From contig DYFG01000001.1 of the NCBI GenBank assembly GCA_020725315.1, positions 17,015-81,014 on the forward strand: a stretch of DNA of 64,000 bases, given 5' to 3'. The notes beneath the pieces are model-generated. The model did not search any database. It was not told the DNA's origin and saw nothing but the letters and a program-made list of their open reading frames with translations. Position 1 is the first letter of the stretch. The number at the start of each line of letters is the position of its first letter. This DNA is from Nitrosotalea sp. GTDB taxonomy: Archaea; Halobacteriota; Syntropharchaeia; Alkanophagales; Methanospirareceae. This document shows positions 1-64,000 of this stretch, piece by piece. The translations under genes were made by a program, and so were the position numbers.

Positions 1-1576
1 TGAAACAGTAACAAAGATTATTCACAACGCTGCCTTTGACGTAAAGTGGCTTCAAATTCACTTAAATATAGTAGTGAAGAACGTTTTTGATACACTGATA
101 GCCGAACGACTTCTTAACATGGGCAAACAACAGCCCAATGACCTTAAATTTGTGCTGGCACACCGCTTTGGAGTGGTGTTGGATAAGGAGATGCGAGAAT
201 CTTTTGAGGATCGGGTTTCTTTTGATGAAAAACCCATGACGACAGACGAGTTTGAGTACATTATTCACGATGTAGAGCATCTACCGCGCCTAAAAGCAGC
301 ACAAGTGGCTGAAATTTCTAAGAAAGCACTTGGAAGGGTGTTGAAAATTGAATTAGATTTGCTTCCGATAGTAATTCAGATGGAAACTAAGGGAGTTAGG
401 TGTGATGTAGACCTGTGGGAACAGTATTTACCACAGTTTTCAGAACAGGTAAACTTGTATGAGACAAAATTACGCGAGTTTTTAGGAGAAGGTTACGTTC
501 TGCCTGTGCAGCGTACAAAAAAGGGCGAACAAGTTGTTGTGGAAGTGCCTGTAGAAGATATTAACTACGGTAGCCCGCAACAAATCAACGCCCTGTTTGC
601 TCAACTGGGTATTGATGTGCCCAATACTTCTGCCCCAACCCTGACAGAATGGTTAGAAGAAAATAAAGATCACCCTAATGCAAGGTTTGTAGACTATTTG
701 TTGGCTTTTAGACACTGGCAAAAGCTGTCAGGATGGAACTATCCTAAATATGTACATCCTGTAACGGGTATGGTACATCCCCAATGGAACCAGTTAGGGC
801 CGGGTACGGGTAGGCTTTCTTGTAGCAATCCAAACTTACAGAATGTTCCTCGCCCTACCCCAGGGGAACCTAATCTTAGAAATCTGTGGATACCAGACAC
901 CAAAGACTACGTAATCTTGGGCGCAGACTATTCCCAACAAGAACCAAGAATTTTTGCTCATCTTTGTCAAGACCCTGCTATGATAGAGGCGTGTAATAAC
1001 GAAGATGTGTATATTGAATTTGCTAAGCATATGTTTGGCAGGACGGTTGAAAAGGACAGCGAAGAACGGCACATAGCCAAACAATTTGTATTGGCAGTTG
1101 GGTATGGTGCTGGCGCTCAGAAGCTACATAAAACTTCTGGTCTACCTCTAAAAGAGTGTGAGCGTATTCGTAACATCATTCGAGACACCTTCCCTATAAT
1201 GGTGGCTTGGAGTCAAGAACAATACCGAAAAGTAATGACGTATGGACACACACGCACAGCAATAGGCAGAATAAGATACTTGACTACCGCTTATGATAGG
1301 AAGTTTACTAACGCTGTAAACTCTCCGGTACAGGGTACCGCAGCAGATATGACAAAGTACGCTATCGTTCGGTGTAATAACTACCTAGAGAGACACAACA
1401 TAGATGCAAGAATATGGCTTACAGTTCACGATGAAATTGAAATTCAGGTACCAAAAGCACTTGCGGAATCTCTGTTACCTGCTATAATTAATGAGATGGA
1501 AGAGGCAGGTAAAGAAATCTGTCCTTCTGTCTTACATGTTGCGGAAGGTAAGATTTATGAGGTATGGGACAAGTAA
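1..1576 (+). CDS. polA: DNA polymerase I, family A (3'-5' exo plus polymerase domains), 5' end truncated by the window edge
   Basis: The frame stays open from nt 2, upstream of the listed GTG at 74. The window starts inside the exo motif (HNAAFDVKWL). Polymerase motif B is KQFVLAVGYGAG and motif C is LTVHDEIEI. Confidence 0.85.
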   Translation, partial: ETVTKIIHNAAFDVKWLQIHLNIVVKNVFDTLIAERLLNMGKQQPNDLKFVLAHRFGVVLDKEMRESFEDRVSFDEKPMTTDEFEYIIHDVEHLPRLKAAQVAEISKKALGRVLKIELDLLPIVIQMETKGVRCDVDLWEQYLPQFSEQVNLYETKLREFLGEGYVLPVQRTKKGEQVVVEVPVEDINYGSPQQINALFAQLGIDVPNTSAPTLTEWLEENKDHPNARFVDYLLAFRHWQKLSGWNYPKYVHPVTGMVHPQWNQLGPGTGRLSCSNPNLQNVPRPTPGEPNLRNLWIPDTKDYVILGADYSQQEPRIFAHLCQDPAMIEACNNEDVYIEFAKHMFGRTVEKDSEERHIAKQFVLAVGYGAGAQKLHKTSGLPLKECERIRNIIRDTFPIMVAWSQEQYRKVMTYGHTRTAIGRIRYLTTAYDRKFTNAVNSPVQGTAADMTKYAIVRCNNYLERHNIDARIWLTVHDEIEIQVPKALAESLLPAIINEMEEAGKEICPSVLHVAEGKIYEVWDK

Positions 1577-2415
1577 TGGACAAAGTAGTTAATAAACTTA
1601 CAGAGAAACCCATCTCAGAAATTGCTTCTGATGGGGTAATGTCAAGGGTACTTATAGAAATACAAAAACTAAACCAAGAGACGGGTGTGGATGTGACTTG
1701 GTTTAGTAAAGCAATGAACTTGTTTACGTTTTTTAATAACATAGAAACAGGGTTCGGTCACGCAAAAGCCTGTATTCTATACCTCATTAAAGAACGTTGG
1801 GAAGACCTAGAGTATGAGGTTCGTCGTCAGTATGATCTTAGCTTTATGACATTTGCTCGTCGTCTTACTGGCAAAGAAAATAGTACGATTGATAATTGGA
1901 TGCGTGTAGCAAAGGTCTGGTTAATGCCAGACGGAGCTAGACCCGCCTTTGAAGTTCCTGTTGTTCAGCGAGAAGCAAATGGGAAACCAAAGGTAGACGA
2001 ATACGGCAAACAAATAGTCCAATACGAGTCGTTTGACCCCTACAAAGTAGATATGACAAAGCTTCTTTTGCTAACAAACAAGGCATCATCAGGAGCAATG
2101 ACAGATCGTTTGTGGGAGCTTGCAGCTGATCCTTACTATACGTGTGAAGATATTCGACACGAAATAGTAAACGGAGCAGGAGATGGTAGTCCTGTACTAA
2201 AGTACATTTTGGTAGGACCAGACATATATGCTACGCGGGATGGGGAAAGTGTTCCCGTCATTACAGCAGATGAGGGAATTAATTGGGACGCTTTTTATTA
2301 TGGGGATGGGTTGGAGAAAGAAGCGATCCAGGAGTTACTTCATCGTCTCGGAATTAAACTAGATGAGGATGTAATCTATGACGCCAACCACCAACTCTAC
2401 GGACAGAAAGATTAG
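1564..2415 (+). CDS. hypothetical phage protein (replication module)
   Basis: 283-aa ORF. Its ATG overlaps the polA stop. No recognisable motifs. Confidence 0.4.
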   Translation: MGQVMDKVVNKLTEKPISEIASDGVMSRVLIEIQKLNQETGVDVTWFSKAMNLFTFFNNIETGFGHAKACILYLIKERWEDLEYEVRRQYDLSFMTFARRLTGKENSTIDNWMRVAKVWLMPDGARPAFEVPVVQREANGKPKVDEYGKQIVQYESFDPYKVDMTKLLLLTNKASSGAMTDRLWELAADPYYTCEDIRHEIVNGAGDGSPVLKYILVGPDIYATRDGESVPVITADEGINWDAFYYGDGLEKEAIQELLHRLGIKLDEDVIYDANHQLYGQKD

Positions 2416-2710
2416 GGACATTAAGATTACCAATCAATTTATTCAGGATTGGGAAGCCGCAAGACATGACCCGCAAGTAAAAATCTATGTAGACAGACTG
2501 ATTAATGTTGTTACCAGATATGGAGAGCTACCAAACAGCCTTAATCCTCACAAGGCGTTTAAATCATTACCCTATATCATAGGTTATGTGTCGGTTAATA
2601 AGGTGGGCTGGCGCATGACCTTCTTGATAGAAGATGGTGTAATGATTTTTGATCGCCTGTTACGACACGATGAAATGGACATTTATCTACGGGAGATGGG
2701 AAAGATATGA
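2378..2710 (+). CDS. RelE/ParE-fold (Gp49-like) protein, putative
   Basis: The C-terminal GWRMTFLIEDGVMIFDRLLRHDEMDIY resembles the conserved RelE/ParE/Gp49 C-terminus (..R..Y....vI.vl.i.HR.d.Y). Its stop overlaps the MTase start (ATGA). Confidence 0.3.
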   Translation: MTPTTNSTDRKIRDIKITNQFIQDWEAARHDPQVKIYVDRLINVVTRYGELPNSLNPHKAFKSLPYIIGYVSVNKVGWRMTFLIEDGVMIFDRLLRHDEMDIYLREMGKI

Positions 2711-3396
2711 TTGAGTATAGCGCCGAACACCGTAACAATGCTTTGAATGAATTTATTACGCCTAGAGAACTTGCGCTTAGGATGGCACAGCTAAGTTATG
2801 AGTTTCTACAGGATGCAGATCGTGTCAGCGTCCTTAACGTCATTGATGGGGGAGCAAACACAGGTCGGTTTGGTAGTGCTGTTCGTCAGGTATACAAAGA
2901 CGCCTGGATCACTGGCGTCGAACTGATGAAAATGCCGACAAAACCGTTGGTTTATGACGAGTATTTTGACAACACAGACTTTCTAAATTTTTGGCCTAAT
3001 AAATCCTATGATTTGGCGATAGGAAATCCCCCCTTTACAGTAAACAATGAACCTACGGCAGAGAACTTTGCCAGGAAAAACCTCTATTTACTACGTGATG
3101 GGGGATGGAGTATTCAACTGCTCCGTACTAATTTCTTACATTCAGCAGAGCGAGTAGCGTTCTGGCAAGAATACCCTGCTAAATACGTGTATATATTGGT
3201 GCGGCGTCCTAGTTTCTACAAACAAGACCCGCGTGAAGAATTGTTTGGCAAAGCCAACACTAACGCACATGACTACAGTGTTTTTGTGTGGCAAAAGGGT
3301 TGGCAGGGAGAGACAACCTTACGCTGGTTAGAATGGGATTACGAAAAAGAACCAGAATACTACCAACTTCCTTTGCCAGGAGTTTTTTCTGCTTGA
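2707..3396 (+). CDS. DNA N6-adenine methyltransferase (gamma-class motif order)
   Basis: SAM motif I VLNVIDGGANTGRFG precedes catalytic motif IV AIGNPPF. Confidence 0.7.
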   Translation: MIEYSAEHRNNALNEFITPRELALRMAQLSYEFLQDADRVSVLNVIDGGANTGRFGSAVRQVYKDAWITGVELMKMPTKPLVYDEYFDNTDFLNFWPNKSYDLAIGNPPFTVNNEPTAENFARKNLYLLRDGGWSIQLLRTNFLHSAERVAFWQEYPAKYVYILVRRPSFYKQDPREELFGKANTNAHDYSVFVWQKGWQGETTLRWLEWDYEKEPEYYQLPLPGVFSA

Positions 3397-3446
3397 TGCT
3401 ACTTAAAATGTAGGCTATAATAGGGGAAAAGAAAGGAGAGCTTGAA

Positions 3447-4397
3447 ATGTCAGTAGTTCCGTACAAAAAGAAAGATACTGCACTAGAAGTCCTGCTAGGC
3501 TCTCTAGACTCTATGTCATCTAGGGTGGCCTACAAGGGGGCAGTTACCTCATTTATCCGTTGGTATCAGCAGACAGGGCAGGCAGACGCCTATCGTGGTG
3601 TGCTGGCGTGGAAGGCGTATATGCGAGACGATCTAGGGCTTGCAGCAGCTACTATCAACGCCAAGCTGTCGGCGGTGCGTCGTTACTTTGCTACGGCAGC
3701 GTCCCTTAACCTGATTGATGCACGTATGGCTACTGCTATTCAGGGGATTGGGAACGTTGCCAGCGAAGGAAAACGTCTTGCCACGTGGCTTAGCAAAGAG
3801 AAGGCGACCGAGCTTCTTAACCTGCCTGATGTAGAAACTCCTACAGGTAGTCGAGACTACGCTATCCTGAGTTTGTTGGTAGGCGTGGCCCTTCGTCGTG
3901 GAGAGCTAATTTCTTTGACCTGGGGGCAGTTTGAGAAAGTAGAAGATAGTGGTGGAGTGTTTTGGATCATCCGTGATCTCCGCCGCAAGCGAAATCGTAC
4001 TCAATCAATCCCCGTACCAGGGTGGACGATTGATGCCCTGCTCCATTATGCCAGTTTTTTACCAGAAGATAAGAAAACTTTTAACGGTCGCGTGTTCTTG
4101 TCTTACGTGAATAATGAGTGGGGAAACTCAATCTCTGAGAAAGCAATCTATAACATTGTCTCGCAGTACGGAGAGAAGTTGGGTGTGCCAGAACTTGCCC
4201 CTCACGACCTTCGCCGTACCTGGGCGGCACTAGCTTATAAAGGGAATGCTGATCTACTAGCTATTCAGGAAACGTTGGGACATTCAAATATTGAAACGAC
4301 CCGTCGTTATCTAGCTGAACTTTCTGTATTTGAAAATGACTCAGTGTATAAAACTGGGCTTGACAACCCGAACAGAAGCTTGTACAATGATAGTTGA
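3447..4397 (+). CDS. int: tyrosine recombinase / phage integrase family protein
   Basis: C-terminal catalytic region APHDLRRTW ... LGHSNIETTRRYL (H-x-x-R ... Y). Strong RBS GAAAGGAG upstream of the ATG. Confidence 0.85.
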   Translation: MSVVPYKKKDTALEVLLGSLDSMSSRVAYKGAVTSFIRWYQQTGQADAYRGVLAWKAYMRDDLGLAAATINAKLSAVRRYFATAASLNLIDARMATAIQGIGNVASEGKRLATWLSKEKATELLNLPDVETPTGSRDYAILSLLVGVALRRGELISLTWGQFEKVEDSGGVFWIIRDLRRKRNRTQSIPVPGWTIDALLHYASFLPEDKKTFNGRVFLSYVNNEWGNSISEKAIYNIVSQYGEKLGVPELAPHDLRRTWAALAYKGNADLLAIQETLGHSNIETTRRYLAELSVFENDSVYKTGLDNPNRSLYNDS

Positions 4398-4809
4398 ACT
4401 ACCGTACCTCGCTGATATAAGTATCAACCACTGTTTTAATCGTGGGCAGGTACGGTTTGGATACAAGCAATCTGTGAGGGACTGGAAACAATTACTAAAG
4501 GACTCCATACTTGCTGAACTAAATGGTAAAGTATGGAGTCCCCCTATCCATTTTCAATATCTGGTGTTGTATCCTTCTAGAACAAGGAAGGGTGATCCAC
4601 CAAACATGAATAAAATCATTCAAGACGCCATAGCCGAGGCTTTGGGGTTTGATGACACAATGGAGAATATAATTGGTGGGCCACATTTCGGCTTTAAGAC
4701 AAGGCATAAAGAGGGAAAGATTATTATTTCTATTCACAAACTAGAAAACATAGTAGTACCCGACTTTTTACTAGACAGAATAGGAACAGATTTTGTACTG
4801 AAGGAGTAA
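4387..4809 (+). CDS. rusA: RusA-like Holliday junction resolvase (start probably the internal ATG at 4387, MIVELPY)
   Basis: Motif DPPNMNKIIQDAIAEALGFDDTMENI matches the RusA D-x-DN-x-K...DAL...DD acidic catalytic cluster. The listed ORF starts at 4330, inside the integrase 3' end. Confidence 0.6.
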   Translation: MIVELPYLADISINHCFNRGQVRFGYKQSVRDWKQLLKDSILAELNGKVWSPPIHFQYLVLYPSRTRKGDPPNMNKIIQDAIAEALGFDDTMENIIGGPHFGFKTRHKEGKIIISIHKLENIVVPDFLLDRIGTDFVLKE

Positions 4810-4812
4810 TCT

Positions 4813-5001
4813 ATGGCCCTATATGAATTTCGTTGTGCTGGGTGTGGGTATGTGATTGCTCGTCACTTTCCTATCTCAGAACGACCAGAGTTTTTAGAGT
4901 GTCCTAAATGTGGGGAAGAAATGAAGCGTGTAATAACTTCTCCCCACGTTATTTATAGAGGAAATGGATGGGGAAAGGACTATAAAACTAATAGTGGATG
5001 A
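4813..5001 (+). CDS. FmdB-family zinc-ribbon protein
   Basis: CAGCGY ... CPKCGEE: a CxxC-x17-CxxC zinc ribbon, 62 aa. Confidence 0.5.
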   Translation: MALYEFRCAGCGYVIARHFPISERPEFLECPKCGEEMKRVITSPHVIYRGNGWGKDYKTNSG

Positions 5002-5254
5002 TAGCTTTTTGATTGTGACTGTTGCATACTATCCCACACTACGGGAATATGAAATAGGCGGAATTTCGTTAGTAAACGAAGAGCCTGTTATTATACAGGG
5101 AGAACGAGCAGGAATAGTCTTGGATATGTTGGCAAAAAGAGAACACACTACAAAAGAAGAAATGTTTAGCCATAGCAAATATCCTGAAGATATTATAGTA
5201 AGTATTAAAGAAGTATTTATTGACGATGATTTTGACACCAACGACAGTACTTGA
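4964..5254 (+). CDS. hypothetical protein
   Basis: 96-aa ORF in an operon-like series. Confidence 0.3.
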   Translation: MDGERTIKLIVDDSFLIVTVAYYPTLREYEIGGISLVNEEPVIIQGERAGIVLDMLAKREHTTKEEMFSHSKYPEDIIVSIKEVFIDDDFDTNDST

Positions 5255-5609
5255 TCCCGTTCTTTATCCAGAGTTCCGAGGGAATAGCAAAATAACAGAG
5301 TGGCGTAAGGAGCTTAAGCGTGCCTTATTAATAAGGCGCAATTGGGTGTCTGATTATTCTGGATTGTCTGTAGCTGCTGACTGTGAAATGCATGAAGGAA
5401 TTATTACGAGGGGAATGGTACAAGGACTTAAATGGCGTTGGATGATTTTTACGGAATATAATTGTTTGTTGTTGAGACACACAGAACACCAGCCCCAACC
5501 ACCCTCTAGACAATGGTGTGTTCAGTGGGCATTTGATATGTATGGTGAAGACACTATAAAAGAATGGTTCTATTCTCTACCCTTTAAGGTGTACCCGTTT
5601 AGGATATAG
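5220..5609 (+). CDS. hypothetical protein
   Basis: 129-aa ORF. Confidence 0.3.
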   Translation: MTMILTPTTVLDPVLYPEFRGNSKITEWRKELKRALLIRRNWVSDYSGLSVAADCEMHEGIITRGMVQGLKWRWMIFTEYNCLLLRHTEHQPQPPSRQWCVQWAFDMYGEDTIKEWFYSLPFKVYPFRI

Positions 5610-5611
5610 CA

Positions 5612-5851
5612 ATGAACACTTCATTCTGGAATTTTCCTAAATCTTGCAAGTATGATGTGCTAACTGAAGAACGCCATGTACATTTGATACACGGCGCTCT
5701 TTGTGATCCCCAAACTAAACTAGAGAAAGTGGATCACGATTTTCTTATGTATGGAGATGAAGAAGCTCTTTTAGTAAAAAAACCTAATTCTGCTCCACTA
5801 CGACTAGCTCTACATCTTTATTCTGCTTTGGTTTACTTACTTGCTAGGTAG
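5612..5851 (+). CDS. hypothetical protein
   Basis: 79-aa ORF. It is convergent with the tail-fiber gene. Confidence 0.25.
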   Translation: MNTSFWNFPKSCKYDVLTEERHVHLIHGALCDPQTKLEKVDHDFLMYGDEEALLVKKPNSAPLRLALHLYSALVYLLAR

Positions 5852-7157
5852 CTTTCGTCATAGCGGTGTACCACCAATTTGTACCATCACTCGCTACATA
5901 ATAAACATTCGAACCTGCTCCACTATTATCTAGTAAAGCAGTATATCCTGCCCCTACTGTAGCAGGTGTTCCTATAGCCGAATCAAGTTCTGCATCGGTA
6001 GGCGGATTACTTACATTATTTGTATATACAGGTATATGGGTGCCTAATGGACCTATTTCGCTCCCTGAACTGTCTAGAACATAAATCCCGTCTGATTTGG
6101 CATATATTTTATGTGTATCGCTGCTTGGGGTAGATGGGGTAGTTATATCGTCTAACGCAACAGCACCAGAGACATGCAGTTTATCTTCTGGTTCTGTCTG
6201 ATCAATGCCCACACGTCCCGAAGAACGGAGCGTAATCCGTTCCACAGCATTCCCGTCTGCGGGAGCAACTCTAAAGGCTAGTTTTGCTGGAACCCTAGAG
6301 GGGCCGGTAGTTACTGTGCCATCAACCGTTGCCCGTATTTCAGCGCCCCTAACTACGTTCGTCCCGTTGTACGATCCGTAAAAACCTATATCGCCCAGAA
6401 CATCCCCATCCTCTACAGCAAGGGCCGATTCTACTGATCCTCTGTACCGATAGAGCGTCAGGGCCGGTGAATCAGAATTTGATTTTGTTATCGCTGTAAA
6501 CCGAGAAAGTCCACTCTCGATCAGTATGGAAGCAGAAGCAGAACTGAATGCGTTTAATCGAATCCCTGGTACATCTTCAACTCCGTCACCACTGTTGTTA
6601 ACTCTTAGTGGTGCTAATGGATAGGTGTATGAAGCGGGGGTATCTGACAGATCAAGAAAATCAGTAACTCCACCTGCCAGGGTTTCCGCCTTCCACGTAC
6701 TTGATCCACTATCAAAAACCAACGCTTGACCATCTGAAGGTGGAATAGTCAGATCAACATCTGTTAGATCATCTAGTTCACTTGCACCACCACTAACGGC
6801 TTCCCAAGCAGCACCCCCCGAACCGTCAGCAGTTAACACATACCCATCAGCAGCAGCACCGCTTGTTAGATTGGCTGCATCAAACGTTCCCCCGTCTCCG
6901 GGGTCTCCACTGTGGTCGTGATCTGCTAAAGCCCCGCCACCTGCAACAAACTCTAGACCGTCTTCTCCTGCTGTAACCGCAACAATTTTCCCTGCTTGTC
7001 CTATATAATTATCAGGAGCATCAGTAAGTTGCACAAAAGACATAGCATCAGATAGATCGGCTACCCCATCTTGTGTTTCTAGGTAGGAAATTCTTTGTCT
7101 AAGAGAGCTTATAGCGTCGTAAATATCCCTAAGTAAGCGTTCCATCATCCACCGCAC
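5844..7157 (-). CDS. tail fiber protein (coiled-coil N-terminus, Gly-rich collagen-like central region)
   Basis: It is the last gene of the tail module. Coiled-coil N-terminus, then Gly/Asp-rich GGGALADHDHSGDPGDGG ... GSGGAAWEAVSGG. Confidence 0.5.
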   Translation of the reverse strand: MRWMMERLLRDIYDAISSLRQRISYLETQDGVADLSDAMSFVQLTDAPDNYIGQAGKIVAVTAGEDGLEFVAGGGALADHDHSGDPGDGGTFDAANLTSGAAADGYVLTADGSGGAAWEAVSGGASELDDLTDVDLTIPPSDGQALVFDSGSSTWKAETLAGGVTDFLDLSDTPASYTYPLAPLRVNNSGDGVEDVPGIRLNAFSSASASILIESGLSRFTAITKSNSDSPALTLYRYRGSVESALAVEDGDVLGDIGFYGSYNGTNVVRGAEIRATVDGTVTTGPSRVPAKLAFRVAPADGNAVERITLRSSGRVGIDQTEPEDKLHVSGAVALDDITTPSTPSSDTHKIYAKSDGIYVLDSSGSEIGPLGTHIPVYTNNVSNPPTDAELDSAIGTPATVGAGYTALLDNSGAGSNVYYVASDGTNWWYTAMTKAT

Positions 7158-9553
7158 AAACCTATTATTTCGCCATTACCAGGAAGTAAATCTAGGTTCC
7201 CCTTTCGACTATCAAATGTTCCAAAAAAGTTTTCTGTTACGGATATGTTTTTATTTGAGCCAAATGTGTAGATTGCAGCATCCTCGTCTCCTGCTACTGC
7301 AATGTGGCGAGTCCAGGTACACCCCGCAATTCTTTCGGTCCACGAGTCTCCCCCGTCGAGACTCGTATAAACACCATAACAAGCAGATGTAGGACCGCGA
7401 GTACCAGCAAGTGCTACCTTTAACCTGTCGTGAGGAGAGGTACCTATACCCCACCTACCAGTACGAGTACCTACAGGCCTTCCTGAAGAGGTTGGGTTAG
7501 CTGGTTCGTGAGAACCATCTTCATTCCTTCTATAAAGGGTTTGATCCTGATCTCCCTGGGGATTAGTAATAGCAGTTTTGTTATTATAATACATAATATT
7601 GGCATTATCATTGTCATGCCAGGGAATATGCAGACCTGCGCCTAACCCGCTCCCAAGTACAAAGCCGGTTTCAAATACATTCCAAGAAGCCCCATAGTCA
7701 TTAGTCACATAACAACGGGGAGCAGCGGCAGTGCGCGGGCCTGTGGCAGAAAAAGCAAAGGTATACGCCTGTCCAGGGCCTTTAGAAGTAACTAGCAGTC
7801 CCGGCATGTGGTAGTAGTTACTGTCAGTTTCTCTATGAGCAGTAATTTGTGTAGTATTCCAATTTAACCCACCATCAGTTGTGTATAAAGCATAAGTACC
7901 ACCAGTAGTTTCGTTGTTGTAATGCACCACCGCCAAAACAAACCCTTCTTCGGCAAAGGAAGCATCTATGTTTACATGAGGAAGCTCTGCTAACGTTAAT
8001 GGTAAAGAAGTCTGTTGGGTAACTATTGGAGTTCCGAAAATGTCTTCAACACGATAAATATACAGTCCGGTAGTAATCCACCCATTAACGGCCCCTACTC
8101 CATCGATATATTTGGGACTATAAGCATCTACTACAAAGTTCGTAGTAACAGTGTTTCCAGTTCCGGCATCGACCGTCCAACCCTCTAACCCCAAATCAAC
8201 GGCATCCCATGTAGGTCCACCTAGCGACGATGGATTGTTAAAATTATTAGTACGGTATACGTACCCATCACCACTAAATACTGCCAATACTTCTTGGTCA
8301 GATTTCAAGTCCCACCCTGGCACTTCATAGGGCGGCGGCGGCCCGTAAGGATCGGGATCATAATACTCTCCGGTATAAGTAGCAAGGTAGTTTTTAATGC
8401 TGCCTGTCAAGTCTTCCATCTCTGCTTCAACAAGCTCTACTTGTTGGGCTGCACTCCCCCCGGTTACGGTAACTGTAACCTCTCTAATCTCCCGCTCTAC
8501 CAAATAATCCCTATACTTAGCAGTAATGATGTCTCCCAAACCCCAATTATTAGGCCACAAACTGCCGGGAACTTGTCTCACATTGAAGGTCAGAGTTTGC
8601 TTAGCCGTATTTTTAGAGAGATACGCCAGCCCCTCAGTCAAAAGTTTCTGATCGTTATCTCCACCACGCGCATCAGTAAACGCTTCTTTTCGTGCCCACC
8701 TATGTCGGGCAGTAGCGTCTGTATCTTCTAACTCAAGCATACGGCGATTTGCCCCTATGCCCTGCCCCCCTACATAAGCAACATTCTTCTCTTCGCTATA
8801 ATTAAGAGACAGAATGGGGATTTCCATATTACCCGATTCGTAATGGAAGAACATACGATCTGTAGTCAGTGAGGAGTTAATTCGGCGGTCTGTTCCCCAA
8901 ACCCTAACAGCCCTCAAAAATAAAGCGGTTGGATCGTGGTATTCTGGTGGGCAGTAAACACCAAAACGCATCCCACCCGATTCAGCTATCGTTTCACAGG
9001 CGGTTAGTAGATTAGTGTATCTGGCACTATATTCAATTATATCCCCAGGATCGCCGTCTCCTATTGCTCCTAATTGGAAGGTGGGCATAACACGGTCTGG
9101 ATCGTCAACACCATTAATACAACGACTTTGTAAAATTGTCATCGCAGTTCTTACATCTGTCTTTACATCCAAAGACTCCAATCCAGCGGGCGGGATTATA
9201 ATCCGCCGATTGAGAAGCGCGGTGAATCCTTGGCTATAAAGGTTGATAATAATCTGCCCTCGTTTGCTGGACTGAAGCGTTGTGGTGGAGTGGATTCCTT
9301 CATACACCCGCTGCTTATACTTGGTTATTGGATCGATCCTGTAGATGAACATAATATGGTCATCTTTGATAGCCATCAACTCATCTATATAAGGATCATT
9401 CCACCCCAAACGAAAAGTAATAATACTGTTCCAAGGGGCATTTAGTCTTTGATGAAATTCTAGTCGATCCCAACGCTGCAAATACATGTAGGGCACAGCA
9501 TTATAATCAAACATAACTATTTCATAAGAGTCTCTAGGAATAAGCCGCATCAC
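7145..9553 (-). CDS. tail tip / Tal-like protein with C-terminal BNR (Asp-box) repeats
   Basis: 802-aa gene lying after tape measure and Dit, the expected Tal position. C-terminal Asp-box repeats SLDGGDSWTE, TDGGLNWNT, NDYGASWNV (S-x-D-x-G-x-T-W). Confidence 0.55.
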   Translation of the reverse strand: MMRLIPRDSYEIVMFDYNAVPYMYLQRWDRLEFHQRLNAPWNSIITFRLGWNDPYIDELMAIKDDHIMFIYRIDPITKYKQRVYEGIHSTTTLQSSKRGQIIINLYSQGFTALLNRRIIIPPAGLESLDVKTDVRTAMTILQSRCINGVDDPDRVMPTFQLGAIGDGDPGDIIEYSARYTNLLTACETIAESGGMRFGVYCPPEYHDPTALFLRAVRVWGTDRRINSSLTTDRMFFHYESGNMEIPILSLNYSEEKNVAYVGGQGIGANRRMLELEDTDATARHRWARKEAFTDARGGDNDQKLLTEGLAYLSKNTAKQTLTFNVRQVPGSLWPNNWGLGDIITAKYRDYLVEREIREVTVTVTGGSAAQQVELVEAEMEDLTGSIKNYLATYTGEYYDPDPYGPPPPYEVPGWDLKSDQEVLAVFSGDGYVYRTNNFNNPSSLGGPTWDAVDLGLEGWTVDAGTGNTVTTNFVVDAYSPKYIDGVGAVNGWITTGLYIYRVEDIFGTPIVTQQTSLPLTLAELPHVNIDASFAEEGFVLAVVHYNNETTGGTYALYTTDGGLNWNTTQITAHRETDSNYYHMPGLLVTSKGPGQAYTFAFSATGPRTAAAPRCYVTNDYGASWNVFETGFVLGSGLGAGLHIPWHDNDNANIMYYNNKTAITNPQGDQDQTLYRRNEDGSHEPANPTSSGRPVGTRTGRWGIGTSPHDRLKVALAGTRGPTSACYGVYTSLDGGDSWTERIAGCTWTRHIAVAGDEDAAIYTFGSNKNISVTENFFGTFDSRKGNLDLLPGNGEIIGLCGG

Positions 9554-10422
9554 TAAATTCCTTGATACCGATCATGCCACGTAAAAGAATAGGTAGGGGA
9601 ACCAGAGGTAAAACCAAAGACAAATCGGTTTCGCCCATTATTAGCTTGTGGGGCAGGTCGGAAATTAACATTCATCAAACTAGAACTGGGTGTAATATAG
9701 CTGATTAATGAAATATTTGATTCTTTTAAATAGATTTCTTTCTCTGCACCGCTGAGAGACACAACCAGCGTTTCATAGCTGGGGACGGTATAAACAACAT
9801 AAACAAAGTAACCAGTATCTACATTGTAGATACTCACGTCAGTAAAGGGACCAAGTATTTCTATGTCTGGTCCAGTGTCCCACGTTCCTACATAATTAAT
9901 ATCAAAGACGTTACTAGGAGAACTGTCAGAGTTGGTAAGGACATGTTTATTAGGATCGAAAATGATAGGATCGTAAGCAGTAAATTCCATGTCTTCCTGA
10001 ATGGAAAATTCATCCCACGCATTGGGGTTGTCATAAACCATTCCGCGAGTAAAAAACCCTTTGACAGATCGATATTTTCTTTCTCCGTCTTCCAAATAGA
10101 TCAGTCGTAGCTCTCCCGGCTCTGGATAGTCATAATCGGTTCTGCTAACACGCGCAGCATCAATCAAATTGCGACGAATTGCCCAATACATATCACGACA
10201 CCCACCGTTGGTTCGTAGCGTGAATCGTATCTTACGTTCCTGCATACGGACATTCGTCACCGTGTTGCCGTGTTGGAAGGGGGAGTGGGTAGTCATAAAC
10301 TCCTGCTTTCCGGCTCCCCAACCCGTCATATCAAACACCATTGACCGACGCCCATTAACTAAATTAAGCGTTTCCCCGTCTGGTGTAATATATTGTAGCT
10401 TGAATGGAATGTTTAGTCCCAT
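9553..10422 (-). CDS. distal tail protein (Dit), siphovirus tail component
   Basis: 289-aa gene immediately downstream of, and overlapping, the tape measure gene. Position and size fit Dit. Confidence 0.5.
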   Translation of the reverse strand: MGLNIPFKLQYITPDGETLNLVNGRRSMVFDMTGWGAGKQEFMTTHSPFQHGNTVTNVRMQERKIRFTLRTNGGCRDMYWAIRRNLIDAARVSRTDYDYPEPGELRLIYLEDGERKYRSVKGFFTRGMVYDNPNAWDEFSIQEDMEFTAYDPIIFDPNKHVLTNSDSSPSNVFDINYVGTWDTGPDIEILGPFTDVSIYNVDTGYFVYVVYTVPSYETLVVSLSGAEKEIYLKESNISLISYITPSSSLMNVNFRPAPQANNGRNRFVFGFTSGSPTYSFTWHDRYQGI

Positions 10423-13400
10423 GTCACTAACCTACCCTTAATTGACCGCAAGGTTCTGTCAATAACATACGCTGCCTCGTCTTCTGTAGACATAGTGACA
10501 CCCGAAACCGTAGTGTTGAGGTTGGTAGTTGTCGTTGAAGTTGTCTGTGGTTGGGTATTAACTATTATCTGGTTCACTGGTGGAATAAGCGGCGAGCCAG
10601 TAAATGCACTTCCTATAGTTGAAGCCGCACTAGCAGTCCGTTGTGCTGCTGAAATCATAGCTGCCTGTTGTGCCTGTTGGTACGCTAGTTGTGCCTGCAT
10701 TTGTGAGTTTTGAACCGTCTGCATGTAACCTTGAATTTGGAAAACCTGCATCCTAATCATATTCATTACGGAAGTAATTTGGCTAGCAGCATTTATAAAT
10801 ATATTAACCATAGCAGAAACTACACTGTTTAGATTAGGTAAGAAGGTACTGATACCCTGAGCCAAGCCTGCAATTACATCGGCACCTATGTCTCTATACA
10901 CCAAAGAAGGAGAGCCAATACGAAGAGCATTTTTTGTGCCCGTAGTCAGATCATTACCTATTAATATGCCGTTTAGTTCTGCTATTTGTCTGGTTACTAA
11001 TATGCCAGTTTCCAGGCCCATAGCAAGCCCCTCAGAAATCTGGATACCATGATCTCTAAACTTCTGTAGAAGTGCCTTTCCTTGTGCGCGAGTAGGGGCA
11101 AGTCCCGCCATAAGAGCCTCTACTGCCTGTTCCCACTCGGCTAGATCACCCATCCCCCCGCTAGAGGTTATGGGGGGTAGGACAGTTTTACCAGAAAGAA
11201 GTTTATCTAGTTCTCCAACAGCCCGTTCCCAATCTCCCTCTTTAATAGCTTTAACAAAGGCAGGAGTTAAAGCATCCTGAATACCGTCTACTATAGCGGC
11301 AGCTATTTCTGAACCAATACGCCTAAACGTTGGTGCATTTTCAGTAATCCACCCCTCTAAGGAACGAAGCATCCCATCAAAATGAAACTTTAGCCCCTGC
11401 CAATCCCCGCTGCCTTCCCACAAATAAGAAAGTAGTTCCCCTATCTTAGAAAGTGCATCATTAAAGGCGTTTTTAATGGTGTTTTTAGTTTCCTCAGAAG
11501 ATAGATAGGTGGATATATTTTCTATAAGCGACTTTATAGCCCCCAAAATGCCTGGGAACTGTAGTGTTTCAGGCTCTACAGTAGAAATGGTTTCTTCTAT
11601 AGGGATCATTATTGATTCCCCAGGCCAAACATAATACCCCTCAAACAACTTGTTGTTTGCTGCTATAATTTTGTTTACACTTGTGTTATGCTTACGAGCA
11701 ATATCAAGAAGGTTATCGCCTTCTTTAGCGGTGTAAGATAGCATAGAGGTAACAGTTTTTTCTACTGGTCGCTGTATGGTTACTGCTTTTCCAAACAAAA
11801 TAGAATCAACTACAGAGGCAAAAGCGCCCCACAAAACTGTGGCAGCATCTATCAGTAAATCTTTACCAGTAGTTTTGAGCCAGCTACTTGTTTTTTCTAT
11901 GGCAGTAGATAGTGCGGGTTTTATTTTATCTTCCCACAGTAAAGTAGCTCCCGCCAGTAAGAAATCCCATACACCAGACAGTTTATTACCAAGCTCTGTT
12001 AGCAGACCCTCAATACCGCCCTCGTTATAAGCCTTTACTAAATCAGCAATAGCGCCAGTAATACGGCCTACCACATCCGCCACTAGAGTAAATCCACGAA
12101 TAGCGTATTCTAGTAGTGTGGCTACTATCTCCCCTAACTTCTCTCCGGCGCGTGAAATACCGCTGTCTGTTCCAGGTTCAAGAGTCTTGTAGAAATCATT
12201 AACATCCTCTTTTCCCTTACCAAAAACATTATCAAATAGCCTGCCTATCTCTGATAGTGTTTTTGAGATCGTAGGCACGAGGCTTTTCACAGCAGAAATA
12301 ATACCGTCAAACCCACTGGTCCACCCCTCAAAAAACCCCTCTAAGAACTCGGAGATTACGGTGACAAGAGATATAATCCGCTCTGATGTACTTCCAAAGG
12401 CGTTGTTAATTGATTCTCCACCAGAAACAACCTCTACTATTCGCCTTACTAGCGTCCCTACGGACTTAGCAATTTGAATAACCCAAAAGGTAGCAGTACC
12501 TAGTGCATAAGAGAATTTTCTTGCGTGTTCTTCACTTGCGCCTAACGCCTTAGCAATGCCCAAGATACCCGATTCCCTACCACTTCCAAGACTCCCACCA
12601 GAAGTTAAAAGGAGCAGGGCACGTTCTAATCCCTCGTTTCTAAGATCATCAACGAAAGTAGAGAAAGCAGTTTTCATGGAAGACAAAACGCCTTCCCAAT
12701 TTTTAATGGCTTGCGAGATTACTTTAGGAGCAAAGAGAAGGGTAAAGGCAACACCTATCCCCGCTAAAATAAGCGGTATTCTAGAAACTATACCTAACAA
12801 ACCGCTAAACAAGCCCTTTGCTAGTCCCGGCAGAAAAGATAGTATGATTTTAGGTAAACGAATTACTTCTTTAGCTACACCACCAAATACAGAAAATGCC
12901 GTTTGTCCTAAAACTTTAAAGAGTCCAGTAATAAAAGATACAGCAGGACCTAGTACAGTTTTTAATAGTGCAGAAATTAATCGTATTGGGGCAGGAAGGA
13001 AGTTGAATAGGAATTTTGCAGTATTTAATAACCCACCAAACGCCTTTCCTATTAAATTAGGTATAAACAACAAGCCTGCCTTGACAACTCTGGAAACTGT
13101 TGAAATTCCTTTCTGAATGGGGCCTAAAATCGTAGTCTCAAACAACAACTTAACTGTAGTAAAAGCGTCTTTTAAAGGATTAACAACCGCCCCGACGAGT
13201 CCACCAAACAGATTTTTAAACACACCGGAAATTCTTCCAAAAACGGAAGTTGTGCCCACGCTAAGTTTCTTAAGTTGCGGTGTTAATGAGGGAAGGGTAA
13301 GTGCCGTAGACATAACAGTACCCAAGATGCGGAACCCCCCCACAGAGTTTGCAACTAGCTGAATAAGAGAACCAAATACAATAAGTAACGGACCTATTGC

Positions 13401-14789
13401 AGCCACAGCTAAACTAATTCTGACAATCCAACGCTTTGTCGTTTCGTCTAGTGTATTGAAACTGGAAACTGCTCCATTAATAACTTTGATTACCTTCTGA
13501 ATGTCTGGTGCTACTGCATCAAAAATAGAAATACCAAGATCAATGAAAGCGTTTTTCAGAAGAATAAGTTGGGATTTGACAGTAGCAAAACGTTTTGCAG
13601 CCTCTTCCTCTAGAGCAATTTGTTCTACCCATTGTTCATTAGCCAAAGCTATGTTGTCTGTAAGAAGCGCCATGTTAGGGCCGAGAAGGTTGACAACTTC
13701 TCGCACCCGCACGCCAGACAGCCCAAGCGCAGTTAATACATCACCGCTGATCTTACCTTGATCCTGTAGATCAACCAGGACACTCAGGAAGTCTTTGATG
13801 GTTCCAATCGCATCTGCCCTAAACCGACTCTTAAAGGTGCTAATGTCAACATTAAGAATGTTGGCAAACATCTCAGCAGTTTCTTCGTTTGCACCAGAAG
13901 CCGCTTCAAGCATTTCATAGATGACACGCGAGACAGCCGTACCACCACGTTCCGCCCGAACACCCAACTCAGCAAGAGTCGCACTTAGTCCTAGAATTTC
14001 TGGTGTGGTCAGTCCTACCAACCGTCCCGCTGCTGCCATACGCATAGCTAAATTTACGATTTCTGGTTCGGTAGCTGCTGCGTTGTTACCTAGCGCAACA
14101 ATTGCCGCGCCTGCCTGTCTTGCAAACGTATCGAGGTCCTGAGTAGCAACGCCCATAATATTACCAATACGGGCTAGAGCAAATGCAGCTTCCTCAGCAG
14201 CGAGATCAGTAGAAACAGTCAATAAAGCTACTGTGCGAGTAAAATCTTTTAGCTCTTCTGCTCCAACTCCCAACTGCCCCGCTACCTGACCAATACGAGA
14301 AAGTTCATTAACTGAAATAGGAATCTCTAAGGATAATTGGCGAAACCCGTTTCTTAGTTCTTCACCTATGTCAGTAAGCTTGCCTAGCTGTCCACTGGTA
14401 AAGACTGCATCCTTCTGTATCTGACTAAGCCCTTTAGAAGTGCCATACATTTCTTCAGCAACTTCTTTAAAGCCCGTAGTGACACCCTCTACCGTCTTAC
14501 CTACGCCAGCAAAGGCATCCTCAAAGGAAATGCCCGCCCCTATTAGCGCAGTATTAAGGACTGTCAGGGGGATGGTAAGGGAGAAAGACAAATTACGTCC
14601 AAGCGTAGAAACACTGGCGCCAAGACGTGCCAGCTTACGATCAAAGGCTTCCGCCGCAATTGCTGAAGCGCCAAGCGACTTGTTAACCTGATCAAAAGCA
14701 TGTTGAGCATCATACGCAGCTTTTCGGGCGGCATTAACCCCCAAAACAACTACGCGAATACCAATTTGTCCTTCTCCGCCACCCTGCAT
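10413..14789 (-). CDS. tail tape measure protein with an internal LysM domain
   Basis: 1458-aa protein with long low-complexity helical repeats typical of tape measure proteins. LysM motif YTAKEGDNLLDIARKHNTSVNKIIAANNKL. Its size implies a long non-contractile tail. Confidence 0.85.
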   Translation of the reverse strand: MQGGGEGQIGIRVVVLGVNAARKAAYDAQHAFDQVNKSLGASAIAAEAFDRKLARLGASVSTLGRNLSFSLTIPLTVLNTALIGAGISFEDAFAGVGKTVEGVTTGFKEVAEEMYGTSKGLSQIQKDAVFTSGQLGKLTDIGEELRNGFRQLSLEIPISVNELSRIGQVAGQLGVGAEELKDFTRTVALLTVSTDLAAEEAAFALARIGNIMGVATQDLDTFARQAGAAIVALGNNAAATEPEIVNLAMRMAAAGRLVGLTTPEILGLSATLAELGVRAERGGTAVSRVIYEMLEAASGANEETAEMFANILNVDISTFKSRFRADAIGTIKDFLSVLVDLQDQGKISGDVLTALGLSGVRVREVVNLLGPNMALLTDNIALANEQWVEQIALEEEAAKRFATVKSQLILLKNAFIDLGISIFDAVAPDIQKVIKVINGAVSSFNTLDETTKRWIVRISLAVAAIGPLLIVFGSLIQLVANSVGGFRILGTVMSTALTLPSLTPQLKKLSVGTTSVFGRISGVFKNLFGGLVGAVVNPLKDAFTTVKLLFETTILGPIQKGISTVSRVVKAGLLFIPNLIGKAFGGLLNTAKFLFNFLPAPIRLISALLKTVLGPAVSFITGLFKVLGQTAFSVFGGVAKEVIRLPKIILSFLPGLAKGLFSGLLGIVSRIPLILAGIGVAFTLLFAPKVISQAIKNWEGVLSSMKTAFSTFVDDLRNEGLERALLLLTSGGSLGSGRESGILGIAKALGASEEHARKFSYALGTATFWVIQIAKSVGTLVRRIVEVVSGGESINNAFGSTSERIISLVTVISEFLEGFFEGWTSGFDGIISAVKSLVPTISKTLSEIGRLFDNVFGKGKEDVNDFYKTLEPGTDSGISRAGEKLGEIVATLLEYAIRGFTLVADVVGRITGAIADLVKAYNEGGIEGLLTELGNKLSGVWDFLLAGATLLWEDKIKPALSTAIEKTSSWLKTTGKDLLIDAATVLWGAFASVVDSILFGKAVTIQRPVEKTVTSMLSYTAKEGDNLLDIARKHNTSVNKIIAANNKLFEGYYVWPGESIMIPIEETISTVEPETLQFPGILGAIKSLIENISTYLSSEETKNTIKNAFNDALSKIGELLSYLWEGSGDWQGLKFHFDGMLRSLEGWITENAPTFRRIGSEIAAAIVDGIQDALTPAFVKAIKEGDWERAVGELDKLLSGKTVLPPITSSGGMGDLAEWEQAVEALMAGLAPTRAQGKALLQKFRDHGIQISEGLAMGLETGILVTRQIAELNGILIGNDLTTGTKNALRIGSPSLVYRDIGADVIAGLAQGISTFLPNLNSVVSAMVNIFINAASQITSVMNMIRMQVFQIQGYMQTVQNSQMQAQLAYQQAQQAAMISAAQRTASAASTIGSAFTGSPLIPPVNQIIVNTQPQTTSTTTTNLNTTVSGVTMSTEDEAAYVIDRTLRSIKGRLVTWD

Positions 14790-15056
14790 CGTTATCTCTT
14801 CTTTTTCATTGCTCTATTTTGATAAGTAATTTCTTCATCCTTTTGGATGTTTTCTTTCATTATACTACTTAAGTAATGCCCAATTAAAAAGGCTTGTTGC
14901 TCCGGCGTTAATTCTTGCCAGTCATGGAAGTACCTGTAGTTTGCTGCATGACAAGCATCTACTTCTGTTATGAGAGGAATTAGGCCGGGGAGACTGTTTA
15001 TGGAGATAGTAGAACGAATTGCGTTTTTAATTCGGGCTTTGTATAATGGCTGATCA

Positions 15057-15638
15057 TTAACTCTTATTTGGAAAGTTTTCTATGGCCTGAGCCACCAACT
15101 CCTCTGAAGAACCCATAGTTGAACTACTAATTTTCTGAGTAACTAGGCTTACATCTTCTTCCGTAACCATAGCTACGTAACGCACCCACGCCAGATACCG
15201 CGCAAGTTTGCTCTCTCGATTAACTTCAATCCCTACAAAATCCAGTTCTTCAAGCCAAGCATCGCTCTCAAGCGGATGAACTGTATCAGGAACCTCTACG
15301 GGTTCCGTACCAAACACAATAAGCGCGTCCAAAACTGCCATGCCAACCTCGGTATTATGGCGTTCAACTGCCGCCAAATACTCAGGGTGGTTGGGATTCA
15401 AAATTGTCTCTTCCCTGTCAGGATCATAAAAAGCATAATCCTCAAGTTTGGGCGGTTTAATTTTGTTGGCTACTGCTTGGATACGGAGAACAGAGACTTT
15501 CTTTGTTCGAAGAACTACTCCACTAGACAGCCGAATGTGGTTGTCGGGAAGCCGATGTACAGCTTCCCGTTCCACTTCTGCGACTGCCTCTTGGATCGTT
15601 GGACTAGCAAACGAAGGTTGACCAAGATTGTCGCTCAT
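15057..15638 (-). CDS. putative tail assembly chaperone
   Basis: 193-aa ORF between the putative major tail gene and the tape measure gene. The call rests on synteny only. Confidence 0.3.
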   Translation of the reverse strand: MSDNLGQPSFASPTIQEAVAEVEREAVHRLPDNHIRLSSGVVLRTKKVSVLRIQAVANKIKPPKLEDYAFYDPDREETILNPNHPEYLAAVERHNTEVGMAVLDALIVFGTEPVEVPDTVHPLESDAWLEELDFVGIEVNRESKLARYLAWVRYVAMVTEEDVSLVTQKISSSTMGSSEELVAQAIENFPNKS

Positions 15639-15652
15639 TACTTTTCCTTTAA

Positions 15653-17149
15653 CTATTGACCTTTGATAATAATCCCGTCCGACGCATCGTCGGCAAGACC
15701 GCCCGCGTAAATCTTATTCGGATCATTAGGACAGAACGTAAAGTCGTTGATACGATCCGCCGCAGGCAGAATACCAACTGTAGCGCGAGGATCAAGAGTC
15801 CAGCTATACCCACCATTAATCGTGCGGTAAAGACGCGCAGCAGGCGCAGCCGTAGCAGCAGCGATAAACCCAACAGTCTCATTCGACCACCCGATCTTCT
15901 GGATCGACGCCGGGGAACCTTTTAGACCCTTTTCAGTCCAGTGTTCGCCGCGATCTGTCGTCACATACACTTTGCCGTTAGCCGTACCAACCCACCACTC
16001 CTTCTCACCGCGCATCGCCACGGCGGTTAGATTAACACCGGGTGCCGGACCAGTCACCGCTGAAAAGGTACTACCATCGATGGTATACACTACAGCATTA
16101 TTGTCGCCAACAGCGACAATATTATCTGTATCATACGCATCAACATCATGCAAATCTTCAGCCGTTGCGCTACCGGCGTCCATAACTTCTACGCCATCAG
16201 CCGGGGAAGCAGAGAAATACACATACCCACCATCCCCAACAATCCACGTATCAAGCGGCGAAACGCTGACAATCGCGTTTGGCTCTCCACCAATCACAAA
16301 CCCCGCAGTGACTTCTGTCCAGGGATCAATTTCCCCATCCAAGATGTCATCCAACGTAGCATAGTGCAGAGAGTTTGTTTCGTTACTGATTACAACATAA
16401 CTATCCGACACAACCGCGCCATCAGACACATTATCAGCCAACGTCAACGTGTTAATAGGTGACTCAACGACTGTAGAAAACCCATCATTGGTAGCAATTA
16501 CTTCAGCCAAAACACCGGGGCTAGAACCAGGAGCATTAGCAAGCGCGAAAATTTTGCTACATCCATCGCTAGGATCAGCACAATCACCACAACCTGCCTC
16601 GTCACCATTACTAATAGCCACGATCTCTTGACCGACAAATCCCGCCGCAACTTCTGAATACCGCATTGGGATGATTTCGTACATAGTACGGGCGCTGATT
16701 TCTACTTCTTCATCAATGCCCGCCTGATCGTCGCCCGACATTGCTCCAATGTCAGTTGTACCATAGGAGCTAATCAGAGCATTTTCAAAAACCTGAACCT
16801 TTTCGTACCCCAAGTCAAAGTCGCGCGGATCAGTACACGCGCCAAGATGGATTTGAACATCAAAGGCGCAACGTAGCTTCGCCAGCTTAAGAACTTCCGA
16901 AAGATCATAAGTCAACCGGAAGGTAAGCGGCAAAGTCACACGATCCGCCGCCCCCTGAAATTCGGAAGCGGTAAGCCACGAATTATATCTGGTAGGATCA
17001 GGAACCTCGATACTAGTCACATCTCCCTGACCATAATCAAGAGAGCCAGCAACCGCAAACCCATGAAACATAGGCGCGTGATCGTGTCTGGCTCGAAATT
17101 GGATCGTGAAGATACGACTACTACCAGACTTTACAATTGTATCAGCCAT
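15653..17149 (-). CDS. putative major tail protein with C-terminal BNR/Asp-box beta-propeller-like repeats
   Basis: 498-aa gene in the syntenic position upstream of chaperone and tape measure. C-terminal motifs TTDRGEHWTE and TINGGYSWTL. Confidence 0.4.
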   Translation of the reverse strand: MADTIVKSGSSRIFTIQFRARHDHAPMFHGFAVAGSLDYGQGDVTSIEVPDPTRYNSWLTASEFQGAADRVTLPLTFRLTYDLSEVLKLAKLRCAFDVQIHLGACTDPRDFDLGYEKVQVFENALISSYGTTDIGAMSGDDQAGIDEEVEISARTMYEIIPMRYSEVAAGFVGQEIVAISNGDEAGCGDCADPSDGCSKIFALANAPGSSPGVLAEVIATNDGFSTVVESPINTLTLADNVSDGAVVSDSYVVISNETNSLHYATLDDILDGEIDPWTEVTAGFVIGGEPNAIVSVSPLDTWIVGDGGYVYFSASPADGVEVMDAGSATAEDLHDVDAYDTDNIVAVGDNNAVVYTIDGSTFSAVTGPAPGVNLTAVAMRGEKEWWVGTANGKVYVTTDRGEHWTEKGLKGSPASIQKIGWSNETVGFIAAATAAPAARLYRTINGGYSWTLDPRATVGILPAADRINDFTFCPNDPNKIYAGGLADDASDGIIIKGQ

Positions 17150-17457
17150 TACCTATCTCCGTAGTAAGCCTGTTGGAACACACCAATAATTTGAAATATA
17201 GAAAGCTTGAGTCCCAACGACTTGAGTAACTGCATTAACTCTTTTCGTCTCCCTAGTAGGGCAGGAGCATTGTACATCCCCTTCTCTACCAGCCCGTTAT
17301 GTAGCCTTTTGGTGTCTTCTTGTGACAGCCCCAAAACTGACAAATCGGGTGGTCCAGCTACAGGATATGCTAGTGGGCTTTGTCCTTCCTTTAGACTGTC
17401 AGGAACAATAGCAACCCACATAAATCCTTCGTTATCAGTATATATCATGTGCTTCAT
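17149..17457 (-). CDS. hypothetical head-tail connector or tail completion protein
   Basis: 102-aa ORF. Its stop overlaps the next gene's start. Synteny only. Confidence 0.3.
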   Translation of the reverse strand: MKHMIYTDNEGFMWVAIVPDSLKEGQSPLAYPVAGPPDLSVLGLSQEDTKRLHNGLVEKGMYNAPALLGRRKELMQLLKSLGLKLSIFQIIGVFQQAYYGDR

Positions 17458-17469
17458 TAAGAAAAACTC

Positions 17470-18699
17470 CTAAGAAGTAAGTGGTGGTATAACTCTCCGC
17501 ACCCCATCAGCATGAACCTGCGAGTAAAGATGGATAGCGGCGGTTGTTGTTCCAAACGGATTATGAAGAAGGGCATAAGGAAGCGTATAACTTCCGTCTC
17601 TTGTATTACGAGAACGGTCCTCAATCTGTTTCTTCCATATATTATGTGTGTTGGAACAGCCACAAATTTCTGTATCTAAGAAAGTCAAAGCGTAATAAAC
17701 AATTGCCCGTTCCCATTCGGGACTCATCTGGCGGGTGGGCATGGGGAGATCATTATTTACCAGCCCTGCCCTATAGTTGATTGTTGTACGAACTGGCCTA
17801 CCTGCAATGGTACAGCCTAGATTAGTATAGGTTCCTGTCTTTTCATCCCACGTCCCTGTTTGATAGGTTAACAATCCTAGACGACTATCTTTTATAGTCA
17901 TACAACCTGTTTGAGTAGACTCAGTACAAGGCCCATCACAAGGAACAGGAGTATAGTAAAAGGTTACTTGCTGAGAGGGATCAGTCCATACACGATAAAC
18001 ATCTACTGAAACCTCATAGTTGCCCGGATCATCCCCATTAATGACTAGCGGCTCCCCGCGCACATCTACCATACGAGATACAAGCGTTCTGAGCGGGACT
18101 AGGTAACGTGGAAATTCAATCGTTGCAATCCCCTCTGTAATCTCAATACTTTTAACAGGACGAATCTCTGAAGTATCTGCCCCGTTGGTGCCTGTGAAAT
18201 AGATATAGAGTTCTTCCGGATCTGTTACGTCTGTTGCAACGGAAACTTGTGCTATTTCTTCAAACCCATCCCCATCGTAGTCAACAAAGGCGATTGGTAC
18301 ATCTTCTTGAACAAGTGTCTTTGTCTTTTTACCAGGGGCATACACATAACCATATCCCGATAAAAGAGACTTTGGTTTGCCTAGTGCATTATAGAGCGAA
18401 GTAGTCTCCGGTCGATAGTGCGTAGGCAAATGGACTTCTTCTTCAGTAACCCAATCAAGCACAGGAAACCAATTAAGCTGTCGGATTGTAACCTGCTCTG
18501 CCTGCCGCAAGGCATTGGCTAGACTTTCCCTTGACACCTTTCCGGCGTTTTGATAGTCATACTGAAACCATATATCATCACATGACTCATAGGCAGGTCG
18601 ATGGCTGGTGACGATACCGTTGAAATGGTATGGATCGATACCCAGGTGGTATGCCACCCGATCCAGCGGAATGAGTGTTCTTGTGTCTGCCCAAGCCAT
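17470..18699 (-). CDS. hypothetical structural protein (start probably the internal ATG, MAWADTRT, overlapping the upstream stop)
   Basis: Listed as 17470..18816. Using the internal Met gives a typical ATGA-type overlap with the upstream gene. No motifs. Confidence 0.35.
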   Translation of the reverse strand: MAWADTRTLIPLDRVAYHLGIDPYHFNGIVTSHRPAYESCDDIWFQYDYQNAGKVSRESLANALRQAEQVTIRQLNWFPVLDWVTEEEVHLPTHYRPETTSLYNALGKPKSLLSGYGYVYAPGKKTKTLVQEDVPIAFVDYDGDGFEEIAQVSVATDVTDPEELYIYFTGTNGADTSEIRPVKSIEITEGIATIEFPRYLVPLRTLVSRMVDVRGEPLVINGDDPGNYEVSVDVYRVWTDPSQQVTFYYTPVPCDGPCTESTQTGCMTIKDSRLGLLTYQTGTWDEKTGTYTNLGCTIAGRPVRTTINYRAGLVNNDLPMPTRQMSPEWERAIVYYALTFLDTEICGCSNTHNIWKKQIEDRSRNTRDGSYTLPYALLHNPFGTTTAAIHLYSQVHADGVRRVIPPLTS

Positions 18700-18989
18700 T
18701 AGACTAATCTTTCTATTAAAATAGCTACCGTACTTGCTGCTAGTATATATAAAACAGGTGGGAAAATGAAATAGGTAAGCGTACAAAGAAGAGCAACCCA
18801 CACGCTTAGGCACCAAAAACAGGAAAACAGTTCTCCTACAAAGTTGTCAGGATATTCTGTTACCTCTAACGTACTATCCCACTTCCCACCTGCCAGCCGC
18901 CTAACAAAACGGGCAATACCCTCTCGATGAATAATACTTGTTAGACGCCACGTAGCTAATGCTACTATCAAAGCATCTAACGATTCCAT
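18699..18989 (-). CDS. small membrane protein with CxxC (FSCFWCLSVW)
   Basis: 96 aa, one or two hydrophobic segments, CFWC motif. Confidence 0.35.
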   Translation of the reverse strand: MESLDALIVALATWRLTSIIHREGIARFVRRLAGGKWDSTLEVTEYPDNFVGELFSCFWCLSVWVALLCTLTYFIFPPVLYILAASTVAILIERLV

Positions 18990-21829
18990 TTCTTAACCGC
19001 TTCACGAATCTGTGCCAGCCGAGAATCACCAATTCCCTTAATCGAAAGAAGTTCTGCATCAGACGCTTGCGACACCTGAAAGATATGGGTGTAATTCCGC
19101 CCCAAAATCGTAATTACTTCTTCCGGCAGGTCTAGCTGGTCAATCTTTGCAGTATGAACGTCCTTCTGAGCAGACGGCTCTTTGAGAACTTCGTTAGTTG
19201 GCGCTATAGGGGCCTCTTCCTGTTTAATGGTAACTGTTTGTGCAGGTCTGTGAGGCTGCTCCTCTGCCAAAACCAAATCCGGCGAAGACGTGAGCCATTC
19301 TACATCTTCAGGAAATACATTAATGAGTGTATCAACCCCACCAATCCGATACGTAACCCCCCTGTGTGATCGAGAAGGAATACGCCGAAATTGTTTTTGC
19401 TTGCCTACATAACGTAGTGTAACCATCGAATCCCCCGATACTACAGACATAGTTTTAATAGTTGTACTTTTAGGAACAACCACAGTGGACTTCTTTCCAC
19501 CACAGCTTTTGCACATATCATTTCCTTTTAACACATCAGAAATTAAATTAGCAAATTTATTACGTACATATTGTACCAAAGATGATGATTTTTCAAAATT
19601 ATCCTCGCGCCGCATCCCGCTTTTCATGTTGTAGTAGAATAGTGGAGAGGCAATTCTTGTACCACAAATGCCCCTCTCCAACAGGGAAAGATGGAAAATC
19701 CAATCTTCCCAACCGGGAGCCTTTTGATCAAACCCCACTGCTTGCACATCTGCCGTTCTGTAAATGCCCGTAATAGCAGAAATGCTTTTACGAACTAGCC
19801 GTTCAGAACTCCACTCTTCAGACGGTTGTTTAACTAATGTGCCGTTATTATCTTTGTATAGCCAGTCAGAATAGTACCAACCACAATTACTCCCCTCTAT
19901 AGCAGCCAGGAAAATGTCTATTGCTTGTGGTTCTAATAGATCATCAGCATCCAAGAAAACAATATATTTCCCTCTTGCTGCCATAATCCCCTCATTACGA
20001 GCTTCGGCTACCCCACTGAGTTTGCCCTTATCAATAAGGGTCACAAAAGGAAACCCATTTAAATAATAGTCTAAAGGCTCTCCGGTATCATTAACAACTA
20101 TTACTTCCCATTCTTCATTGGTTTGGGCCAGCAGACTATCCAAAGCCCCCTGCAAATAAGGACCATGCTTAGGTCCAACAGGGATTACAACCGATACTTT
20201 TGGATCAGAGTAGGCGGCTATTGGATAGCCAAAACCTTCATACTCAGTTGCTCCGGCAGGCATCAGTAAATCATTCTTACGCCAGGGAAACCAAGCCGTC
20301 CAATCCTCTCCCTGATTACTGTTACTTAAAGACTCTCTACGAATCCTATACAACAAGGTAGGATTTGAAGTAACCTGCTTTGCAGTACAGTTATATGAAA
20401 GTGCCCTCGTCCAAAAATCCGCATCTTCTACCCCGGTTCTAATTCTCCGCCGATACCCCCCAACAATCTCCCATACCTTACGACGATACATACTAGAATA
20501 CATCAACTGGTTACGCCGATTTAGTTGTTGTCGCAGACTTGTAGTAGCAGGGGGCCATTGTGAAACAAATGTCTTTCCTGTTTCATCAAACACCTGCATA
20601 GCCCCATATGCAATAGAGAGGGAACGATCCTCGTCAAGTGCCTTAGAAAGAATTTTAACCGCACCAGGAGCAAGACGATCATCGGCGTCTAAGGGTAGAA
20701 TATATTTTCCTTTTGCTGCACGAATACCTATATTCCTGGCTTCTGCTACATGAACATTTTGTTCTAACGCAATTAAACGAATCTTATCTTTATAAGACTC
20801 TATAATTTCTAATGAGTTATCCGTAGAAGCATCATCCACTACAATCACTTCCCGATCCTCTTGTTCTAGAGCAGAATCAATAGCCTCTCCTACAAACTTT
20901 CCGAGGTTGTGATTGGTAATGATGATGGAAGTTTTGACTTCCGGTTTGTTGCTTATAGCTTCTTCGTACACAGTTCCATATTCTAAAGCAACGTCCTTCC
21001 ACTGATAACGATCTATAACTACCTGCCGAGCCGCTGCTCCTAGTCTTTCACGATGTTCGTAACAATATCTAATACCACGAATCATATCTCCGAAGGAGTC
21101 TGCTACATAGCCCGTTTCTTTGTGGACAATTACCTCAGCAGTTCCCCCATCATTCCATGTCAGTACAGGTACCCCACAAGCCATTGCTTCCAACACACCG
21201 AAACAAGGGCCACCTGTTTCTTTGGCAGTGGCGAGATAAACTGCTGCCCCTTGTACCAGCCTCTTCATTTCTTGTGGAGTCTGTTTGCCAACTACTTTAA
21301 CATTAGGGGCCTTATTTCCAAACGTAGTAACAAAAGTAGTTCCTGGAAAATGAGTTGCTAAGTCATTTACGATCTTTGGATCGCAAGCTATATCTGCCCT
21401 AGCTTTATTCCACAACACATAGCGCCCATTCTCTCCTGGTACCCACTCATCTGTATCTATGCCATGATGAACCAACCGAGGAGAGAATAAGAAATTCCTC
21501 TCTATGGCATACTGTACCCAACGAGAAGGGACCGTTACCAAGTCTGCCATACGGAAAGCATCAATGATACTTCTATTTAAATGTGCGGTCCACCTTGCCC
21601 ATCCCGGTTGATCTTTCGTCCAGTATAGTCCATGATTGCTTAGAACAATAGGAATATCTTTTGGATAAGAAGCTGGAAAGTTTGCTATATGAACATTTAG
21701 TACATCTGCTTTAAACGGATCATCAACTACCTCAATTCCCACACGCGGGAGCCAAGTGTGCTGTCCTTGTATGACACGATAAATACCGTCATTACCGTTC
21801 GGTATAGAGGGGGAAATATAAACCTTCAT
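18977..21829 (-). CDS. multi-domain glycosyltransferase: GT4-like N-domain, two GT2 domains, C-terminal HhH-like tail
   Basis: GT4 motif ETGGPCFGVLEAMACGVPVL. First GT2: IIITNHN..EVIVVDDASTDNS..LPLDADD. Second GT2: VSVVIPVG..EVIVVNDTGE..FLDADD. C-terminal LLSIKGIGDSRLAQI. Confidence 0.8.
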   Translation of the reverse strand: MKVYISPSIPNGNDGIYRVIQGQHTWLPRVGIEVVDDPFKADVLNVHIANFPASYPKDIPIVLSNHGLYWTKDQPGWARWTAHLNRSIIDAFRMADLVTVPSRWVQYAIERNFLFSPRLVHHGIDTDEWVPGENGRYVLWNKARADIACDPKIVNDLATHFPGTTFVTTFGNKAPNVKVVGKQTPQEMKRLVQGAAVYLATAKETGGPCFGVLEAMACGVPVLTWNDGGTAEVIVHKETGYVADSFGDMIRGIRYCYEHRERLGAAARQVVIDRYQWKDVALEYGTVYEEAISNKPEVKTSIIITNHNLGKFVGEAIDSALEQEDREVIVVDDASTDNSLEIIESYKDKIRLIALEQNVHVAEARNIGIRAAKGKYILPLDADDRLAPGAVKILSKALDEDRSLSIAYGAMQVFDETGKTFVSQWPPATTSLRQQLNRRNQLMYSSMYRRKVWEIVGGYRRRIRTGVEDADFWTRALSYNCTAKQVTSNPTLLYRIRRESLSNSNQGEDWTAWFPWRKNDLLMPAGATEYEGFGYPIAAYSDPKVSVVIPVGPKHGPYLQGALDSLLAQTNEEWEVIVVNDTGEPLDYYLNGFPFVTLIDKGKLSGVAEARNEGIMAARGKYIVFLDADDLLEPQAIDIFLAAIEGSNCGWYYSDWLYKDNNGTLVKQPSEEWSSERLVRKSISAITGIYRTADVQAVGFDQKAPGWEDWIFHLSLLERGICGTRIASPLFYYNMKSGMRREDNFEKSSSLVQYVRNKFANLISDVLKGNDMCKSCGGKKSTVVVPKSTTIKTMSVVSGDSMVTLRYVGKQKQFRRIPSRSHRGVTYRIGGVDTLINVFPEDVEWLTSSPDLVLAEEQPHRPAQTVTIKQEEAPIAPTNEVLKEPSAQKDVHTAKIDQLDLPEEVITILGRNYTHIFQVSQASDAELLSIKGIGDSRLAQIREAVKKWNR

Positions 21830-21831
21830 AG

Positions 21832-22518
21832 CTAGCCTACATCGGGAGCGACAGAGTTAAGCGAATAGTCCATACCTATGTTCTTAAAGGGAGAACATTG
21901 AAAATGAAAGGGCATATTACCAGGCCACAAGATTTCGGGTGCGTTATGCGTGTCGTTATACCGTTTGCACATTTCTAGTTCTTCTTCACCAGGAGAGACA
22001 CCTTCTTGATGGTATCCCACGCTGTTGTAAAACCGTTCATGCCGGAAAGAACACTGACCGGAATAGACATAGACACCTGATCCTTGTTCTAACTTTAGGT
22101 ATGTCATGCTACTATACCCAACAAACGACGCTTTCATATCCGTAGACAGGTATCCACAACGAATTATACCAACAGACGGCTGTGTTAACAAAGTGTCTAC
22201 ATAAGGATCAACATTAAGCGGCTCTACTAATACCCAATCATCTTCTGTCATAAAGACTATTGGCGAAACTAAAAACGCCTGCTTTAGTGCTAGGTTCTTC
22301 GATACACCCACCCCACGACGATTCGCATTTGTAACAATAACCCTCTCTTGTGTGTCTATCAAAGAGGTTAGCTGATCGACATACCCATCAGGACTACCAT
22401 CATCAGCAATAATCCATACCCGGTTCCCATATTTTAGGTTCTCTTTCAAAGAGAGCAAAGTTTGGGTAGCTGTGTGTAACCGATTATATGTTGTGATAAT
22501 AATGCTTAGAGGTTCCAT
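21832..22518 (-). CDS. family 2 glycosyltransferase
   Basis: SIIITTYNR ... WIIADDGSPDGY ... TEDD. Confidence 0.7.
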   Translation of the reverse strand: MEPLSIIITTYNRLHTATQTLLSLKENLKYGNRVWIIADDGSPDGYVDQLTSLIDTQERVIVTNANRRGVGVSKNLALKQAFLVSPIVFMTEDDWVLVEPLNVDPYVDTLLTQPSVGIIRCGYLSTDMKASFVGYSSMTYLKLEQGSGVYVYSGQCSFRHERFYNSVGYHQEGVSPGEEELEMCKRYNDTHNAPEILWPGNMPFHFQCSPFKNIGMDYSLNSVAPDVG

Positions 22519-24579
22519 CTATACTCCATATAAAGCGTGTGTCGTGTCCAACATCTCTAGCAGTTCTTTGGCAGACAAAAACCTGCTAGGTTTGTCGCTG
22601 GTATACGAAAACGGCGCACTCTCGTTCCTAAATGAAGACGTGGGTGGGTGGATAAGATAGAAATTACCCTTATCTTCTGTATAAAAGGATTCCGCCTCGC
22701 TAACCATTCCTTCATGGATTTTTTCGCCAGGACGCAAACCTATATCCACTATTGCTAAATCTTGTGCGAACTCCTTAGCAAAATCAATCATTAAAATACT
22801 AGGAGCCTTTGGAACCAATATAACTCCCGGCTCGGTTTGTAGGGACATAAGGACTTGATTAATGGCTTCATCTATTGACAGAAAGAAACGAGTCATACGA
22901 CGATCTGTGATTGTAATCGGTCCACCAACCTTAGCCTGATGTTCCCACAAAACTGCCACAGACTGATTAGAAGCCAGCACGTTACCATAACGAGTAATAT
23001 GGAAACTGGTAGCTCCATACTTATTAGCATCTTGAAACACATACTCTACCATCTTCTTGCCAACACCATAGGCGTTTTCAGGCGAACAATTATGTACTAC
23101 CACACTACCCGACACAAAAGTATGCGTATCTTCTACGTCAATACAATATACATCTCTTGATGGAGCTTTATATTCATTAAGAATGGGAGTATCTATATAA
23201 CGTTCTGCTGTTCCTAAATCCCAAAAAGTAGGATCGTAATCTATATAGTCAATTTTATTAGACATTTCAGGCAATATTCCTGGTCTAATAAAATTGAATA
23301 GAGATTGAGTACCCTCAACAGTAAATCTAAGTTCAGGATAATATTTTCCGGCTACTTTAACTAATAAATAATTACACTCAAATCCCCTGTTTGTTAAAAA
23401 CTCACATAACCAAATAACTTCTTCCTCAGTAAACCCATGAGTAGCTAGACGCGCAGATGGTCTAGAGTTCCCCCCGTTATTATGACTAATACATCCATCA
23501 TCCATAAACCAAGCTGCCATAAGATAGGGAGAAAAATATTTTTCTAGTAAATGCTTGGGAACTATTTTCGCTTTATCCGAATAAAATGCCTCTCTTAGGT
23601 TTCCTAGTGTTGCATAGGCTCTGGAAGAGGATTTACAGAAATTATTTTTTCCCTTTTTACTTCTCGTTTTAATTTCGCTAAAAGTAAACCCCCGCAGGGC
23701 TGCTGTTTTCGTTTCTAGCCACTGTCGTTGTCTCTCCGAATGACCAATAGTCAGCCGACTGCGGCGACTTTGTGTTAGGCTGCTATCGCCTAATAAAGTA
23801 CCTACAAGTAGTCCATACTGTTTAAAGTTTGGTTCTGGTTCATTAGTTATTATAAAATGATTGTCTGTTAAACTACCGGCAGGAATCCATCCTTTGGTTG
23901 TCAGAATAAGATGATCTTCTGTAACTATAGTACCAGACAACTTACCCACATGCAGATATGCTCTACGGTAAGTAAGTCTATATCTTTTCCTGCCATCCAA
24001 TTTATTTTTGTACCACCCCACCACTCGCCCTAACTTCTGTTCCCCCGTATTAGGATCAATAGTAACTACTTCGCCATCATAACGTTCTTTAACCAACTCG
24101 CCTATTGGCTTAGAGGTTCCGTCTGCCAACAAAACCCTAGCGTGCCAATCAAGACAGGCTTTGTCGGTGCTTGTCGTAACGACCTGAGACACTCCCATAT
24201 CAATTGCGGCCTCAACAACCTGCTGAGAACCGTAGATATTTGTTTCTATCGTAGCAGCAATGTTGTTTTGAGCAGAGGGTACCTGTTTATAGGCAGCAAA
24301 GTGCATTACTATGTCAACACCGCGCATGGCCCGTTTGAGATCATTATAACGAGTTATGTCTCCCAACACATATTGGTGTTCAGGAAACTTTTGACGAAGG
24401 ATGCTTTGCTTTGTTTCGTCACGCGAAAAAATTACAAACTCTGCTCCCCAAGAATTTCGTCGGGCGCGAGTAAGCACAGCCTTTCCGAGAGTACCCGTTC
24501 CGCCAGTAATTAGTATTTTTTTACCTTCCAACATCTTCCCGTAAGGATCAGAATTTGTTATCCAGGTTTCCATCATCAT
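22519..24579 (-). CDS. NAD-dependent NDP-sugar 4,6-dehydratase/epimerase (CapD/PseB-like) interrupted by an intein
   Basis: Rossmann motif ILITGGTGTLGKAV. Catalytic region STDKA then intein then CSPENAYGVGKK, corresponding to STDKAxNPxNxYGxTK. 686 aa in total, of which 356 aa is intein. Confidence 0.75.
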   Translation of the reverse strand: MMMETWITNSDPYGKMLEGKKILITGGTGTLGKAVLTRARRNSWGAEFVIFSRDETKQSILRQKFPEHQYVLGDITRYNDLKRAMRGVDIVMHFAAYKQVPSAQNNIAATIETNIYGSQQVVEAAIDMGVSQVVTTSTDKACLDWHARVLLADGTSKPIGELVKERYDGEVVTIDPNTGEQKLGRVVGWYKNKLDGRKRYRLTYRRAYLHVGKLSGTIVTEDHLILTTKGWIPAGSLTDNHFIITNEPEPNFKQYGLLVGTLLGDSSLTQSRRSRLTIGHSERQRQWLETKTAALRGFTFSEIKTRSKKGKNNFCKSSSRAYATLGNLREAFYSDKAKIVPKHLLEKYFSPYLMAAWFMDDGCISHNNGGNSRPSARLATHGFTEEEVIWLCEFLTNRGFECNYLLVKVAGKYYPELRFTVEGTQSLFNFIRPGILPEMSNKIDYIDYDPTFWDLGTAERYIDTPILNEYKAPSRDVYCIDVEDTHTFVSGSVVVHNCSPENAYGVGKKMVEYVFQDANKYGATSFHITRYGNVLASNQSVAVLWEHQAKVGGPITITDRRMTRFFLSIDEAINQVLMSLQTEPGVILVPKAPSILMIDFAKEFAQDLAIVDIGLRPGEKIHEGMVSEAESFYTEDKGNFYLIHPPTSSFRNESAPFSYTSDKPSRFLSAKELLEMLDTTHALYGV
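23089..24156 (-). mobile_element. intein with LAGLIDADG homing endonuclease inside the dehydratase gene
   Basis: Starts CLDWHARVLLADG (block A) and ends VVVHN followed by +1 Cys. LAGLIDADG-type motifs LLVGTLLGDSSL and LMAAWFMDDGCIS. Confidence 0.6.
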
Positions 24580-24648
24580 TCCTTATACAACAAAAGGGGT
24601 TACTGTAATAATAGTATCACAGTAACCCAATCTTGTCAAGTATTTATT

Positions 24649-25833
24649 TTATTGTCCGTGAGTCCAGGTAGTATATCCCATCCCCTTACCTGGGGGGCCT
24701 ATCGTAGTCTCAAAATCTGTACCTGCGTAGTAGTTCACTACATAAGGAATCCACATATCATCCCCACTTACAGGGAACTTGAACACTGGATCGTTTTGGC
24801 TAGCCTCTCCCAAACCATACACCATATTAAGTGCGCGAACAATTGCATTATCTCCTGCGTCAAAAGGCAACAAACCTGCTCGATGAAGAATGACAGCGGT
24901 TACAACAAGTCCTTGCAAACCTTCATGCATGTAACCGGACTTTGTGGGGGGCCATTTAAATTCCCCTCCCCTTCGCCAGTCTTCGGGCAAGACTCCACTC
25001 ACAGAAACGCCGTTGATAGTAGAGCCTTTTCGGTTTATTCCTGCCTTATTATCAGGATCAGCGTGCCACGTTGTGTTATCGTATTTAAATTTAGGATCGG
25101 GCACAGGCAGCCCTATCATTTCCTTTTGTGCATTAACCACGTCTTCTTTCCAATCGTCACGATCTAAATAGATAGCGGCAGCAGCCAAACTTGCCCTTGC
25201 ATGTGCTCCCCAATTAGTCGCAGAATACAGGGCAGTTCCATACAACCCACTATCCCCTGGGGCAGAATGGTCAGGAATACCTGCTACAACTACTTCAGCC
25301 AACCACTCTTTAAAATCTGACTCAGTATACCCTATCAGATCAGCCGCTATTACGTAAGACTGCAATCCTCTAGACAGTTCCAACGAGCGATCAAGGCTGC
25401 TTTGCATAGCGGATCGCAAACCTTCTACAACCTTGTTTCGCATATTAGCATCTTCTAGACGAACGGCTACCAAAGCGCCTGCCAGAGTCTTTACATCGTG
25501 CTGACTATTATTATCCGCTAAATCAGCCCTTCCCCAATTGCTGTTAGCGGCCTCAAGAACCTGTTCCCAAGCTTTGCCCTCTGTAGGAAGCGCCATAATT
25601 TCTTCGGTAGACAACCAAATTCCCTCAGAAGTACCAGGAACTTCCGGTTCTTCGTCAGGCGGTTCTTCGTCAGGCGGAAGTTCTGGAATCTCATTCAACA
25701 CATCTTCAATTGCAGTTACCCGATCTTCCAACCCCCTAACAGACGACTCTATTCTAGTTAGCGCCGCATCAATCTCGTCTAGCAAACTATTAATACGTTC
25801 AAATTCTTCTTCAGGAATTTCGAACAGTCCCAT
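24649..25833 (-). CDS. putative polysaccharide lyase / glycan-modifying enzyme. N-terminal coiled coil and acidic PPDEEP repeat (start probably ATG at 25833, MGLFEIP)
   Basis: 394 aa from the internal start, which has GGGAG 9 nt upstream. The C-terminal domain has a weak alginate-lyase or heparinase-like look. Low certainty. Confidence 0.3.
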   Translation of the reverse strand: MGLFEIPEEEFERINSLLDEIDAALTRIESSVRGLEDRVTAIEDVLNEIPELPPDEEPPDEEPEVPGTSEGIWLSTEEIMALPTEGKAWEQVLEAANSNWGRADLADNNSQHDVKTLAGALVAVRLEDANMRNKVVEGLRSAMQSSLDRSLELSRGLQSYVIAADLIGYTESDFKEWLAEVVVAGIPDHSAPGDSGLYGTALYSATNWGAHARASLAAAAIYLDRDDWKEDVVNAQKEMIGLPVPDPKFKYDNTTWHADPDNKAGINRKGSTINGVSVSGVLPEDWRRGGEFKWPPTKSGYMHEGLQGLVVTAVILHRAGLLPFDAGDNAIVRALNMVYGLGEASQNDPVFKFPVSGDDMWIPYVVNYYAGTDFETTIGPPGKGMGYTTWTHGQ

Positions 25834-25907
25834 TACACAATCTCCCACAATCCCTACTACCAACAATATATACATTATATCAAAAGTATCGCAGGCACTA
25901 AAGACTC

Positions 25908-25936
25908 TTGACAAATCCTAATTTTGCGCTTATAAT
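25908..25936 (+). promoter_or_regulatory. consensus sigma70-type promoter, TTGACA-17 nt-TATAAT, driving the + strand moron operon
   Basis: TTGACA at 25908-25913, 17-nt spacer, TATAAT at 25931-25936. RBS AAGGAACGGG and ATG at 25960 follow. An AGACTC extension precedes the -35. Confidence 0.55.
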
Positions 25937-25959
25937 TAAGTGAAATAAGGAACGGGAAG

Positions 25960-26154
25960 ATGACAGCTAAACAGTTTTTATATGTGTTTATTGTTTTGCT
26001 TTTGATCATAGCGTTTTTAGTGGGCATTACTGATGTTATTTTTGCTATTCTAGGATTCATGTTTGGCGGTGCTTTTATTATTTTAGACAGACAAGAAAAG
26101 ATATGGGTTATGCGAATCAACACAGATGTTCACGAAAGGGGTAACGATGATTGA
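25960..26154 (+). CDS. small hydrophobic membrane protein (2 TM)
   Basis: 64 aa, FLYVFIVLLLIIAFLVGITDVIFAILGFMFGGAFIIL. AT-rich like the phage backbone. Confidence 0.4.
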   Translation: MTAKQFLYVFIVLLLIIAFLVGITDVIFAILGFMFGGAFIILDRQEKIWVMRINTDVHERGNDD

Positions 26155-26515
26155 CCAGTTGGAATGTCCCGTAGCAGCCCCCAAGCTGCTCAAGGCGAAA
26201 TCAACTGTCGTGCTTTGCTCCAACTGCAAAGCGTGGATCACTCGCTATCCGACTTTTCTCGGATATGACGACATGGATCACTGTGAGCGATGCGGTTGCA
26301 CCAGCGTCATTATGCGCGAGGGCCGTCCCTATGGTCCGAAATCGGGCTTGTGGGATTGGATCGTCGCTGAGTTTCGCGAAGTGTTCTCCCACCTCGACAC
26401 GTGGGAGTTCGAGTCCGTTATCTGTGATCCGCCAATCGAGTCGCTCGACTGGAAGGCCATTGACGACTGGTTCAATGAAAACGACTTCCACCGTGCGCCT
26501 AGAACAGTGGAATAG
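26126..26515 (+). CDS. hypothetical Cys/His-containing protein (GC-rich island; start possibly ATG at 26147)
   Basis: 129-aa ORF with CPV ... CSNC ... HCERCGC. GC is clearly above backbone. Confidence 0.4.
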   Translation: MFTKGVTMIDQLECPVAAPKLLKAKSTVVLCSNCKAWITRYPTFLGYDDMDHCERCGCTSVIMREGRPYGPKSGLWDWIVAEFREVFSHLDTWEFESVICDPPIESLDWKAIDDWFNENDFHRAPRTVE

Positions 26516-26518
26516 GTT

Positions 26519-26770
26519 ATGCGAATAGGGGAACACGAAATGAACGCAGCAGAAATTGAACAAAAGCTTGAGCAGTTAGAGCGCAAGCTTGCCCAAGCAG
26601 AGTCGGAACAAGAGAAACTAATCTCCATCATCATGCAAGAAACGGATGTATGCCTGTTTGGTGGCGGCGCTATGCGGGACGGACTCCCCCGCCGCAACAG
26701 TTGCCGCTTTGGGCATCCAGGCTGTGCGTGCGCTGATTGGATTGACGCGCACCGACCAGATAACGTATGA
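26519..26770 (+). CDS. hypothetical coiled-coil protein (GC-rich island)
   Basis: 83 aa, AEIEQKLEQLERKLAQAESEQEKL. Confidence 0.3.
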   Translation: MRIGEHEMNAAEIEQKLEQLERKLAQAESEQEKLISIIMQETDVCLFGGGAMRDGLPRRNSCRFGHPGCACADWIDAHRPDNV

Positions 26771-26807
26771 GAAGGCAGCTACCGGAAATCTATAGGAGAT
26801 GTGGTTA

Positions 26808-27068
26808 ATGCCCACCCTTTACTACCATCCCCGCCGAGGGGGAAAGGCGACGAAAGTGGCAGCAAACAGACTGGCAGTATTGGACACCATTCGAGAGCGC
26901 ACAGAAGCAGAGACACCGCCGGAATGGATCAAGCCGCTGCTGATCATTGAGGCGCTGGTGACTGAGATTGACGCGCTCAAATCTGAGATCGAACTGCTGC
27001 GTGCCGAACTGGGCAACCGTCCCGCCGAGGGCGCCAAGCCTGCGGACGTGTGGCCTGACCGCTGGTAG
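26808..27068 (+). CDS. hypothetical protein (GC-rich island; start taken at the ATG 9 nt after RBS TAGGAGA)
   Basis: 86 aa with C-terminal coiled coil EIDALKSEIELLRAEL. Confidence 0.35.
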   Translation: MPTLYYHPRRGGKATKVAANRLAVLDTIRERTEAETPPEWIKPLLIIEALVTEIDALKSEIELLRAELGNRPAEGAKPADVWPDRW

Positions 27069-27119
27069 CCGCATCTGTGCACAGTTCACACACAGCGCCC
27101 CGGTGTGTGCCGGGGCGCG
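27069..27119 (+). repeat. copy 1 of a repeated roughly 50-nt element: CCGCATCTGTGCACAGTT plus GC-rich hairpin
   Basis: Palindromic core CTGTGCACAG, then a 9-bp stem GCGCCCCGG/CCGGGGCGC at 27095-27118. It abuts the stop codon of the preceding ORF. Confidence 0.45.
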
Positions 27120-27146
27120 TCACTTATCAGAATAGGAGTACTAAAC

Positions 27147-27644
27147 ATGAAAGGACTGGAGATGAAAAAGTACCAGCTTCGGCGGGCAATTCGGCAGACC
27201 TGCATTCTTTCGCCACCGCCGCCCCACAGCGAAACGGAGAAATACGACGCTTGGACGCTAGGGCGGCTGATCGACTACACAGCGAAGGAACTTGAGAAGC
27301 AGTTGCCCGCCTACGTCCGCAAGATGGAGTCGGTTGCTCATCCCGATCCGTCTCGCCCGCTGGTTGTCATGCCGCGAACTACATCCGCCATCCCGCTCAC
27401 CGCCGACGGATCGCCTGCCTTTCCCGAACCAGAACGGATACGCCGATACGACACGGTGCTGCCGAAACGGTTTGTTGTACGCTCCGGGGATGGCCCGGCG
27501 CTCAATGTCTTCATCGGCTATTCATCGCTCATGGAGACGGTCTACTTCTTTCGCGTCAAACGGTTACTCGACGAGGCGACGATCCGCCGCCCAACATGGA
27601 AGGGGCGCAAAACACCCCTCAACCGCGAACTGCCCTACGCCTGA
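27147..27644 (+). CDS. hypothetical protein (GC-rich island)
   Basis: About 165 aa from the ATG at 27147 (RBS AGGAG). No motifs. Confidence 0.4.
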   Translation: MKGLEMKKYQLRRAIRQTCILSPPPPHSETEKYDAWTLGRLIDYTAKELEKQLPAYVRKMESVAHPDPSRPLVVMPRTTSAIPLTADGSPAFPEPERIRRYDTVLPKRFVVRSGDGPALNVFIGYSSLMETVYFFRVKRLLDEATIRRPTWKGRKTPLNRELPYA

Positions 27645-27697
27645 CCGCATCTGTAAACAGTTGCCAGATAGAGCGCCCCAACCGGGGCGCTTTTTGC
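27645..27697 (+). terminator. copy 2 of the repeated element (CCGCATCTGTAAACAGTT) plus a rho-independent terminator
   Basis: Stem AGCGCCCC (27672-27679), loop AACC, GGGGCGCT, then TTTTT at 27691-27695. Confidence 0.55.
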
Positions 27698-27752
27698 TTA
27701 TGCGAATCGACCGTTGCAAAACCCACCAGTCTCTTATGAGTGATGTCATCAG

Positions 27753-30155
27753 TTAACTCTCGCTGTAGGATACCCATGCGCTAATGAGAGATTGCAGCGT
27801 CGCAAAATGTGCGTCTGCAATTGCCTGTTTCGTGCGAAGGTCCGCGATTGATGAGACAACCACCGCTCTAATCCCATCAATCGCCTCGCGGATTTGGTCA
27901 GTAGTGACACCCAGGTTGGTGCTAAGGTCCAAGCTGGTCCATTGGGTCGGATTAGTGCCAGTGAGTTCTTTGGGTGACATAAAATAACTGTTCGTTACCG
28001 CAGAGGTCACAGAGCCGGTTAAAGAGCCGATTAGCGTATCGGTTATTGTCTGATTGCTGCCAGTGCCTGCCAGGACCGCGATCCCGGTACTCGACCATAC
28101 AATATTTTTTTGAAAGGTGCCGTTGTCCCCATCAATGACCATGCCACACAGCACGTCGCCCAGGAAGTTTCCTCGCACCTTACCATAGGTAGGATCGTGC
28201 CAAAAATGGATAGCATATCCCTCTCCGCCGATGAAGATATTTTCTTCGATCAGCGGCTCATCTTCCGCCTGGGTTATGTCATGATTAGTGTAATAAAGCG
28301 AGTGGTAATGGACTCCGCTACCGCACTCAATGAAACGGTTGCGATAGATATGGACGCGGGTAAAGTCTGAACCAAGACACTCCCAAAAACCGAAGAAGGT
28401 GTTGTACCGGACTACGCAATCAGGCTTTACATGCACGTGCTGGTTGGGGGTTGCAGGTGCAGCAGCCTTAGCTCCCCCGATCCAACACCCTTCCAGCGTC
28501 GCCCCGCTATTTACAACTACAGTGGGCGCATAGCCATCAGTGCGAGTGATTATGGGCTTTGCTCCTGCTGCTGCCTTGAGCGTGCCGCCCGCTGGAATGT
28601 TAATATGATAGCCGTTTACCGTAGTGGCCGGGTCGAGGGCATAGATTCCGTCGGCAAGCTCTACGATTCCCCCTGCCGCCAATTCCGCATAAGGGAAAAC
28701 TTGATCGCCAGTCACGGACATCGGCTCCATCAAGACGGGGTCGGGCTGGGAGACGCCGCTACCGGGGCCAAGATAAAGCTGTGGGTTAGCGTAGGCCGAA
28801 GACGAGATCGGATAACTTTGCAACCCTTCAGGTGATGTTTCTGCCGGGTATACCGCCGCGATTGCCGTTGCGGTATCCTGGTGCGACACATCCAAGATAG
28901 CACCGCGCGACGTCACCGTTTTTCCTGAGCGCGATAAAAAGCGGTGTTGTGTGCCTTCGCACATCACGTCGATGCCGGTCGGCGTCCCCACGTTCAGCAC
29001 ATCGGTCCATCCAGCAGGCACAATTTCAGAGCCGCCAACAACTTGTCGCACACAATAATCCCAGGCCGTATTTGTCTCGTTGCGCCGTATAATGGCTCTC
29101 CACTTATTATCTTGATCACCAATGCGGTAGTCGATGGATACTTCTTCGCCTGCCGATGGGGCGTCATTGAGTACAAACGTAAAACGATGTATTGCGTCGG
29201 CTGACGCTTCATACTGCGATCCAGACACTGGCTCGGTTTCGTAGACGGTGGCAAGCCCGGCGTCCGAATTGAACGGCGCTCCAAGAGCAAGCACCGCAAT
29301 TGAATCCATCTCGAATTTGTCGTTGGTAGATGTTACTCTGGTATACACATCTCCAAGGTTGTAATCATAGTATCGCGGTTTAATTAAGGTGAGTTTTGAG
29401 GTGGTGCAATTAATGTATAATACCAAAGTGTCGGTATAAATCACCGCAAACCGACGCTGGTCGCTGTAATAGCCAGAGAAAGTCTCTAAAAAGGAGAGAT
29501 AGGATGGTGAGATACGGTCTACCGGCACTCCCAACTTTTCGTTGCTAAATCCAACGCGCATGTTAGACCCGCCAGCGGTATAGTTCGTGCTAAATAATAG
29601 AGCTAACCCAGGGACAAATGGGGTTGGGCTTGCGGTAGTCACTGATATGTTGGTGGTGGCAGTTTTCGCCAGTTTGCCATTGGCAATCGAGAGGTCAGGC
29701 GCTCCCGCATCGGAAAATTCTAAGACGCCGGGACCGGGTTCACTTGTGCGTGGTGTCGTTATCGGAGCCGCATCAGCGGTTGTAAACTCATCACGCAAAA
29801 TATAGAGATCGACGGCAAGGCTAAACTGAGTTGCCGCCTTGTTGGCATTACCAGCGAGATCGGTACACACCGCAGCAGGAATGTCTACGGTGACTATGCC
29901 AACATCAATCGTTGGTGTGATCGTCGCTGTCCAGACGGTGTTATCTGCCGTGACAAAGTTTGACATCACGCAGTTGCCGAGCTTCACATCGCTGTACGCA
30001 AATCCGGTAACTTCATCGTCAAACGTGATAATAATCGTAAACGGCCCTTTGGTGGGCGCAACCGCATCGCTCGTAATCGTTACGGTCGGCCCGCTCACCC
30101 CCTGCGCCCCCCGGAACGCCGGATTGTTCAGCAGCAAACCCATCATTCCCGGCAT
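27753..30155 (-). CDS. large virion-associated protein: N-terminal Ig-like region, C-terminal right-handed parallel beta-helix (pectate-lyase fold); putative depolymerase or fibre
   Basis: 800 aa. C-terminal PbH1-like repeats NIFIGGEGYAIHFWHD..GNFLGDVLCGMVIDGDNGTFQKNIVWSSTGIAV. GC-rich relative to the backbone. Confidence 0.5.
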   Translation of the reverse strand: MPGMMGLLLNNPAFRGAQGVSGPTVTITSDAVAPTKGPFTIIITFDDEVTGFAYSDVKLGNCVMSNFVTADNTVWTATITPTIDVGIVTVDIPAAVCTDLAGNANKAATQFSLAVDLYILRDEFTTADAAPITTPRTSEPGPGVLEFSDAGAPDLSIANGKLAKTATTNISVTTASPTPFVPGLALLFSTNYTAGGSNMRVGFSNEKLGVPVDRISPSYLSFLETFSGYYSDQRRFAVIYTDTLVLYINCTTSKLTLIKPRYYDYNLGDVYTRVTSTNDKFEMDSIAVLALGAPFNSDAGLATVYETEPVSGSQYEASADAIHRFTFVLNDAPSAGEEVSIDYRIGDQDNKWRAIIRRNETNTAWDYCVRQVVGGSEIVPAGWTDVLNVGTPTGIDVMCEGTQHRFLSRSGKTVTSRGAILDVSHQDTATAIAAVYPAETSPEGLQSYPISSSAYANPQLYLGPGSGVSQPDPVLMEPMSVTGDQVFPYAELAAGGIVELADGIYALDPATTVNGYHINIPAGGTLKAAAGAKPIITRTDGYAPTVVVNSGATLEGCWIGGAKAAAPATPNQHVHVKPDCVVRYNTFFGFWECLGSDFTRVHIYRNRFIECGSGVHYHSLYYTNHDITQAEDEPLIEENIFIGGEGYAIHFWHDPTYGKVRGNFLGDVLCGMVIDGDNGTFQKNIVWSSTGIAVLAGTGSNQTITDTLIGSLTGSVTSAVTNSYFMSPKELTGTNPTQWTSLDLSTNLGVTTDQIREAIDGIRAVVVSSIADLRTKQAIADAHFATLQSLISAWVSYSES

Positions 30156-30207
30156 ATCGTCACCTCGCCCTCGCCTTTATTCGTTATGAGAATGGTCATT
30201 CTAAACA

Positions 30208-30669
30208 TTAGCTAATCAAGCTGTATTGTACTAGCAAATCAGTCTGATCTTCATCAGCACCAGTCGCATCAACAAACAAAAGGCGTACATACGGGAAAGG
30301 AAAAATCTCTGCCCACAAAACAAGCGCATTAGGCTCTCCTGCAACAAGAGTCATTTCAAATGGTGCGTCATTTGCAGTATCCATCAACGTAGCAAAGTTC
30401 GCAGGATTACCATCTGTTGAAACTTGAACACGAAGAACACTACCCGCAATAAAATCGCCCGCAATTACAACACCCACAGAAGCCCATCCACGCTTGTCAA
30501 TTACATCTGATACAGCACCATTAACAGTCATCACATTGTAGGGAGACATAAGACGGGCGGGAAGAACCGTTGCAGCATCTAGCCCCTCTCCTACAGAAGT
30601 AGCTGTAATGTCTCCTGATCCTACAATAGTTACAGGATAGGCGTTACCTGCCAAAGTACCTCTGCTCAT
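30208..30669 (-). CDS. hypothetical protein after the major capsid gene (possible decoration or connector protein)
   Basis: 153-aa ORF. Synteny only. Confidence 0.3.
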   Translation of the reverse strand: MSRGTLAGNAYPVTIVGSGDITATSVGEGLDAATVLPARLMSPYNVMTVNGAVSDVIDKRGWASVGVVIAGDFIAGSVLRVQVSTDGNPANFATLMDTANDAPFEMTLVAGEPNALVLWAEIFPFPYVRLLFVDATGADEDQTDLLVQYSLIS

Positions 30670-31247
30670 TATTCTTCTTCCTTTTCAGGTTCATCAATCC
30701 GAACTATATACGTAGAAGAAAAACTTCCTTCTTTGATATGAGGAACAGCAGTCATCGTAGAAATAATATTACCCGTAGAATCTATAAATTGAATCACTAA
30801 CCCATCTTCCGTCGCCGTTCCTATGGTTTCTACTTTTTCGCCTACCTGCCGCAACAAAGCATCCGTCTGATCCGCCCGTTCTCTAATAAGTTCTTCTAAT
30901 GTGTCTAGCTTTTTGTCATAAGACGCAGTTACAGAGGTAATTAATCCAGTAAGCGCACCCAAATTTTCACTAACCGTACTTAATACTTTCGTGTTAGCTT
31001 GATAAGCTAACCGAACAAGCTTTCCTTCTGCTATACTTTCTGCCACCAAATCAGTGAGGGTTTGTTCTAGTCGAATCTGTTTTTCTTCTAGCCCTATTCT
31101 AGCAGAATCCTCTTTACTTTTGCTGGTTGCTTGATGATAAATTGTTCTCGCCAACCACAGCATAATAACTACTAAAGCTCCCGCTAAACCCCCCTCTAAA
31201 TTTGAATCATCGATTCCCAAGAAGTGGACGCCAAGTAGGAAATACAT
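30669..31247 (-). CDS. hypothetical protein with N-terminal TM segment and coiled coil
   Basis: 192 aa, GALVVIMLWLARTIY followed by heptad-rich sequence. Acidic C-terminus EPEKEEE. Confidence 0.3.
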   Translation of the reverse strand: MYFLLGVHFLGIDDSNLEGGLAGALVVIMLWLARTIYHQATSKSKEDSARIGLEEKQIRLEQTLTDLVAESIAEGKLVRLAYQANTKVLSTVSENLGALTGLITSVTASYDKKLDTLEELIRERADQTDALLRQVGEKVETIGTATEDGLVIQFIDSTGNIISTMTAVPHIKEGSFSSTYIVRIDEPEKEEE

Positions 31248-31303
31248 GAATAACTCCTAGAGGGGGGTAGTTTAATACCCCCCTCTGATTACTAGATTTA
31301 TAT

Positions 31304-32773
31304 CTAACTCGTCAAGTTGTATGGCGCATTATCCCGAACCAACACACCACCATTCACAAAGTAGTGATCGTCAGGATGCGGCATACGCATTGCCTTGAGC
31401 GGCGTGTACAGGACATTCTGTAGACGAGCCGCCAAGTGCGGAGTCTGAAGGCGAAGGCGCGGTTCAATCTTGGCAGTCCACGACACACACCAGTTGGTGC
31501 GGCTGAACGTCCACAAGAACCGACCCCCATCCGTCCAAAATTCGTTGTTCAAACGCCCATCAGCAATACCCTGCATCACGCCATTAGCGGCAGAGAAGTC
31601 AAAGTATTCAAAGTACAACACCGGACGAGAACCACGAACCGTAAACGGAAGCAGATAAATATCACTCGAAAAAGAACCAGCCGGAACATTCGCGTTTTCC
31701 GCATTAGTGTCAATAGGCATATAGTCATCGACAATCACCGGAATACGCATACCGTCAAGCTCAAGATAGTTCCCATTATACATTGCATCAGACATGGCAC
31801 GCATCGCCATAGCATCAACATTGCTGCTAGGGGCACCATTGGGAAGATCGCCAGCCTGACCACAACGACCCGTCGCGTAAACGCAAGGCCAGTAATCAGT
31901 GAGAATACGGAACAAAGCTTCTGGCATCACCAGCGCCCACTGTACCGGATTCATCCCCATCGTAGTCGCATTATGCTTTACATAGCGCCACATCGTTTGC
32001 AACGTATAAAACAGACTATAAGTTGAATCTTCAGCTGAAGCGTAGTTGAAATCAACAATGTATGAGTCAAGCGACGGACAGGACGTTCCCGTAATCACAT
32101 CGGTATGTCCCGTCTTCACCAACGATTCAAGACCAAAAAATTCCTTATAACCACCACCAGCTGTATTGTTAACCGGAGTACCCGTCCACAGCATCTTGCT
32201 AAGCTTGTTCTCAAACGCCACGCCAAGCATCAGCCAACGAGCAAGAACCTCTCGGTTCAATACTGAAGCAGTTGAGTTAGGAACACTGTCAGGAACGAAA
32301 AACCCCTGATCCAGAAGCGGATCGTTAACAAGCTGAAGGTCCATAAACTCGCCACGATTGGTGCGACGGCCCACGGTATTCAGTTCAAGAGGTTCTGTCT
32401 TGCGACTCACCCGCCCAAAAACCGTACCCTGCATACAGCTTTTAATCTCGCCAGCTTCCGGCGGCTCGTCACAGACACCGTCGGCTTCATCACCAGTCTC
32501 ATCTGTAAAGCCAGTCAGATATGCCTGAATAGGATTGGTATCGACCGTACCGAACGAAGGAAGCACAGCGCCAAGCCCCGTCCCACGAACACGAGTCGAA
32601 AACACATCCCGTTCGACACCCGGCACACCAAAAATTCCGGTTGGCCCGTGCATATAATTGGTCGTCAAACTAAATCCAGCAGGAAGATCGTGCTTGTAAC
32701 CGACGCTCTTATCCTGCATCTGACTCAGTTTGGAAAATGCACTAGCCAGTTCCGCGTAATCAATGTTTCCCAT
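31304..32773 (-). CDS. putative major capsid protein
   Basis: 489-aa gene lying between the scaffold-like gene and the small downstream ORFs, the expected capsid position. Synteny plus general phage capsid-like composition. Confidence 0.5.
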   Translation of the reverse strand: MGNIDYAELASAFSKLSQMQDKSVGYKHDLPAGFSLTTNYMHGPTGIFGVPGVERDVFSTRVRGTGLGAVLPSFGTVDTNPIQAYLTGFTDETGDEADGVCDEPPEAGEIKSCMQGTVFGRVSRKTEPLELNTVGRRTNRGEFMDLQLVNDPLLDQGFFVPDSVPNSTASVLNREVLARWLMLGVAFENKLSKMLWTGTPVNNTAGGGYKEFFGLESLVKTGHTDVITGTSCPSLDSYIVDFNYASAEDSTYSLFYTLQTMWRYVKHNATTMGMNPVQWALVMPEALFRILTDYWPCVYATGRCGQAGDLPNGAPSSNVDAMAMRAMSDAMYNGNYLELDGMRIPVIVDDYMPIDTNAENANVPAGSFSSDIYLLPFTVRGSRPVLYFEYFDFSAANGVMQGIADGRLNNEFWTDGGRFLWTFSRTNWCVSWTAKIEPRLRLQTPHLAARLQNVLYTPLKAMRMPHPDDHYFVNGGVLVRDNAPYNLTS

Positions 32774-32799
32774 TAGTTATCTCCACCTATCGATCAGGA

Positions 32800-33912
32800 T
32801 TATTCAATCCCTAGATGTTGCCAAAAACCAACCTGCAAAACGGACGGGGTATCAGAAGTTTCTTTTTCCTCTACCTTTCCCTCACGCTTTTGCTTGAGAC
32901 GATCAACAAGCTCCTGATCACTTTCCTCTTCTTTAGTAAAGGCTTGTGGCATATACTGACGCCATGAACGGGCCGTAAACGCCTCTGCAATCTTCTCGTC
33001 TTCAGACTTACTCTGCTGCTTTTCGATAACAGCAATCTTTTCAGTAAGAGAATTAATTGCCTGCCCGTAGCTTTCTAGCACTTCAGCAAGCTCCTCAATA
33101 TTGAGGGCCTTATAAACGCGAGTGTAGACAGCCTGAAAAGGCTCATCAGGAACTTCCTCTTCCGAAGGAGCTTCTTCTACAGAGTCATTAGCAACTTCCT
33201 CTGCCGGAGTCTCTTCGGCAACTTCTTCCGCGTCAGAACTTTCTTCCATTTCCTTGAAAGGAATAATACGATCCAAAATTTCGGAAGCCTGAATTAGATT
33301 CTCTTCCGCCATCTTTTCGTATTCTTCTCCAAAGATTTGACGCAACCAGTTCCGACGCGCCGAACTAAGCTCTTTCCCCATTACAAAATCTCCATAAAAT
33401 GTTGGTTGTGTGAGGACGTTTGCCGCCCACTCATCCGGTAATATTGTGAACTCAAAGCTTCTATATTTCGAAATTATTTTATCATCAATTTCCAAAACAA
33501 TAAAACCATGAGACATACCTAATGAATATTCATTGTTTAGTAGCTTGTTTACAATAGGTTCTTGTTCTGGATATATCTTGCCTAATACCAGCGCAAAGCG
33601 CCCGAAAACTTCTACCTGCAAAACCTCTCCAATAGAAAATCCTTTGAAGACAGTTTTTGTAAATTCATTAAATTCTTCAGTGGATAATGAACCAGACTCA
33701 TGCAACAAAAATGCAGTGTACCAGATTCGATCCGGTATCTTAGGTGCGTGCATGATCGTGATCTGTGGGACAAAGCCTGTTTCTTCAATCCACTGTTTGT
33801 AGTTAATGTGGGATTCCTGAGATAGAATATCCCCTTCTCGATCCACATAACTATTAGAGTAGATTCCTAGAAAATAGCTTTCGCCATTAACCTTAAATAT
33901 AATAGGCCTCAT
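32800..33912 (-). CDS. putative scaffolding protein / prohead protease-scaffold fusion
   Basis: 370 aa. The C-terminal half is acidic and coiled-coil (EESSDAEEVAEETPAEEVANDSVEEAPSEEE). It sits directly upstream of the capsid gene. Confidence 0.35.
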   Translation of the reverse strand: MRPIIFKVNGESYFLGIYSNSYVDREGDILSQESHINYKQWIEETGFVPQITIMHAPKIPDRIWYTAFLLHESGSLSTEEFNEFTKTVFKGFSIGEVLQVEVFGRFALVLGKIYPEQEPIVNKLLNNEYSLGMSHGFIVLEIDDKIISKYRSFEFTILPDEWAANVLTQPTFYGDFVMGKELSSARRNWLRQIFGEEYEKMAEENLIQASEILDRIIPFKEMEESSDAEEVAEETPAEEVANDSVEEAPSEEEVPDEPFQAVYTRVYKALNIEELAEVLESYGQAINSLTEKIAVIEKQQSKSEDEKIAEAFTARSWRQYMPQAFTKEEESDQELVDRLKQKREGKVEEKETSDTPSVLQVGFWQHLGIE

Positions 33913-34445
33913 TTTAAAACCGCTTTCACTATGATTGTTTTAACTCCCAAAACCACCTGCTTATGAATCTTGTTGACAATAAACCCCTCAAAATCTCTTG
34001 CCTCAATTCCAGGCCACCAAACAGAAGTTCGTCCTTTAACTACTGGACCATAGTATAGCCCACCCCCTGATATTCCCCAGCGACCCCCAGGCTGAGTCCT
34101 TGCTCGATAACCCTGTTGGTAGATGAGATAGGGCGCTCTTCGTGCATAAATCTGGTGGCCTGCCACCCCACGACTGATATAGACCCACTTCATACGATTA
34201 AACCCGCCTACCGGATAGACGTAAATCGACATAAACGAGCCACCATAAAACGTAAAGGTGCTTCTAAAAAATGGCTTATTTCGCCAGCCCGTCACTGTCA
34301 GATATAACCAGTTACGAATCAACTCCTTAACTGGTCCTTTGAGGTAGACAGCTAAATCCTTCTCTATCCGATCCCACTTTCTAGTAATATATCCAGCAGG
34401 TAGATAGATAGGAATAATCGTAGCATTTTTAAGTCGTGAGGCCAT
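33909..34445 (-). CDS. hypothetical head morphogenesis protein
   Basis: 178-aa ORF in the head module with overlapping stops and starts. Confidence 0.3.
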   Translation of the reverse strand: MASRLKNATIIPIYLPAGYITRKWDRIEKDLAVYLKGPVKELIRNWLYLTVTGWRNKPFFRSTFTFYGGSFMSIYVYPVGGFNRMKWVYISRGVAGHQIYARRAPYLIYQQGYRARTQPGGRWGISGGGLYYGPVVKGRTSVWWPGIEARDFEGFIVNKIHKQVVLGVKTIIVKAVLK

Positions 34446-35178
34446 GAACTTCTACCTTACTAAATGTATATGGGCTTTCTGCTTCATGATCTAAACAAAC
34501 AACACAATTTTCCGCCGAAGGATTTACGTTCCAATAAACGTAATAATTATCCTCATCTTCATCTACTTCCAACCAGCATTTGCACAACGATTTTCCAAGA
34601 CAGTCGTCACCTGGGAGATAAGGCATCATAAAAGTAATATCGACAGGAATAGTGCCCGCTATAAACGGTGCTCTGGCATACCCATACAGAGAAGAACGCC
34701 ACTGTAGACGACCACTATAAATTACTCCGCTAGACAACGCCTCACGAATGTCTGCCTCAAATCCATCGAAGTATTCATATTCCCTCTCTAAACGCTGTTC
34801 TAAGATTTCCCTGTGCCGTTCAGTAAATTCCTCTCCTTGCAAACCCAACAGCATAAGATCAGAAAAATGGATACGCAGACGATCTCTAAACCGCTCCGAA
34901 AATTCCCTTATTGATAAGGCTCCCGACAAAACAGCGACCAGCAATTCCTGAAATTCTTGGGATGCCTCTTCACAAAGTTCTTCGTATTCCTGTTCGTCCC
35001 GCTCATCATACTGCTTCTTTCCTTTACCAGCAGCATGTATGCACGCGAAAATAGCCTCTTCTTCAGACCCGCCATCTCTCAAAACCGCATTAGCGGCTCT
35101 GATACAACGTTTCTTTTCTGAGACTGTCCAATTCTTAGCAACTTTTGGCACGTAATTGGGATAACGATAGGGACTCAT
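34429..35178 (-). CDS. hypothetical head morphogenesis protein with C-terminal Cys cluster
   Basis: 249 aa, directly after portal. C-terminal CxxC...C..C (CLGKSLCKCW ... CVVC). Confidence 0.3.
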   Translation of the reverse strand: MSPYRYPNYVPKVAKNWTVSEKKRCIRAANAVLRDGGSEEEAIFACIHAAGKGKKQYDERDEQEYEELCEEASQEFQELLVAVLSGALSIREFSERFRDRLRIHFSDLMLLGLQGEEFTERHREILEQRLEREYEYFDGFEADIREALSSGVIYSGRLQWRSSLYGYARAPFIAGTIPVDITFMMPYLPGDDCLGKSLCKCWLEVDEDEDNYYVYWNVNPSAENCVVCLDHEAESPYTFSKVEVHGLTT

Positions 35179-37736
35179 TTCGTAACCAACTCACTTACTA
35201 TCCTACGCGCTTCTTGTATGTCTTTAGCAGTTATTTTTTTGTAGCCCTTCCTCTCAGTATGAGAATCAATGCCACCAACAATCTGATCTGTTCCAAAGGT
35301 AATTTCACTCGGCTGCTCCGTAGGCTGCGAAGATAAACGAGATTCGATCTCAGGTATCATCCATTCTGGTATATCACCTGACTCAACCGCCAACTGCCTT
35401 GCAGCAATCGCATCAATCTCTCCACTACGAACTAACAAAGCACGTTCTTTAGCTCTAATAAATCTCGCCTCTGCCCGTTCCCTGTCAGACCGAATATCCT
35501 GTTCCTTAAACTCAAACCGAACATTATAAGGAAGATGAGAATTTATCTTATCTTCCAACATCGTCATAATCAGGGCAGGGCCTTTACCCCTCGTCTTGAG
35601 ATGGAGAATTTCAGACTGTCCAGATGATCCAAGATTACCGGACATGAGTGGGGCAAACTCTTGATAATCCACACCAAAAGCAAGCGCCAACTGTGCTATA
35701 TACCATTTAAAGGTTGTGTCTTCGTTAAACGAATCTGGTAATGTTGCCAGATCAATGTGAACGTGACTGAGTGGGTGAGTAGGATCAACCCCAGGAATAA
35801 TCACTGGTTGCGAAAAACGATATAAACCACGATTAAGGTTTTGTTCTTCTGCCAGCAACACCGCATCATCAATGTTTGATTTTGATACGCCACCGATAAT
35901 ATCAATGGCGCGAGTAAAGTTGCCGCCTACCTTTTCTTTCTTATAGATGGAAATGTCTCTAAGAATTTGGGCGGCGAGTAGGGCACGGGATGTAGCACAA
36001 TATTGCATGCCATACATTTCTTCGATGGGAGAAGGAAACTCTTCTAACGTTTCTACTCTCCACCAGGGCATTGCATGCTCTCTACCATAAAAGTCTCTAT
36101 AAATAACTGGATATTCTGGATCACCAGTTCGCCAACAACGTCCTGAGTCCAGGTGTGCAAAATTAATCACAGGAGAAGTAGGGTTATTATTATCAACCCT
36201 AATAATTTCCCAAAAGGCGCCATTATCCTGTGTGTTGTGAGAAACAAGATTTCCAGCAATAAAATTGCGAGTTTTGTCTACTCCAATATGATAGGTGGTT
36301 TCTACAACCTTCCCGGTTGCTCCTATATAGTCTTTCTGTTCTATTTTTTCAATTTCATCAAAGTAGATTTTTGCAGGTTCCAACTCCCACACAGAAGGAT
36401 TAAATGGTTTTGTGTGTTGTCCCATCTTATACTGCATAGACGGAATTATATATTCGCTGATATAGGACACCACTGCACGATAACCATCGGCAGTGAAACG
36501 AATCCTATAATACTTGTCCTTTATCGGTTGCACCTTACAAGAAAAACCACGCGAGGTAAGTTCCTCAGCAAGCCATTCAACATCTTCTTTTTCAAATCCA
36601 TCTGTGCATAAAACAGCGTGTTCTGATTGATTGTTTGCTGTGGTAAGTGTTCTCTGGCACGCCCCGTCATCCATAAACCATATTGCAAGCATACGGGGAG
36701 AGAAGTATTTCACAAAGTCTTCCCTATTAACTCGCTTCTTCCCGTCTGGATACCATCTATCAAACCAAGGAGATAGCCCCAAAGAAGCTAGCGAGTTTAC
36801 TCCTATGATGTGTGCTCCTTTTTCTGTGAGCCTAGAATTTTGCCCTGTCCAACCAAACTCTTTTAACAAAGACTTCTTAAATTCTAGATAATCAGACTGA
36901 TCAACAGAGTGTCTAAAGCGGATAATTGCTCTCTTGGTAAAACGAGACATACTCATATCCCCAAGCAACCCGCCCACAAGTACCTCTGCCTGTTCTTCTG
37001 AAGGAACAAGATCAGAAGTACCTATCTTATCAGTAGGTAGCAAGTCTTTAGCTTGTACCCAACCACGATCAGTTAGCATGGGATGATCTTCAGTTAAAAA
37101 GATTCCTCCTTGCTTTCCTCCATGACCATGATTAGTTGCTAGTTTAGTAGACAGGAAATACCATTTACGATTCCCTAGTGGCGTAGAATGCCATTCAGTA
37201 ACCATCTGTTCTACCAAAGTTCCGTCAGAACCAACGCTAATCACAGGACCAGGATCACGATCCTTTACCATTCTTGCTATCGTCTTTGTTTTTCCTAGTC
37301 GATCCCCCCCTAGCTTAACTTTAGTATTACCAGCCAAGCAATAGAGGTCAATACAAGTTTTAAGAATTAAATCGTACCACCCCTTACCACGATTTGATCG
37401 CTGGATAATCTCAGTAACCTTGTTAATTGTATTTTTAGGTCGCGGTTTAGTCTTGTCTGTGCCTTCAATATGCCACGCAAAACTGGCGTTACGAATTGAA
37501 ACACCATAAACCGCGCTTGCCAAAAGGGACTCTGTGTGCCAAAATTCCCGTAATTCCCTATCTCGTTTAACAGGATCTTTGCCCCAGGGCGTAATTGAAT
37601 CGGCAGTTGTCGCCAGTTGTAAAATCAAGGGGCCAACACGCGGCGTCCTGTTATTAGGCGGCGTCTCAACAACAGAGTTTTCAAAAAGCTCTGGTAACAA
37701 TTCTTTTTCTTCTACAAAATCACTACCGACTGCCAT
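35175..37736 (-). CDS. portal protein interrupted by an intein
   Basis: 853-aa gene immediately downstream of, and overlapping, the large terminase gene. The roughly 484-aa extein is portal-sized. The intein is at residues 133-501. Confidence 0.6.
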   Translation of the reverse strand: MAVGSDFVEEKELLPELFENSVVETPPNNRTPRVGPLILQLATTADSITPWGKDPVKRDRELREFWHTESLLASAVYGVSIRNASFAWHIEGTDKTKPRPKNTINKVTEIIQRSNRGKGWYDLILKTCIDLYCLAGNTKVKLGGDRLGKTKTIARMVKDRDPGPVISVGSDGTLVEQMVTEWHSTPLGNRKWYFLSTKLATNHGHGGKQGGIFLTEDHPMLTDRGWVQAKDLLPTDKIGTSDLVPSEEQAEVLVGGLLGDMSMSRFTKRAIIRFRHSVDQSDYLEFKKSLLKEFGWTGQNSRLTEKGAHIIGVNSLASLGLSPWFDRWYPDGKKRVNREDFVKYFSPRMLAIWFMDDGACQRTLTTANNQSEHAVLCTDGFEKEDVEWLAEELTSRGFSCKVQPIKDKYYRIRFTADGYRAVVSYISEYIIPSMQYKMGQHTKPFNPSVWELEPAKIYFDEIEKIEQKDYIGATGKVVETTYHIGVDKTRNFIAGNLVSHNTQDNGAFWEIIRVDNNNPTSPVINFAHLDSGRCWRTGDPEYPVIYRDFYGREHAMPWWRVETLEEFPSPIEEMYGMQYCATSRALLAAQILRDISIYKKEKVGGNFTRAIDIIGGVSKSNIDDAVLLAEEQNLNRGLYRFSQPVIIPGVDPTHPLSHVHIDLATLPDSFNEDTTFKWYIAQLALAFGVDYQEFAPLMSGNLGSSGQSEILHLKTRGKGPALIMTMLEDKINSHLPYNVRFEFKEQDIRSDRERAEARFIRAKERALLVRSGEIDAIAARQLAVESGDIPEWMIPEIESRLSSQPTEQPSEITFGTDQIVGGIDSHTERKGYKKITAKDIQEARRIVSELVTK
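36234..37340 (-). mobile_element. intein with LAGLIDADG homing endonuclease in the portal gene
   Basis: Block A CLAGNTKVKL. Ends NLVSHN with +1 Thr. Motifs LVGGLLGDMSMS and MLAIWFMDDGACQ. Confidence 0.55.
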
Positions 37737-40476
37737 TTATGTATTTCTCCCCCAACTCAGGGAATTTCTGCCGGACTATTTGTGAGAAGGTTTCCAACTC
37801 AATTTCACCCTTTGCTAACATCTGTAGTAAATCTTCCTTCTCAAATTCCCGATTGTCTAATTCCAATTCCATACATTTGTAAGCAGCCATCGACAAAGCA
37901 ACTGCCGCGTCAATCTTGGCTTCTGGTGACAGCTTTTCTAGGCGTCTTTGCCGTCCCGAAATTACTGCCCCGGCTTGCCGAATATGCTGATATAGCGTAT
38001 CTTCTTCTCTCCCAGGACCCCCCACATCCCCGATTGTAGTGGTTCGATTCCAAGTCAGTTGTCGGTGCATCACCATGTCATAAAGCTGTTTGTCAGCAAT
38101 ACCTCGCGCCGTATTTTGAGTGAAAGGATCGAACCAACCAAACCCATCCTTACGATAGTCTTGAACAAGTTTTGCCATCTGGTACGGATCATAAACCCAA
38201 CATATAACATTCCATCGGGAAGCCCATTCACGAATGGTATTACCAACTGTCTGTTCTTGGTCTATGTTACCACCTAACTTTTTAGGATTAAAAATCTTTA
38301 CAGCCCGAACCGCAACACAAGTATCAGGGTTGATTGGATCGCGAGTTACAGCAACCATCGCCGCTAAGTCATTTGATACACTCATATCTATTGCAACCAC
38401 AACAGGAGTCTTATCTCCCTGCTTAAGAACGGGCAAAGAAGGACTTTCACAATTATCCCACCATTGAGCCTCGATAAACGCACCCTTCGCACTCACCCAA
38501 CGATTACGATGGATACGTTCAAACTCCTCTGGTTCTAAGGTATTTTTCTGTTCTTCATAGTAATTAGTACCTAATTGCCAGGGCATCCGAGGTTCGGTGT
38601 CCCAATACATAAACATACGAGAAGGCGCATGAGTATAAACCACTGGACCTTCTTCAGTATCAAGATAGGAAAAATCTGGATGGGGAGTTCCTTCTTTCTT
38701 TCCTGTGTTATAAAGAGATTCTAAAAGAATGGACACTCCGGTATATCCTGCATAGGATTCAACCCACTGCATTGCATATCCGTACAAAGTGGGCGGAACC
38801 GTAAGTTCTGTCCATAGCTGGCGTTTCTTAGGTGTATCAAATCCCCACAACTCACTGTTGCCCTGGATATGTACTTTTCCGTGTCGTCTAACTACTACAG
38901 TTTTGTTAGGTACTGTAGGACAGTGGATAATCCCTTCATAGTCTATCTTTTGCCAACGATCTTTTTTAATGTGAAGTATACGGCTCCCATCCCCCATTGG
39001 CTTAACACTAACTGAATATAAAGGCCTTCCCCATCGCCTATCTTGATAGGTAGTTACTGTTACATATCTGCCCCGCCTAGCATAAATTTCTAACAAATCG
39101 TCTCGCAATTTAGGAGAGTTTGTGCTATAAACAATATGCCCGTATTGAGTTACAGCATCACCAGTCTTGTATCCATCCCCACGCCAATAAGACTCTAATA
39201 ACACGTCTAAATATTCATCTGGAAGTTCTTTAATCCATGCCGGTATATACTTTTCGTGTGCCAGCCCAAATTGCTTTAAATGTTTCGCTATACGAGTATC
39301 ATAAAACACTAAAGCATCTGTACCCTTCCACACACGCGGAACATATCCGAGATCGGAGATTAGCGTTTTCAATTCTTCGTAATAAGGAGATACACTGCTC
39401 TGTGCTAACAACACGGTATCGCCCTTATGGGTACATCCCTCAGACAAATACCACCCCAAAAACTTAAGGTACAGTTTTACAGGAATCTCAAGACTCGGCC
39501 TACGCTTAGTGCCTGGAATAGTCACAAATTCTGGTACATCTACTGGTTTCCTTTTTAGTCCCAAAGATTCTACTCGCATACCATACACCCCGGCTTCTAT
39601 GGCGGATTCTACGGAGCGCTTTTCAAATTGGGCTTTATTAAGGGCTATAGAACTAGAACCAAATTTACCATACAGCCTATGATTAGGAGACACGCACAAA
39701 CTGTATCTGCTAGATTCTAATAGATACATAGGGCCTCCATACTGTGAGACATTTATATGAGTGGGATGTTGGTACTCTAGATACCCATCCGAACGTAAAG
39801 TTAAAAACTGATCATCCATAGAATATTGATCATAGCGTTTCCACCCATCCCTAGTAAGTATCTCTGTGTCTTCGTCAAAACAAAAGACACTTAGCGTAGG
39901 TTCACCACCAGCCTCACCTGCCGCGTCAACCGGAACAGCCTCAATCTTACAAAAATTAGGAAGGGTAACCTCGTATTCATACGGGTTTATATCCTTAAAG
40001 GGGCCTTGTTGCTGTCTATGGAGTCTATAATTTTGTTTTATAGGCGCATAGATACGGTCGTTCGCCTGTTTACCATCGTTTGCTACACACGCAATAAACC
40101 CATAAGGACTATGATGAGCCACATAAGTAGCTACTGCCGCAGCAACCGCAGACTTTCCGCTTTTCTTTGGGGCACTATAAACTACCAAAGCATACTTAAA
40201 TGTCCCATCAGGATTCCGTGATAGGGCTTCATTAATCAAATGCTTTTGGTGATCGGTTAATTGAATCGGGCCAGCGGGAAGTATTTCGCCAGTCTTAGGG
40301 TTTCGAGGTCGAGGTACCCAAAAATATCGTTCAATCCAATCAGCCGGAAGAATTGCTTCCTGATTCTGTTCTTGCACTAAGTTGCGTGACAACTGCCGTA
40401 GTGCCTGATCCAGCAGCGTCTTCGAGTCGCCTTGAGATGTAATCGACAACTGCTTCCCTAACGTGTGCATCATCAA
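37723..40476 (-). CDS. terminase large subunit interrupted by an intein at the Walker B region
   Basis: Walker A VVYSAPKKSGKSAVAAAV. The intein starts at C199 (TLSVF then CFDEDTEILTRDGW). 917 aa including a roughly 342-aa intein. Lies upstream of portal. Confidence 0.8.
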   Translation of the reverse strand: MMMHTLGKQLSITSQGDSKTLLDQALRQLSRNLVQEQNQEAILPADWIERYFWVPRPRNPKTGEILPAGPIQLTDHQKHLINEALSRNPDGTFKYALVVYSAPKKSGKSAVAAAVATYVAHHSPYGFIACVANDGKQANDRIYAPIKQNYRLHRQQQGPFKDINPYEYEVTLPNFCKIEAVPVDAAGEAGGEPTLSVFCFDEDTEILTRDGWKRYDQYSMDDQFLTLRSDGYLEYQHPTHINVSQYGGPMYLLESSRYSLCVSPNHRLYGKFGSSSIALNKAQFEKRSVESAIEAGVYGMRVESLGLKRKPVDVPEFVTIPGTKRRPSLEIPVKLYLKFLGWYLSEGCTHKGDTVLLAQSSVSPYYEELKTLISDLGYVPRVWKGTDALVFYDTRIAKHLKQFGLAHEKYIPAWIKELPDEYLDVLLESYWRGDGYKTGDAVTQYGHIVYSTNSPKLRDDLLEIYARRGRYVTVTTYQDRRWGRPLYSVSVKPMGDGSRILHIKKDRWQKIDYEGIIHCPTVPNKTVVVRRHGKVHIQGNSELWGFDTPKKRQLWTELTVPPTLYGYAMQWVESYAGYTGVSILLESLYNTGKKEGTPHPDFSYLDTEEGPVVYTHAPSRMFMYWDTEPRMPWQLGTNYYEEQKNTLEPEEFERIHRNRWVSAKGAFIEAQWWDNCESPSLPVLKQGDKTPVVVAIDMSVSNDLAAMVAVTRDPINPDTCVAVRAVKIFNPKKLGGNIDQEQTVGNTIREWASRWNVICWVYDPYQMAKLVQDYRKDGFGWFDPFTQNTARGIADKQLYDMVMHRQLTWNRTTTIGDVGGPGREEDTLYQHIRQAGAVISGRQRRLEKLSPEAKIDAAVALSMAAYKCMELELDNREFEKEDLLQMLAKGEIELETFSQIVRQKFPELGEKYINGSR
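38857..39882 (-). mobile_element. intein in the terminase large subunit gene (homing-endonuclease-like insert; non-canonical C-terminal GN-S junction inferred)
   Basis: Block A CFDEDTEILT. Candidate end VHIQGN then Ser. Internal LKFLGWYLSEG and WRGDGYKTGD motifs. The exact C-terminal boundary is uncertain. Confidence 0.45.
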
Positions 40477-41143
40477 TGTACCTTTCCGTAGCCTCTTTCA
40501 ATGCCCGTTGAACAACTGAAATAAGATACATCACCTGTTCCATCGTGATCATCAATTTCAGTTCTTTCATTACCTTCACTTGTGTAGAGGCTATTGTTTG
40601 TTGTGATCCTGCTAGACTTACAATCTCTTGCCAGATTTCTTTTTCTGCATCGCTATGTTTCAAAGCCTCACTAATAAGGGATTCTGCTTCTAGCAAATTC
40701 CCACGCATAAGTTCATGGTAAGCCTCGCTAACCATCCCCCAAGCTTCCTGCCTGCCAGGATGTTCTGAAAGTCTCTCCAACAACTCCCATTTACGAGCTT
40801 CTAACAAATAAATATCAGAGCTACGATCTAGATAGCTGGGGTTATCAAGAACCACCTCTAGCTTTTCCCGTAAATTAATAGGAACAAGTTCCATCACATC
40901 TCTAGGAACACGTCTTGGAGACTGCCCACCATGATACTTACAAACAAAATTCCCAGGCTCAGCAGGTTTACCACATTGTGCTTCAGGCCAAAAATCTTCT
41001 GCCGGGGAGTCCCAATCCCCCCGCTCTTCTCGCAGCTTGCGTAGACGAGTCTTAGAAACCCCCTGACAACGGATGGTTTTTCCATCCAACATAAACCTTA
41101 CGCCAGAACCCTCATTAAATCGTCGTTCACCAATTGTTGCCAT
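40340..41143 (-). CDS. putative terminase small subunit
   Basis: 267-aa ORF immediately upstream of, and overlapping, the large terminase gene. RBS AAGGAG 7 nt before the ATG. Synteny-based. Confidence 0.4.
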   Translation of the reverse strand: MATIGERRFNEGSGVRFMLDGKTIRCQGVSKTRLRKLREERGDWDSPAEDFWPEAQCGKPAEPGNFVCKYHGGQSPRRVPRDVMELVPINLREKLEVVLDNPSYLDRSSDIYLLEARKWELLERLSEHPGRQEAWGMVSEAYHELMRGNLLEAESLISEALKHSDAEKEIWQEIVSLAGSQQTIASTQVKVMKELKLMITMEQVMYLISVVQRALKEATERYIDDAHVREAVVDYISRRLEDAAGSGTTAVVTQLSARTESGSNSSG

Positions 41144-41185
41144 ATTAATCTCCTTCGTAAACCATATTACTATGATATGTAAGAA

Positions 41186-41222
41186 TCAAAAAACCCCCAT
41201 GAAGAAATTTTCATGGGGTTTC
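41186..41222 (-). terminator. rho-independent terminator (read on the minus strand) between the upstream 356-aa gene and terS
   Basis: Hairpin AAACCCCCATGAA/TTCATGGGGTTT at 41191-41221. On the minus strand it is followed by TTTTTT, the complement of the A-run at 41188-41193. Confidence 0.55.
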
Positions 41223-41460
41223 TACATTTTTCATTTCTGTTGTGCAGTAATAATAGCAACAAATAAAGTGTTTATCGCTTCCTGTAATCTCGGTAGAGGA
41301 ATCTCTGTATGAGTCTTTGTATTTAACCACTCTACTATGTCAGAAAACGAATCTAGTACCTGCTGTTGCTCTGCACGCTCCGCCAAAAGCGGATCAAGAT
41401 ACGACAGCATTACACCCTTCCTAAAATCTTACGTGATACCTATAATGTCATTAGCGCAAT

Positions 41461-41490
41461 AGATTCTAGGTAGAGACATTCCTAGAATCT
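41461..41490. repeat. perfect 10-bp inverted repeat AGATTCTAGG-N10-CCTAGAATCT in the noncoding stretch upstream of terS
   Basis: Seen directly in the sequence. Candidate operator, or a pac/cos-associated site. Confidence 0.4.
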
Positions 41491-41544
41491 ATGTTTTTTC
41501 TTCTCTATTATTACCCCACCAACAGGGCAGGGGGGTAGCAGACT

Positions 41545-42615
41545 TTACAAACCATTCAACAACCAATGTCTAGCATGGTTAATATTACGAGTCGCATAGA
41601 CCTGATGATTATTTGGATCGAAAACTAAGATAGGCCACTCAAAGACTCCGACACTCCAATTTTTGATCGTATAGGGATCAGGACCAGTCTTAGCAGTTCC
41701 AACCTGTATTTTCCAAACAAACGGCGATGGACGATTGCCTGCTTCTACTTCCCACACATAATGAGTATCTTCCGCAAAGCCGTAAGTGTGCTTGTCTCCC
41801 TGCACTATTACGTCAGCCATCGGAAAATTAAACAGCAGGGCGCGGGTATGTGGGTGCATCTTATTGTAGATAGAACTACCAGGAAACTCATGCGCCATAG
41901 CTATCTGATAGGTCTGAGAACCTACATGAAGCTTTACATAAGCTTGACCATCAAAGAAGGGAACATCATGCTCTAGGTAGATTCGCTTAACAGGGTTGAC
42001 CCCTGTCTTTCGACTATCCCAATCCCCGCCATGCTGAGAAGCTACGCCCCACAAAAGTTTTTGCTTAGAAGCTAGCCGATCCAACATCCCCGTTAGCAAC
42101 TGCCACTGTTCGGGAAGAGTATAGATCATCTCCATCGAAGCACGTTTATCAAAGAAGTCAGGACGAAATCCCTCTATATCATCCCCCAACGGCCCCCAAA
42201 ACAAGTTGGGAGTATCAAGAACCTGATCCATCAAGGCACGTATTTGTTTGTAGTAGGTATATCGACCGCCCAAATGGGCACAGGAAGGAAACAGGATTCC
42301 TACTGGTTTGTCTGTTTGGAACGTAATTTCTTCGTGTGTCAGTATCGGATCAAGCGTATTAAAATACCTAGCATGTTCATCTGCCCGATCCAACAACTCC
42401 TCGAATGTATAGATTTCCTCTGGACTTTCAATTTCCCTAAAATTTTTGTACTTAATTACTCTACCAGACGACTCTAGAACGCGGCCTTTCCATCTCCGCG
42501 CCGTTCGTGGGCTTGGAGCTAAACCTTTATTAAACAAACTTGTACCGGATACTTCTGGATTTCGTTTTACATATTCGATAAATGTATCTGGAATGTGCTG
42601 CATCATTAGCTCCAA
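41545..42615 (-). CDS. hypothetical protein, weak calcineurin-like metallophosphoesterase motif order
   Basis: 356 aa. Ordered motifs SCAHLGG ... GPLGDDIEG ... AMAHEF ... QGDKHTYG loosely resemble DxH / GDxxD / GNHE / GHxH. Weak. Confidence 0.3.
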   Translation of the reverse strand: MELMMQHIPDTFIEYVKRNPEVSGTSLFNKGLAPSPRTARRWKGRVLESSGRVIKYKNFREIESPEEIYTFEELLDRADEHARYFNTLDPILTHEEITFQTDKPVGILFPSCAHLGGRYTYYKQIRALMDQVLDTPNLFWGPLGDDIEGFRPDFFDKRASMEMIYTLPEQWQLLTGMLDRLASKQKLLWGVASQHGGDWDSRKTGVNPVKRIYLEHDVPFFDGQAYVKLHVGSQTYQIAMAHEFPGSSIYNKMHPHTRALLFNFPMADVIVQGDKHTYGFAEDTHYVWEVEAGNRPSPFVWKIQVGTAKTGPDPYTIKNWSVGVFEWPILVFDPNNHQVYATRNINHARHWLLNGL

Positions 42616-42645
42616 TTAAAGGGCAGGTTTCGCCCTGCCCTGCCA

Positions 42646-43095
42646 CTATAGGTTTTTATTATCCAGACGTTCCCTAACGACCCGCGAGACTTCCCTACGA
42701 ACTACAGCATCAACCACATCAACATCAACCTCTGGCTTTGTAGGAATTACTTCCTGATAACGGGTTCCGCTCGGTGGTCGTTCAGTCCATGAGTCGATGA
42801 CTTTCATTGCAACTAGCAACGAGATGATCCAAGGGACCAGCGTTTCCATCAAAAGCGCAATAGCAGCACCATCATCACCAGCAAGCTCACGGATACGAGC
42901 AAGAGTTTCCTCTTCTACTCCAAACACGCCTAGCAAAGACAAGATCACCACCGATGCCCCCGCCCAAAAGCGACGGTCAATCAAAACAGACCCTAGTTTG
43001 TTAATAAAAATCGTCAAACGTTCTTTCGTACTCATTTCTCTACTCCAAAGCTCTGTACAATAATCGAAAATCGTTCTAGTTGATCCATTAACCAA
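42646..43095 (-). CDS. membrane protein (2 TM), possible holin-like
   Basis: 149 aa with WAGASVVILSLLGVFGV and PWIISLLVAMKVI. The holin suggestion is speculative. Confidence 0.3.
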   Translation of the reverse strand: MVNGSTRTIFDYCTELWSREMSTKERLTIFINKLGSVLIDRRFWAGASVVILSLLGVFGVEEETLARIRELAGDDGAAIALLMETLVPWIISLLVAMKVIDSWTERPPSGTRYQEVIPTKPEVDVDVVDAVVRREVSRVVRERLDNKNL

Positions 43096-43448
43096 TGCAC
43101 CGCATCAGACTTTTGGTCAAAGCTTTCTTCTTCGTAGTGCATCACATACTGGTATATCCCTGCTATAGAATACTGCCCATAGTAACTCCCCTGAACACCT
43201 TCCTCTTCAAGCAGCGCATCTAGTACAGATGATTCTACAGCAAACCTCTCGCTAGATAAAAACGAGCCTGAAGGCGGAGACTTGTCCGGCTCAATGTAGT
43301 ACAAACCCCCATCCGGCAAAGTTTTAGGATTCTGCCATACTAATTCAGCAGAAGTATTATTAATCACATACGCAAGTTGTTCTTCAAAATTCATAAGGCT
43401 GATGCCTCTTCTTTTTCTATCAAAATTGTCGTGTGACATATCCTGCAC
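43032..43448 (-). CDS. hypothetical protein
   Basis: 138-aa ORF adjacent to the IS insertion. Confidence 0.3.
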   Translation of the reverse strand: MQDMSHDNFDRKRRGISLMNFEEQLAYVINNTSAELVWQNPKTLPDGGLYYIEPDKSPPSGSFLSSERFAVESSVLDALLEEEGVQGSYYGQYSIAGIYQYVMHYEEESFDQKSDAVHWLMDQLERFSIIVQSFGVEK

Positions 43449-44780
43449 GGTGACTGCTCCCCACGGCTAAAGCCGGGGGCTTCTAGGACCGGAGTCCAGG
43501 CTCGCCAGCCCGCGAGCCAAAATGTTCAGAGATGCATTGAGATCGCGGTCCAGTTTCAGGCCGCAGTAAGGACAGTCGTGGACACGCACACTCAAGTCTT
43601 TCGGAACCACCGCGCCGCAGCCGGAGCATTCTTGCGTTGTGCCTCTGGGGTTAACGCGCAGCACAGCACGACCGGCACTTTCAGCCTTGTACGTGGTGAA
43701 CTGCACGAACTGGCCCCAGGCCACGTCCGCGATATTCCGGTTGACAACCCGGTTTCCGTTGGACTGCATGTCCGCGATGTCCAACTTCTCAAAGACGATC
43801 AGGCCGAAGCGGTTGACGAGCTTGCGGCTCTCCTGGTGCGCGAAGTCGGCGCGCCGGTTGGTGGCGCGCTGGTAGGCATGGTTGAGCGCGCGCAGCACCT
43901 TGCGGCGCTCCGGCGAGCCTTTAGCGAACTGTTCTTTCTTGCGCTGCAAGCGGGCGATGTCCGCCGCATCGCGTTTCATCCAGCACTGGCGCGGGATACT
44001 GTCGCCGGTACTCAGCATGGCGAACGTCTTCAGGCCGAGATCCACGCCCACCACTTCAGGCGACGGGGGCAGAGGCGCGGCGTCTACTTCGCACGAAAAG
44101 CAGGCGTACCAGTTGCCTACGCTATCGCGCCGGATGATGACTGTTTTGGGTGTGCCTTCCAGGGGGCGATGCAGCTTGATTTTCACGGCTCCGATTTTCG
44201 AGAGCGTGAGCCGGTTACCGTCCAACTTCACCCCATTACCACACTGCGGATAGGTGAAACTGTCGTACCAGCCACGTCCCTTGAAGCGCGGGTAGCCGGG
44301 CTTCTCACCTGCCTTGACGCGGCGAAAGAATGCCTGGAACGCCAGATCGACGCGTGTGCACGCTTCTTGAAGCGACTGCGAAAAGGCGTTATTGAGAAAT
44401 GGCTGCTCGGCTTTCCAGCCGGGGATCAGCTTAATCGTATCGAAGCGCGTCAGCGTTTCGCGGTTAATGTCCCAGGCATCGCGGCGCACTTCAAGCGTCG
44501 TGTTGTAAACCCACCGACAAGCATCCAATGCGCGCAGCAAGGCGGTGCGTTGGGCAGAAGTAGGAAAGAGGCGGTACTTGTAGGTCAATCGCATAGCCCG
44601 ATTATACCATTTATGCTACAGGTTCACAAACATATGGCGCACCTTATATCCCCCTGCCTTCAGGCAGAGGTTTTACGGCGCTTTTCCGATAAAGCTGAGT
44701 TCTCCCCAGGAGCATCATCACAACACGCCCAACAGGAAGCCCCACACACCGGACACTCTTCTACCACATCACAACTCAAC
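43440..44780 (-). mobile_element. IS200/IS605-family insertion carrying only tnpB (IS1341-like), GC-rich
   Basis: GC is about 60% or more against a roughly 45% backbone. Right-end hairpin near 43455-43480 (GGCTAAAGCCGGGGGCTTC). Left-end-side hairpin CCTGCCTTCAGGCAGAGG near 44655. Confidence 0.65.
43467..44594 (-). CDS. tnpB: TnpB (OrfB_IS605) RNA-guided endonuclease-family transposase accessory protein
   Basis: N-terminus MRLTYKYRLFPTSAQRTALLRALDACRWVYN. C-terminal zinc finger CSGCGAVVPKD...CPYCGLKLDRDLNASLNI. Confidence 0.9.
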   Translation of the reverse strand: MRLTYKYRLFPTSAQRTALLRALDACRWVYNTTLEVRRDAWDINRETLTRFDTIKLIPGWKAEQPFLNNAFSQSLQEACTRVDLAFQAFFRRVKAGEKPGYPRFKGRGWYDSFTYPQCGNGVKLDGNRLTLSKIGAVKIKLHRPLEGTPKTVIIRRDSVGNWYACFSCEVDAAPLPPSPEVVGVDLGLKTFAMLSTGDSIPRQCWMKRDAADIARLQRKKEQFAKGSPERRKVLRALNHAYQRATNRRADFAHQESRKLVNRFGLIVFEKLDIADMQSNGNRVVNRNIADVAWGQFVQFTTYKAESAGRAVLRVNPRGTTQECSGCGAVVPKDLSVRVHDCPYCGLKLDRDLNASLNILARGLASLDSGPRSPRL

Positions 44781-45185
44781 ACTAACATTAATATTCCCTA
44801 GATAATTTCGATTGTACATATCCTGCAACAACCGCATACCAAAATACATTACCGCAAGTCTTGATAGAGTCAAATCTACCAAAACCTCGTTATTCACGTC
44901 CATAAGAATGACATTGAACGTCTCCAACGAGTTGTGCCAGATAACGAGACGGTTTAGCGCGTCTCCCTCCCGAACAACTGTTTTCCCCTCAACGTGCGCA
45001 AGTGCAGCAGCAATAATTTTGACAACGAACCCCAACAAGCGTTCAGGTTCAATGTACAGCGTCTTTTCTAGCTTTCCTTCTGGCACCAGATACAGATGCA
45101 ACCCGCCCATATTAGGATCAAACCGATACTGCAATGTGTCTGCAATTTTAGTTTTATTCTGTCTGCTAGCCGTAGTAACAATCAT
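44769..45185 (-). CDS. hypothetical early protein
   Basis: 138-aa ORF in the leftward early operon. Confidence 0.3.
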   Translation of the reverse strand: MIVTTASRQNKTKIADTLQYRFDPNMGGLHLYLVPEGKLEKTLYIEPERLLGFVVKIIAAALAHVEGKTVVREGDALNRLVIWHNSLETFNVILMDVNNEVLVDLTLSRLAVMYFGMRLLQDMYNRNYLGNINVSVEL

Positions 45186-45441
45186 TCTGATCCTCTGGTA
45201 GATAGTGATACACCTGGTTATTTTTAGCTACTAAAGCAAACGTCTTTGCCACGACCGGATCTTCATAGGCCATTTCATCAAACACATCTGCCAAAGTAGC
45301 AGACCATGACTCAATTGATTTTCCTACCCAACGAATCTGAAGAAACAGTCCAAACTGAAAAACCAGCATAGCAATCAACAAGCCTAGTTCCATTGCTGTC
45401 TCCTGTCTCTGCAAGGAAGGAGAGGTTCGCCAAACGCACAA
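45166..45441 (-). CDS. hypothetical protein with N-terminal hydrophobic segment
   Basis: 91-aa ORF. Confidence 0.25.
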   Translation of the reverse strand: MCVWRTSPSLQRQETAMELGLLIAMLVFQFGLFLQIRWVGKSIESWSATLADVFDEMAYEDPVVAKTFALVAKNNQVYHYLPEDQNDCYYG

Positions 45442-45492
45442 GCCATAAGGAGAACGGAAAAGGAAAGCGAACCTCTCACAAACACCAGTATA

Positions 45493-45783
45493 TCACGGAA
45501 TGAAATGTCTGTCAATACCAAACAACAAACCTAGATTTCCATTATACCACACTACCATAGCATCTGTTTCTTGCAAAAAGAAAGCCAGCCCCTCTAACGA
45601 TTCAATCTCTACAAACCAGCCTTCCCTTTCAGAATCATATTCTTCTACATCAAACCTCAAATCATCCAGCAGTTTGTAGTTATATCGTTTGGTTTGGTAT
45701 ACGTCCTTATAGGCCGGGGGAGCAGTACGCCGCTGGCTAGGATAGGGATAATCAATAGATCCTTCCAGAATAATAAATCTCAT
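45493..45783 (-). CDS. hypothetical protein
   Basis: 96-aa ORF. Confidence 0.3.
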   Translation of the reverse strand: MRFIILEGSIDYPYPSQRRTAPPAYKDVYQTKRYNYKLLDDLRFDVEEYDSEREGWFVEIESLEGLAFFLQETDAMVVWYNGNLGLLFGIDRHFIP

Positions 45784-46127
45784 TCAAGTCTCCTAATCTC
45801 GTCGTCAGGACAAACCATTGAAAAGAAACGTTCTTCCACCACCAAAAACTCACCGTAATTCAGTTTACGCCGATCTCCGTTAATCCAAACTTTTGAATTA
45901 CTTATCGAATAAGGAAACCCAAGAATTGTTCCATCCGTTTGAGTAGTCTGTCCATAAAGATGCAACGACCAACATTCCGACGCTAAGTCATTGTATGTGG
46001 CAGAGTTCATCACCACCACAATACCAGGATTCTCTACCAGCTTTCCCTGGCTTTCTATAAAGCGGGGAACGGCATGTCGGTTGAGATAGGTTTCTATACT
46101 ACTCAAAAAATCACTATAAAGACTCAT
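45780..46127 (-). CDS. hypothetical protein
   Basis: 115-aa ORF. Its start overlaps the upstream stop. Confidence 0.3.
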   Translation of the reverse strand: MSLYSDFLSSIETYLNRHAVPRFIESQGKLVENPGIVVVMNSATYNDLASECWSLHLYGQTTQTDGTILGFPYSISNSKVWINGDRRKLNYGEFLVVEERFFSMVCPDDEIRRLE

Positions 46128-46561
46128 ATTCCCAACACCTTCCCTAAAGACCCGCCCAAAACCTTTTGTAAAAGCGTATCTCTAGCGTCTGTGTATTGTT
46201 CTATTTCTTTCGTCTCTGCCGGAGATCGATCAACAGAAAAATCAAGATCAGAGATTTTAACGACAACTGCATGAGGGTTTTTTGATACCTGCTCAATATA
46301 TTCAAAATAAGATTGGTTAGGCTTTCTTGTTAGTGCAACTACCGCATCCACCACATCATCAGGGAACTCCTTACGCAACCGCTCTTCTGTAATGTCCGTT
46401 CTTTCTAAAATACCATGAAGCACCGCAATCGTAGACAGCTTTTCATTGTTCTTGATTGCTAGATTATTCATCACATCTATAGCATGAAGAATAAAGGGCC
46501 TTCCCCTCTCATCTTCATCACAATGATAAATAGCAGCGAACATAATGGCCCTAGCCAGCAT
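46124..46561 (-). CDS. HD-domain protein resembling RelA/SpoT-type small alarmone hydrolases (true start probably the third Met, MLARAIMF)
   Basis: GRPFILHAIDVMNNLA ... IAVLHGILERTDITEERLRKEFPDDVVDAVVALTR aligns with the RelA/SpoT HD region (H..a...LLHDvvEDT...FG..V..lV..vT). HG replaces HD here. The listed N-terminus overlaps the promoter. Confidence 0.35.
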   Translation of the reverse strand: MLARAIMFAAIYHCDEDERGRPFILHAIDVMNNLAIKNNEKLSTIAVLHGILERTDITEERLRKEFPDDVVDAVVALTRKPNQSYFEYIEQVSKNPHAVVVKISDLDFSVDRSPAETKEIEQYTDARDTLLQKVLGGSLGKVLGI

Positions 46562-46588
46562 CCGTTTTTCTCTCCACATAATATCTCC

Positions 46589-46617
46589 ATTATACTTGTA
46601 TCTGCCCACAAAGTCAA
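46589..46617 (-). promoter_or_regulatory. leftward consensus promoter, TTGACT-17 nt-TATAAT (minus strand), for the early leftward operon
   Basis: Minus-strand reading gives TTGACTttgtgggcagatacaagTATAAT. The plus-strand complement of TATAAT is at 46589-46594. It lies inside the first listed codons of ORF 46124..46621, which argues for a downstream start. Confidence 0.5.
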
Positions 46618-46620
46618 GCA

Positions 46621-46868
46621 ATGTGGGATAACTTTGGCAAATGTGGGATAATGTGGGATTCCCCTAACAAAGACAAATAATGAGTCACTTACAGACTCTT
46701 TTACTTTAGATCATACACAGACTCTAAATACAGACTCTATAATAATAAATACTAGAATCTTTATATTATAAGTATTTATAAAGAGTCTTTTAGAGTCTTT
46801 AAGATTCAAAATTTTAGGGTTTTTCAAAATCCCACTTTCCCACTTCAGTATACCAAACTATCCCACAT
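46621..46868. promoter_or_regulatory. operator and repeat array in the divergent promoter region
   Basis: ATGTGGGATA occurs three times direct at 46621-46660 and once inverted at 46859-46868 (TATCCCACAT). AGACTCT occurs at 46693, 46719 and 46733, and inverted as AGAGTCT at 46783 and 46793. Confidence 0.5.
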
Positions 46869-46880
46869 TTTACAAGACTC

Positions 46881-46909
46881 TTGACAAAAATTTACGTTTG
46901 TGTTATTCT
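46881..46909 (+). promoter_or_regulatory. rightward promoter, TTGACA-17 nt-TATTCT, preceded by AGACTC
   Basis: TTGACA at 46881-46886, 17-nt spacer, TATTCT at 46904-46909. GAGGAG RBS and ATG at 46931 follow. Confidence 0.45.
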
Positions 46910-46930
46910 GTATCTGAGGAGAAAAAAAAA

Positions 46931-47386
46931 ATGAAACGACACTGGATGTATTTTAAGTATGTTCTGAAACATAAGTGGTTTGTGTTTTTGGCAGGCAGGA
47001 AACTGAACGTTCCTTTGTGGTGCTTGTTGTTACATGATTGGGATAAGTTTACTCCTGGTATGTGGATACCTTATGCCAGAACTTTTCGCAAACCCAATGG
47101 AGAAGGACAATACGAACCTTCAGAGGAGTTTTATGCTGCGTGGAATGGGCATGAAAAGCGGAACAAACATCATTGGCAGTATTGGGTTTTGCTAAAAGAT
47201 TCAGGGGAACTAGTGCCTCTTCCTATACCTGATAAGCACAGACGAGAGATGCTTGCTGATTGGATTGGGGCAGGCATGGCACTTGGAAAACCAGACACAA
47301 AACAGTGGTATCTTGATAATCACAGCAAAATGCACATTCACAAAGATACTAGGATGTGGATAGAAAAGCAACTTTCAATTATTTGA
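46931..47386 (+). CDS. hypothetical protein (His/Trp-rich, LLLHDWDKF motif)
   Basis: Start taken at the ATG after GAGGAG-A9. 151 aa. Function unknown. Confidence 0.4.
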   Translation: MKRHWMYFKYVLKHKWFVFLAGRKLNVPLWCLLLHDWDKFTPGMWIPYARTFRKPNGEGQYEPSEEFYAAWNGHEKRNKHHWQYWVLLKDSGELVPLPIPDKHRREMLADWIGAGMALGKPDTKQWYLDNHSKMHIHKDTRMWIEKQLSII

Positions 47387-47459
47387 GTAGATTATTATAA
47401 GGCATTGTACAATGGAGAAATACCACAGCCAACTATGACAAAAAGACTACTATAAACTT

Positions 47460-47840
47460 ATGGCAGAAGCGAATGGTTGGCCTATAGAGGAGGAAAAGAT
47501 GGAAGAAGAACGTCTTACTTCTAAAGAAATTATCGATCTATCTAAATTGGTAGGCAAGGAACTAGGAAGCCGTTTTTCTGGTACTCTAGAGTATGTTTTT
47601 CAGAACGATAAAATCAATATACGGGCAAGTGGTGGACTAGGGCCTTTTAGTCGCGTCCACATTGAATACTTGTATCGGGGAGAGTGGACTCCTGTATTTG
47701 ATTATGAAGGACCGCTTATGCAGGTTACACGCTTTCGTTATGGTAAATGGGTAGATATTCTTGAAGAGTTAGGCGACAAAGCAGAACGCCGCATTGAGGA
47801 ACGCGAGAACGAGTTCTTTGGAGATTTGGATGAAGACTAA
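47460..47840 (+). CDS. hypothetical protein
   Basis: 126-aa ORF. Confidence 0.35.
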   Translation: MAEANGWPIEEEKMEEERLTSKEIIDLSKLVGKELGSRFSGTLEYVFQNDKINIRASGGLGPFSRVHIEYLYRGEWTPVFDYEGPLMQVTRFRYGKWVDILEELGDKAERRIEERENEFFGDLDED

Positions 47841-47964
47841 TTATGAGAATAAAAATTTTTTTAATTAAATTGTTATGGAAAATTTCTTGTTCGATTGAAA
47901 AGAAATGCTGGCATTGGGTTGTGGATCATGGGCTGGTATTAGAGTTGTTGGGTAAGGAGAAGGA

Positions 47965-48195
47965 ATGAGCGATAAAACTGTTGCAGTATCAGACGTTTTC
48001 AATCCCGATGCGATTCTATTTGCAGCAGAAAAGGGAAGCTCAGATTGCCAACGGCTTGATGAGAATTGCGAATATCTTGGAACTTTTGATGGGTGTCGTT
48101 ATTATAAAAACTCGCCAGCCAAAAGTAAGATTCCTGATCGATGGGAAATCTTTTCTAAGTGGAAAGAGAGTATTTTAAAGAACAAAGATGGCTAA
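47965..48195 (+). CDS. hypothetical protein
   Basis: 76-aa ORF. Confidence 0.25.
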   Translation: MSDKTVAVSDVFNPDAILFAAEKGSSDCQRLDENCEYLGTFDGCRYYKNSPAKSKIPDRWEIFSKWKESILKNKDG

Positions 48196-48409
48196 TCAAG
48201 CAGGAGAACGAAGTTCTAGTACTTGGGTGTTTGTTTGTAGTGCGCCAGATGCTTATGCCGCGTTGTGGGAATTTATGGATGATAAAATTAAACGAGAACT
48301 AATCTCAAACGGCCCTATTCCCTGTGAAGGAACCTTGAAAACAGGACCGCATTGTATGGATTGCAGGTTTGGTACGGGAGAGTTGATCGATGAAGACTTT
48401 TTTGATTAG
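48188..48409 (+). CDS. hypothetical Cys-containing protein
   Basis: 73-aa ORF. Confidence 0.25.
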   Translation: MANQAGERSSSTWVFVCSAPDAYAALWEFMDDKIKRELISNGPIPCEGTLKTGPHCMDCRFGTGELIDEDFFD

Positions 48410-48512
48410 CTGGATTAAAAAGCGGATTCCTCTGTGGTTAGCCCTTTGGGGATATGAAAAAGTAAATCAAGAGGGATACTGGTACATCAAAGAGCAACAG
48501 CTAAGGAAACAG

Positions 48513-48866
48513 CTATAACCAGCATTTAGGTAGAAATATGAGTAAGGGCTTTCCGGCTTTGGCTGAGAGGCAGATCGTATGGTAGGTTCCTTTGGACTCA
48601 CCGTCCCAAAAGGCCACTATACGATCTGCCTCATTCACTATGTCATTATTCCGTCTCATTCCTGCTGAACGCCCATACTTCTTCCAATCAGCAGGGAAAA
48701 TCTTAGTTTCTAGTCCTCGCATCTTTGCTAGTTGTTCTGCCGCCCGATCTACCCCTATAGCTCCGCCGCTGATAACTACGGTTTCTTCATCCAAAGTGTC
48801 AATGAAGTTTTTAATTTTTAGTAAGTCTTTCCAATTTCTTGACCCTACTATTGCAATTTTATCCAT
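48513..48866 (-). CDS. SLOG-superfamily protein (DUF2493/DprA-like Rossmann)
   Basis: IAIVGSRNW ... VVISGGAIGVDRAAEQLA ... RIVAFWDGESKGT. Confidence 0.45.
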   Translation of the reverse strand: MDKIAIVGSRNWKDLLKIKNFIDTLDEETVVISGGAIGVDRAAEQLAKMRGLETKIFPADWKKYGRSAGMRRNNDIVNEADRIVAFWDGESKGTYHTICLSAKAGKPLLIFLPKCWL

Positions 48867-49077
48867 TGTCGATCAAACTAATGAGATAATAAGTAGAGGA
48901 CGCTATCACAATAATCATTCCTAATACAGCTAGAAGATACGGAAAGAACACAATAGAGGCTGCTATTACAACAGGCACAACTACAAACCACGTAGATATT
49001 GCCCCTAGCAGCTTAACCTTATCAAACTCCCACGCATCAGCAATCCAATCTAAAAGCCGTTCTATTTTATCTAGCAT
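48859..49077 (-). CDS. small membrane protein
   Basis: 72 aa with two hydrophobic helices. Confidence 0.25.
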   Translation of the reverse strand: MLDKIERLLDWIADAWEFDKVKLLGAISTWFVVVPVVIAASIVFFPYLLAVLGMIIVIASSTYYLISLIDNG

Positions 49078-49123
49078 GTTAAATGTACTCCGTCTCTAAC
49101 ATATACCAGAACGCCACCAATCG

Positions 49124-49516
49124 TCACTCGATTTTCGCGTCAATGCCCCAGGCCTGCGCAATTTGCAGCAAGATTTCTGCTGCTGTGTCCCTGTGGCAGA
49201 ACTTGCCCCGGCTGCAATAGCACGCCAGCGTCACGACGCCTTTGCCTTGCAGCCAATTACGTAACTCAGGCGCGTACTGCTTCCAGCGCGCCCGCAATAA
49301 TTGTTTGTATGCTGCGACGTACTGTTCGTCGTCAATCGCCGCGTACTTCAGCGTCCACGACGGCGGTTGCTCGCCAGCCCTCTCCGCCGCCCAGCGCTTG
49401 TGCCCCCCGACGATTTCCCAGCTGGGCGCAAAGAAGCGCCCAATGCCTGTGCTCGATTTTACGGTCGTGTCAATTACTTCGGGTTCGCCAATTCTCCCTG
49501 TGCGTATAATTAGCAT
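49124..49516 (-). CDS. DUF488-like protein (GC-rich patch)
   Basis: C-terminal VTLACYCSRGKFCHRDTAAEILLQIA resembles the DUF488 consensus (valmCaE....CHR.lia..L). GC is about 58% by eye. Confidence 0.35.
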   Translation of the reverse strand: MLIIRTGRIGEPEVIDTTVKSSTGIGRFFAPSWEIVGGHKRWAAERAGEQPPSWTLKYAAIDDEQYVAAYKQLLRARWKQYAPELRNWLQGKGVVTLACYCSRGKFCHRDTAAEILLQIAQAWGIDAKIE

Positions 49517-49988
49517 GCGCCTGCTCCTTTCGTAACCCGCGATGACACCGAGCGCGTTGCGGTGTAAAAAGAGAGTAGAAAAGCAAGCACTAGATTACGC
49601 ATATCAATAAGGAATTGTAGTCCTACATAAACCAAAGTAATAGCCATATATCCCCCATAAATAAGAAGAAATCAGAAACTATTCGAAAGATTAATCAGCA
49701 TATCCCAACTTAATTAACAAAAAAGCAAGGGCATATATAATCCCAAAAGCAGTCAAAAGCTCTAGCATAATGAGAGGAAAGCAAATAAACAAAACAATAA
49801 GACACAGAATACCGCCCACAAAGCAAGATACAAGAAGGGCCGAAAGAAAGTCGTTGTCTAACATCACACTCTCCTTTCTTACAAGTATACATTACAAGAG
49901 AAATAAAGTCAATAGACGATACAAGAGGGCCTACTAAGAAAAAGATAAGGGGTACATAAAAGAAAAGAGAGGAACGATATGGGTGGAT

Positions 49989-50018
49989 TAGTTAAGTTTA
50001 AGAGAAAAAAAAATAATT
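49989..50018. repeat. direct repeat copy A (TTAGTTAAGTTTAAGAGAAAAA..TAATTT) downstream of the 218-aa gene
   Basis: Near-identical to copy B at 50766-50794. Confidence 0.5.
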
Positions 50019-50674
50019 TAATGTACTTTACGTAATTTAACATATTTATGTTTGTAAAATTTTCCTACGGGGGTGAATCCTAAATCAAGCATGTTTTGAT
50101 GTGTGAGATTTACCTTACCCCGTTTACGGGTTTGGGAGATTCCATTTTTAGTATAAATCCATGTGGGTGTGGTTTTTCCTACGTAAGTCCAGCCTGAGCT
50201 TTTATAAACTTCTCCGGTATGTCCTTGCCATGTGTCCGCATACGTAACAAGACATTTCCACCTTGTATCTAACATTTTTATAGATTTACTCAGCATAAAG
50301 GACGCAGAGTTTTTAGGGGCAGAAGGAATCAAAACCATTCGTGAAAGAGAGAGAACACGATTAGGTTCTTCATAAGTAGCCTCTGCCGCACGCCGAGTAG
50401 GGGGCAACCACCAAGTTACTCCAAACAAAACATCAAACTCTTTATGAAACAATCCAAAACAAGCAACACACAGTTTACTAACACTTCTGGTATAGTGATG
50501 TTGAACTATAAGAGTTCTTCCTAATGAGGGATCAATAGGACGTACTTCCCAGGACTCTTTATGTAAGGGGCCTACAGGCAACATATTTTTCTCCTTTAAA
50601 ATTTCCAAGTAAATTTCTGAATATTTGGACTTTCTAGGTTCTGGTATATCTTCCTTGTTAATAATGGTAATCAT
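50018..50674 (-). CDS. hypothetical protein (QHHYTRS ... TYADTWQGHTGEVYKSSGW)
   Basis: 218-aa ORF flanked by about 30-bp direct repeats. Function unknown. Confidence 0.4.
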   Translation of the reverse strand: MITIINKEDIPEPRKSKYSEIYLEILKEKNMLPVGPLHKESWEVRPIDPSLGRTLIVQHHYTRSVSKLCVACFGLFHKEFDVLFGVTWWLPPTRRAAEATYEEPNRVLSLSRMVLIPSAPKNSASFMLSKSIKMLDTRWKCLVTYADTWQGHTGEVYKSSGWTYVGKTTPTWIYTKNGISQTRKRGKVNLTHQNMLDLGFTPVGKFYKHKYVKLRKVH

Positions 50675-50765
50675 TGTTTTTTTTTTCTACAGAAACGATA
50701 TTTATCAATATAGCACAGTACAATAAGAATGTCAATAATCAGGCGGTTTAAGTATGACTGAGGGT

Positions 50766-50794
50766 TAGTTAAGTTTAAGAGAAAAATAATTTCA
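50766..50794. repeat. direct repeat copy B (TTAGTTAAGTTTAAGAGAAAAATAATTT) upstream of the 218-aa gene
   Basis: Pairs with copy A at 49989-50018. Confidence 0.5.
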
Positions 50795-51017
50795 AAAAAA
50801 TTTTTTGTATAAAAATTGTCCAGCGCGCACATCACCGCCGCGAAACCGAACGCGGCTGGCGGGTTCGTTAGCTATTAGCACTAAGACTACAGTTACCATA
50901 ATATGCCGTGTTCAGTTTAGAGTTAACTAAGAGTACAGACACCGTTATACTACCTCTTAAAAACCTATCCACACGTTCCCTAGAATCATAATTTTAGGAA
51001 GTGCTAACCGGGAGATG

Positions 51018-51270
51018 GAATTTAGGAACACCTAAAATAAAAATTAGGCAGACCAAAATAAAAATTAGGCAGACCTAAAATAAAACTTAGGATAATCTTA
51101 TAACTAATTTTGGTCTGATCCAATCAGAAGCTTTCGGCGCGCCGAATTGTCGCAAGTCTGTTTAATGCTCTATTTTCTTATTTTCTGCCATATTCCCTAA
51201 CTTGATTTTTAGGTTTGCCTAATCCTCTTATTGGCTATTCCCTCATTTGATTCTTAGGTTTGCCTAATCT
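51018..51270. repeat. iteron-like array around a palindrome. About three direct copies of AAAATAAAAATTAGGCAGACC at 51033-51097; a 14-bp perfect palindrome TTCGGCGCGCCGAA at 51133-51146; two inverted copies TTTTTAGGTTTGCCTAAT at 51205-51268
   Basis: Seen directly. The arrangement looks like a replication origin, partition site or multi-operator region. Confidence 0.55.
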
Positions 51271-51510
51271 TTAATACCTTATTATATTGCCAGTCTTTGG
51301 ATAGTTCACATGTGAACAGTATACATATACTCTATATCTCTATAAGGTTTAATTGGTTTAGATATAAACGATCTTATCGCGCTTTGGCGTTACAATCTGG
51401 CTATTATCACGAGTCTTTATTTTCGAGAATAGGTTACGCTTTAACGCGGATAAAATCCTATTATCGATCCTGTGTTTTAACATTCGCAATTTTTGGGAAT
51501 GGAGCAAATT

Positions 51511-51587
51511 AGAATGTTAAAAAAGTTTGAATCTGCTAACCTTTGAGGGAAAAACGAATGTTAAAATGGTTTGAATCTGGTTAGAAT
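51511..51587. repeat. two copies of an about 30-nt repeat, GAATGTTAAAA(A/T)GTTTGAATCTG(C/G)TTA, spaced 44 bp
   Basis: AGAATGTTAAAAAAGTTTGAATCTGCTAAC and CGAATGTTAAAATGGTTTGAATCTGGTTAG. Confidence 0.5.
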
Positions 51588-51599
51588 ATCTGTAAGATA

Positions 51600-52560
51600 C
51601 TTGAACACCTAGCTAAATCTGTGATAGGATGTAAGCGCAATTGAGCAAGCGCACATTAAAAATAGCGCCGGCGCGAAAGTCTGGGGCGATGCAGGAAGCG
51701 CCAAGAGATGAGCTTACCCTCAGGCGAGTAGCAATGACGCAATACGCATACGCAACCTTCGGGGGGCTTTCGTCTAGCCAACGAAAGCTGAGCCGTACGG
51801 GGGCTGTAGGAAACTAGTAGACTCGTCCAACCTGAGATCGCACGAGTCTAGAGTAAATCCTAATGGTTGGGGGCCGGGCGGCCCCTCGCTACTAACTGGA
51901 TCCCATTAGCCTTACTCTACTAGCCAAGTGAGCAGATAGCCATATCTGTTATGTCACGCTTGGCTAGCCTAGTTTCCGGCGGCGCAAGCGATTAGAGACC
52001 TCTCTAATACGCACGCGCACCTATAGCACGGCAAACCAAGCGCTGAAAACCTGTTAGGTCGATGAAAGCATACTACACTAGCCAATAGCAGAAGTCTAGA
52101 CAAACAGCCTAGAATCGGCGGGATCGAAAGTAGCCTAATCAATGGCTAGCCTAGCCGATAGTGCATACTGGTGAAAGCGATGACAATGCTAGCTAGTGCA
52201 AGTGCCTAAACGCTGACAGTGATTAATCTAAGTGCGATGCTAAGCCTGGCTATAGTTGTTTTGCTTGTTTTCCCCAACACTCCTCGCAGATAAACCGTAC
52301 CGCACGATATTAGATGATCAATTGCTTAACTCCCGGCGGCTAGGTTATAGGCTATCCTATACCCCAGTCTAAGGGACCAAGTTAGGCATGAGAGACTCTA
52401 TTATCTGGTATAGTCGACTCTGTTAGGTTATGCTAGGCCAAAGCTTAGCTGATCCGCTATAGTGGGATAGCACACTAGGATTAGTTAGGCTAGGCTAGTA
52501 TCTCCCATATCTTATAGTGCCGATAAAATAGGTTATCGGCACTTAGGCTATAGGAGACCA
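51600..52560. other. ORF-free, hairpin-dense, CTAG-rich noncoding region (candidate large structured ncRNA or cis-acting DNA element)
   Basis: No ORF of 60 aa or more in any frame across 51513-52547. 19 CTAG tetramers counted in 51601-52500. Many perfect short hairpins, for example GTGCCGATAA-AATAGG-TTATCGGCAC near 52517-52544 and CTAGACTCGT..ACGAGTCTAG near 51817-51850. Confidence 0.3.
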
Positions 52561-52584
52561 TAACCATACAAAGGAGAAAGGGCG

Positions 52585-52824
52585 ATGAAGCTACAGAAGG
52601 TACAGAAGCTACTGACGGGCGAGTACCGGGAATTGTACGGGGGGCATGGTGTGTGGTGGGTATCCGTGAGGTGGGAAGAGGGGCGGCTCATCAGTGAGTG
52701 GTGGGCAGACGGATTACCGGCGGTGAGCAGACCGGTGACTAAGGCTGAGGGCGCGGATGATGTGGAGAGGATAATTCGGTCGGTGTGCGCAGACTTCCGC
52801 AAGGTGCGGGGTCTGGCTTGGTAG
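52585..52824 (+). CDS. hypothetical Trp-rich protein (GC-rich)
   Basis: 79 aa, RBS AAGGAGAAAGGG, GC about 58%. Confidence 0.35.
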   Translation: MKLQKVQKLLTGEYRELYGGHGVWWVSVRWEEGRLISEWWADGLPAVSRPVTKAEGADDVERIIRSVCADFRKVRGLAW

Positions 52825-52849
52825 ATAGATTAGCATACAGGAGATCAAA

Positions 52850-53107
52850 ATGGCACACTATTTGGTCGGTACGAATACCCGCGGGTATTTGCCCGTGGGC
52901 GATCCCATCGAATGCGAGACATTGATCGAAGCTAAGCAAGCAGCACGACAGGAAGCCCTTTACTTGGCTGAAGAGACCAATAATAAGATCGAAGTTTGGT
53001 CATCTCTCAACAGTATCACCAAGCGCGATCTTGTGAACTATGGTGTACCGATTACTTACGCGGTAATCGGAGACATCGAAGTTTGGATCGCCATTGAGTC
53101 GGATTAG
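52850..53107 (+). CDS. hypothetical protein
   Basis: 85-aa ORF followed by a hairpin. Confidence 0.35.
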   Translation: MAHYLVGTNTRGYLPVGDPIECETLIEAKQAARQEALYLAEETNNKIEVWSSLNSITKRDLVNYGVPITYAVIGDIEVWIAIESD

Positions 53108-53115
53108 GGCAGTTA

Positions 53116-53141
53116 AGGCGTACAAGCGATCTTGTACGCCT
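53116..53141 (+). terminator. hairpin AGGCGTACAAG-CGAT-CTTGTACGCCT, putative terminator or attenuator
   Basis: 11-bp perfect stem. The 3' tail is only moderately T-rich. Confidence 0.4.
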
Positions 53142-53185
53142 TATAGTGTTCTAATCCCATAAGGGATCAAATAGGAGACTATGCT

Positions 53186-53515
53186 ATGAAACTCACGAAT
53201 GAAGTAGCGGTATACGTCCCATCTACGCTTGGCGAGTCTAACGCCGATCCGGCGCTGATCTCACGTATCGTTGATCAGGCATTGACCGATCTTAGTGTCG
53301 TCAATGGCGGCGCTACTGTGACTAATGGGATCGGCGCATGGCTATCTCATGACGGTAAGCTCGTAAAGGAGTCTGTGACTATCGTTTCCAGTAATTGCGA
53401 GACGATCACATTACAGACTCTTAGAACACTCGCAAAATTGCGAAAGACTATACGCGAATCGATGAAACAAGAAGCCGTTACTGTAAGGGTTAACGGTGTT
53501 CTCTATATCCGATGA
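53186..53515 (+). CDS. hypothetical protein
   Basis: 109-aa ORF with RBS TAGGAGA. Confidence 0.35.
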   Translation: MKLTNEVAVYVPSTLGESNADPALISRIVDQALTDLSVVNGGATVTNGIGAWLSHDGKLVKESVTIVSSNCETITLQTLRTLAKLRKTIRESMKQEAVTVRVNGVLYIR

Positions 53516-53591
53516 GACTAGCTAGTAGCCATAATGGGAATTATGGCTACAATGGTAGCCTTATCAATCATAGCCAATAGGAGAATCTACA

Positions 53592-54002
53592 ATGTTCCGT
53601 ATGATCGATGGATTAGATGACGTCCCAACGGGGGAGTATGCTTGGCAATATTTTAAGTATACGCCTGAATCGGCACCGATCCAATCGCAATATTGGATCG
53701 ATCCATGGGGGAATGTCTACCCCGTTGATTGGCACTACGCGTCAGCACCAGAATTGATCATTCGGCACTTCGGCAAAGATAAGCTTGACTCACTTCGTGA
53801 TGAAAATGGATACTGGAAAATCAACCCGGTTGATTTTCTTGAAAATAATCGATGGCTCCACGTATCCTATATTGGCGTTTTTGGTGACTACACTCAACGA
53901 GGGTATGAGGCACTAAAAACATTGCACCAAAGGATGTCTGAAGCGAACGGTAGCGGCCGCGTACGGGATACTCTGAGGCATATTGCGGTGTATGTTACGT
54001 AA
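53592..54002 (+). CDS. hypothetical protein
   Basis: 136 aa. The upstream context ATAGGAGAATCTACAATG is identical to that of the next gene. Confidence 0.35.
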   Translation: MFRMIDGLDDVPTGEYAWQYFKYTPESAPIQSQYWIDPWGNVYPVDWHYASAPELIIRHFGKDKLDSLRDENGYWKINPVDFLENNRWLHVSYIGVFGDYTQRGYEALKTLHQRMSEANGSGRVRDTLRHIAVYVT

Positions 54003-54017
54003 GTTAAGGACAGTTTC

Positions 54018-54040
54018 AATGCCCTACACTGTAGGGCATT
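54018..54040 (+). terminator. hairpin AATGCCCTAC-ACT-GTAGGGCATT
   Basis: 10-bp perfect stem directly after the stop of the preceding gene. Confidence 0.4.
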
Positions 54041-54073
54041 GGCTAGTGTCTTTAACCTATAGGAGAATCTACA

Positions 54074-54439
54074 ATGACACGGCATGAAACGGGGGCGTAC
54101 GGGGAACAAATTGTACAGACTCTTACCGCTGGCAGGTTTGGTAAGCTAGGACGTGATTCGGATATTGTCCTGGCTAACGGCACTCAGATCGAAGTTAAGA
54201 CCGCACGTAAAGGTAAAGATGGAAAATATCGGGCGCGATTGTACAAGCCCGGTAGCCAAGATCATCGAAAGTCTGATTTTGTCGTGTTTGTCCTGTTAGA
54301 TGACGGGGTATACTTTTACGTGATCCCTACAGATGACATTAGAGATCGCGTGCAATTGACCATTACGAGCCATCCTAACACCTATAACGGCAAATATGCA
54401 CAATACAGACAGGAGAGTCTGGCATGGTTAGCGCATTGA
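54074..54439 (+). CDS. putative PD-(D/E)xK-fold nuclease-like protein
   Basis: 121 aa. GRDSDIVLANGTQIEVKTARKG fits the D-x(n)-E-x-K signature. Weak. Confidence 0.3.
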   Translation: MTRHETGAYGEQIVQTLTAGRFGKLGRDSDIVLANGTQIEVKTARKGKDGKYRARLYKPGSQDHRKSDFVVFVLLDDGVYFYVIPTDDIRDRVQLTITSHPNTYNGKYAQYRQESLAWLAH

Positions 54440-54735
54440 TCATCAGCGTATCCCTGATCGTGGTGGTGAGTCTATTGCGGCGCATTAGACTCACTAATTA
54501 TACTCTCGAACAATCTGAATCCGAACGACAACGTGCCTTAGTCCGCCTGGAAGAGTATCATCACGATCTCAAATTACTGTCATGTTTGACAGTCGAAGAG
54601 TCTGGTCAAGTGTCGTTTTTGGCACTTGTGCCAGATGATACCGCTACCATAAGGTTCAACGAATACGTGATCGACTACAAATCGCTACTGGAATTTGAAC
54701 GCGGCGATAGTGACTATATCACAGTCTATAACTAA
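54424..54735 (+). CDS. small protein with N-terminal TM helix
   Basis: 103 aa, MVSALIISVSLIVVVSLL. Confidence 0.3.
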   Translation: MVSALIISVSLIVVVSLLRRIRLTNYTLEQSESERQRALVRLEEYHHDLKLLSCLTVEESGQVSFLALVPDDTATIRFNEYVIDYKSLLEFERGDSDYITVYN

Positions 54736-54751
54736 ATTGTAGATCAGTCTC

Positions 54752-54777
54752 ACACACACAAGATCGCTTGTGTGTGT
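54752..54777 (+). terminator. hairpin CACACACAAG-ATCG-CTTGTGTGTG
   Basis: 10-bp perfect stem after the stop at 54735. Confidence 0.4.
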
Positions 54778-54826
54778 TGGCTGGCATACAATTTATAGGA
54801 TATGCCATAGCATAGGAGACAAAATC

Positions 54827-55393
54827 ATGAAGATATTAGAATTTCTTTATCGCTTGGATCGCATTTTCCCTAATGCCTACTTTAGTTTTGCTCCTGGCTG
54901 CAAGGAGCCGGGCTATGATGACAAACCAGTTATCATGGCGGATTGGAATAAAGTCCCAAAACACGTTTTTGACAAGTTAGAATCTCTTGGCTATGCCTGC
55001 GAATGGTTGGATGAATGGGCTACATGTGCTGAATGCAATAAAGCCGTTCGAACGAGTCCTAATTCGTATGACTGGACTTCAGCGTATGTTATCCAAGACG
55101 GTGATCTCTTGTGTCTAGATTGTGTCGATGCACAGGCGTACTACGAATCCATCGAAAATCGTTCTGATGTTGCTGCTAGTAATGAATTCGCCCACCATTA
55201 CAAGCCGGAAGATTACGGCTATGTTAAAGTGAATGAAGATCATTACATTAATGGCCTTCACGGTATCGTAGATGATCCAAAGCAGATTCTAGGTGATCTT
55301 TTGAGCGACGATCCTGAAGGACGATTCGTTTTTACACTGGACTATACGTCACAATTCGAAGTCGGGTTCAGTGTATACCGCAAAGTCGTTTAA
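54827..55393 (+). CDS. hypothetical Cys-rich protein
   Basis: Start at the ATG after ATAGGAGAC. CEWLDEWATCAECNK ... LCLDCVD. Confidence 0.35.
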   Translation: MKILEFLYRLDRIFPNAYFSFAPGCKEPGYDDKPVIMADWNKVPKHVFDKLESLGYACEWLDEWATCAECNKAVRTSPNSYDWTSAYVIQDGDLLCLDCVDAQAYYESIENRSDVAASNEFAHHYKPEDYGYVKVNEDHYINGLHGIVDDPKQILGDLLSDDPEGRFVFTLDYTSQFEVGFSVYRKVV

Positions 55394-55468
55394 TTAGTGT
55401 TTACTACTTAGTGTATACTTAAATTTATTTTTCTTTGAATGTGTTCTGCTAAATCATAGGAGCGTATC

Positions 55469-55702
55469 ATGCTTAACATTTTCCGCCGTAAAAACAAATC
55501 AGTAACTAATAAGCCGATCTTTAAGGCGTCATTTGACACTACTGGCGTAATCACCTTACGCCACAATGGCGTAGTAGTTTGTCAAGGTGATATTCACGTC
55601 TTTAATCAATTCTTACGTGCCAATAAAATCCCGCGCGACCGCATCATCTGGGGCGAATATGACTCAATTAAAGAGTCATATTGGAAAAGTCGATACAATT
55701 GA
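55469..55702 (+). CDS. hypothetical protein
   Basis: 77-aa ORF. Confidence 0.3.
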   Translation: MLNIFRRKNKSVTNKPIFKASFDTTGVITLRHNGVVVCQGDIHVFNQFLRANKIPRDRIIWGEYDSIKESYWKSRYN

Positions 55703-55934
55703 ACTAATTAGAACACACAAACGTACCAGTGTAGCGATGCTTTGGGTGAGATTCCTATGCTACACTCCTGCCTTTCAGAGCGGCAGGGTATAGGTATCTG
55801 GTTTGTGTGTTTTGATTAGGCCCATCCTTATTGATAAGGAGTAGTAAGCTCATAATACTTAATTATACTTATATTTAATTTTTACTAGGGCATAGCGTAG
55901 CCTTTACGCTAATAATCATATAAAGGAGAATACA

Positions 55935-56234
55935 ATGAATAACGAAGGCTTCAAGGGTGATAAACTTACCTATCCAGAAGGCACGACTCTTTGGGTACTG
56001 TGTAATGACTCGTTTATGTCTGGATGGGGAAGGGCTGGGGGCGTTATTAATACCCTTATTTTCCCCTGCAAAGACCTAGCACAAGCGAACATTGTAGCCG
56101 ATAATGCGAGACGCAGAGGCGATCAGAAATACGTGAGGATCGTAAGTCGCGCGCCCCGCCTGCGCGGCGGGCATTACTACCAAGTTAAAACCATTGACGA
56201 GTACCCTATGTGGTACAAGTACGGGGCGTTTTAG
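55935..56234 (+). CDS. hypothetical protein
   Basis: 99-aa ORF with RBS AAAGGAGAA. Confidence 0.3.
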   Translation: MNNEGFKGDKLTYPEGTTLWVLCNDSFMSGWGRAGGVINTLIFPCKDLAQANIVADNARRRGDQKYVRIVSRAPRLRGGHYYQVKTIDEYPMWYKYGAF

Positions 56235-56551
56235 TAGATCGATACTGTACATTACAAGTCCAGTAATGTACAGTAATGGGTCTATTATGGCGTTTATCTC
56301 GATTTGTTCTATACTGGCGAGAGTGACATTAAAATCGATAATGTGTCACTAGGCGCAAGTATCGGAGAAGGAGAGGGTACAATGTTAATGATGATTAACT
56401 ACTCCACTAGTACTGCGGTGATTATGTTCGCCGCGTACACTGTTATCGTGCCATATCGTATTGCTTCTAATTTATCCAGAAGCTTAGGTATGGCCAGTAA
56501 TACATTCGCTACAAAGTCCGGTATCCTGCTAATTTGGCAAAGGAGTACACA

Positions 56552-56785
56552 ATGAATCGTATAGCCGTCTGTGAAGTATATTATCTAATCGAGGCGCTTT
56601 ATAACGTCGGCGGGATCGTGCCCGAACGACCTTTAAATGCGCGACGTAGGGCACATCCCGAAAGCATCGGCGCACAATTAGCCCGTATGGGGTTTAAGCC
56701 CTCTCCGCTTCTCAGTATTGACCGACTGGATGAGGAACAACACAAATATTTCCGTACCCTATTATCGCGGTGGGGTATTAAATAA
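56552..56785 (+). CDS. hypothetical protein
   Basis: Start at the ATG after AAAGGAG. 77 aa. Confidence 0.3.
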   Translation: MNRIAVCEVYYLIEALYNVGGIVPERPLNARRRAHPESIGAQLARMGFKPSPLLSIDRLDEEQHKYFRTLLSRWGIK

Positions 56786-56922
56786 TCTTACGTACATACT
56801 TATTACATACTTATACTTACTTGTTTATACTTAAATTTAATTCTTTAATGGCGCGAAAAATCCGCCTATATATAGATACATTATACAAATCGGCGTATCC
56901 TGTTGGATAAAAGGAGATTCAA

Positions 56923-57117
56923 ATGTACAACAAAGGTGATCAAGTTGAAGTCTTGCGTACCGGCTCTCGTATTTATGCTGGTACATGGAAAAAGGGAACC
57001 GTGATCGAATCTACTCCAAGCGCTACAGTAGTTAGCGTGGATTGTGGTAACAACCAAAGTCTGAAATATACGATCAAATCACAAGACGTTGATATTTATA
57101 TTCGCCGTGTGAGTTAA
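56923..57117 (+). CDS. small SH3/Tudor-like beta protein (DUF-type, GDQVEV..GTWKKGTV)
   Basis: 64 aa with RBS AAAAGGAG. Confidence 0.3.
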   Translation: MYNKGDQVEVLRTGSRIYAGTWKKGTVIESTPSATVVSVDCGNNQSLKYTIKSQDVDIYIRRVS

Positions 57118-57268
57118 GGAGAAAATAACGTGCCTAACCATCAAGCGAAAGACGATCCCGACAATCTCTTCCCGATCCTATGTATTTATGACTGGTATGA
57201 CTAATCATACCTACCTCTGCACATTGGAAATGGTGTGCAGTATTGGGATGAAAGTAAAGGAGTGTACC

Positions 57269-58192
57269 ATGCCTAAGAAAAATTCGGTTGAACGGCGTAT
57301 CCTAGACACACTGATTAAAGCAGTCGAGTCTAGCGGATTGCTGCCCTGGCAACGTCCGTGGGTTGTTGCCCATCCTATCAATCTTGTGACATACAATGCT
57401 CACAAGTCCGAAGGCACACCGGAAGAAGTGTGTATTAAATACGGTTATAAGGGTATTAATCCCCTGCTCCTGTCACTGTCTGAATTTTCCAGCCCCTTTT
57501 GGTTTACCTACAAACAGGCTACCGATTTGGGGTGGCAAATCCGCAAAGGTGAGAAGTCTTCTTTCATCGTTTACTGGAACATTTTTGAGAAGACTGTCAC
57601 CGATGATGACGGGGATGATCGTATCGTTAAAATCCCGTTCCTTCGGTATTATAACCTGTTTAACGTAGAGCAGGCCGATCCTGCTGAGGGTAAAGAACCT
57701 GCCCCTATTCCTACGATTACAGATATTGATAAGACAGACCGCAAGCGTGATGATATTAAAGAACTACTTACAGCGTCATGGCTTGCGCCTACTACCTTTA
57801 AGGGTACACAAGCAGCGTACATCCCATCACAAGATCGGATCGTGATGCCCCCAGTGGATGCTTTTAAATCCTATGCTCATTTTTATTCGACGTGGGCGCA
57901 TGAGGCAGTGCATAGTACCGGACACATCGACCGACTAGGGCGAGAGGGTGTTGTTAATCCTTCATTGTTTGGTAGTGAGAAATATGGGTTTGAAGAGTTG
58001 ATCGCGTGTGTTGGTCAAGCGATGTTCTGTGCACGAGTCGGTGTGCAGAATGAGGACATGAATAAAAACGACGCAGCGTATCTCAAAAACTGGTTGCAAG
58101 TATTGAAAGATGATCCCCGCATGATCGTAAGGGCTGGATCACAAGCGCAACGTGCAATTGATTTTATCTTCGGTGACGACTCTCCCCGCTAA
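57269..58192 (+). CDS. ardC: ArdC-like antirestriction protein (ssDNA-binding N-domain plus zincin-like metalloprotease motif)
   Basis: C-terminal STWAHEAVHSTGH, matching the HExxH...TGH signature of ArdC/DUF1738. Start at the ATG after AAGGAG. 307 aa. Confidence 0.7.
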   Translation: MPKKNSVERRILDTLIKAVESSGLLPWQRPWVVAHPINLVTYNAHKSEGTPEEVCIKYGYKGINPLLLSLSEFSSPFWFTYKQATDLGWQIRKGEKSSFIVYWNIFEKTVTDDDGDDRIVKIPFLRYYNLFNVEQADPAEGKEPAPIPTITDIDKTDRKRDDIKELLTASWLAPTTFKGTQAAYIPSQDRIVMPPVDAFKSYAHFYSTWAHEAVHSTGHIDRLGREGVVNPSLFGSEKYGFEELIACVGQAMFCARVGVQNEDMNKNDAAYLKNWLQVLKDDPRMIVRAGSQAQRAIDFIFGDDSPR

Positions 58193-59790
58193 AGCTAAAG
58201 CGGGGAGCTTCCCAGGGCACGCTCGCCGCAACCGGCCACGTTACGCTCTGGCGGCCCCGTCCGGGCCGGGTTGACCGCAAGCATCAGGATATTCCGAGGT
58301 TACACTGCCCATCACCGCGATCCATCCGTTGCAACAGCATCGCCGTTCTGAGCTTCGCGGGACACGTTTGACCCACTGGCCTGCGTTTCGTCCCGCGCGC
58401 CCGGTACAGGCGCTTTCAACCCTAAGCGAAGGATGTTCTTCGCTGCGTTCACGTCGGCGTTTTCTTCATGCCCGCACGAAAGACACCGGAACCGCGCTTG
58501 TGTTTTACGATTTTCGGCGTCCACTACGCCGCACTCGGAGCACGTTTGACTCGTGTACGCTGGCGGCACCTTGACCAACTGGACGCCGCGCTCGGCACAC
58601 TTGTATTCGAGCAGTTGCCAGAAGGTCGCAAAGCCGGCATCGTGCGCGCTCATGGCGAGACGCTTGTTTTCGATCATGAAGTCCAGCGTCAGATCTTCGA
58701 TGGCGATCAGCCCGTAGGTGCTCGTGAGCCAGTCGGTGACGGTGTGCCAGAAATACCACCGCTGTTGTCTGATTCGGTCCTCCAGCTTGCGCAACTGGCG
58801 CTCGGTTTCCTGCATGCGCGTGGACTTGTGCCAGATGAACACGCCGGGTTTGGGCGTGCCGTCCGCATTGTAGTTCTGCGGGTTGTTGGCGCGGCGCTGG
58901 CGGTCCAGCTTGCGCATAAGCACGCGGCGCTTCTGCTGCCCTTCCCGATACCAGCGCGGGTTATCAATGGTCGTGCCGTCGCTGAGCGCCAGCAGGTAGA
59001 CCATGCCCACGTCAATGCCAACGGCGGGCTTCTGTGAAGGTTCCGGCTCGGCGTCGGGTATTTCAAGCTGGAGGGCGGCGTACCACTGGCCGCGCCGGTT
59101 GCGCAGCACGAGCACGTACTTGATGACGCTCAGGGGCGGCAGATCGCGGTGAAAGCGCAGACGGATGTCACCACAGTTGGCGATGCGCAGCTTAGCCCAC
59201 CCGTCCGACGTTTCGATGAGTTTGCACCCACTACCGTACTTGTAACCCAGGCTGCGGAAGTGGTAGCGCCCCTTGAAGCGCGGGAAGCCCGGTGTTTCGC
59301 CCGCCTTGACGCGGCGGAAGAACGCTTTATAGGCTTTGTCCAGGCGGCGCATAAGGTCATCTACCGTGTCATAGGGCAGCAGCCCGAACGTGTCCGGTTC
59401 CTCTTTGCGCAGTGCGCACCAGTGATCACGCAGGTCATACAGGCTGATGCTCTCGCCGCGTTCCTCATACGCTTCCTTGCGCATGGCGAGGGCACCGTTG
59501 TAGATTTTGCGCCCCTGCCACAGCAGGAAGTCGAACGTCCGCGCTTGCGCCCTCGTCGGATACAGCCGGTACTTGTACGTCCGAATCATCGCCGCCCCAG
59601 AACAGAACACCCCGCCGAAGATTGTGTGTTGTCTAGGCACACGCGCGCGGCAGGGTGTTCCGTCCACAATCATAACGCACGTATCATGCCTAGACAACAT
59701 TAGTATACCGCACATTCGTTCGCAAAGCAAAATCAGAAAGGAGGCAAGCGCCATTCCCAACCGGGCTAAAACCCGGTGTCCCCTGGCGCA
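58193..59790 (-). mobile_element. second IS200/IS605-family tnpB-only insertion, GC-rich, abutting the ardC stop
   Basis: Right-end hairpin CTCCCCGC-TAAAGCTAAA-GCGGGGAG spans the ardC stop (58180-58210). Left-end-side 11-bp inverted repeat TTGTCTAGGCA..TGCCTAGACAA at 59626-59697, and hairpin CCGGGCTAAAACCCGG at 59759-59775. GC is over 60%. Confidence 0.6.
58312..59589 (-). CDS. tnpB: TnpB (OrfB_IS605) RNA-guided endonuclease family (start at internal Met, MIRTYKYRLYPT)
   Basis: N-terminus MIRTYKYRLYPTRAQARTF. C-terminal zinc finger CSECGVVDAENR...CLSCGHEENADVNAAKNI. Listed ORF is 58312..59760. Confidence 0.85.
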   Translation of the reverse strand: MIRTYKYRLYPTRAQARTFDFLLWQGRKIYNGALAMRKEAYEERGESISLYDLRDHWCALRKEEPDTFGLLPYDTVDDLMRRLDKAYKAFFRRVKAGETPGFPRFKGRYHFRSLGYKYGSGCKLIETSDGWAKLRIANCGDIRLRFHRDLPPLSVIKYVLVLRNRRGQWYAALQLEIPDAEPEPSQKPAVGIDVGMVYLLALSDGTTIDNPRWYREGQQKRRVLMRKLDRQRRANNPQNYNADGTPKPGVFIWHKSTRMQETERQLRKLEDRIRQQRWYFWHTVTDWLTSTYGLIAIEDLTLDFMIENKRLAMSAHDAGFATFWQLLEYKCAERGVQLVKVPPAYTSQTCSECGVVDAENRKTQARFRCLSCGHEENADVNAAKNILRLGLKAPVPGARDETQASGSNVSREAQNGDAVATDGSR

Positions 59791-60054
59791 ATTTCGATGG
59801 GCACGTTAAGACATATGAGGATACAAGCGACAAAGAAGTTGAAGAATAGTTGCATGATATTCACAGATAAGAAAACAAAACTATCCGTTGACGTATCGCC
59901 TAAGCTGGCGCAGGCATATCATATCTTGCGCCAGCATAACAAATATTTGACTATCGTCTCGGAAAACTATATACTACCAGAAAAAACGGCGTATGATATG
60001 CTAGCATGTTTGGGGTATGAGTATGTAAATAATGGCTGGAATAGGTCGTCTTGA
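59776..60054 (+). CDS. hypothetical protein
   Basis: 92-aa ORF. The real start may be an internal Met. Confidence 0.3.
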   Translation: MSPGAISMGTLRHMRIQATKKLKNSCMIFTDKKTKLSVDVSPKLAQAYHILRQHNKYLTIVSENYILPEKTAYDMLACLGYEYVNNGWNRSS

Positions 60055-60093
60055 AAGCCTGCCTAAGCGGTGTTATACAAAGGAGAACAAATC

Positions 60094-61119
60094 ATGTTTT
60101 TCTTAAACGGTCAAGAAGGAAATACAAAGAAAACGTGGGCTACTAATGAGTGGCCCCTTACTACTGTCGATGCGATTGCCGAAGTAGTCCGGCCCCTGTT
60201 GCCTTATTCCTCTACTCTAGTAGACAAAATCTACACCGTTCTGGCGGCTATGCCCCTTGACATGCGCCCTGGTAAGGCATTTGCTAAGGCGTTCTATCAA
60301 CACAATCAGATCAAACTGAGTGCAGAAATTAAAGCACAGATCGGCCAGCTTCTTTCATCTTTCGTAGACGAAAACCTAACGCTGCGTCTCACGTTGGGAT
60401 GCCGCGGTTCTTCATGGGAGTATTACCACGAAGATAGTTGCTGGTGGGGCGACTTCGAAAGAAGCCGCGATGTATTGGAACACAACGGCGGGGGTGCGAT
60501 TCGCGCCTATAATGAAGATGATGAACTAGTTGGAAGGGTATGGTTCTTGCCGTATGAGGATCATATCCTTTTGTTTAATAGCTACGGGAAGGGTGCGTTA
60601 GAACATATTTATGCGTGGGGTGTTCTCGTAGAACAGGCGTTTGGGTGGAAATCCAAAAAAGTCTCTGCATATTTCAGTTGTGATAATTCCGATCTTTATG
60701 TCAACAGCCACACGATGGTGGTTGTTGGCCCTGAAATGTATGAAGGGGAAGGGCCTATTTACCCTAATATCGACGTAGATGCGCCGTATTATTACTCGTC
60801 TCCACCGGTGTATTGTTCTGGTTGTAATGAACGGGTAAGAGAAGAATATGCCTACTATCATAGACATGTGTATGGGATTGGCGAAGGGTATTTCTGTGAA
60901 CCATGTCATGAAGATATTGTAGATGTTACAGCAGGCCACTATGCCGGATATGAGGCGTTTTACAATGACGTATTTGAATTAGAGTATGGCGACTTTGCCA
61001 CCTGTTTGGTGGAAGAAGTTGAATACAATGATCTTGGTAACGCCTACCTGCCAAAAGACGGTGTGGAAGTTGGGGGAAGGATCTATTCTCCAATTTCCCT
61101 TCCTCTAGAACAGGAGTAA
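60094..61119 (+). CDS. member A of a tandem triplicated Cys-rich protein family (unrecognised)
   Basis: Start at the ATG after AAAGGAGAA, within 1 nt. Shared motifs DMRPGKAFAKAFY, LTLRLTLGC.G, DSCWW, SRDVLEHNGGGAIRAYNED, WFLPYED, C-terminal CxxC...CxxC ITAGHYAGY. Confidence 0.5.
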   Translation: MFFLNGQEGNTKKTWATNEWPLTTVDAIAEVVRPLLPYSSTLVDKIYTVLAAMPLDMRPGKAFAKAFYQHNQIKLSAEIKAQIGQLLSSFVDENLTLRLTLGCRGSSWEYYHEDSCWWGDFERSRDVLEHNGGGAIRAYNEDDELVGRVWFLPYEDHILLFNSYGKGALEHIYAWGVLVEQAFGWKSKKVSAYFSCDNSDLYVNSHTMVVVGPEMYEGEGPIYPNIDVDAPYYYSSPPVYCSGCNERVREEYAYYHRHVYGIGEGYFCEPCHEDIVDVTAGHYAGYEAFYNDVFELEYGDFATCLVEEVEYNDLGNAYLPKDGVEVGGRIYSPISLPLEQE

Positions 61120-61124
61120 GTGCC

Positions 61125-62252
61125 ATGTTTTATGCAAACGGACAAAAGGGTAAGGCTGGGGCTAAGACTAACTGGCCTTACCCAACTATCGTAGAGGTCA
61201 CAAAACTGGTACGAGAAGTGTCCTATCTGTACACGGACTCAATCAACTATCTACTAACAAACTGCCTCAATCCAAACATGAACATTGGTAAGGCGTTTGC
61301 TAGTGCCCTATATAAACAGTTTAAGGTGTCCTTACCAGAAGATACGAAAGCCAAGATCGGCTCCCTGCTGTCAGCGGTGCCGGATGAAGACACAGAAGTT
61401 GTCCTGACATTGGGGTGTAAAGGTTCAGCACGTGACTACTATAACCCTGACTCCTGTTGGTGGAACGGGTATGCTCGTAGCCGTGATGTACTCGAATATA
61501 ATGGGGGTGGGGCACTTCGCGCTTACAATGAGGATGGGACACTTATAGGACGTGCATGGTTTTTGCCTTATGAGGACTGGATCGTCGTGTTTAACTGTTA
61601 TGGTGATGGCAATCTACAACATGCCCAAACTTGGGCAAGCCTTATCAATAAGGCGTTCGGGTGGTATGCTGAGGTTGTTAAGACAGATGACTTCAGTATT
61701 GCTGTTGCTGATGAAGACCTGTTCGTAAACGATGCGGCAGGAGTCATTGTAGGAACCAAGCCCTACCCCAGAAAGAAAGTCCATGTTAGACCAGATGTAA
61801 ATGCCCCGCATATTTACACTAGACCTACAGTTAAATGTGCTGTTTGTGGTTTACGAGTTAGTGTTCACAACATAACTGAAATTCATAGCCCTCTAATTCA
61901 CTTAGATAGTAACCTAGTATGTAATTACTGTCTCAACACTAACATAGATACCATTTCAGCAGGAAAATATGCTGGTCAACTAGCACTGTCTAGTCAGACA
62001 ATATTTATGAGCGACAATCGTACCTATTACTATAAAGACCCTGAAGTATACTGTGATCCGTTTGGTTGTTGGTGTTTTACAGAAGAGGCAATCAACGTAA
62101 ATGGAACACTGTATGCTCCTTGTGTTATAGTAACGGATGTGTACGGGGGTGTTCATGTGCGTGGTATGGACACCTATCAGTATTGCCTCAGTTGCGGTAA
62201 GATTTTTCCAGCAGATGATCCACATTTTACGGAGGGCTGCAATGAAAATTGA
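61125..62252 (+). CDS. member B of the tandem triplicated Cys-rich protein family
   Basis: MFYANGQKG... IGKAFASALY, LTLGCKGS, DSCWW, SRDVLEYNGGGALRAYNED, WFLPYEDWI, CAVCG...CNYC ISAGKYAGQ, terminal CLSCGKIFPADDPHF. Confidence 0.5.
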   Translation: MFYANGQKGKAGAKTNWPYPTIVEVTKLVREVSYLYTDSINYLLTNCLNPNMNIGKAFASALYKQFKVSLPEDTKAKIGSLLSAVPDEDTEVVLTLGCKGSARDYYNPDSCWWNGYARSRDVLEYNGGGALRAYNEDGTLIGRAWFLPYEDWIVVFNCYGDGNLQHAQTWASLINKAFGWYAEVVKTDDFSIAVADEDLFVNDAAGVIVGTKPYPRKKVHVRPDVNAPHIYTRPTVKCAVCGLRVSVHNITEIHSPLIHLDSNLVCNYCLNTNIDTISAGKYAGQLALSSQTIFMSDNRTYYYKDPEVYCDPFGCWCFTEEAINVNGTLYAPCVIVTDVYGGVHVRGMDTYQYCLSCGKIFPADDPHFTEGCNEN

Positions 62253-63441
62253 AGATGGTAAGACGGGTGTTACTACCTCGCGATCTGGTGCCTGGTGGAC
62301 AATGTCCTTATTGCGACAACTTTATGACGCTTTACAAGTAGATGTCTCACCGCGGGATATCAGCCTCTCACCCTACAGTATCGAAGAAATTTTAGAAAAT
62401 CTTGATCAGGATATGCGTCCTGGCAAGGCATTTGCTAAAACATTTTTCAAACTGCGGGGAATAAAACTGTCTCCCAAAACAATAGCCGAAGTAGGCAACC
62501 TCATTGCAGCACTACCAGAAGAGCCGCTTACCCTGCGTTTGACGTTGGGGTGTGATGGTACACGCGAAGAGTATTACAATGATCGAAGCTGTTGGTGGAC
62601 GAATTTCCCTAGAGCGAGGGACATTCTGCATTTCAACGGTGGGGGTGCGATACGCGCCTATAAAAATGAGGAACTAATCGGACGTGCGTGGTTTTTGCCT
62701 TATGAAGATTGGATTGTGTTGTTCAATTTCTATGGGCAGGGCGCTCTACAACACGCTCAAACGTGGATGACCGTTACCAGCCAAGCCTTTGGTTGGATTA
62801 CGGCTATTCAGAGTATAGATTTTGAATGTTCAAAAGAAGATTTATATGTTAACTCTCCTACTTGTGTGGTAGCAGGGACCGTCCCTGCCCCACGCATTTA
62901 TGTCATCAAACCCGAACTAGATGTGCCCTATCTCTATTCTAAAAAAGAAATTTGCTGTGAGAATTGTGGGGACTGCTTTCCAGAAGAGAACGTGCGATTC
63001 ATGGAAGATACCCTGATAGAACCAGGATATTACTGTGAAAACTGTGAGCGAGACTTGCTCCAAATTACAGCAGGTAGTTATGTTGGGGAGTGGTGTTTCT
63101 ACAATTCAGCAGTGTTTCTTGATGATGAGATTTACTTTCACGGCGATCAAGAGATCGTGCTTGATCCGTGCGGTGCTTGGTGCCGTTGTGCTGATGCAAT
63201 TCGGGTTGGGGAATTTTACTATGCCCAACAGTCTCTAGTAATAGATGAATACGGTACACCACACCCGCGCAACGGGGGTACGTGGCAGCGGTGTGGGTGG
63301 TGTGGTAAAATATACCCTAGGGGGGATGAACATTTTGCACAATGCTGCCAACAACACCTAGCAAGACGACAGCAGCGTGCAGAGGTTAGACAGGGGTTGG
63401 AAGAACGCATTACTCAAAGACTTTACAATGATATGTTGTGA
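62242..63441 (+). CDS. member C of the tandem triplicated Cys-rich protein family (start at the ATG overlapping the member B stop)
   Basis: DMRPGKAFAKTFF, LTLRLTLGCDGT, RSCWW, ARDILHFNGGGAIRAYKNEELIGRAWFLPYEDWI, CENCGDC...CENCERDLLQITAGSYVGE, terminal CGWCGKIYPRGDEHF. Confidence 0.5.
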   Translation: MKIEDGKTGVTTSRSGAWWTMSLLRQLYDALQVDVSPRDISLSPYSIEEILENLDQDMRPGKAFAKTFFKLRGIKLSPKTIAEVGNLIAALPEEPLTLRLTLGCDGTREEYYNDRSCWWTNFPRARDILHFNGGGAIRAYKNEELIGRAWFLPYEDWIVLFNFYGQGALQHAQTWMTVTSQAFGWITAIQSIDFECSKEDLYVNSPTCVVAGTVPAPRIYVIKPELDVPYLYSKKEICCENCGDCFPEENVRFMEDTLIEPGYYCENCERDLLQITAGSYVGEWCFYNSAVFLDDEIYFHGDQEIVLDPCGAWCRCADAIRVGEFYYAQQSLVIDEYGTPHPRNGGTWQRCGWCGKIYPRGDEHFAQCCQQHLARRQQRAEVRQGLEERITQRLYNDML

Positions 63442-63629
63442 AACATTCTGTTCGAAGAAGAGAAAGAAGAATGATTGTTTACGTTCTCTTCCGTGTTGAG
63501 GACGGGGTGTTTACTACCGTCCTCAACATTTCTTACACCGCATTAGACAGCCAACGTGCTATCTTACAACAAACAGGTGAAGTTTGTCAGGTTATTCTAT
63601 ACCTAGAGGGGATTTTTGATGAAATTTGA
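63438..63629 (+). CDS. hypothetical small protein
   Basis: 63-aa ORF overlapping neighbours at both ends. Confidence 0.25.
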   Translation: MKHSVRRRERRMIVYVLFRVEDGVFTTVLNISYTALDSQRAILQQTGEVCQVILYLEGIFDEI

Positions 63630-64000
63630 CTATGATATGCTCAAGACAGTCTGCAATCTTCCGATTGAGGACTTCCGTGGATTAGGGACTTACGTGCCCT
63701 ATTCAATCAATAGTGGGTATACATTCATTGACCGGGGTGCTAAAATCCTGGCCGTAGCACATTTGGATACGGTACAAGACAAAACTCATTTCTATGTTGA
63801 GTCGTATGATGACGTTGGAGATGTGGTCTTTTCTCCACGTCTTGATGATCGACTCGGCGTTTACCTTTTGCTCGAATACCTGCCTCTACTCGGCTTTCAG
63901 TATGATATCCTTTTGTGTGAGGATGAAGAATTTGGCATGAGTACAGCAGCAGGCTTTGATCCTTTTGATGATCAGATGCCTGAGTTTGGTAAGCGATATA
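63619..64000 (+). CDS. M42/M20-family metallopeptidase-like protein, 3' end beyond the window
   Basis: ATG at 63619 and the frame is open to the window end. ILAVAHLDTVQD and SPRLDDRLGVYLLLE resemble the M42 aH.DeiG and fDDRvG..lLLE motifs. Confidence 0.4.
   Translation, partial: MKFDYDMLKTVCNLPIEDFRGLGTYVPYSINSGYTFIDRGAKILAVAHLDTVQDKTHFYVESYDDVGDVVFSPRLDDRLGVYLLLEYLPLLGFQYDILLCEDEEFGMSTAAGFDPFDDQMPEFGKRY

Follow-up and report, generated by a model that had tools for sequence, protein, structure and literature searches.

The window, a stretch of 64,000 nucleotides, very probably (at about 90%) represents part of an uncultured tailed phage in which three genes each bear one bifunctional class 1 intein. 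The interrupted genes encode the large terminase subunit (TerL), a probable portal protein, and a PseB-like UDP-GlcNAc 4,6-dehydratase. The phage corresponds to the 82-kb contig Ga0246236_1000155 of JGI metagenome 3300029893. All three genes are located on the minus strand. A single full-size intein, with a LAGLIDADG endonuclease nested in it, interrupts each of them (Table 1). The insertion site of each intein is filled also in many diverged homologues, and JGI, ENA, and Logan samples independently show the same intein-bearing architecture.

Table 1. Positions of the intein-bearing genes, their inteins, and associated features in the window
Feature	Position	Strand	Basis or remarks
TerL gene (HK97-like, divergent ATPase domain)	37723..40377	-	phrog_9, E = 3.8e-34
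TerL intein (342 aa; Cys1...Gly-Asn, then +1 Ser)	38857-39882	-	Precisely absent from P0004, L003, and L004
First LAGLIDADG motif of the TerL intein (LKFLGWYLSEG, acidic residue E148)	39436..39468	-
Second LAGLIDADG motif of the TerL intein (LDVLLESYWRGDG, acidic residue D236)	39172..39210	-
TerL site b (LGTNYY/EEQK), empty in the window	38538..38575	-	Comparison with L001; relatives hold a related intein
Probable portal gene	35175..37736	-	Directly downstream of TerL, overlapping its end by 14 nt
Portal intein (369 aa; Cys1...His-Asn, then +1 Thr)	36234-37340	-	Precisely absent from P0095/L004
PseB/FlaA1-like UDP-GlcNAc 4,6-dehydratase gene (short-chain dehydrogenase fold)	22519..24579	-	PF02719, E = 2e-66
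Dehydratase intein (356 aa; Cys1...His-Asn, then +1 Cys)	23089-24156	-	Ungapped match to 2GN4

Identity of the interrupted genes

The mechanically predicted reading frame of TerL (37723-40476, minus strand) opens with a TTG codon at 40476. The true start is probably the GTG at 40377, because the intein-free allele P0004 starts with MQEQNQ and a GTG codon is present at this position. P0004 (541 aa, 98% identical) matches phrog_9 with E = 5.5e-38, and the best fold match of its AF2 model in the PDB is the TerL of phage HK97 (6Z6D; E = 2e-20). The Walker A motif APKKSGKS is invariant in the family, and PF20441 matches 20 of the 28 TerL homologues.

The downstream gene probably encodes the portal protein, judging from synteny and weak profile matches. 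Both its location beside TerL and the protein size are compatible with a portal, the intein-free allele has a weak match to the portal family phrog_2662 (E = 8.7e-4), and PF04860 (Phage_portal) weakly matches one of the 16 homologues (E = 2.6e-5); a sequence search of the protein against the PDB gave no match.

The dehydratase gene, which likely starts at its third ATG (24573), can be assigned to the PseB/FlaA1 family by its sequence. The interrupted protein matches TIGR03589 (PseB) with E = 7.5e-73 and 245 bits, a score that falls short of the equivalog cut-off (407) and does not define the exact substrate and product. The motifs TGGTGTLG and STDKA-CSPENAYG are both present, and an allele of 684 aa (P0142) is 97% identical to the gene product.

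Insertion sites and limits of the inteins

The limits of the inteins were set by empty natural alleles for TerL and the portal gene and, for the dehydratase, by an alignment to PseB (2GN4) without gaps. The TerL intein opens with CFDEDTEILTRDGW and closes with KVHIQGN, giving the junction TLSVF/C...QGN/SELWGF (slashes mark the junctions), and P0004 reads TLSVFSELWGF without interruption across the same site (site a). The non-canonical Gly-Asn/Ser end proposed in a preliminary description of this DNA is therefore real, being defined by the intein-free allele. In P0004 numbering, the insertion separates F165 from S166 at the C-terminus of a predicted hydrophobic strand (residues 162-166), which is followed by the invariant E167. 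By spacing from a HMMER-aligned anchor, S166 and E167 stand opposite D153 and E154 of HK97, which agrees with the Walker B position given in the preliminary description. The motif hhhhDE named there does not hold, because the family has hhhhSE; the Ser, which is also the +1 nucleophile of the intein, is at least 90% conserved, also among the intein-free TerL homologues.

The portal insert (CLAGNTKVKL...GNLVSHN) is found with the junction DLY/C...SHN/TQDNG. Its ends are those proposed from the sequence alone, and the gap in the intein-free allele P0095, which reads DLYTADNG, is precise: P0095 is 96% identical and has 484 aa, i.e., 853 minus 369. Alignments with intein-free homologues thus located the exact insertion points in both TerL and the portal gene. 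Among the portal homologues, about 15 (40-98% identical) have this site filled.

The third intein had also been placed correctly in the dehydratase gene, which lies outside the region (35175-40476) given in the preliminary description. It interrupts the catalytic Asp-Lys...Tyr motif (STDKA/CLDWHARV...SVVVHN/CSPEN). The spliced sequence matches Helicobacter pylori PseB/FlaA1 (2GN4) over residues 13-301 with E = 1.7e-58 and no gap over the junction, and the site is filled in about 25 homologues.

Two intein lineages

All three inserts start with Cys (CFDED in TerL, CLAGN in the portal protein, and CLDWH in the dehydratase) and have a block B of the form (T/S)xxH, namely SPNH in the TerL intein and TEDH in each of the others. 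At the C-terminal junctions (N/S in TerL, N/T in the portal protein, and N/C in the dehydratase), the penultimate His (block G:6) is present in the portal (SHN) and dehydratase (VHN) inteins and absent from the TerL intein (QGN).

Homology links the portal intein to the dehydratase intein (full-length identity, 34%; E = 1e-54), and, by their sequences, the two form one lineage that combines a Hint domain similar to that of RecA inteins with an endonuclease of the I-SceI type (LAGLIDADG_2). PF03161 is found in the portal intein with E = 2.6e-27 and in the dehydratase intein with E = 6.8e-24. PF14890 is matched below the gathering cut-off by both (24.4 and 26.1 bits, respectively) and is carried by orthologues of the portal intein, and the dehydratase intein exceeds the cut-off of TIGR01443 (intein_Cterm; 24.2 vs 15.6). 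In the PDB, the portal intein matches I-SceI-type enzymes (E = 3e-12 to 6e-8) and the Hint domain of PI-MtuI (E = 2e-3) by sequence; the dehydratase intein likewise has matches to I-SceI-type endonucleases and the splicing domain of PI-MtuI.

The TerL intein represents a separate lineage with a PI-SceI/VMA-type endonuclease, a Cys in block F, and no penultimate His. A common origin, a point raised in the preliminary description, therefore extends to the portal and dehydratase inteins but not to the TerL intein. Its AF2 model (pLDDT 93.2) indicates a Hint domain with a nested LAGLIDADG endonuclease, and the top matches of Foldseek in the PDB are TliVMA, PhoVMA, PI-SceI, PI-TkoII, and PI-PfuI (E = 2.8e-15 to 1e-8; TM 0.67 for the best match). 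An alignment of 23 members of the TerL intein family revealed C1, T10, G13, W14, H68, E148, G149, D236, G237, C321, and N326 as invariant. Block B reads TPNH in most relatives, with an invariant His, and the second endonuclease motif includes the stretch LLESYWRGDG.

A Pfam search of the TerL intein found neither an intein nor a LAGLIDADG domain, and a Phmmer search against the PDB gave nothing significant (best E = 0.14, with no intein among the listed matches); PF14528 was matched on the orthologue P0016. Standard intein HMMs, the check suggested at the outset, would by themselves have left the TerL intein unconfirmed. The LAGLIDADG-like blocks noted in all three inserts were recovered in each case, in two by PF03161 and in TerL by its motifs and fold match.

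The TerL intein was also considered as a class 3 intein. This class is defined by the absence of the first nucleophile (PMC4031507), and the TerL family has not only an invariant Cys in block F (C321) but also an invariant Cys1, which rules out this assignment. In inteins generally, Cys ranks second in frequency among the residues at position F:4 (PMC4031507).

Presence and absence among closely related phages

Among contigs of 95-99% identity, the inteins of TerL and the portal gene are polymorphic. L004 (approximately 98% nucleotide identity) has neither, L003 (99%) lacks the TerL intein, and L001 (95%) has an empty TerL site a, a related intein at a second site (site b), and the portal intein. 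Both kinds of alleles recur (members: P0001, 6; P0004, 24; P0091, 20; P0095, 18; P0142, 9). Because almost identical phages lack them, the TerL and portal inteins appear to have been gained or lost recently; precise loss could have produced the polymorphism as well as gain.

Synonymous differences are clustered at the junctions. At TerL site a, the window reads TTT/AGT GAG TTG, and all three empty alleles read TTC/TCT GAA CTC. These are six synonymous differences within 10 nt, including a switch between the serine codon families AGT and TCT, against a background of 1.7% (binomial P = 5e-9). At the portal junction, three synonymous differences (positions -4, -1, and +3) are common to both intein-bearing haplotypes and distinguish them from the empty allele; the other five of the eight differences are specific to the window and not linked to the presence of the intein.

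Collectively, the population data support recent intein mobility, in agreement with the active homing that had been suspected from the density of inteins. In a mixed infection, the nested LAGLIDADG endonucleases would cut intein-free alleles, and repair of the cut would fill the empty site with a copy of the intein and a few adjoining bases. We infer from these sequence comparisons that the endonucleases are presumably active today and that the inteins home within the phage population.

It is possible, if rather doubtful, that the inteins still splice but have become passive, with endonucleases that are inactive or lack targets, and that the observed pattern arose not from ongoing homing but from exchange between phage lineages by ordinary recombination, along with an occasional precise deletion. 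Such decay does occur in the family, whose member P0015 (210 aa) has lost its endonuclease by deletion, and the portal junction cluster, being partly unlinked to the intein, would fit the same explanation. The portal inteins of the window and L001 are 97.4% identical and their exteins 95.0-96.7%; this similar divergence is consistent with vertical descent of the intein in these two phages rather than with a fresh invasion. Moreover, among the matches, no near-identical intein-free allele of the dehydratase gene was found and all empty homologues are distant (45% identity or less), so that no sign was seen that the third intein is mobile in this lineage. However, none of the three inteins has lost either LAGLIDADG motif or its acidic residue, and these are invariant across the TerL intein family. 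In addition, two loci are cleanly filled in some and empty in other genomes of 98-99% identity. The cluster at TerL site a is situated exactly at the insertion point, which would be explained by a short co-converted donor tract but hardly by point mutation in place. The three alternative TerL sites occupied by one intein family among close relatives also argue for mobility and against passive inheritance.

Alternative insertion sites in TerL

These three sites are site a in the Walker B strand, site c located 15 residues downstream of it, and site b (YY/SEQ). No protein with more than one site filled was encountered among 88 TerL matches with E below 1e-60. In L001, site b reads PWQIPEYY/intein/SEQR (P0005). 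A nucleotide alignment of four haplotypes revealed approximately 38 nt of clustered differences and a 3-nt indel at this site, with almost identical flanks within the aligned stretch of 140 nt, and the patch is hypervariable in all four near-identical haplotypes. The empty alleles have Glu, Ala, or Val at +1, and no such residue is usable as a splicing nucleophile. One might speculate that phages of this lineage are in a lasting conflict with one intein family over the ATPase domain of TerL and that site b represents escape of the target site from the endonuclease in a natural population, but we consider this unlikely. A further and equally speculative step would be to read the family-wide Ser in place of the Walker B Asp as the fixed imprint of an intein that occupied this site for a long time.

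Predicted protein splicing

The inteins are presumably removed by protein splicing, because phages cannot do without TerL and the portal protein and because the reading frames are unbroken. Each gene would be translated as a precursor from which the Hint domain would excise itself. Cys1 would form a thioester at the N-terminal junction, which would then be attacked by the +1 residue (Ser in TerL, Thr in the portal protein, and Cys in the dehydratase), followed by cyclisation of the terminal Asn and rearrangement of the ester to a peptide bond. Splicing would restore the Walker B region TLSVF-SE of TerL, the motif DLY-TxDNGAFW of the portal protein, and the catalytic stretch STDKA-CxPxNxYG of PseB.

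For TerL, the missing His in block G, the Gly-Asn end, and the lack of an intein HMM match might be taken as signs of a splicing-incompetent insert and hence of a defective phage or a pseudogene. We regard this as very improbable, because the frame is unbroken over 884 codons and the identical protein is encoded on two contigs. Orthologous inteins are present in 16 TerL homologues, where Cys1, TPNH, and the +1 Ser are conserved and the ends vary (GN, HN, GQ, HQ, MN, and YN), suggesting a functional intein family that tolerates variation in block G. Functional inteins with other residues at G:6 or with Gln at G:7 are documented, and inteins that lack the penultimate His or end with Gln include those of Chlamydomonas ClpP, Pab PolII, and CIV RNR (PMC4031507); the penultimate Gly of the TerL intein therefore does not exclude its membership. 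It is conceivable, though unlikely, that the variable C-termini (GN, GQ, HQ, and HN) slow the maturation of TerL or make it conditional, in which case splicing would time DNA packaging.

The notion that the inserts are lineage-specific domain insertions or endonuclease genes fused by errors of assembly or annotation, which the weak or absent intein HMM scores might invite, is ruled out by the empty alleles: the inserts are in frame, free of stop codons, bounded by canonical terminal residues, and absent to the exact codon from alleles of 96-98% identity, and the TerL insert has the predicted fold of a Hint domain with endonuclease in an architecture found repeatedly in independent samples.

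Comparison with known inteins

The terminase and portal inteins of actinobacteriophages have reportedly been treated by Kelley et al. in 2016. The three inteins of the present phage are further examples, of modest interest, of phenomena that have already been described, namely TerL inteins, portal inteins, and phages with multiple inteins. According to a recent survey, LAGLIDADG inteins reside in the TerL genes of actinobacteriophages, including their nucleotide-binding motifs, and in their portal genes; they are patchily distributed among close relatives, which was interpreted as recent local spread, and the groups of TerL inteins are polyphyletic (Gosselin, Arsenault and Gogarten 2025, 10.1101/2025.01.02.630785). 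The present phage resembles them in the presence of LAGLIDADG inteins in TerL and probable portal genes of a tailed phage and in their patchy occurrence among relatives. However, the host proteins differ: the actinophage TerL belongs to PF04466, whereas the present TerL had no match in a tblastn search of 50,697 deposited phage genomes. The insertion sites and intein lineages may differ as well, and the 19 host proteins listed in the survey include no sugar dehydratase.

The TerL of cyanophage Mic1 contains two inteins, one each in the ATPase and nuclease domains (PMC7156551). Like Mic1, the present phage has an endonuclease-bearing intein in the ATPase domain of TerL and more than one intein per phage. 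By contrast, both inteins of Mic1 are located in one TerL; here, TerL holds one at a time at one of three sites, and the others reside in other genes.

The nearest relatives of the portal and dehydratase inteins at other sites are inteins of uracil-DNA glycosylase (UDG) family 4 and RecA with I-SceI-type endonucleases (25-34% identity), which differ in host genes and insertion sites; the splicing domain of the Mycobacterium tuberculosis RecA intein PI-MtuI is the one matched by both. Since these identities are no higher than the 34% between the two phage inteins, a recent jump between the portal and dehydratase genes is not indicated. The modelled TerL intein shares with VMA, PI-SceI, PI-PfuI, and PI-TkoII inteins (PDB 7QSU, 7QST, 1VDE, 1DQ3, and 2CW7) a Hint domain with a nested two-motif endonuclease. 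It differs from the VMA-type inteins of archaea and yeast in its penultimate Gly and block F Cys, and the sequence identity is only 9-15%. In contrast to the ClpP, PolII, and RNR inteins, the C-terminal variation of the TerL inteins occurs within one orthologous family and at a single site, and splicing of the variants is predicted.

Gene structure and intein boundaries

Two long ORFs on the minus strand, with an overlap of 14 nt, make up the region 35175-40476: the gene for the large terminase (TerL), identified with PHROGs by a match in two stretches (phrog_9, E = 3.8e-34), and a probable portal gene. Each is interrupted by an intein, as is a gene for a PseB/FlaA1-like UDP-GlcNAc 4,6-dehydratase. 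The preliminary description had located three inteins in this region; all of them are confirmed, but the dehydratase ORF lies outside it.

The boundaries in TerL and portal are proven by natural intein-free alleles. That of TerL (P0004; 541 aa, 98% identical, 24 member sequences) reads ...EPTLSVFSELWGFDTP..., and that of the portal protein (P0095; 484 aa, corresponding to 853 minus 369; 96% identical, 18 members) reads ...CIDLYTADNGAFW.... Because these alleles fix the boundaries, the Gly-Asn/Ser terminus of the TerL intein is real, and the non-canonical junction that had been read from the sequence is borne out by P0004. The spliced dehydratase aligns with H. pylori FlaA1/PseB (2GN4) without a gap across the junction (STDKAANPINLYG; E = 1.7e-58), where homologues without an intein read STDKAVNP.

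Features of the window (a slash marks a splice junction)
Feature	Coordinates	Strand	Remarks
TerL ORF	37723-40476	minus	917 codons from TTG; probable real start, GTG at 40377
TerL intein	38857-39882	minus	342 aa; TLSVF/CFDEDTEILT...KVHIQGN/SELWGF
TerL Walker B	38854-38856 and 39883-39897	minus	hhhhSE, split by the intein
Portal ORF	35175-37736	minus	853 codons
Portal intein	36234-37340	minus	369 aa; CIDLY/CLAGNTKVKL...GNLVSHN/TQDNGAFW
Dehydratase ORF	22519-24579	minus	Polysacc_synt_2/PseB matches in two stretches, and LAGLIDADG_2
Dehydratase intein	23089-24156	minus	356 aa; TSTDKA/CLDWHARV...SVVVHN/CSPENAYG
TnpB/IS605-OrfB (Cas12f-like) gene	43467-44594	minus	within a segment of about 1.3 kb, 43396-44686
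Second TnpB	58312-59760		within a GC-rich (0.57) patch at 58-60 kb
Big_12-domain protein	27753-30155	minus	800 aa; within GC-rich block 26000-30200
ArdC-like antirestriction/zincin protein	57188-58192		
Tyrosine integrase	3447-4397		
Family A DNA polymerase	74-1576		
DNA-repair exonuclease-like gene	41545-42615		

Evidence for intein identity

All three inserts have Cys1, the (T/S)xxH of block B, a terminal Asn, and Ser, Thr, or Cys at position +1, together with two LAGLIDADG motifs that contain acidic residues. Support from intein HMMs, which had been proposed as a check, was obtained for the portal and dehydratase inteins, in part below threshold, but not for TerL. The Pfam matches in the portal ORF are limited to a LAGLIDADG_2 endonuclease (E = 2.6e-27) and, below threshold, Intein_splicing; in the dehydratase ORF, LAGLIDADG_2 (E = 6.8e-24) is accompanied by Intein_splicing below and the intein C-terminal model TIGR01443 above threshold. 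At the sequence level, both inteins also resemble I-SceI-type enzymes, with matches at E = 3e-12 to 6e-8, as well as the RecA intein of M. tuberculosis in its splicing domain.

The TerL ORF has no match in Pfam at E-values up to 10, and a phmmer search of its intein against the PDB yields only noise. Because the insert lacks a match in any sequence library, its identity was assessed by family alignment and fold prediction. An alignment with 22 related inserts from the homologue search shows invariant residues at C1, T10, G13, W14, H68, E148-G149, D236-G237, C321, and N326. The best 15 PDB matches of the AlphaFold model (mean pLDDT 93.2, pTM 0.91) are all endonuclease-bearing inteins (E = 2.8e-15 to 3e-8, TM up to 0.67), and TliVMA, PhoVMA, PI-SceI, PI-TkoII, and PI-PfuI are the inteins matched. 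The invariant Cys in block F prompted consideration of a class 3 mechanism, which is ruled out by the equally invariant Cys1, as class 3 inteins are defined by a missing first-residue nucleophile (PMC4031507). Because Cys1 is invariant and Cys ranks second in frequency at F:4 of inteins in general (PMC4031507), the TerL intein was assigned to class 1.

Besides GN, the TerL inteins at the same site (P0006, P0008-P0011, P0013, and P0015 among them) end in GQ, HQ, HN, MN, or YN; the literature documents functional inteins that lack the penultimate His or have a terminal Gln (PMC4031507). P0015 is only 210 aa long and has lost most of its endonuclease domain. The three inserts are very probably bona fide inteins that should be able to splice (probability about 0.9).

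Insertion sites

The TerL intein had been placed at a Walker B motif of the form hhhhDE. The position within Walker B stands, but the motif of the whole family, with or without an intein, is hhhhSE (Ser in at least 90% and Glu in all of 28 intein-free homologues). In the TerL profile without inteins, the Walker A motif APKKSGKS and Glu167 are invariant, and Ser166 is nearly so. The location inside Walker B follows from a beta-strand formed by residues 162-166 (LSVFS) in the AF2 model of P0004 (pLDDT 87; best PDB match HK97 TerL, 6Z6D, E = 2e-20) and from the spacing to an anchor in HK97. HMMER aligns K70 of the HK97 SEQRES (K60 in the numbering of the paper) with the Walker A Lys of the TerL family, and the anchor, which precedes HK97 D153/E154 by 15-16 residues, with D151; by ungapped spacing from this anchor, S166 and E167 would lie opposite the Walker B Asp and Glu of HK97.

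Inteins usually insert into conserved functional motifs. The dehydratase intein interrupts the catalytic Asp-Lys ... Tyr stretch, and the portal intein the most conserved motif of its protein (T127, C128, D130, D135, N136, and W140 are invariant). A search of the PDB with the portal profile gave no match. Seven of 16 intein-free portal homologues (P0102, P0106, P0109, P0112, P0113, P0117, and P0118) carry a fused C-terminal Acb1-like (anti-CBASS)/2H-phosphoesterase domain, which is absent from the portal protein of the window.

Relationships among the inteins

A common origin of the three inteins, which the preliminary description had raised for comparison, is not borne out. Over their full length, the inteins of portal and dehydratase are related (34% identity, E = 1e-54), but BLAST finds no similarity between the TerL and portal inteins, and the unrelated sequence of the TerL intein rules out a single origin of all three. 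For each intein, relatives closer than the other two occur at the same insertion site in other genomes; whole-protein identities of such orthologues are 40-98% for portal and 27-97% for the dehydratase. The broad lineage of the portal and dehydratase inteins is also represented in genes for UDG family 4, RecA, SNF2, and GpA terminase. The kinship of the two inteins is no closer than that to the UDG or RecA inteins, so no recent jump within the genome is indicated; in view of their closer same-site relatives elsewhere, they are best regarded as old site-specific alleles of one broad lineage and not as products of a recent duplication within the phage. A tblastn search of the window with the three inteins revealed no further related ones.

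Polymorphism and mobility

Intein occupancy differs among near-identical phage haplotypes (site a, Walker B strand; site b, YY/SEQ).

Intein occupancy in the window and three near-identical haplotypes
Haplotype	Source	Nucleotide identity	TerL	Portal
Window	JGI 3300029893, contig Ga0246236_1000155		intein at site a	intein
L004	ENA ERZ27256727	about 98%	empty	empty
L003	SRR29973910	99%	empty	contig stops short of site
L001	SRR33243636	about 95%	site a empty, intein at site b	intein

The site-b intein of L001 (349 aa; PWQIPEYY/C...FWTGN/SEQR) is related to that of the window. Among 88 TerL matches with E < 1e-60, site a is occupied in 16, site b in five, and site c (KRxLW/TE, 15 residues downstream of site a) in two, never more than one site per protein (0/88), and the inteins of all three sites align as one family. 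A distant TerL relative on a Chitinophagales MAG contig (L044, CAYXBK010000024.1, 5001-7328), whose match spans 2.3 kb and is about 1 kb longer than those of its listed neighbours, may be another interrupted terminase.

At TerL site a, the window reads TTT/AGT GAG TTG, whereas all three empty alleles, that of the 5%-diverged L001 included, read TTC/TCT GAA CTC. The six synonymous differences within 10 nt, including an AGT/TCT serine switch, stand out from a background divergence of 1.7% (P = 5e-9). At the portal junction, three synonymous differences from the empty allele (-4, -1, +3) are common to both intein-bearing haplotypes, and five further ones, among them Gln/Ala, lie at +4 to +12 and occur in the window alone; L001 rules out that the whole cluster is intein-linked, as only three of the eight differences track intein presence. 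At TerL site b, all four haplotypes differ over a patch of about 38 nt, which lies between almost identical flanks (within an aligned stretch of 140 nt), and the +1 residue of the empty alleles is Glu, Ala, or Val. Such patterns would be expected from co-conversion and from target-site variation near a homing-endonuclease site.

Several observations argue against a very recent spread. The portal inteins of the window and L001 have diverged about as much as their exteins, and no near-identical dehydratase allele without an intein was found among the homologue search matches; a related phage contig (L005, GCA_040961035.1) encodes an intein-free PseB-like gene right after its head genes. The endonuclease loss in P0015 also speaks against it and is consistent with the usual invasion-decay-loss cycle. 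The presence/absence polymorphism and the junction clusters nevertheless lend indirect support to the earlier suggestion of active homing, and on balance current or very recent mobility in this phage population is more likely than not for the TerL and portal inteins at least.

Other features of the window

Neither of the near-identical haplotypes L001 and L004 has the segment with the first TnpB gene, which suggests a recent insertion; in L001, a different ORF (105 aa) occupies this position. The block around the Big_12 gene has a GC content of 0.52-0.54 (about 0.44 elsewhere) and resembles an exchanged tail-fibre or host-range cassette; L001 carries a 451-aa gene and a CBM_5_12 gene in its place. 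At 18977-24579, the dehydratase adjoins a protein of 950 aa that contains three glycosyltransferase domains (one GT4 and two GT2), and these genes sit within the tail/structural module. A nonulosonic-type sugar seems to be synthesized by the phage group itself, and the presence of an integrase gene suggests a temperate lifestyle.

Comparison with known systems

A tblastn search of 50,697 deposited phage genomes gave no match to the TerL of the window, and a TerL profile scan of 185,579 species genomes yielded only relatives of at most 39% identity, scattered across many phyla. The searchable literature contains no paper on an intein in a PseB-type dehydratase, but this intein is common in metagenomic proteins (about 25 homologues). 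The host proteins, the dehydratase intein, and the polymorphism of alternative TerL sites, which has not been described for this family, are new, in each case at the level of members only. The four near-identical haplotypes, with TerL empty or occupied at site a or b and portal empty or occupied, form a clean natural data set whose junction sequences predict endonuclease targets, and one intein allele in a PseB-type sugar dehydratase is added. The natural variation of the TerL intein ends could help to study the tolerance of the last splicing step, and if splicing of this intein were conditional, DNA packaging would be under a post-translational switch.

Phage packaging genes are already known to contain inteins, and the overall picture is unchanged. 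In actinobacteriophages, TerL and portal inteins are established, the TerL groups are polyphyletic, and there are signs of recent local spread (bioRxiv 10.1101/2025.01.02.630785); in cyanophage Mic1, a single TerL harbours two inteins (PMC7156551).

Follow-up and report, generated by a model that had tools for sequence, protein, structure and literature searches.

How two tnpB genes of high GC content came to lie in a phage genome, and which guides their RNAs may carry, is the question raised by the window (the whole stretch of 64,000 nucleotides that was analysed). The initial annotation had proposed two related, tnpB-only IS200/IS605 insertions with OMEGA-type RNAs. Two tnpB-only OMEGA insertions were indeed found, named here Element 1 (E1) and Element 2 (E2), but they are not siblings: TnpB1 and TnpB2 are placed in different lineages, since they share only 31 % identity, and E2 is a hybrid. 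We consider it very probable that the locus is explained by two tnpB-only OMEGA elements in a phage, E1 being canonical and E2 a hybrid. The features are collected in Table 1; loci in other contigs are given L numbers.

Table 1. Features of the two elements and of the interrupted ardC gene (window positions)
Feature	Position	Strand	Description
E1	44688 to 43450	minus	1239 bp
E1 target-adjacent motif (TAM) TTAT	44689..44692	minus	directly 5' of left end
E1 left end	44595..44688	minus	homology with 95 %-identical copies begins here
E1 subterminal hairpin	~44670-44651	minus	plus outer GCGCC/GGCGC pairing; both covary across the family
E1 promoter-like -35 TTGTGA	44629-44624	minus	promoter scan 10/12
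E1 TG-extended -10 TATAAT	44606-44601	minus	ends 6 nt before ATG
tnpB1	43467..44594	minus	375 aa; RuvC D185/E269/D351; zinc ribbon CSGC...CPYC; Pfam
E1 omega-RNA scaffold	43450..43549	minus	modelled 3' 100 nt; three helices; conserved AG(C/T)AGTCAC tail
E1 predicted guide CGTGCAGGATATGTCACACG	43430..43449	minus	directly 3' of scaffold end; phage DNA
E2	59796 to 58173	minus	1624 bp; 3' of CCAT
E2 TAM CCAT	59797..59800	minus	empty-site reconstruction: split ardC frame and E2-free relative L167
E2 left end, lineage B	59715..59796	minus	CGAAATTGCGCC, TTTAG-loop hairpin, GGGAATGGCGC; through promoter region; inner boundary approximate
tnpB2, lineage A	58312..59589	minus	425 aa; RuvC D193/E298/D379; zinc ribbon CSEC...CLSC; Pfam
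Scaffold A, omega-RNA-like, TnpB2 lineage	58299..58426	minus	overlaps ORF end; ends GTGATGGGCAGTGTAAC at 58299
Scaffold A putative guide CTCGGAATATCCTGATGCTT	58279-58298	minus	20 nt 3' of scaffold; inside E2
Lineage-B tnpB 3' remnant (...RNILMLAVNPARTGPPERNVAGCGERALGSSPL*) and omega-RNA B	58173..58298	minus	E2 right end 58173 (...GGGGAGAGTCGTCAC)
omega-RNA B predicted guide CGAAGATAAAATCAATTGCA	58153..58172	minus	directly 3' of right end; ardC coding sequence; unique in window
ardC, truncated	57188..58192	plus	Pfam ArdcN and MPTase-PolyVal; alignment with P0241, P0242
ardC displaced native 3' end	59797..59849	plus	(D)GHVKTYEDTSDKEVEE*; in frame with 58172 after element removal

Both reading frames were confirmed on the minus strand where they had been annotated, and the proteins were rightly described as OrfB-type TnpBs with a C-terminal zinc finger: they share the Pfam architecture HTH_OrfB_IS605, OrfB_IS605 and Cas12f1-like_TNB zinc ribbon, with matches (E from 1.5e-11 to 1.7e-25) that are all above the curated cut-offs. 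Their RuvC residues align with D191/E278/D361 of ISDra2 TnpB, and TnpB1 aligns over its full length with TnpB structures of the ISDra2 type (E = 1.5e-49 to 2.4e-53). Both genes are under purifying selection as judged by dN/dS, which is 0.18 for tnpB1 against the L001 copy and 0.13 for tnpB2 against L165. The mechanical tnpB2 reading frame extends to a TTG at 59760; versions of 482 and 453 aa were rejected, the closest homologues having 425 aa and starting with M(I/N)RTYKYRLYP. The 5' UTR upstream of this start measures about 125 nt and contains a long hairpin (about 59590-59715); a simple sigma-70 scan gave no convincing tnpB2 promoter.

No transposase gene accompanies either element, as had been stated. 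A Y1-transposase HMM run over all six-frame window ORFs gave nothing better than E = 0.11, Y1_Tnp had no Pfam match among the 61 window ORFs of 95-300 aa, and the element boundaries leave no space for a second gene; tnpA is present in more distant relatives (L099-L106). The ends are asymmetric, with subterminal hairpins and with neither terminal inverted repeats nor target-site duplication. The high GC content that had been noted was borne out, with 0.595 for E1 and 0.608 for E2 against 0.443 in the rest of the window. E1 and E2 are horizontally acquired, non-autonomous, tnpB-only IS200/IS605 (IS1341-like) insertions, and without tnpA they may be immobile in the phage. The Y1 HUH TnpA that autonomous IS605/IS608-type elements carry within the element is absent from both. 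They do have the properties of OMEGA systems, namely an intact RuvC D-E-D triad and a conserved structured RNA that overlaps the 3' end of tnpB and whose end coincides with the element's right end, the RNA being independently validated for E1, predicted by RNAalifold for scaffold A and judged by eye for scaffold B. Nuclease-dead, domesticated TnpBs of the TldR kind are a different class, as the triads are intact and the transposon ends present, and the window copy has no array of the type V CRISPR-Cas, V-U or TranC kind. All element ends could be defined to the base.

A target motif 5' of both left ends had been anticipated and was found, but the left end of E1 itself had been placed near 44780, about 90 nt from its actual position. 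Upstream of TTAT|CGG all similarity is lost across four independent insertion contexts (the window, the L001 type, L008 and L010), and downstream of ...GTCAC the copies in other contexts have nothing in common. Copies with 95 % nucleotide identity over 1243 bp occur in at least three further contexts, partly phage-like, and are always preceded by TTAT; among the E1-family members TTAT, TTAC or CTAT stands at the TAM position. The L001 copy has 'tgtcgtcac' 51 nt upstream of its left end; this sequence was considered as a second right end and attributed to chance, having no adjoining scaffold. In the window E1 lies between two phage genes and carries a promoter-like site, tnpB1 and an omega-RNA ending ...AGCAGTCAC at 43450. 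Because the -10 box ends so close to the ATG, the tnpB1 mRNA is probably leaderless; the spacing of 6 nt is kept across the E1 family.

The model of the E1 omega-RNA has 18 pairs, which are 94.9 % paired; the shuffles gave 64 % and the slid controls no more than 53 %, and compensatory changes were found at 17 of the 18 pairs. The tnpB1 stop codon TAG lies within the loop of the last hairpin, and the flanks diverge directly after ...TCAC in 37 loci. A covariance model (R1), of the kind that had been suggested for the right ends, scored 105.9 bits at the E1 scaffold and identified no other scaffold in the window, while in 13 independent viral contigs it located the 3' end of each gene of the TnpB1 family. 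Two weak R1 matches were rejected, one of 12 bits at 58359-58460 (coding-sequence similarity) and one of 13.9 bits at 41185-41294 (a terminator-like hairpin followed by a U-run), and scaffolds A and B of E2 were not detected by R1 in the window. Rfam at gathering thresholds had no match in the window and no family matching the scaffolds of either element, so that R1 provides a calibrated model for an omega-RNA class absent from Rfam. The predicted E1 guide, assumed to be 20 nt long as in known TnpB systems, shares bases with a possible GTG start (43448) of the phage gene downstream and occurs once in the window, with no preceding TAM.

No genome of the phage without E1 was found: exact-protein look-ups with both flanking proteins returned only E1-carrying contigs, and the flanking phage proteins have no relatives in IMG/VR. 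The insertion is deduced from composition and from the copies in other contexts rather than from an empty site; the unoccupied junction is predicted to read ...GAGAACTCAGCTTTAT/CGTGCAGGATATGTCAC... on the minus strand. TnpB1 relatives occur in 17 IMG/VR viral contigs, and since the TnpB1 family is concentrated in Chloroflexota genomes, Chloroflexota is likely to be the host phylum of this otherwise unplaceable phage.

E2 had been thought to have landed exactly on the stop codon of ardC. This proved incorrect: the stop codon (58190-58192) is part of E2 itself and falls in the loop of the hairpin at its right end. The ardC reading frame is native through ...AIDFIF, and its last six codons (GDDSPR) and stop are supplied by the right end of E2, which was inserted 18 codons upstream of the native stop and cut off the last 17 codons. 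Removal of E2 in silico restores the frame with no duplication, the shared CGAA being the family's conserved first four left-end bases, and the displaced ardC end matches DGYVKTYGEEDKENDD* of the E2-free relative L167/P0241. An anti-restriction gene has thus lost its acidic C-terminal tail through an IS insertion. CCAT is found at the same place in the lineage-B relatives L093, L094 and L096 and in the derivatives L219 and L220. The left end has the architecture of the L093, L094 and E1-family left ends and is 87 % identical to L219, whereas the right end shares 79 % identity over 106 nt with those of L093, L094 and L102, ending exactly at 58173. As for isogenic phages lacking the insertions, the one candidate concerns E2, which is absent from L167, a relative with 95 % identity. 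In L167 the TAM reads CCGT rather than CCAT, and 2 of the first 16 guide positions do not match; L167 is not a true isogenic empty site, and cleavage there would be improbable. For E2 the predicted empty junction on the minus strand is ...CTTAACGTGCCCAT/CGAAGATAAAATCAATTGC... A further E2 copy, 99 % identical, occurs in L015.

The hybrid nature of E2 is seen in its two successive scaffolds. Scaffold A ends with GTGTAAC, is conserved in all lineage-A relatives with divergence directly after GTAAC, has 20 pairs predicted by RNAalifold (8 with compensatory changes) and is present as a single copy in the window. Behind it, 14-139 nt downstream of the tnpB2 stop, lies omega-RNA B, with helices that covary among four distinct sequences, as judged by eye only. 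The adjoining tnpB remnant matches in translation the TnpB C-termini of L094 and L096, and no further tnpB remnants were found in the window by tblastn. TnpB2 is only 41-44 % identical to lineage-B TnpBs. E2 is accordingly described as a hybrid, in which lineage-B parts (left end, right-end omega-RNA and a leftover tnpB C-terminus) enclose tnpB2 and its own scaffold, both of lineage A. The right-end motif that the initial annotation had seen in both elements is real, GAAGCCCCCGGCTTTAGCC in E1 and GAAGCTCCCCGCTTTAGC in E2 on the minus strand, supplying the terminal hairpin with its 5' arm and its loop. The related scaffolds that it suggested at the tnpB 3' ends hold for E1, but in E2 the shared scaffold stands behind TnpB2's own; likewise, scaffolds abut phage DNA in both elements as proposed, but the guide of scaffold A would lie within E2. 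With a lineage-A tnpB and its own scaffold inside lineage-B ends, the use of the ardC-derived guide by TnpB2 is uncertain. It is possible that omega-RNA B is not loaded by TnpB2; E2 would then lack a working homing guide for its present site.

We propose that E1 and E2 entered a siphovirus-like phage genome as single-stranded DNA, with another element of the host cell providing a Y1 TnpA in trans. E1 would be a canonical OMEGA unit, transcribed from its own promoter, and the 3' part of the tnpB1 mRNA would fold into a three-helix omega-RNA ending ...AGUCAC, with read-through into the next ~16-20 nt of phage DNA giving the guide. The TnpB1-omega-RNA complex could then cut copies of the phage site that lack the element (TTAT followed by CGTGCAGGATATG...), and repair from an occupied genome would restore E1, allowing its retention after excision and possibly its spread between co-infecting phages. 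E2 entered the 3' end of ardC beside CCAT by means of its lineage-B ends, the B-type shell comprising the left end, a promoter, the last ~30 codons of a B-type tnpB and omega-RNA B. Its most likely history is that an A-type element was nested into a B-type tnpB, followed by deletion between homologous 5' regions. If so, the parent lineage-B element would encode ...NAARNILMLAVNPARTGPPERNVAG, with tnpB sequence directly 5' of CTCGGAATATCC.

Other readings of the locus were weighed against this one. The abrupt GC jump at both elements and the breaks of Logan contigs at or near element ends might suggest that high-GC bacterial IS reads were misjoined into a phage contig, which we regard as having next to no probability. 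JGI 3300029892 and the Logan assemblies of SRR5011275, SRR28264341 and SRR28264343 contain the same junctions at 100 % identity, these junctions fall exactly at the TAM and right-end positions predicted from unrelated loci, and the ardC frame is precisely restored when E2 is removed; identical junctions in independent assemblies from four samples rule out a chimeric contig. The Logan breaks at the E1 right end (43450) and at ~58260-58298 were also considered as empty sites, but are probably assembly-graph branch points of multi-copy elements. It is also quite improbable that both elements are stranded, decaying IS copies and the tandem scaffolds of E2 functionless rearrangement debris. The lack of tnpA in the window, the truncated B-type tnpB remnant, the damage to a phage gene by E2 and the reduced forms of the E2 lineage in other viral contigs would agree with decay, these forms being L219 (a derivative of ~220 bp with left end, 24 codons and right end) and L220 and L221 (a lone scaffold B directly after CCAT). 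However, both ORFs are full length with intact triads and zinc ribbons, dN/dS is low, and the promoter and left-end structure of E1 are intact. Moreover, its omega-RNA region is perfectly conserved against the 95 %-identical L001 copy, the last 228 nt of tnpB1 being identical and all 43 differences lying in the first 900 nt.

For E2 alone, there is some chance, though below even, that TnpB2 works solely with scaffold A and homes into other IS elements rather than into the phage site, leaving omega-RNA B an orphan. The putative scaffold A guide has its match in the part of lineage-B tnpB genes that codes for RuvC-III, scaffold A goes with the TnpB2 lineage and scaffold B with the distant lineage-B TnpBs, the A-type right end of L165 also adjoins the NAAKNIL-coding part of another tnpB, and the end of the Logan contig L175 falls precisely on the A/B junction (58298), hinting at sequence variants there. 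On the other hand, the cores of the two scaffolds are visibly homologous, which makes cross-use possible, and stand-alone omega-RNAs have been reported active in trans with compatible effectors (PMC10691335). A rather unlikely reading is that E1 at least was recruited by the phage, TnpB and guide acting as an RNA-guided homing or marker-exclusion nuclease against competitors without the insertion, to the benefit of the phage. In T-even phages, homing endonucleases cut co-infecting competitors that lack the insertion. All assemblies of the phage from four samples contain E1 at 100 % identity, the element is intergenic and co-oriented with the flanking phage genes, tnpB1 is under purifying selection, and further phage-like contigs, an IMG/VR viral genome among them, carry the same element with 95-97 % identity; the phage also encodes a LAGLIDADG-domain protein, showing that homing elements persist in it. 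Yet selfish homing has the same mechanism, and sequence does not separate benefit from selfishness; no competitor phage with an empty site was found, and the sole E2-free relative has a mutated TAM and seed.

Elements of this tnpB-bearing, selfish kind are well known and common in phages; it is the tandem-scaffold hybrid that is unusual. With both annotated to the base, the TAMs TTAT and CCAT are directly testable, and two compact predicted nucleases of 375 and 425 aa with predicted guides are available. A wider and speculative idea, which we hold to be improbable as a whole, is that phage-borne elements act between co-infecting phages as RNA-guided nucleases for homing or exclusion and that the relatives of E2 represent steps from a fixed-guide omega-RNA to a multi-guide array. 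The steps may have been a tnpB with its scaffold, then a second, truncated tnpB 3' end with scaffold (the window and L165), and last the repeat-spacer units with a period of 71-72 nt in L085, L087, L088, L103, L165 and L166, lineage-A relatives with CRISPR-like mini-arrays of 2-4 units. If true, a nested IS insertion into another tnpB would be what first puts two guide-bearing scaffolds behind one nuclease. [quoted passage not shown]

Among the known systems, ISDra2 has tnpA and the target TTGAT, and the target of IS608 is TTAC. E1 and E2 resemble ISDra2 in the D/E/D triad and zinc ribbon and in a scaffold overlapping the 3' end of tnpB and terminating at the element's right end, the guide coming from flanking DNA, but differ in having no tnpA and in their TAMs. 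Full-length homology to the TnpB of ISDra2 (Deinococcus radiodurans; PDB 8EXA, 8BF8, 8H1J) has E = 1.5e-49 for TnpB1 and 2e-40 for TnpB2. With IS1341-type elements and IS608 they share the single orfB/tnpB, ends that are asymmetric and have subterminal hairpins, and insertion 3' of a tetranucleotide with no target duplication, TTAT or TTAC in the E1 family recalling IS608; unlike these, they are new sequence lineages, mainly from Chloroflexota metagenomic genomes and here found in a phage.

Phage-borne tnpB is known from cyanophage A-1(L) (bioRxiv 10.64898/2026.02.14.705889), the Thermus phages phiLo, TSP4 and T72 and many mycobacteriophages. TnpB homologues were found in 402 GenBank phage records, full-length in 369, so that the description of programmable nucleases on a phage holds for E1 and E2 as candidates but is not out of the ordinary. 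As in those cases, the elements are IS-derived, of host-like composition, in a tailed-phage genome, present in some relatives only and have a long antisense ORF across tnpB; they differ in that even the closest copy in a GenBank phage is only 47 % identical and that two different elements occur together. The only DNA relative of the region in GenBank phages was a 99-nt tnpB match in Thermus phage TSP4.

Arrays like those of type V-U/TranC systems and of omega-RNAs (PMC10691335; LaTranC, PDB 9JFO) stand behind TnpB2 relatives and not behind the window copy, which has one scaffold-A unit and is still within transposon ends; the window contains one terminal-repeat copy, and positions 57900-60000 gave no direct repeats. 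LaTranC itself matches only in the RuvC and zinc-ribbon part (E ~1e-20). In the closest TnpB2 relatives (50-87 % identical), the scaffold is followed by 2-4 repeats of its last 37-40 nt, as would be expected if arrays arose by serial duplication of omega-RNA segments. Finally, omega-RNA B, separated from its own tnpB, resembles the stand-alone omega-RNAs and miniature (PATE- or MITE-like) IS200/IS605 elements, but unlike these the orphan scaffold of E2 lies immediately downstream of a complete, different tnpB with its scaffold.

Both tnpB genes of the initial annotation are present on the minus strand, at 43467-44594 (TnpB1, 375 aa) and 58312-59589 (TnpB2, 425 aa), with the full TnpB domain set, and its core interpretation of two OMEGA/TnpB insertions (OMEGA denoting TnpB with its omega-RNA) was correct, the kind of element being ordinary. 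The two proteins share only 31 % identity, and each can be aligned over its whole length with ISDra2-type TnpB structures. The RuvC residues, whose absence was to count against this interpretation, are intact: D185/E269/D351 in TnpB1 and D193/E298/D379 in TnpB2, aligned to D191/E278/D361. The two elements, here called E1 and E2, have the elevated GC content that had been noted (0.595 and 0.608, compared to 0.443 for the remaining window). As also claimed, there is no tnpA: a Y1 transposase HMM derived from TnpA genes at related loci had a best E value of 0.11 in the window, and none of all 61 window ORFs of 95-300 aa matched Y1_Tnp of Pfam. A Y1_Tnp (TnpA) gene is found at L008:1-128, ca. 3 kb upstream of a 97 % identical E1 copy and on the opposite strand, and might supply the E1 family with transposase in trans. 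A 407-aa ORF (43578-44801, plus strand) runs antisense over all of tnpB1 and was preferred over tnpB by gene callers in the Logan contigs L014 and L170. It may be a mere by-product of the high GC; a comparable reverse-strand ORF, with peptide evidence, has been described for the tnpB of cyanophage A-1(L) (bioRxiv 10.64898/2026.02.14.705889).

A protein 97 % identical to TnpB1 is found on many contigs, whose DNA is 95 % identical to window positions 44692-43450. The window and three other contexts (L001 type, L008 and L010) show no similarity to each other upstream of TTAT|CGG or downstream of ...GGGGAGCAGTCAC. Thirty-seven E1-family members from genome assemblies, almost all Chloroflexota, are alignable through ...AGT(A/C)GTCAC and diverge completely after it, with TTAT, TTAC or CTAT in front of the left end. 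These shared limits define E1 and its target-adjacent motif (TAM), see the table; the target motif anticipated 5' of the left ends was thus found, as TTAT at E1 and CCAT at E2. E1 falls between two phage genes, after the stop codon of 44769-45185 and before the start of 43032-43448 (or 43394), and interrupts neither of them. At its left end there are a hairpin and, outside it, a GCGCC/GGCGC pairing, both covarying across the family. A promoter-like site (TTGTGA, a 17-nt spacer and a TG-extended TATAAT, 10/12 matches) ends 6 nt upstream of the tnpB1 ATG, and as this spacing is kept family-wide, a leaderless tnpB1 mRNA is suggested.

The last 100 nt of E1 comprise three helices and a conserved single-stranded tail. 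In 28 sequences the 18 pairs were 94.9 % paired, compared to 64 % when columns were shuffled and no more than 53 % when partners were slid, and 17 of the 18 had changes on both sides; RNAalifold independently recovered helix 1 and part of helix 3. The covariance model that had been proposed as a check (R1, of the E1 omega-RNA) scored 105.9 bits at 43450-43549, with no other significant match in the window. Applied to 13 viral contigs of IMG/VR from outside its training set, R1 likewise located each TnpB1-family gene's 3' end (65-107 bits, again 95 % paired). The viral contig L184 has two strong matches, 2220-2321 and 3455-3556 (93 and 98 bits), one just upstream of tnpB and the other at its 3' end; the extra match is a second, stand-alone omega-RNA in tandem. 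The predicted E1 guide sequence occurs once in the window, with no adjoining TAM, and the phage is therefore not self-targeting. The tnpB1 stop codon is inside the loop of the last omega-RNA hairpin, so that nearly the entire scaffold doubles as coding sequence. Between the tnpB1 genes of the window and L001 (dN/dS 0.18) there are 43 differences in the first 900 nt and none in the last 228 nt (43467-43694 and L001:3901-4128), and of the 230 positions at which tnpB2 differs from its L165 counterpart, just 3 are within the last 150 nt. Such invariant 3' ends reflect either a very strong dual constraint, on protein and RNA, or recombinational 3'-end exchange.

Features of the two elements, their relatives and the phage
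Feature	Position	Strand	Basis or remark
E1	44688..43450, 1239 bp	-	flank divergence among copies in different contexts
E1 TAM TTAT	44692-44689	-	abuts left end
Predicted E1 guide CGTGCAGGATATGTCACACG	from 43449 downward	-	assigned by position
E2	59796..58173, 1624 bp	-	split ardC frame, L167, relatives' right ends
Scaffold A	58426-58299	-	shared with closest TnpB2 relatives
Scaffold-end repeats	L085:1694-1805; L087:2084-2244; L088:1263-1494; L103:2782-2993; L092:2446-2699		
Scaffold-end repeats	L165:1957-2140; L166:4255-4370		approximate coordinates
Ca. 50-aa lineage-B ORF	L093 ~490-645; L094 ~1345-1500; L096 ~1345-1500		
853-aa phage protein	35175-37736	-	LAGLIDADG_2 Pfam match in source contig's precomputed annotation

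E2 did not land on the ardC stop codon, as first thought, but split off the ardC tail, which is displaced beyond the element. The ArdC homologues P0241 (98 % identical) and P0242 (71 %) extend beyond ...DFIF with DGYVKTYGEEDKENDD and SGPIGENDDSDS, respectively, and the corresponding window tail, DGHVKTYEDTSDKEVEE and a stop, is found at 59797-59849, beyond E2 and in frame with 58172. Three distant relatives have right ends that align with 58278..58173 (79 % identity) but not past 58173, which fixes the right end of E2 there and, together with the split ardC, defines the element. Its left end is preceded by CCAT, as in L093, L094, L096 and the derivatives L219 and L220. ardC lost 17 acidic-tail codons and gained GDDSPR and a stop from the right-end hairpin, with both ArdC Pfam domains still intact. 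The junctions could in principle be artefacts of assembly, but assemblies of four samples reproduce both junction pairs with 100 % identity, and they are thus not artefacts. The search for related phages without the insertions succeeded in part: L167, which carries P0241, lacks E2 and matches the window at 95 % identity through ardC and at 89 % beyond, but it differs at the TAM and guide positions. The predicted guide of scaffold A, the omega-RNA-like structure of the TnpB2 lineage itself, is CTCGGAATATCCTGATGCTT, within E2; that of scaffold B, which derives from a second lineage (B), is CGAAGATAAAATCAATTGCA, ardC sequence. L167 has CCGT where the window has CCAT and differs at two of the first 16 guide positions, and would therefore probably escape cleavage.

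The closest TnpB2 relatives (L165, 87 %; L085, 80 %; L166, 79 %; L086, 73 %; L103, 71 %; L087-L089, ca. 70 %) do not have the right-end scaffold of the window. Common to them is scaffold A, which overlaps the ORF end, ends in GTGATGGGCAGTGTAAC and is followed immediately by divergence; 8 of its 20 predicted pairs have compensatory changes. The window segment 58298-58173 contains the lineage-B omega-RNA and translates to ...RNILMLAVNPARTGPPERNVAGCGERALGSSPL and a stop, matching the C-termini of lineage-B TnpBs (in L094, NILDLAIRPARTGPSGLNVGDGAKRVLGSSLL and a stop), which are only 41-44 % identical to TnpB2. The left end and promoter region of E2 are of type B, the 5' UTR hairpin and gene of type A. 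Judged from these sequences, E2 is a hybrid of lineages A and B. In the simplest history the tnpB of a B-type element would have received an A-type insertion, and E2 would then have arisen by a deletion between the homologous 5' regions of the two. L165 is organised in the same way, with a second remnant of type A. In the IMG/VR miniature L219, 24 A-like codons stand between left and right ends that are both of type B, and the association of A and B is thus not unique to this phage.

The L219 unit (12255-12480, ca. 220 bp) consists of CCAT, the left end, the 24 TnpB2-like codons and the last ca. 60 nt of the right end. At L220:1968-2067, L220:2433-2526 and L221:5662-5761 an omega-RNA-B unit stands alone, immediately behind CCAT. 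These units, all from IMG/VR viral contigs, are deletion derivatives of lineage B. Lineage-B elements have an ORF of ca. 50 aa (e.g. MKTSTSVSMSELALSLLSRIVEHFGLNRSAVLEMIIRDYAERNGFLVRDGK) between left end and tnpB, which may encode a ribbon-helix-helix regulator and is absent from E2. Behind the closest TnpB2 relatives (50-87 % identical) the last 37-40 nt of the scaffold are directly repeated 2-4 times, with a period of 71-72 nt corresponding to the repeat and a 32-34-nt 'spacer'; some spacers are near-duplicates, and these loci have no recognisable transposon left end. By sequence, the repeats resemble mini-arrays of a CRISPR-like kind or arrays of omega-RNAs.

The window is a tailed-phage genome, encoding a family-A DNA polymerase, an SPP1-Dit-type tail component, Mom and ArdC, as well as a tail-fibre-like protein with Big_12 and beta-helix domains. 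No tRNA genes or Rfam matches were found in it, and no close relatives of the phage among GenBank phages or IMG/VR. The exact TnpB1 protein is encoded by the 82-kb contig Ga0246235_100118 of JGI metagenome 3300029892. The 853-aa LAGLIDADG_2 protein may harbour an intein or be fused to a homing endonuclease; in either case the phage would have a third mobile element. Other GC-rich stretches (0.52-0.62) are 26500-29000, spanning part of the tail-fibre-like gene 27753-30155, and 49000-49500; neither has tnpB similarity, and 26500-27750 has no convincing ORF or Pfam match. As TnpB1 relatives in genome assemblies (L016-L084) are overwhelmingly from Chloroflexota (Anaerolineae, Caldilineales), with a few from methanogen archaea, a Chloroflexota host in anaerobic digesters or wastewater is suggested.

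E1 and E2 are standard non-autonomous IS200/IS605 elements with OMEGA modules, and only the hybrid architecture of E2 and the mini-arrays beside its relatives are mildly unusual. tnpB in phages is already known: at E <= 1e-10, homologues of TnpB1 occur in 402 records of GenBank phages (369 full length), and 17 IMG/VR contigs encode relatives of it, including one at 97 % identity. Cyanophage A-1(L) has been studied for a tnpB that is identical to copies in its host (bioRxiv 10.64898/2026.02.14.705889), and viruses, stand-alone omega-RNAs and arrays arising by duplication of omega-RNA segments have been covered in a survey of TnpB/Cas12 diversity (PMC10691335).

Follow-up and report, generated by a model that had tools for sequence, protein, structure and literature searches.

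MraZ is an oligomeric autoregulator of the division and cell-wall cluster and is among the most conserved bacterial transcription factors. To our knowledge, its known targets lie almost entirely within its own dcw operon. Phage promoters controlled by a host repressor are exemplified by the LexA operators of CTXphi, coliphage 186 (tum) and the Bacillus phage GIL01, and ribbon-helix-helix dimers bind short heptad arrays, as in the omega repressor of pSM19035 and the ParR/parC system. Published MraZ operators consist of 3-4 GTG(G/T) boxes with a 6-nt separation, and adjacent subunits of an opened MraZ ring occupy them, one per box (PMC12957436; bioRxiv 10.1101/2022.02.09.479790). MraZ represses transcription in E. 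coli, B. subtilis and M. genitalium, and a report for M. gallisepticum describes it as an activator (PMC12957436; bioRxiv 10.1101/2022.02.09.479790; PMC8475190). No report of MraZ boxes in a phage was found in the literature searched.

Here, a divergent control region of a metagenomic phage is described that carries boxes identical to sequences found upstream of mraZ. In common with the MraZ boxes of the dcw/mra operon of E. coli, B. subtilis and Mycoplasma, these are head-to-tail GTGG(G) elements with 6-nt spacers, arranged in 3-4 registers at a promoter. By contrast with those operons, the array is located in a phage and not at mraZ, and one of its registers is degenerate. The main phage array lies upstream of the -35 element and reads away from the promoter, whereas the boxes of mraZ start just after the -10 element and read with transcription. 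At the divergent promoter, ∼208 bp away, the phage also has another array, which is inverted and irregular.

The other systems offer partial parallels. As in the LexA-controlled phages, what would be the operator of a conserved host regulator is placed on an early promoter, such that the state of the host would set transcription, but here the regulator would be MraZ, and no LexA-type box (GAAC-N4-GTTC) occurs in the window, by which we mean the whole stretch of 64,000 nucleotides analyzed. The lambda immunity region, with its divergent P_R and P_RM and three operators each, resembles the phage region in its back-to-back promoters, iterated sites and encoded integrase. Unlike lambda, the phage region has no flanking repressor or Cro genes, its sites are direct 10-bp repeats and not 17-bp dyads, and its promoters are separated by 264 bp that contain a distinct repeat family. 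Arrays of the omega and ParR type likewise repeat units of 7-10 bp, in both orientations, over a promoter region, but the AGANTCT units of the phage are 10-28 bp apart and not contiguous as in omega heptads, and no ribbon-helix-helix protein or partition genes were found in the phage.

The window comes from an 82-kb metagenomic phage contig (JGI 3300029892, Ga0246235_100118) and belongs to an undescribed tailed phage, the host of which is, by indirect assignment, probably a member of the Chloroflexota. Searches for near and distant DNA relatives of the region found none among 50,697 phage records. The proteins encoded include a DNA polymerase, an ArdC-like protein, a Mom-like protein, a DNA methyltransferase, a RusA-like resolvase, a tyrosine integrase and two TnpB elements, and the majority of the small proteins are orphans in Pfam and PHROGs scans of ∼50 window proteins. 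No tRNAs were found, and an Rfam scan of 46-53 kb returned a single sub-threshold match attributable to chance. Nearly all open reading frames from ∼5.8 kb to 46.6 kb are on the minus strand, and a short plus-strand operon starts at 46931; the 352-bp gap between them (46580-46930) is the point at which the leftward and rightward early operons diverge. The features of this gap and its surroundings are collected in Table 1.

Table 1. Positions of the features of the window discussed in the text and, where available, their state in the related locus L220
Feature	Position	Strand	Window	L220
DNA methyltransferase	2707-3396			
Tyrosine integrase	3447-4397		Pfam 3.4e-22; 42 kb from control region	
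Second AGACTC-bearing promoter	25902-25936	+	AGACTC-TTGACA-17-TATAAT; 12/12 consensus; AGACTC fused to -35	
First gene of P_L operon	46124-46561	-	Small alarmone ((p)ppApp/(p)ppGpp) hydrolase, HD domain; start moved to ATG 46561 (or 46579)	
P_L	46589-46617	-	-35 TTGACT (46617-46612), 17-nt spacer, -10 TATAAT (46594-46589)	TTGACT-17-TAGAAT
Inverted box in P_L spacer	46605-46610	-	TTTGTGGG; also kept in L222 remnant	Identical
Left array	46620-46659	+	Four 10-bp registers of MraZ-type GTGG-N6 boxes, AATGTGGGAT / AACTTTGGCA / AATGTGGGAT / AATGTGGGAT; register 2 degenerate	Three perfect boxes identical
Degenerate register			TTGCCAAAGT	TT-CCGAAGT, one base shorter
Conserved block	46678-46698		TAATGAGTCACTTAC; overlaps inverted repeat GAGTC-N7-GACTC (46682-46698)	
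Heptad cluster AGANTCT	46693-46808		46693, 46719 and 46732 (C centre; AGACTCT forward), 46754 (A; AGAATCT), 46782 and 46792 (G; AGACTCT inverted, reading AGAGTCT), partial AGATTCA 46802	GATTCT, AGATTCT, AGAATCT, AGAATCC
AT-rich quasi-palindrome, 80 bp	46719-46798		Inner heptads plus ATAAATACT/AGTATTTAT; 16-22% G+C at centre	Much shorter
Right box set	46829-46869	-	ATGTGGGATA / GTTTGGTATA / ..GTGGG / ..GTGGGAT; four irregular, looser registers, core spacing 10, 13 and 8 bp	Same place, four registers TTGTTGGATA CTTGGGTATA ... ATGTGGGATT, boxes individually altered
P_R	46875-46909	+	Heptad AGACTCT joined to -35 TTGACA (46881-46886), 17-nt spacer, -10 TATTCT (46904-46909)	TTGACA-17-TACTCT
Heptad joined to P_R -35			AGACTC	GGGGCT, not conserved
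First gene of P_R operon	46931-47386	+	DUF5662	Absent; first gene is the homologue of 47460-47840
Right-hand partner gene	47460-47840	+	Conserved, 126 aa, acidic C-terminus	First gene after P_R
GANTC density, control region/rest			28.5/3.4 per kb	18.5/3.8 per kb

The control region contains two divergent, conserved and near-consensus σ70-type promoters, both at the positions given in the original prediction, with TTGACT-17-TATAAT leftward on the minus strand and TTGACA-17-TATTCT rightward on the plus strand. They match the consensus at 11/12 and 10/12 positions, have spacers within the range of 16-18 bp, lie upstream of genes and are conserved in a relative. Promoter-like hexamer pairs are not enriched in this DNA (36 found, 31.7 expected), and P_L and P_R are credible because of their position and their conservation in L220, not for their consensus match alone. 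Transcription is predicted to start near 46582 from P_L and near 46916 from P_R, the -10 element of which is TG-extended by a TG upstream. The assertion that AGACTC extends both -35 boxes holds for the rightward promoter, whereas the leftward one reads ...CATTGC-TTGACT. As had been pointed out, AGACTCTTGACAAA is also present at 25902-25915, before a full-consensus promoter that precedes a small membrane-protein open reading frame within the leftward gene block.

The left array has cores of TGGG, TTGG, TGGG and TGGG at 46624, 46634, 46644 and 46654, in exact 10-bp phasing; this four-register TGGG pattern has a single instance in the window and none in 200 shuffles. The motif ATCCCACAT was found five times in 64 kb compared with 0.54 expected, a number that no shuffle reaches, and four of the five copies lie in the 46580-46930 gap. 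These are on the minus strand at 46621, 46641 and 46651 and on the plus strand at 46860, in agreement with the three leftward copies and one rightward copy first reported. The description of the left-hand copies as three in tandem requires amendment, given that the three perfect copies belong to an array of four registers; of the perfect boxes, just two are neighbours, with the degenerate register lying between boxes 1 and 3. Similarly, the right-hand copy is present but is not single, three weaker boxes (46831, 46839 and 46852) accompanying it. On the left, a further inverted box is present within the P_L spacer.

With respect to P_L, the spacer box and box 1 are in opposite orientations and bracket the -35 element, the nearest box of the left array ending 3 bp upstream of it. 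The box cores lie at ∼-24 (spacer), ∼-43, ∼-53 (weak), ∼-63 and ∼-73. One box is thus within the spacer and one close to the -35 element; the rest are upstream, in an orientation opposite to the canonical one. The right box set is inverted relative to the left array, to which it is related by a 26-nt, 81% inverted repeat, and its boxes are found at ∼-52 to -84 of P_R.

Phylogenetic footprinting was performed with three sequences, a small sample. Searches with three neighbouring proteins gave two further lineages, L220 and L222, both found through a neighbouring 115-aa protein; the copies L100-L102 were identical and hence uninformative. L220 has 68-80% protein identity and a homologous divergent region of 324 bp. 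DNA identity between the window and L220 was 76 and 71% for two neighbouring genes and 69% for the whole gap, compared with 85% for the block comprising P_L and the array. Across the three lineages, the perfect boxes are invariant at 27/27 nt, as are the spacer box, the TTGAC of P_L and GTAAGTGACTCATTA, and register 2 varies. At P_R, the TTGACA and part of the spacer are kept in L220. In the L220 heptads, the arms are conserved and the centre base is changed. In L222 (87%), an insertion directly after the TTGAC of P_L has brought in a gene of 205 aa together with a new spacer and -10 element, and the array and -35 element would therefore drive the inserted gene; a remnant of the old P_L spacer remains in front of the hydrolase gene. 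The near-consensus promoter pair and the two families of repeats are found again in a diverged relative, and the view of this gap as a divergent control region with iterated, presumably protein-binding repeats is supported.

The occurrence of the box sequence elsewhere was assessed by searching one genome per species (185,579 species) for exact matches to the two-box 19-mer ATGTGGGATAATGTGGGAT. It was found at 37 genome loci, ∼30 of which are in Chloroflexota, including Roseiflexus, Chloroflexus, Oscillochloris, Anaerolineae and Caldilineae, where the array has 3-6 registers. In two loci (L124 and L128), the 19-mer lies directly between the promoter and mraZ. Most Chloroflexota copies are away from mraZ, in the interval separating sbcD from gatD, upstream of moxR or within ligA; in Chloroflexus genomes, the arrays lie just upstream of the poor -35 element of a moxR-type gene, a placement that looks like an activator arrangement.

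An independent test used 80 metagenomic loci that encode relatives of the L124 and L128 MraZ proteins, 76 of them with enough upstream sequence. A GTGG-N6-GTGG pair was present upstream of mraZ in 60 of these 76 regions and at least three phased boxes in 54, usually starting directly after the -10 element. The unit consensus of the mraZ boxes over the 76 regions is GTGG-G-G-n-A-A-A, which the phage unit GTGGGATAAT fits. Many of the retrieved mraZ promoters have a LexA-type box after the MraZ boxes.

The same exact search applied to viral contigs yielded 19 loci from several unrelated groups, all in regulatory-looking positions. In 13 contigs, the box is inside a promoter that follows a terminator, in the form TTGAC-ATGTGGGATAATGTGGGAT. 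In one further locus (L093) the box overlaps a -10 element, and two others (L087 and L097) have four or more tandem copies. L088 and L096 share a distant DNA polymerase with the window phage, and L096 has a Mom-like protein in common with it as well; in both, inverted GTGG boxes at 11-bp spacing are found 40 bp past the array. No described relatives were found for the group-A viral loci or L096.

Taken at first as phage-specific operators, the TATCCCACAT repeats instead have the architecture of MraZ repeats, namely phased GTG boxes, with a second register that is degenerate and varies between relatives, and the same box occurs at the mraZ promoters of L124 and L128 and upstream of other Chloroflexota genes. 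On these sequence grounds, they are most likely a candidate MraZ-type host operator. No MraZ homologue was found in the phage window, Pfam scans included, and host MraZ is for this reason the likely binder. Among the ∼50 window proteins scanned, no transcription regulator was found with Pfam or PHROGs and no HTH, RHH or AbrB domain was detected, in keeping with the earlier observation that no HTH repressor is nearby. The missing repressor is thus probably a host protein; in place of a repressor of its own, the phage probably relies on a regulator of the host for the control of its early genes. Another protein with MraZ-like specificity is a possible binder, because the 19-mer is found away from mraZ in most of its Chloroflexota occurrences, and the phage may encode an unrecognized AbrB-like binder, because most of its early proteins are orphans.

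The second repeat family occupies the interval between the arrays. AGACTCT occurs 19 times in the window compared with 7.25 expected, six of the copies being within the control region; together with the excess of ATCCCACAT, this places both repeats above background in the window. The three forward and two inverted AGACTCT copies were recovered at their reported positions (Table 1). Their interpretation as half-sites is not supported, given that AGACTCT and AGAGTCT are two readings of a single palindromic heptad, AGANTCT, with a GANTC core. Seven copies of AGANTCT lie at 46693-46881, and the window has 32 compared with 17 ± 4.4 expected. Ten GANTC sites fall within 220 bp, where the shuffle maximum is 7. 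Folded as DNA, the quasi-palindrome has a predicted stability of -18.4 kcal/mol (z = -4.27), and 0 of 200 shuffles were equally stable.

The genes that flank the control region were also considered. The open reading frame originally assigned to 46124-46621 was correctly suspected of starting too far upstream: gene callers use 46561 or 46579, and in the protein translated from 46561, residue 2 is already the first to align with a (p)ppApp hydrolase of solved structure (7smg; E = 3.9e-13). The sequence GGAGAG lies 10 nt upstream of ATG 46561, which is downstream of the predicted P_L start. No relatives of this HD protein were found in viral contigs, and the 80 DUF5662 loci retrieved were without synteny and without the motifs. 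The products of two small open reading frames, 47460-47840 and 45780-46127, had been put forward as binders. The AlphaFold model of the former is too poor to interpret (pLDDT 46) and that of the latter moderate (pLDDT 63), with a best Foldseek match no better than E = 0.26; with no fold match and no evidence of DNA binding, neither is supported in that role.

A classical switch, in which a phage repressor/antirepressor pair unrecognizable by sequence binds both repeat families and decides lysis versus lysogeny or early versus middle expression, would account for divergent promoters with iterated repeats. The tyrosine integrase supplies an integration function and makes a temperate lifestyle possible, the orphan small neighbours could hide a regulator, and the heptad family is specific to this phage lineage. 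Such a CI/Cro-type switch is nevertheless unsupported because the genes on either side encode an alarmone hydrolase and DUF5662 instead of repressors. In L220 the latter place is taken by the homologue of 47460-47840 (gp126), and none of these proteins is a regulator by the tests run, so that no divergent repressor and antirepressor genes lie beside the operators and the lambda-like lysis/lysogeny switch initially suggested is not borne out. The lack of HTH, RHH and AbrB domains in the scanned proteins and of a DNA-binding fold in the models, poor and moderate, of both proposed binders also argues against it, as does the box itself, which is common to Chloroflexota chromosomes, mraZ promoters included, and to unrelated viral contigs that share no flanking protein. 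We consider a switch of this kind unlikely.

Replication provides another framework, one compatible with real promoters, in which the AT-rich quasi-palindrome would be an unwinding element, the repeats sites for an initiator or host factors, and transcription from the promoters would activate the origin. The 80-bp quasi-palindrome has significant cruciform potential at 16-22% G+C, inverted repeat clusters flank it on both sides, and the region coincides with the minimum of cumulative GC skew and the switch in transcription direction. The skew argument is weak, given that GC skew in phages follows the direction of transcription. Of the elements of an iteron origin, the AT-rich element is present, but the repeat units are of 10 and 7 bp and not 17-22-bp iterons, no initiator gene is adjacent, and the palindrome is much reduced in L220; three 21/22-bp direct repeats with two inverted copies, an arrangement more typical of iterons, are located at 51019-51273. 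An origin here is accordingly rather improbable. If instead the TATCCCACAT boxes were TTATCCACA-like DnaA boxes that recruit host DnaA for replication or regulation, TTATCCCACA would differ from TTATCCACA by one inserted C, and L088 and L096 do carry TTTTCCACA, TTCTCCACA and TTATCCACA 40 bp from the array. That inserted C breaks the register of the 9-mer, the boxes are head-to-tail at exactly 10 bp, and the apparent DnaA boxes of L088 and L096 are GTGG cores of the opposite strand, spaced by 11 bp, i.e. an inverted MraZ-type array. Moreover, DnaA signature motifs occur in the retrieved flanks of 0 of the 37 genome loci, two of which are directly upstream of mraZ. The box reads TTATCCCACA and not TTATCCACA and does not match the 9-mer with one mismatch or fewer, and the DnaA-box reading was rejected as barely tenable. 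Methylation-sensitive control, in which the heptads would serve as GANTC methyltransferase sites that set promoter or origin activity, draws on GANTC sites being 5-8 times as dense in the control region as in the remaining sequence, for the window and L220 alike, on a minimal conserved core that is GANTC with a free centre, and on the DNA methyltransferase and Mom-like modification enzyme of the phage. Over the window as a whole, GANTC is neither avoided nor enriched (226 found, 224 expected), the methyltransferase of the phage does not match the N6_N4 (CcrM/HinfI) family and is without a solved relative, and the conserved A...T flanks of GANTC suggest a 7-bp protein site. We regard this explanation as very unlikely.

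On balance, the reading that we favour is that 46580-46930 constitutes a divergent early control region with outward host-type promoters, candidate boxes for host MraZ and sites for a second, heptad-binding factor; its binding events, start sites and sign of regulation are those that we infer from the sequence. Both promoters would be used by host RNA polymerase with its primary sigma factor, without phage factors, P_L driving the small alarmone hydrolase and the small genes behind it and P_R driving DUF5662 and the conserved 126-aa gene. Oligomeric host MraZ would bind the boxes and repress P_L by occluding the bracketed -35 element, and P_R may be affected more weakly, perhaps via a bridge between the two inverted arrays. 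Early transcription of the phage would in that case be tied to the level of host MraZ. Whether MraZ would repress or activate is uncertain, given the position of the arrays upstream of the -35 element and their inversion relative to canonical operators. The second factor, most likely phage-encoded, would bind the palindromic heptads around the AT-rich quasi-palindrome, and a further heptad abuts the -35 element both at P_R and at the promoter at 25908.

More tentatively, and with somewhat less than even confidence, we suggest that phages of Chloroflexota, and perhaps others, place MraZ operators on their early promoters and read the division or SOS state of the host. If so, early-gene expression or exit from lysogeny would be set by that state, and MraZ could be an SOS-linked signal, given the LexA-type boxes that follow MraZ boxes in many mraZ promoters. 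The control region would represent the first MraZ regulon outside a bacterial chromosome, would extend the role of MraZ to virus-host interaction and would supply natural variation in the number, spacing and orientation of the boxes. Where a phage rich in orphans seems to have no repressor, that repressor may simply be a host protein.

Given that the 19-mer is nearly confined to Chloroflexota among the 185,579 species genomes, it may offer a clue to the host phylum of uncultured phages, and the flavour of the box could itself mark that phylum. The TGGGATAA flavour was observed in the mraZ regions L140, L149, L153, L155, L157, L158, L182 and L184.

Thirteen viral contigs carrying the exact two-box 19-mer (L081-L086, L090-L092, L094, L095, L098 and L099; 47-49% G+C) were found to share a module in which a terminator is followed by TTGAC-ATGTGGGATAATGTGGGATACAT and then by a gene start, with the two MraZ-type boxes occupying the promoter spacer. 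For L084, the sole contig tested, no described relative was found. The only other copy of ATCCCACAT in the window, at 33806-33814, is single and lies inside the coding sequence of a minus-strand gene of 370 aa, probably by chance.

Among the genome loci, the 19-mer and additional phased boxes were observed within the coding sequence of the NAD-dependent DNA ligase in four genomes (L103, L105, L121 and L131), where the encoded peptide reads ...HYPTLSHII.... The G+C content of these genomes extends from 43% to 65%. Given that the nucleotide identity is above that expected from coding constraint alone, the 19-mer within the ligase gene may represent an embedded regulatory site. A LexA-type box (GAAC-N4-GTTC) was present directly downstream of the MraZ boxes in 34 of the 76 mraZ upstream regions (L140-L219), which suggests SOS control of both mraZ and the division cluster in these bacteria.

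Five-box arrays were also present at loci of Roseiflexus (L104, L106, L108, L109, L111, L113, L117 and L137) and Chloroflexus (L112, L122, L127, L130, L133 and L139). At the Roseiflexus-type loci with ORFs checked, the arrays are flanked by an sbcD-like exonuclease gene and gatD (L106), with a LexA-type box nearby; the sbcD-like gene was likewise seen at the Roseiflexus-type array loci L125 and L135. The Chloroflexus arrays at L122 and L139 lie upstream of a MoxR-type ATPase and are directly followed by a conserved GTGTCAA and by a TATAAT. The arrays of the two genera suggest that, in Chloroflexota, MraZ boxes serve a broader regulon.

Heptads of the AGANTCT type also occur outside the divergent control region. 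A perfect 11-bp inverted repeat, TAGATTCTAGG-N10-CCTAGAATCTA, was located at 41459-41491 in the gap separating a 352-aa and a 59-aa gene and has two heptads within it; the putative heptad-binding factor may have a second site here. Eight GANTC sites were counted in the interval 41000-41500. An identical 18-mer, ATAGGAGAATCTACAATG, was found at 53577-53594 and 54059-54076, upstream of two adjacent genes (53592 and 54074), and comprises a ribosome-binding site and start codon, heptad included. Within a block of minus-strand genes, the interval 25902-26150 holds a plus-strand promoter matching the consensus at 12 of 12 positions (AGACTC-TTGACA-17-TATAAT). The ORF that it would drive begins at 25960 and is small and hydrophobic; the predicted unit looks like a moron.

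Two TnpB (IS200/IS605-type OrfB) genes, at 43467-44594 and 58312-59760, lie in segments of 50-57% G+C, compared with ∼44% for the phage, and both are probably insertions gained from a higher-G+C host. The interval 26000-30200 within the leftward block has a G+C content of 52-54%, contains an 800-aa ORF (27753-30155, minus strand) and may be another inserted element. No genes were called across 1.9 kb at 50700-52580, and Rfam returned no match there; the stretch is a candidate for an origin, a partition site or a non-coding RNA region.

Repeats at positions 50700-52580 of the window
Feature	Position
Three 21/22-bp direct repeats, AAAATAAAAATTAGGCAGACC-like	51019-51091
Two inverted copies of the 21/22-bp AAAATAAAAATTAGGCAGACC-like repeat	51196-51273
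Additional repeat pairs	51512/51556
GC-rich portion, dense in short TAGCC/GGCTAG repeats	51600-52550

Differences were also apparent between relatives of the window phage. In an 87%-identical relative (L222, 1-830), a 205-aa gene is inserted exactly 3' of the TTGAC of the leftward promoter P_L and has its own spacer and -10, and part of the earlier spacer and ribosome-binding site persists as a remnant in front of the hydrolase gene. This insertion exemplifies the gain of a gene at a promoter. The 126-aa protein encoded at 47460-47840 occurs as a 153-aa version in the relative P0004. At 47400-47460 in the window, a TGA cuts the N-terminal extension of this protein (...CAACTATGA...), and thus its gene start differs among near-identical phages.
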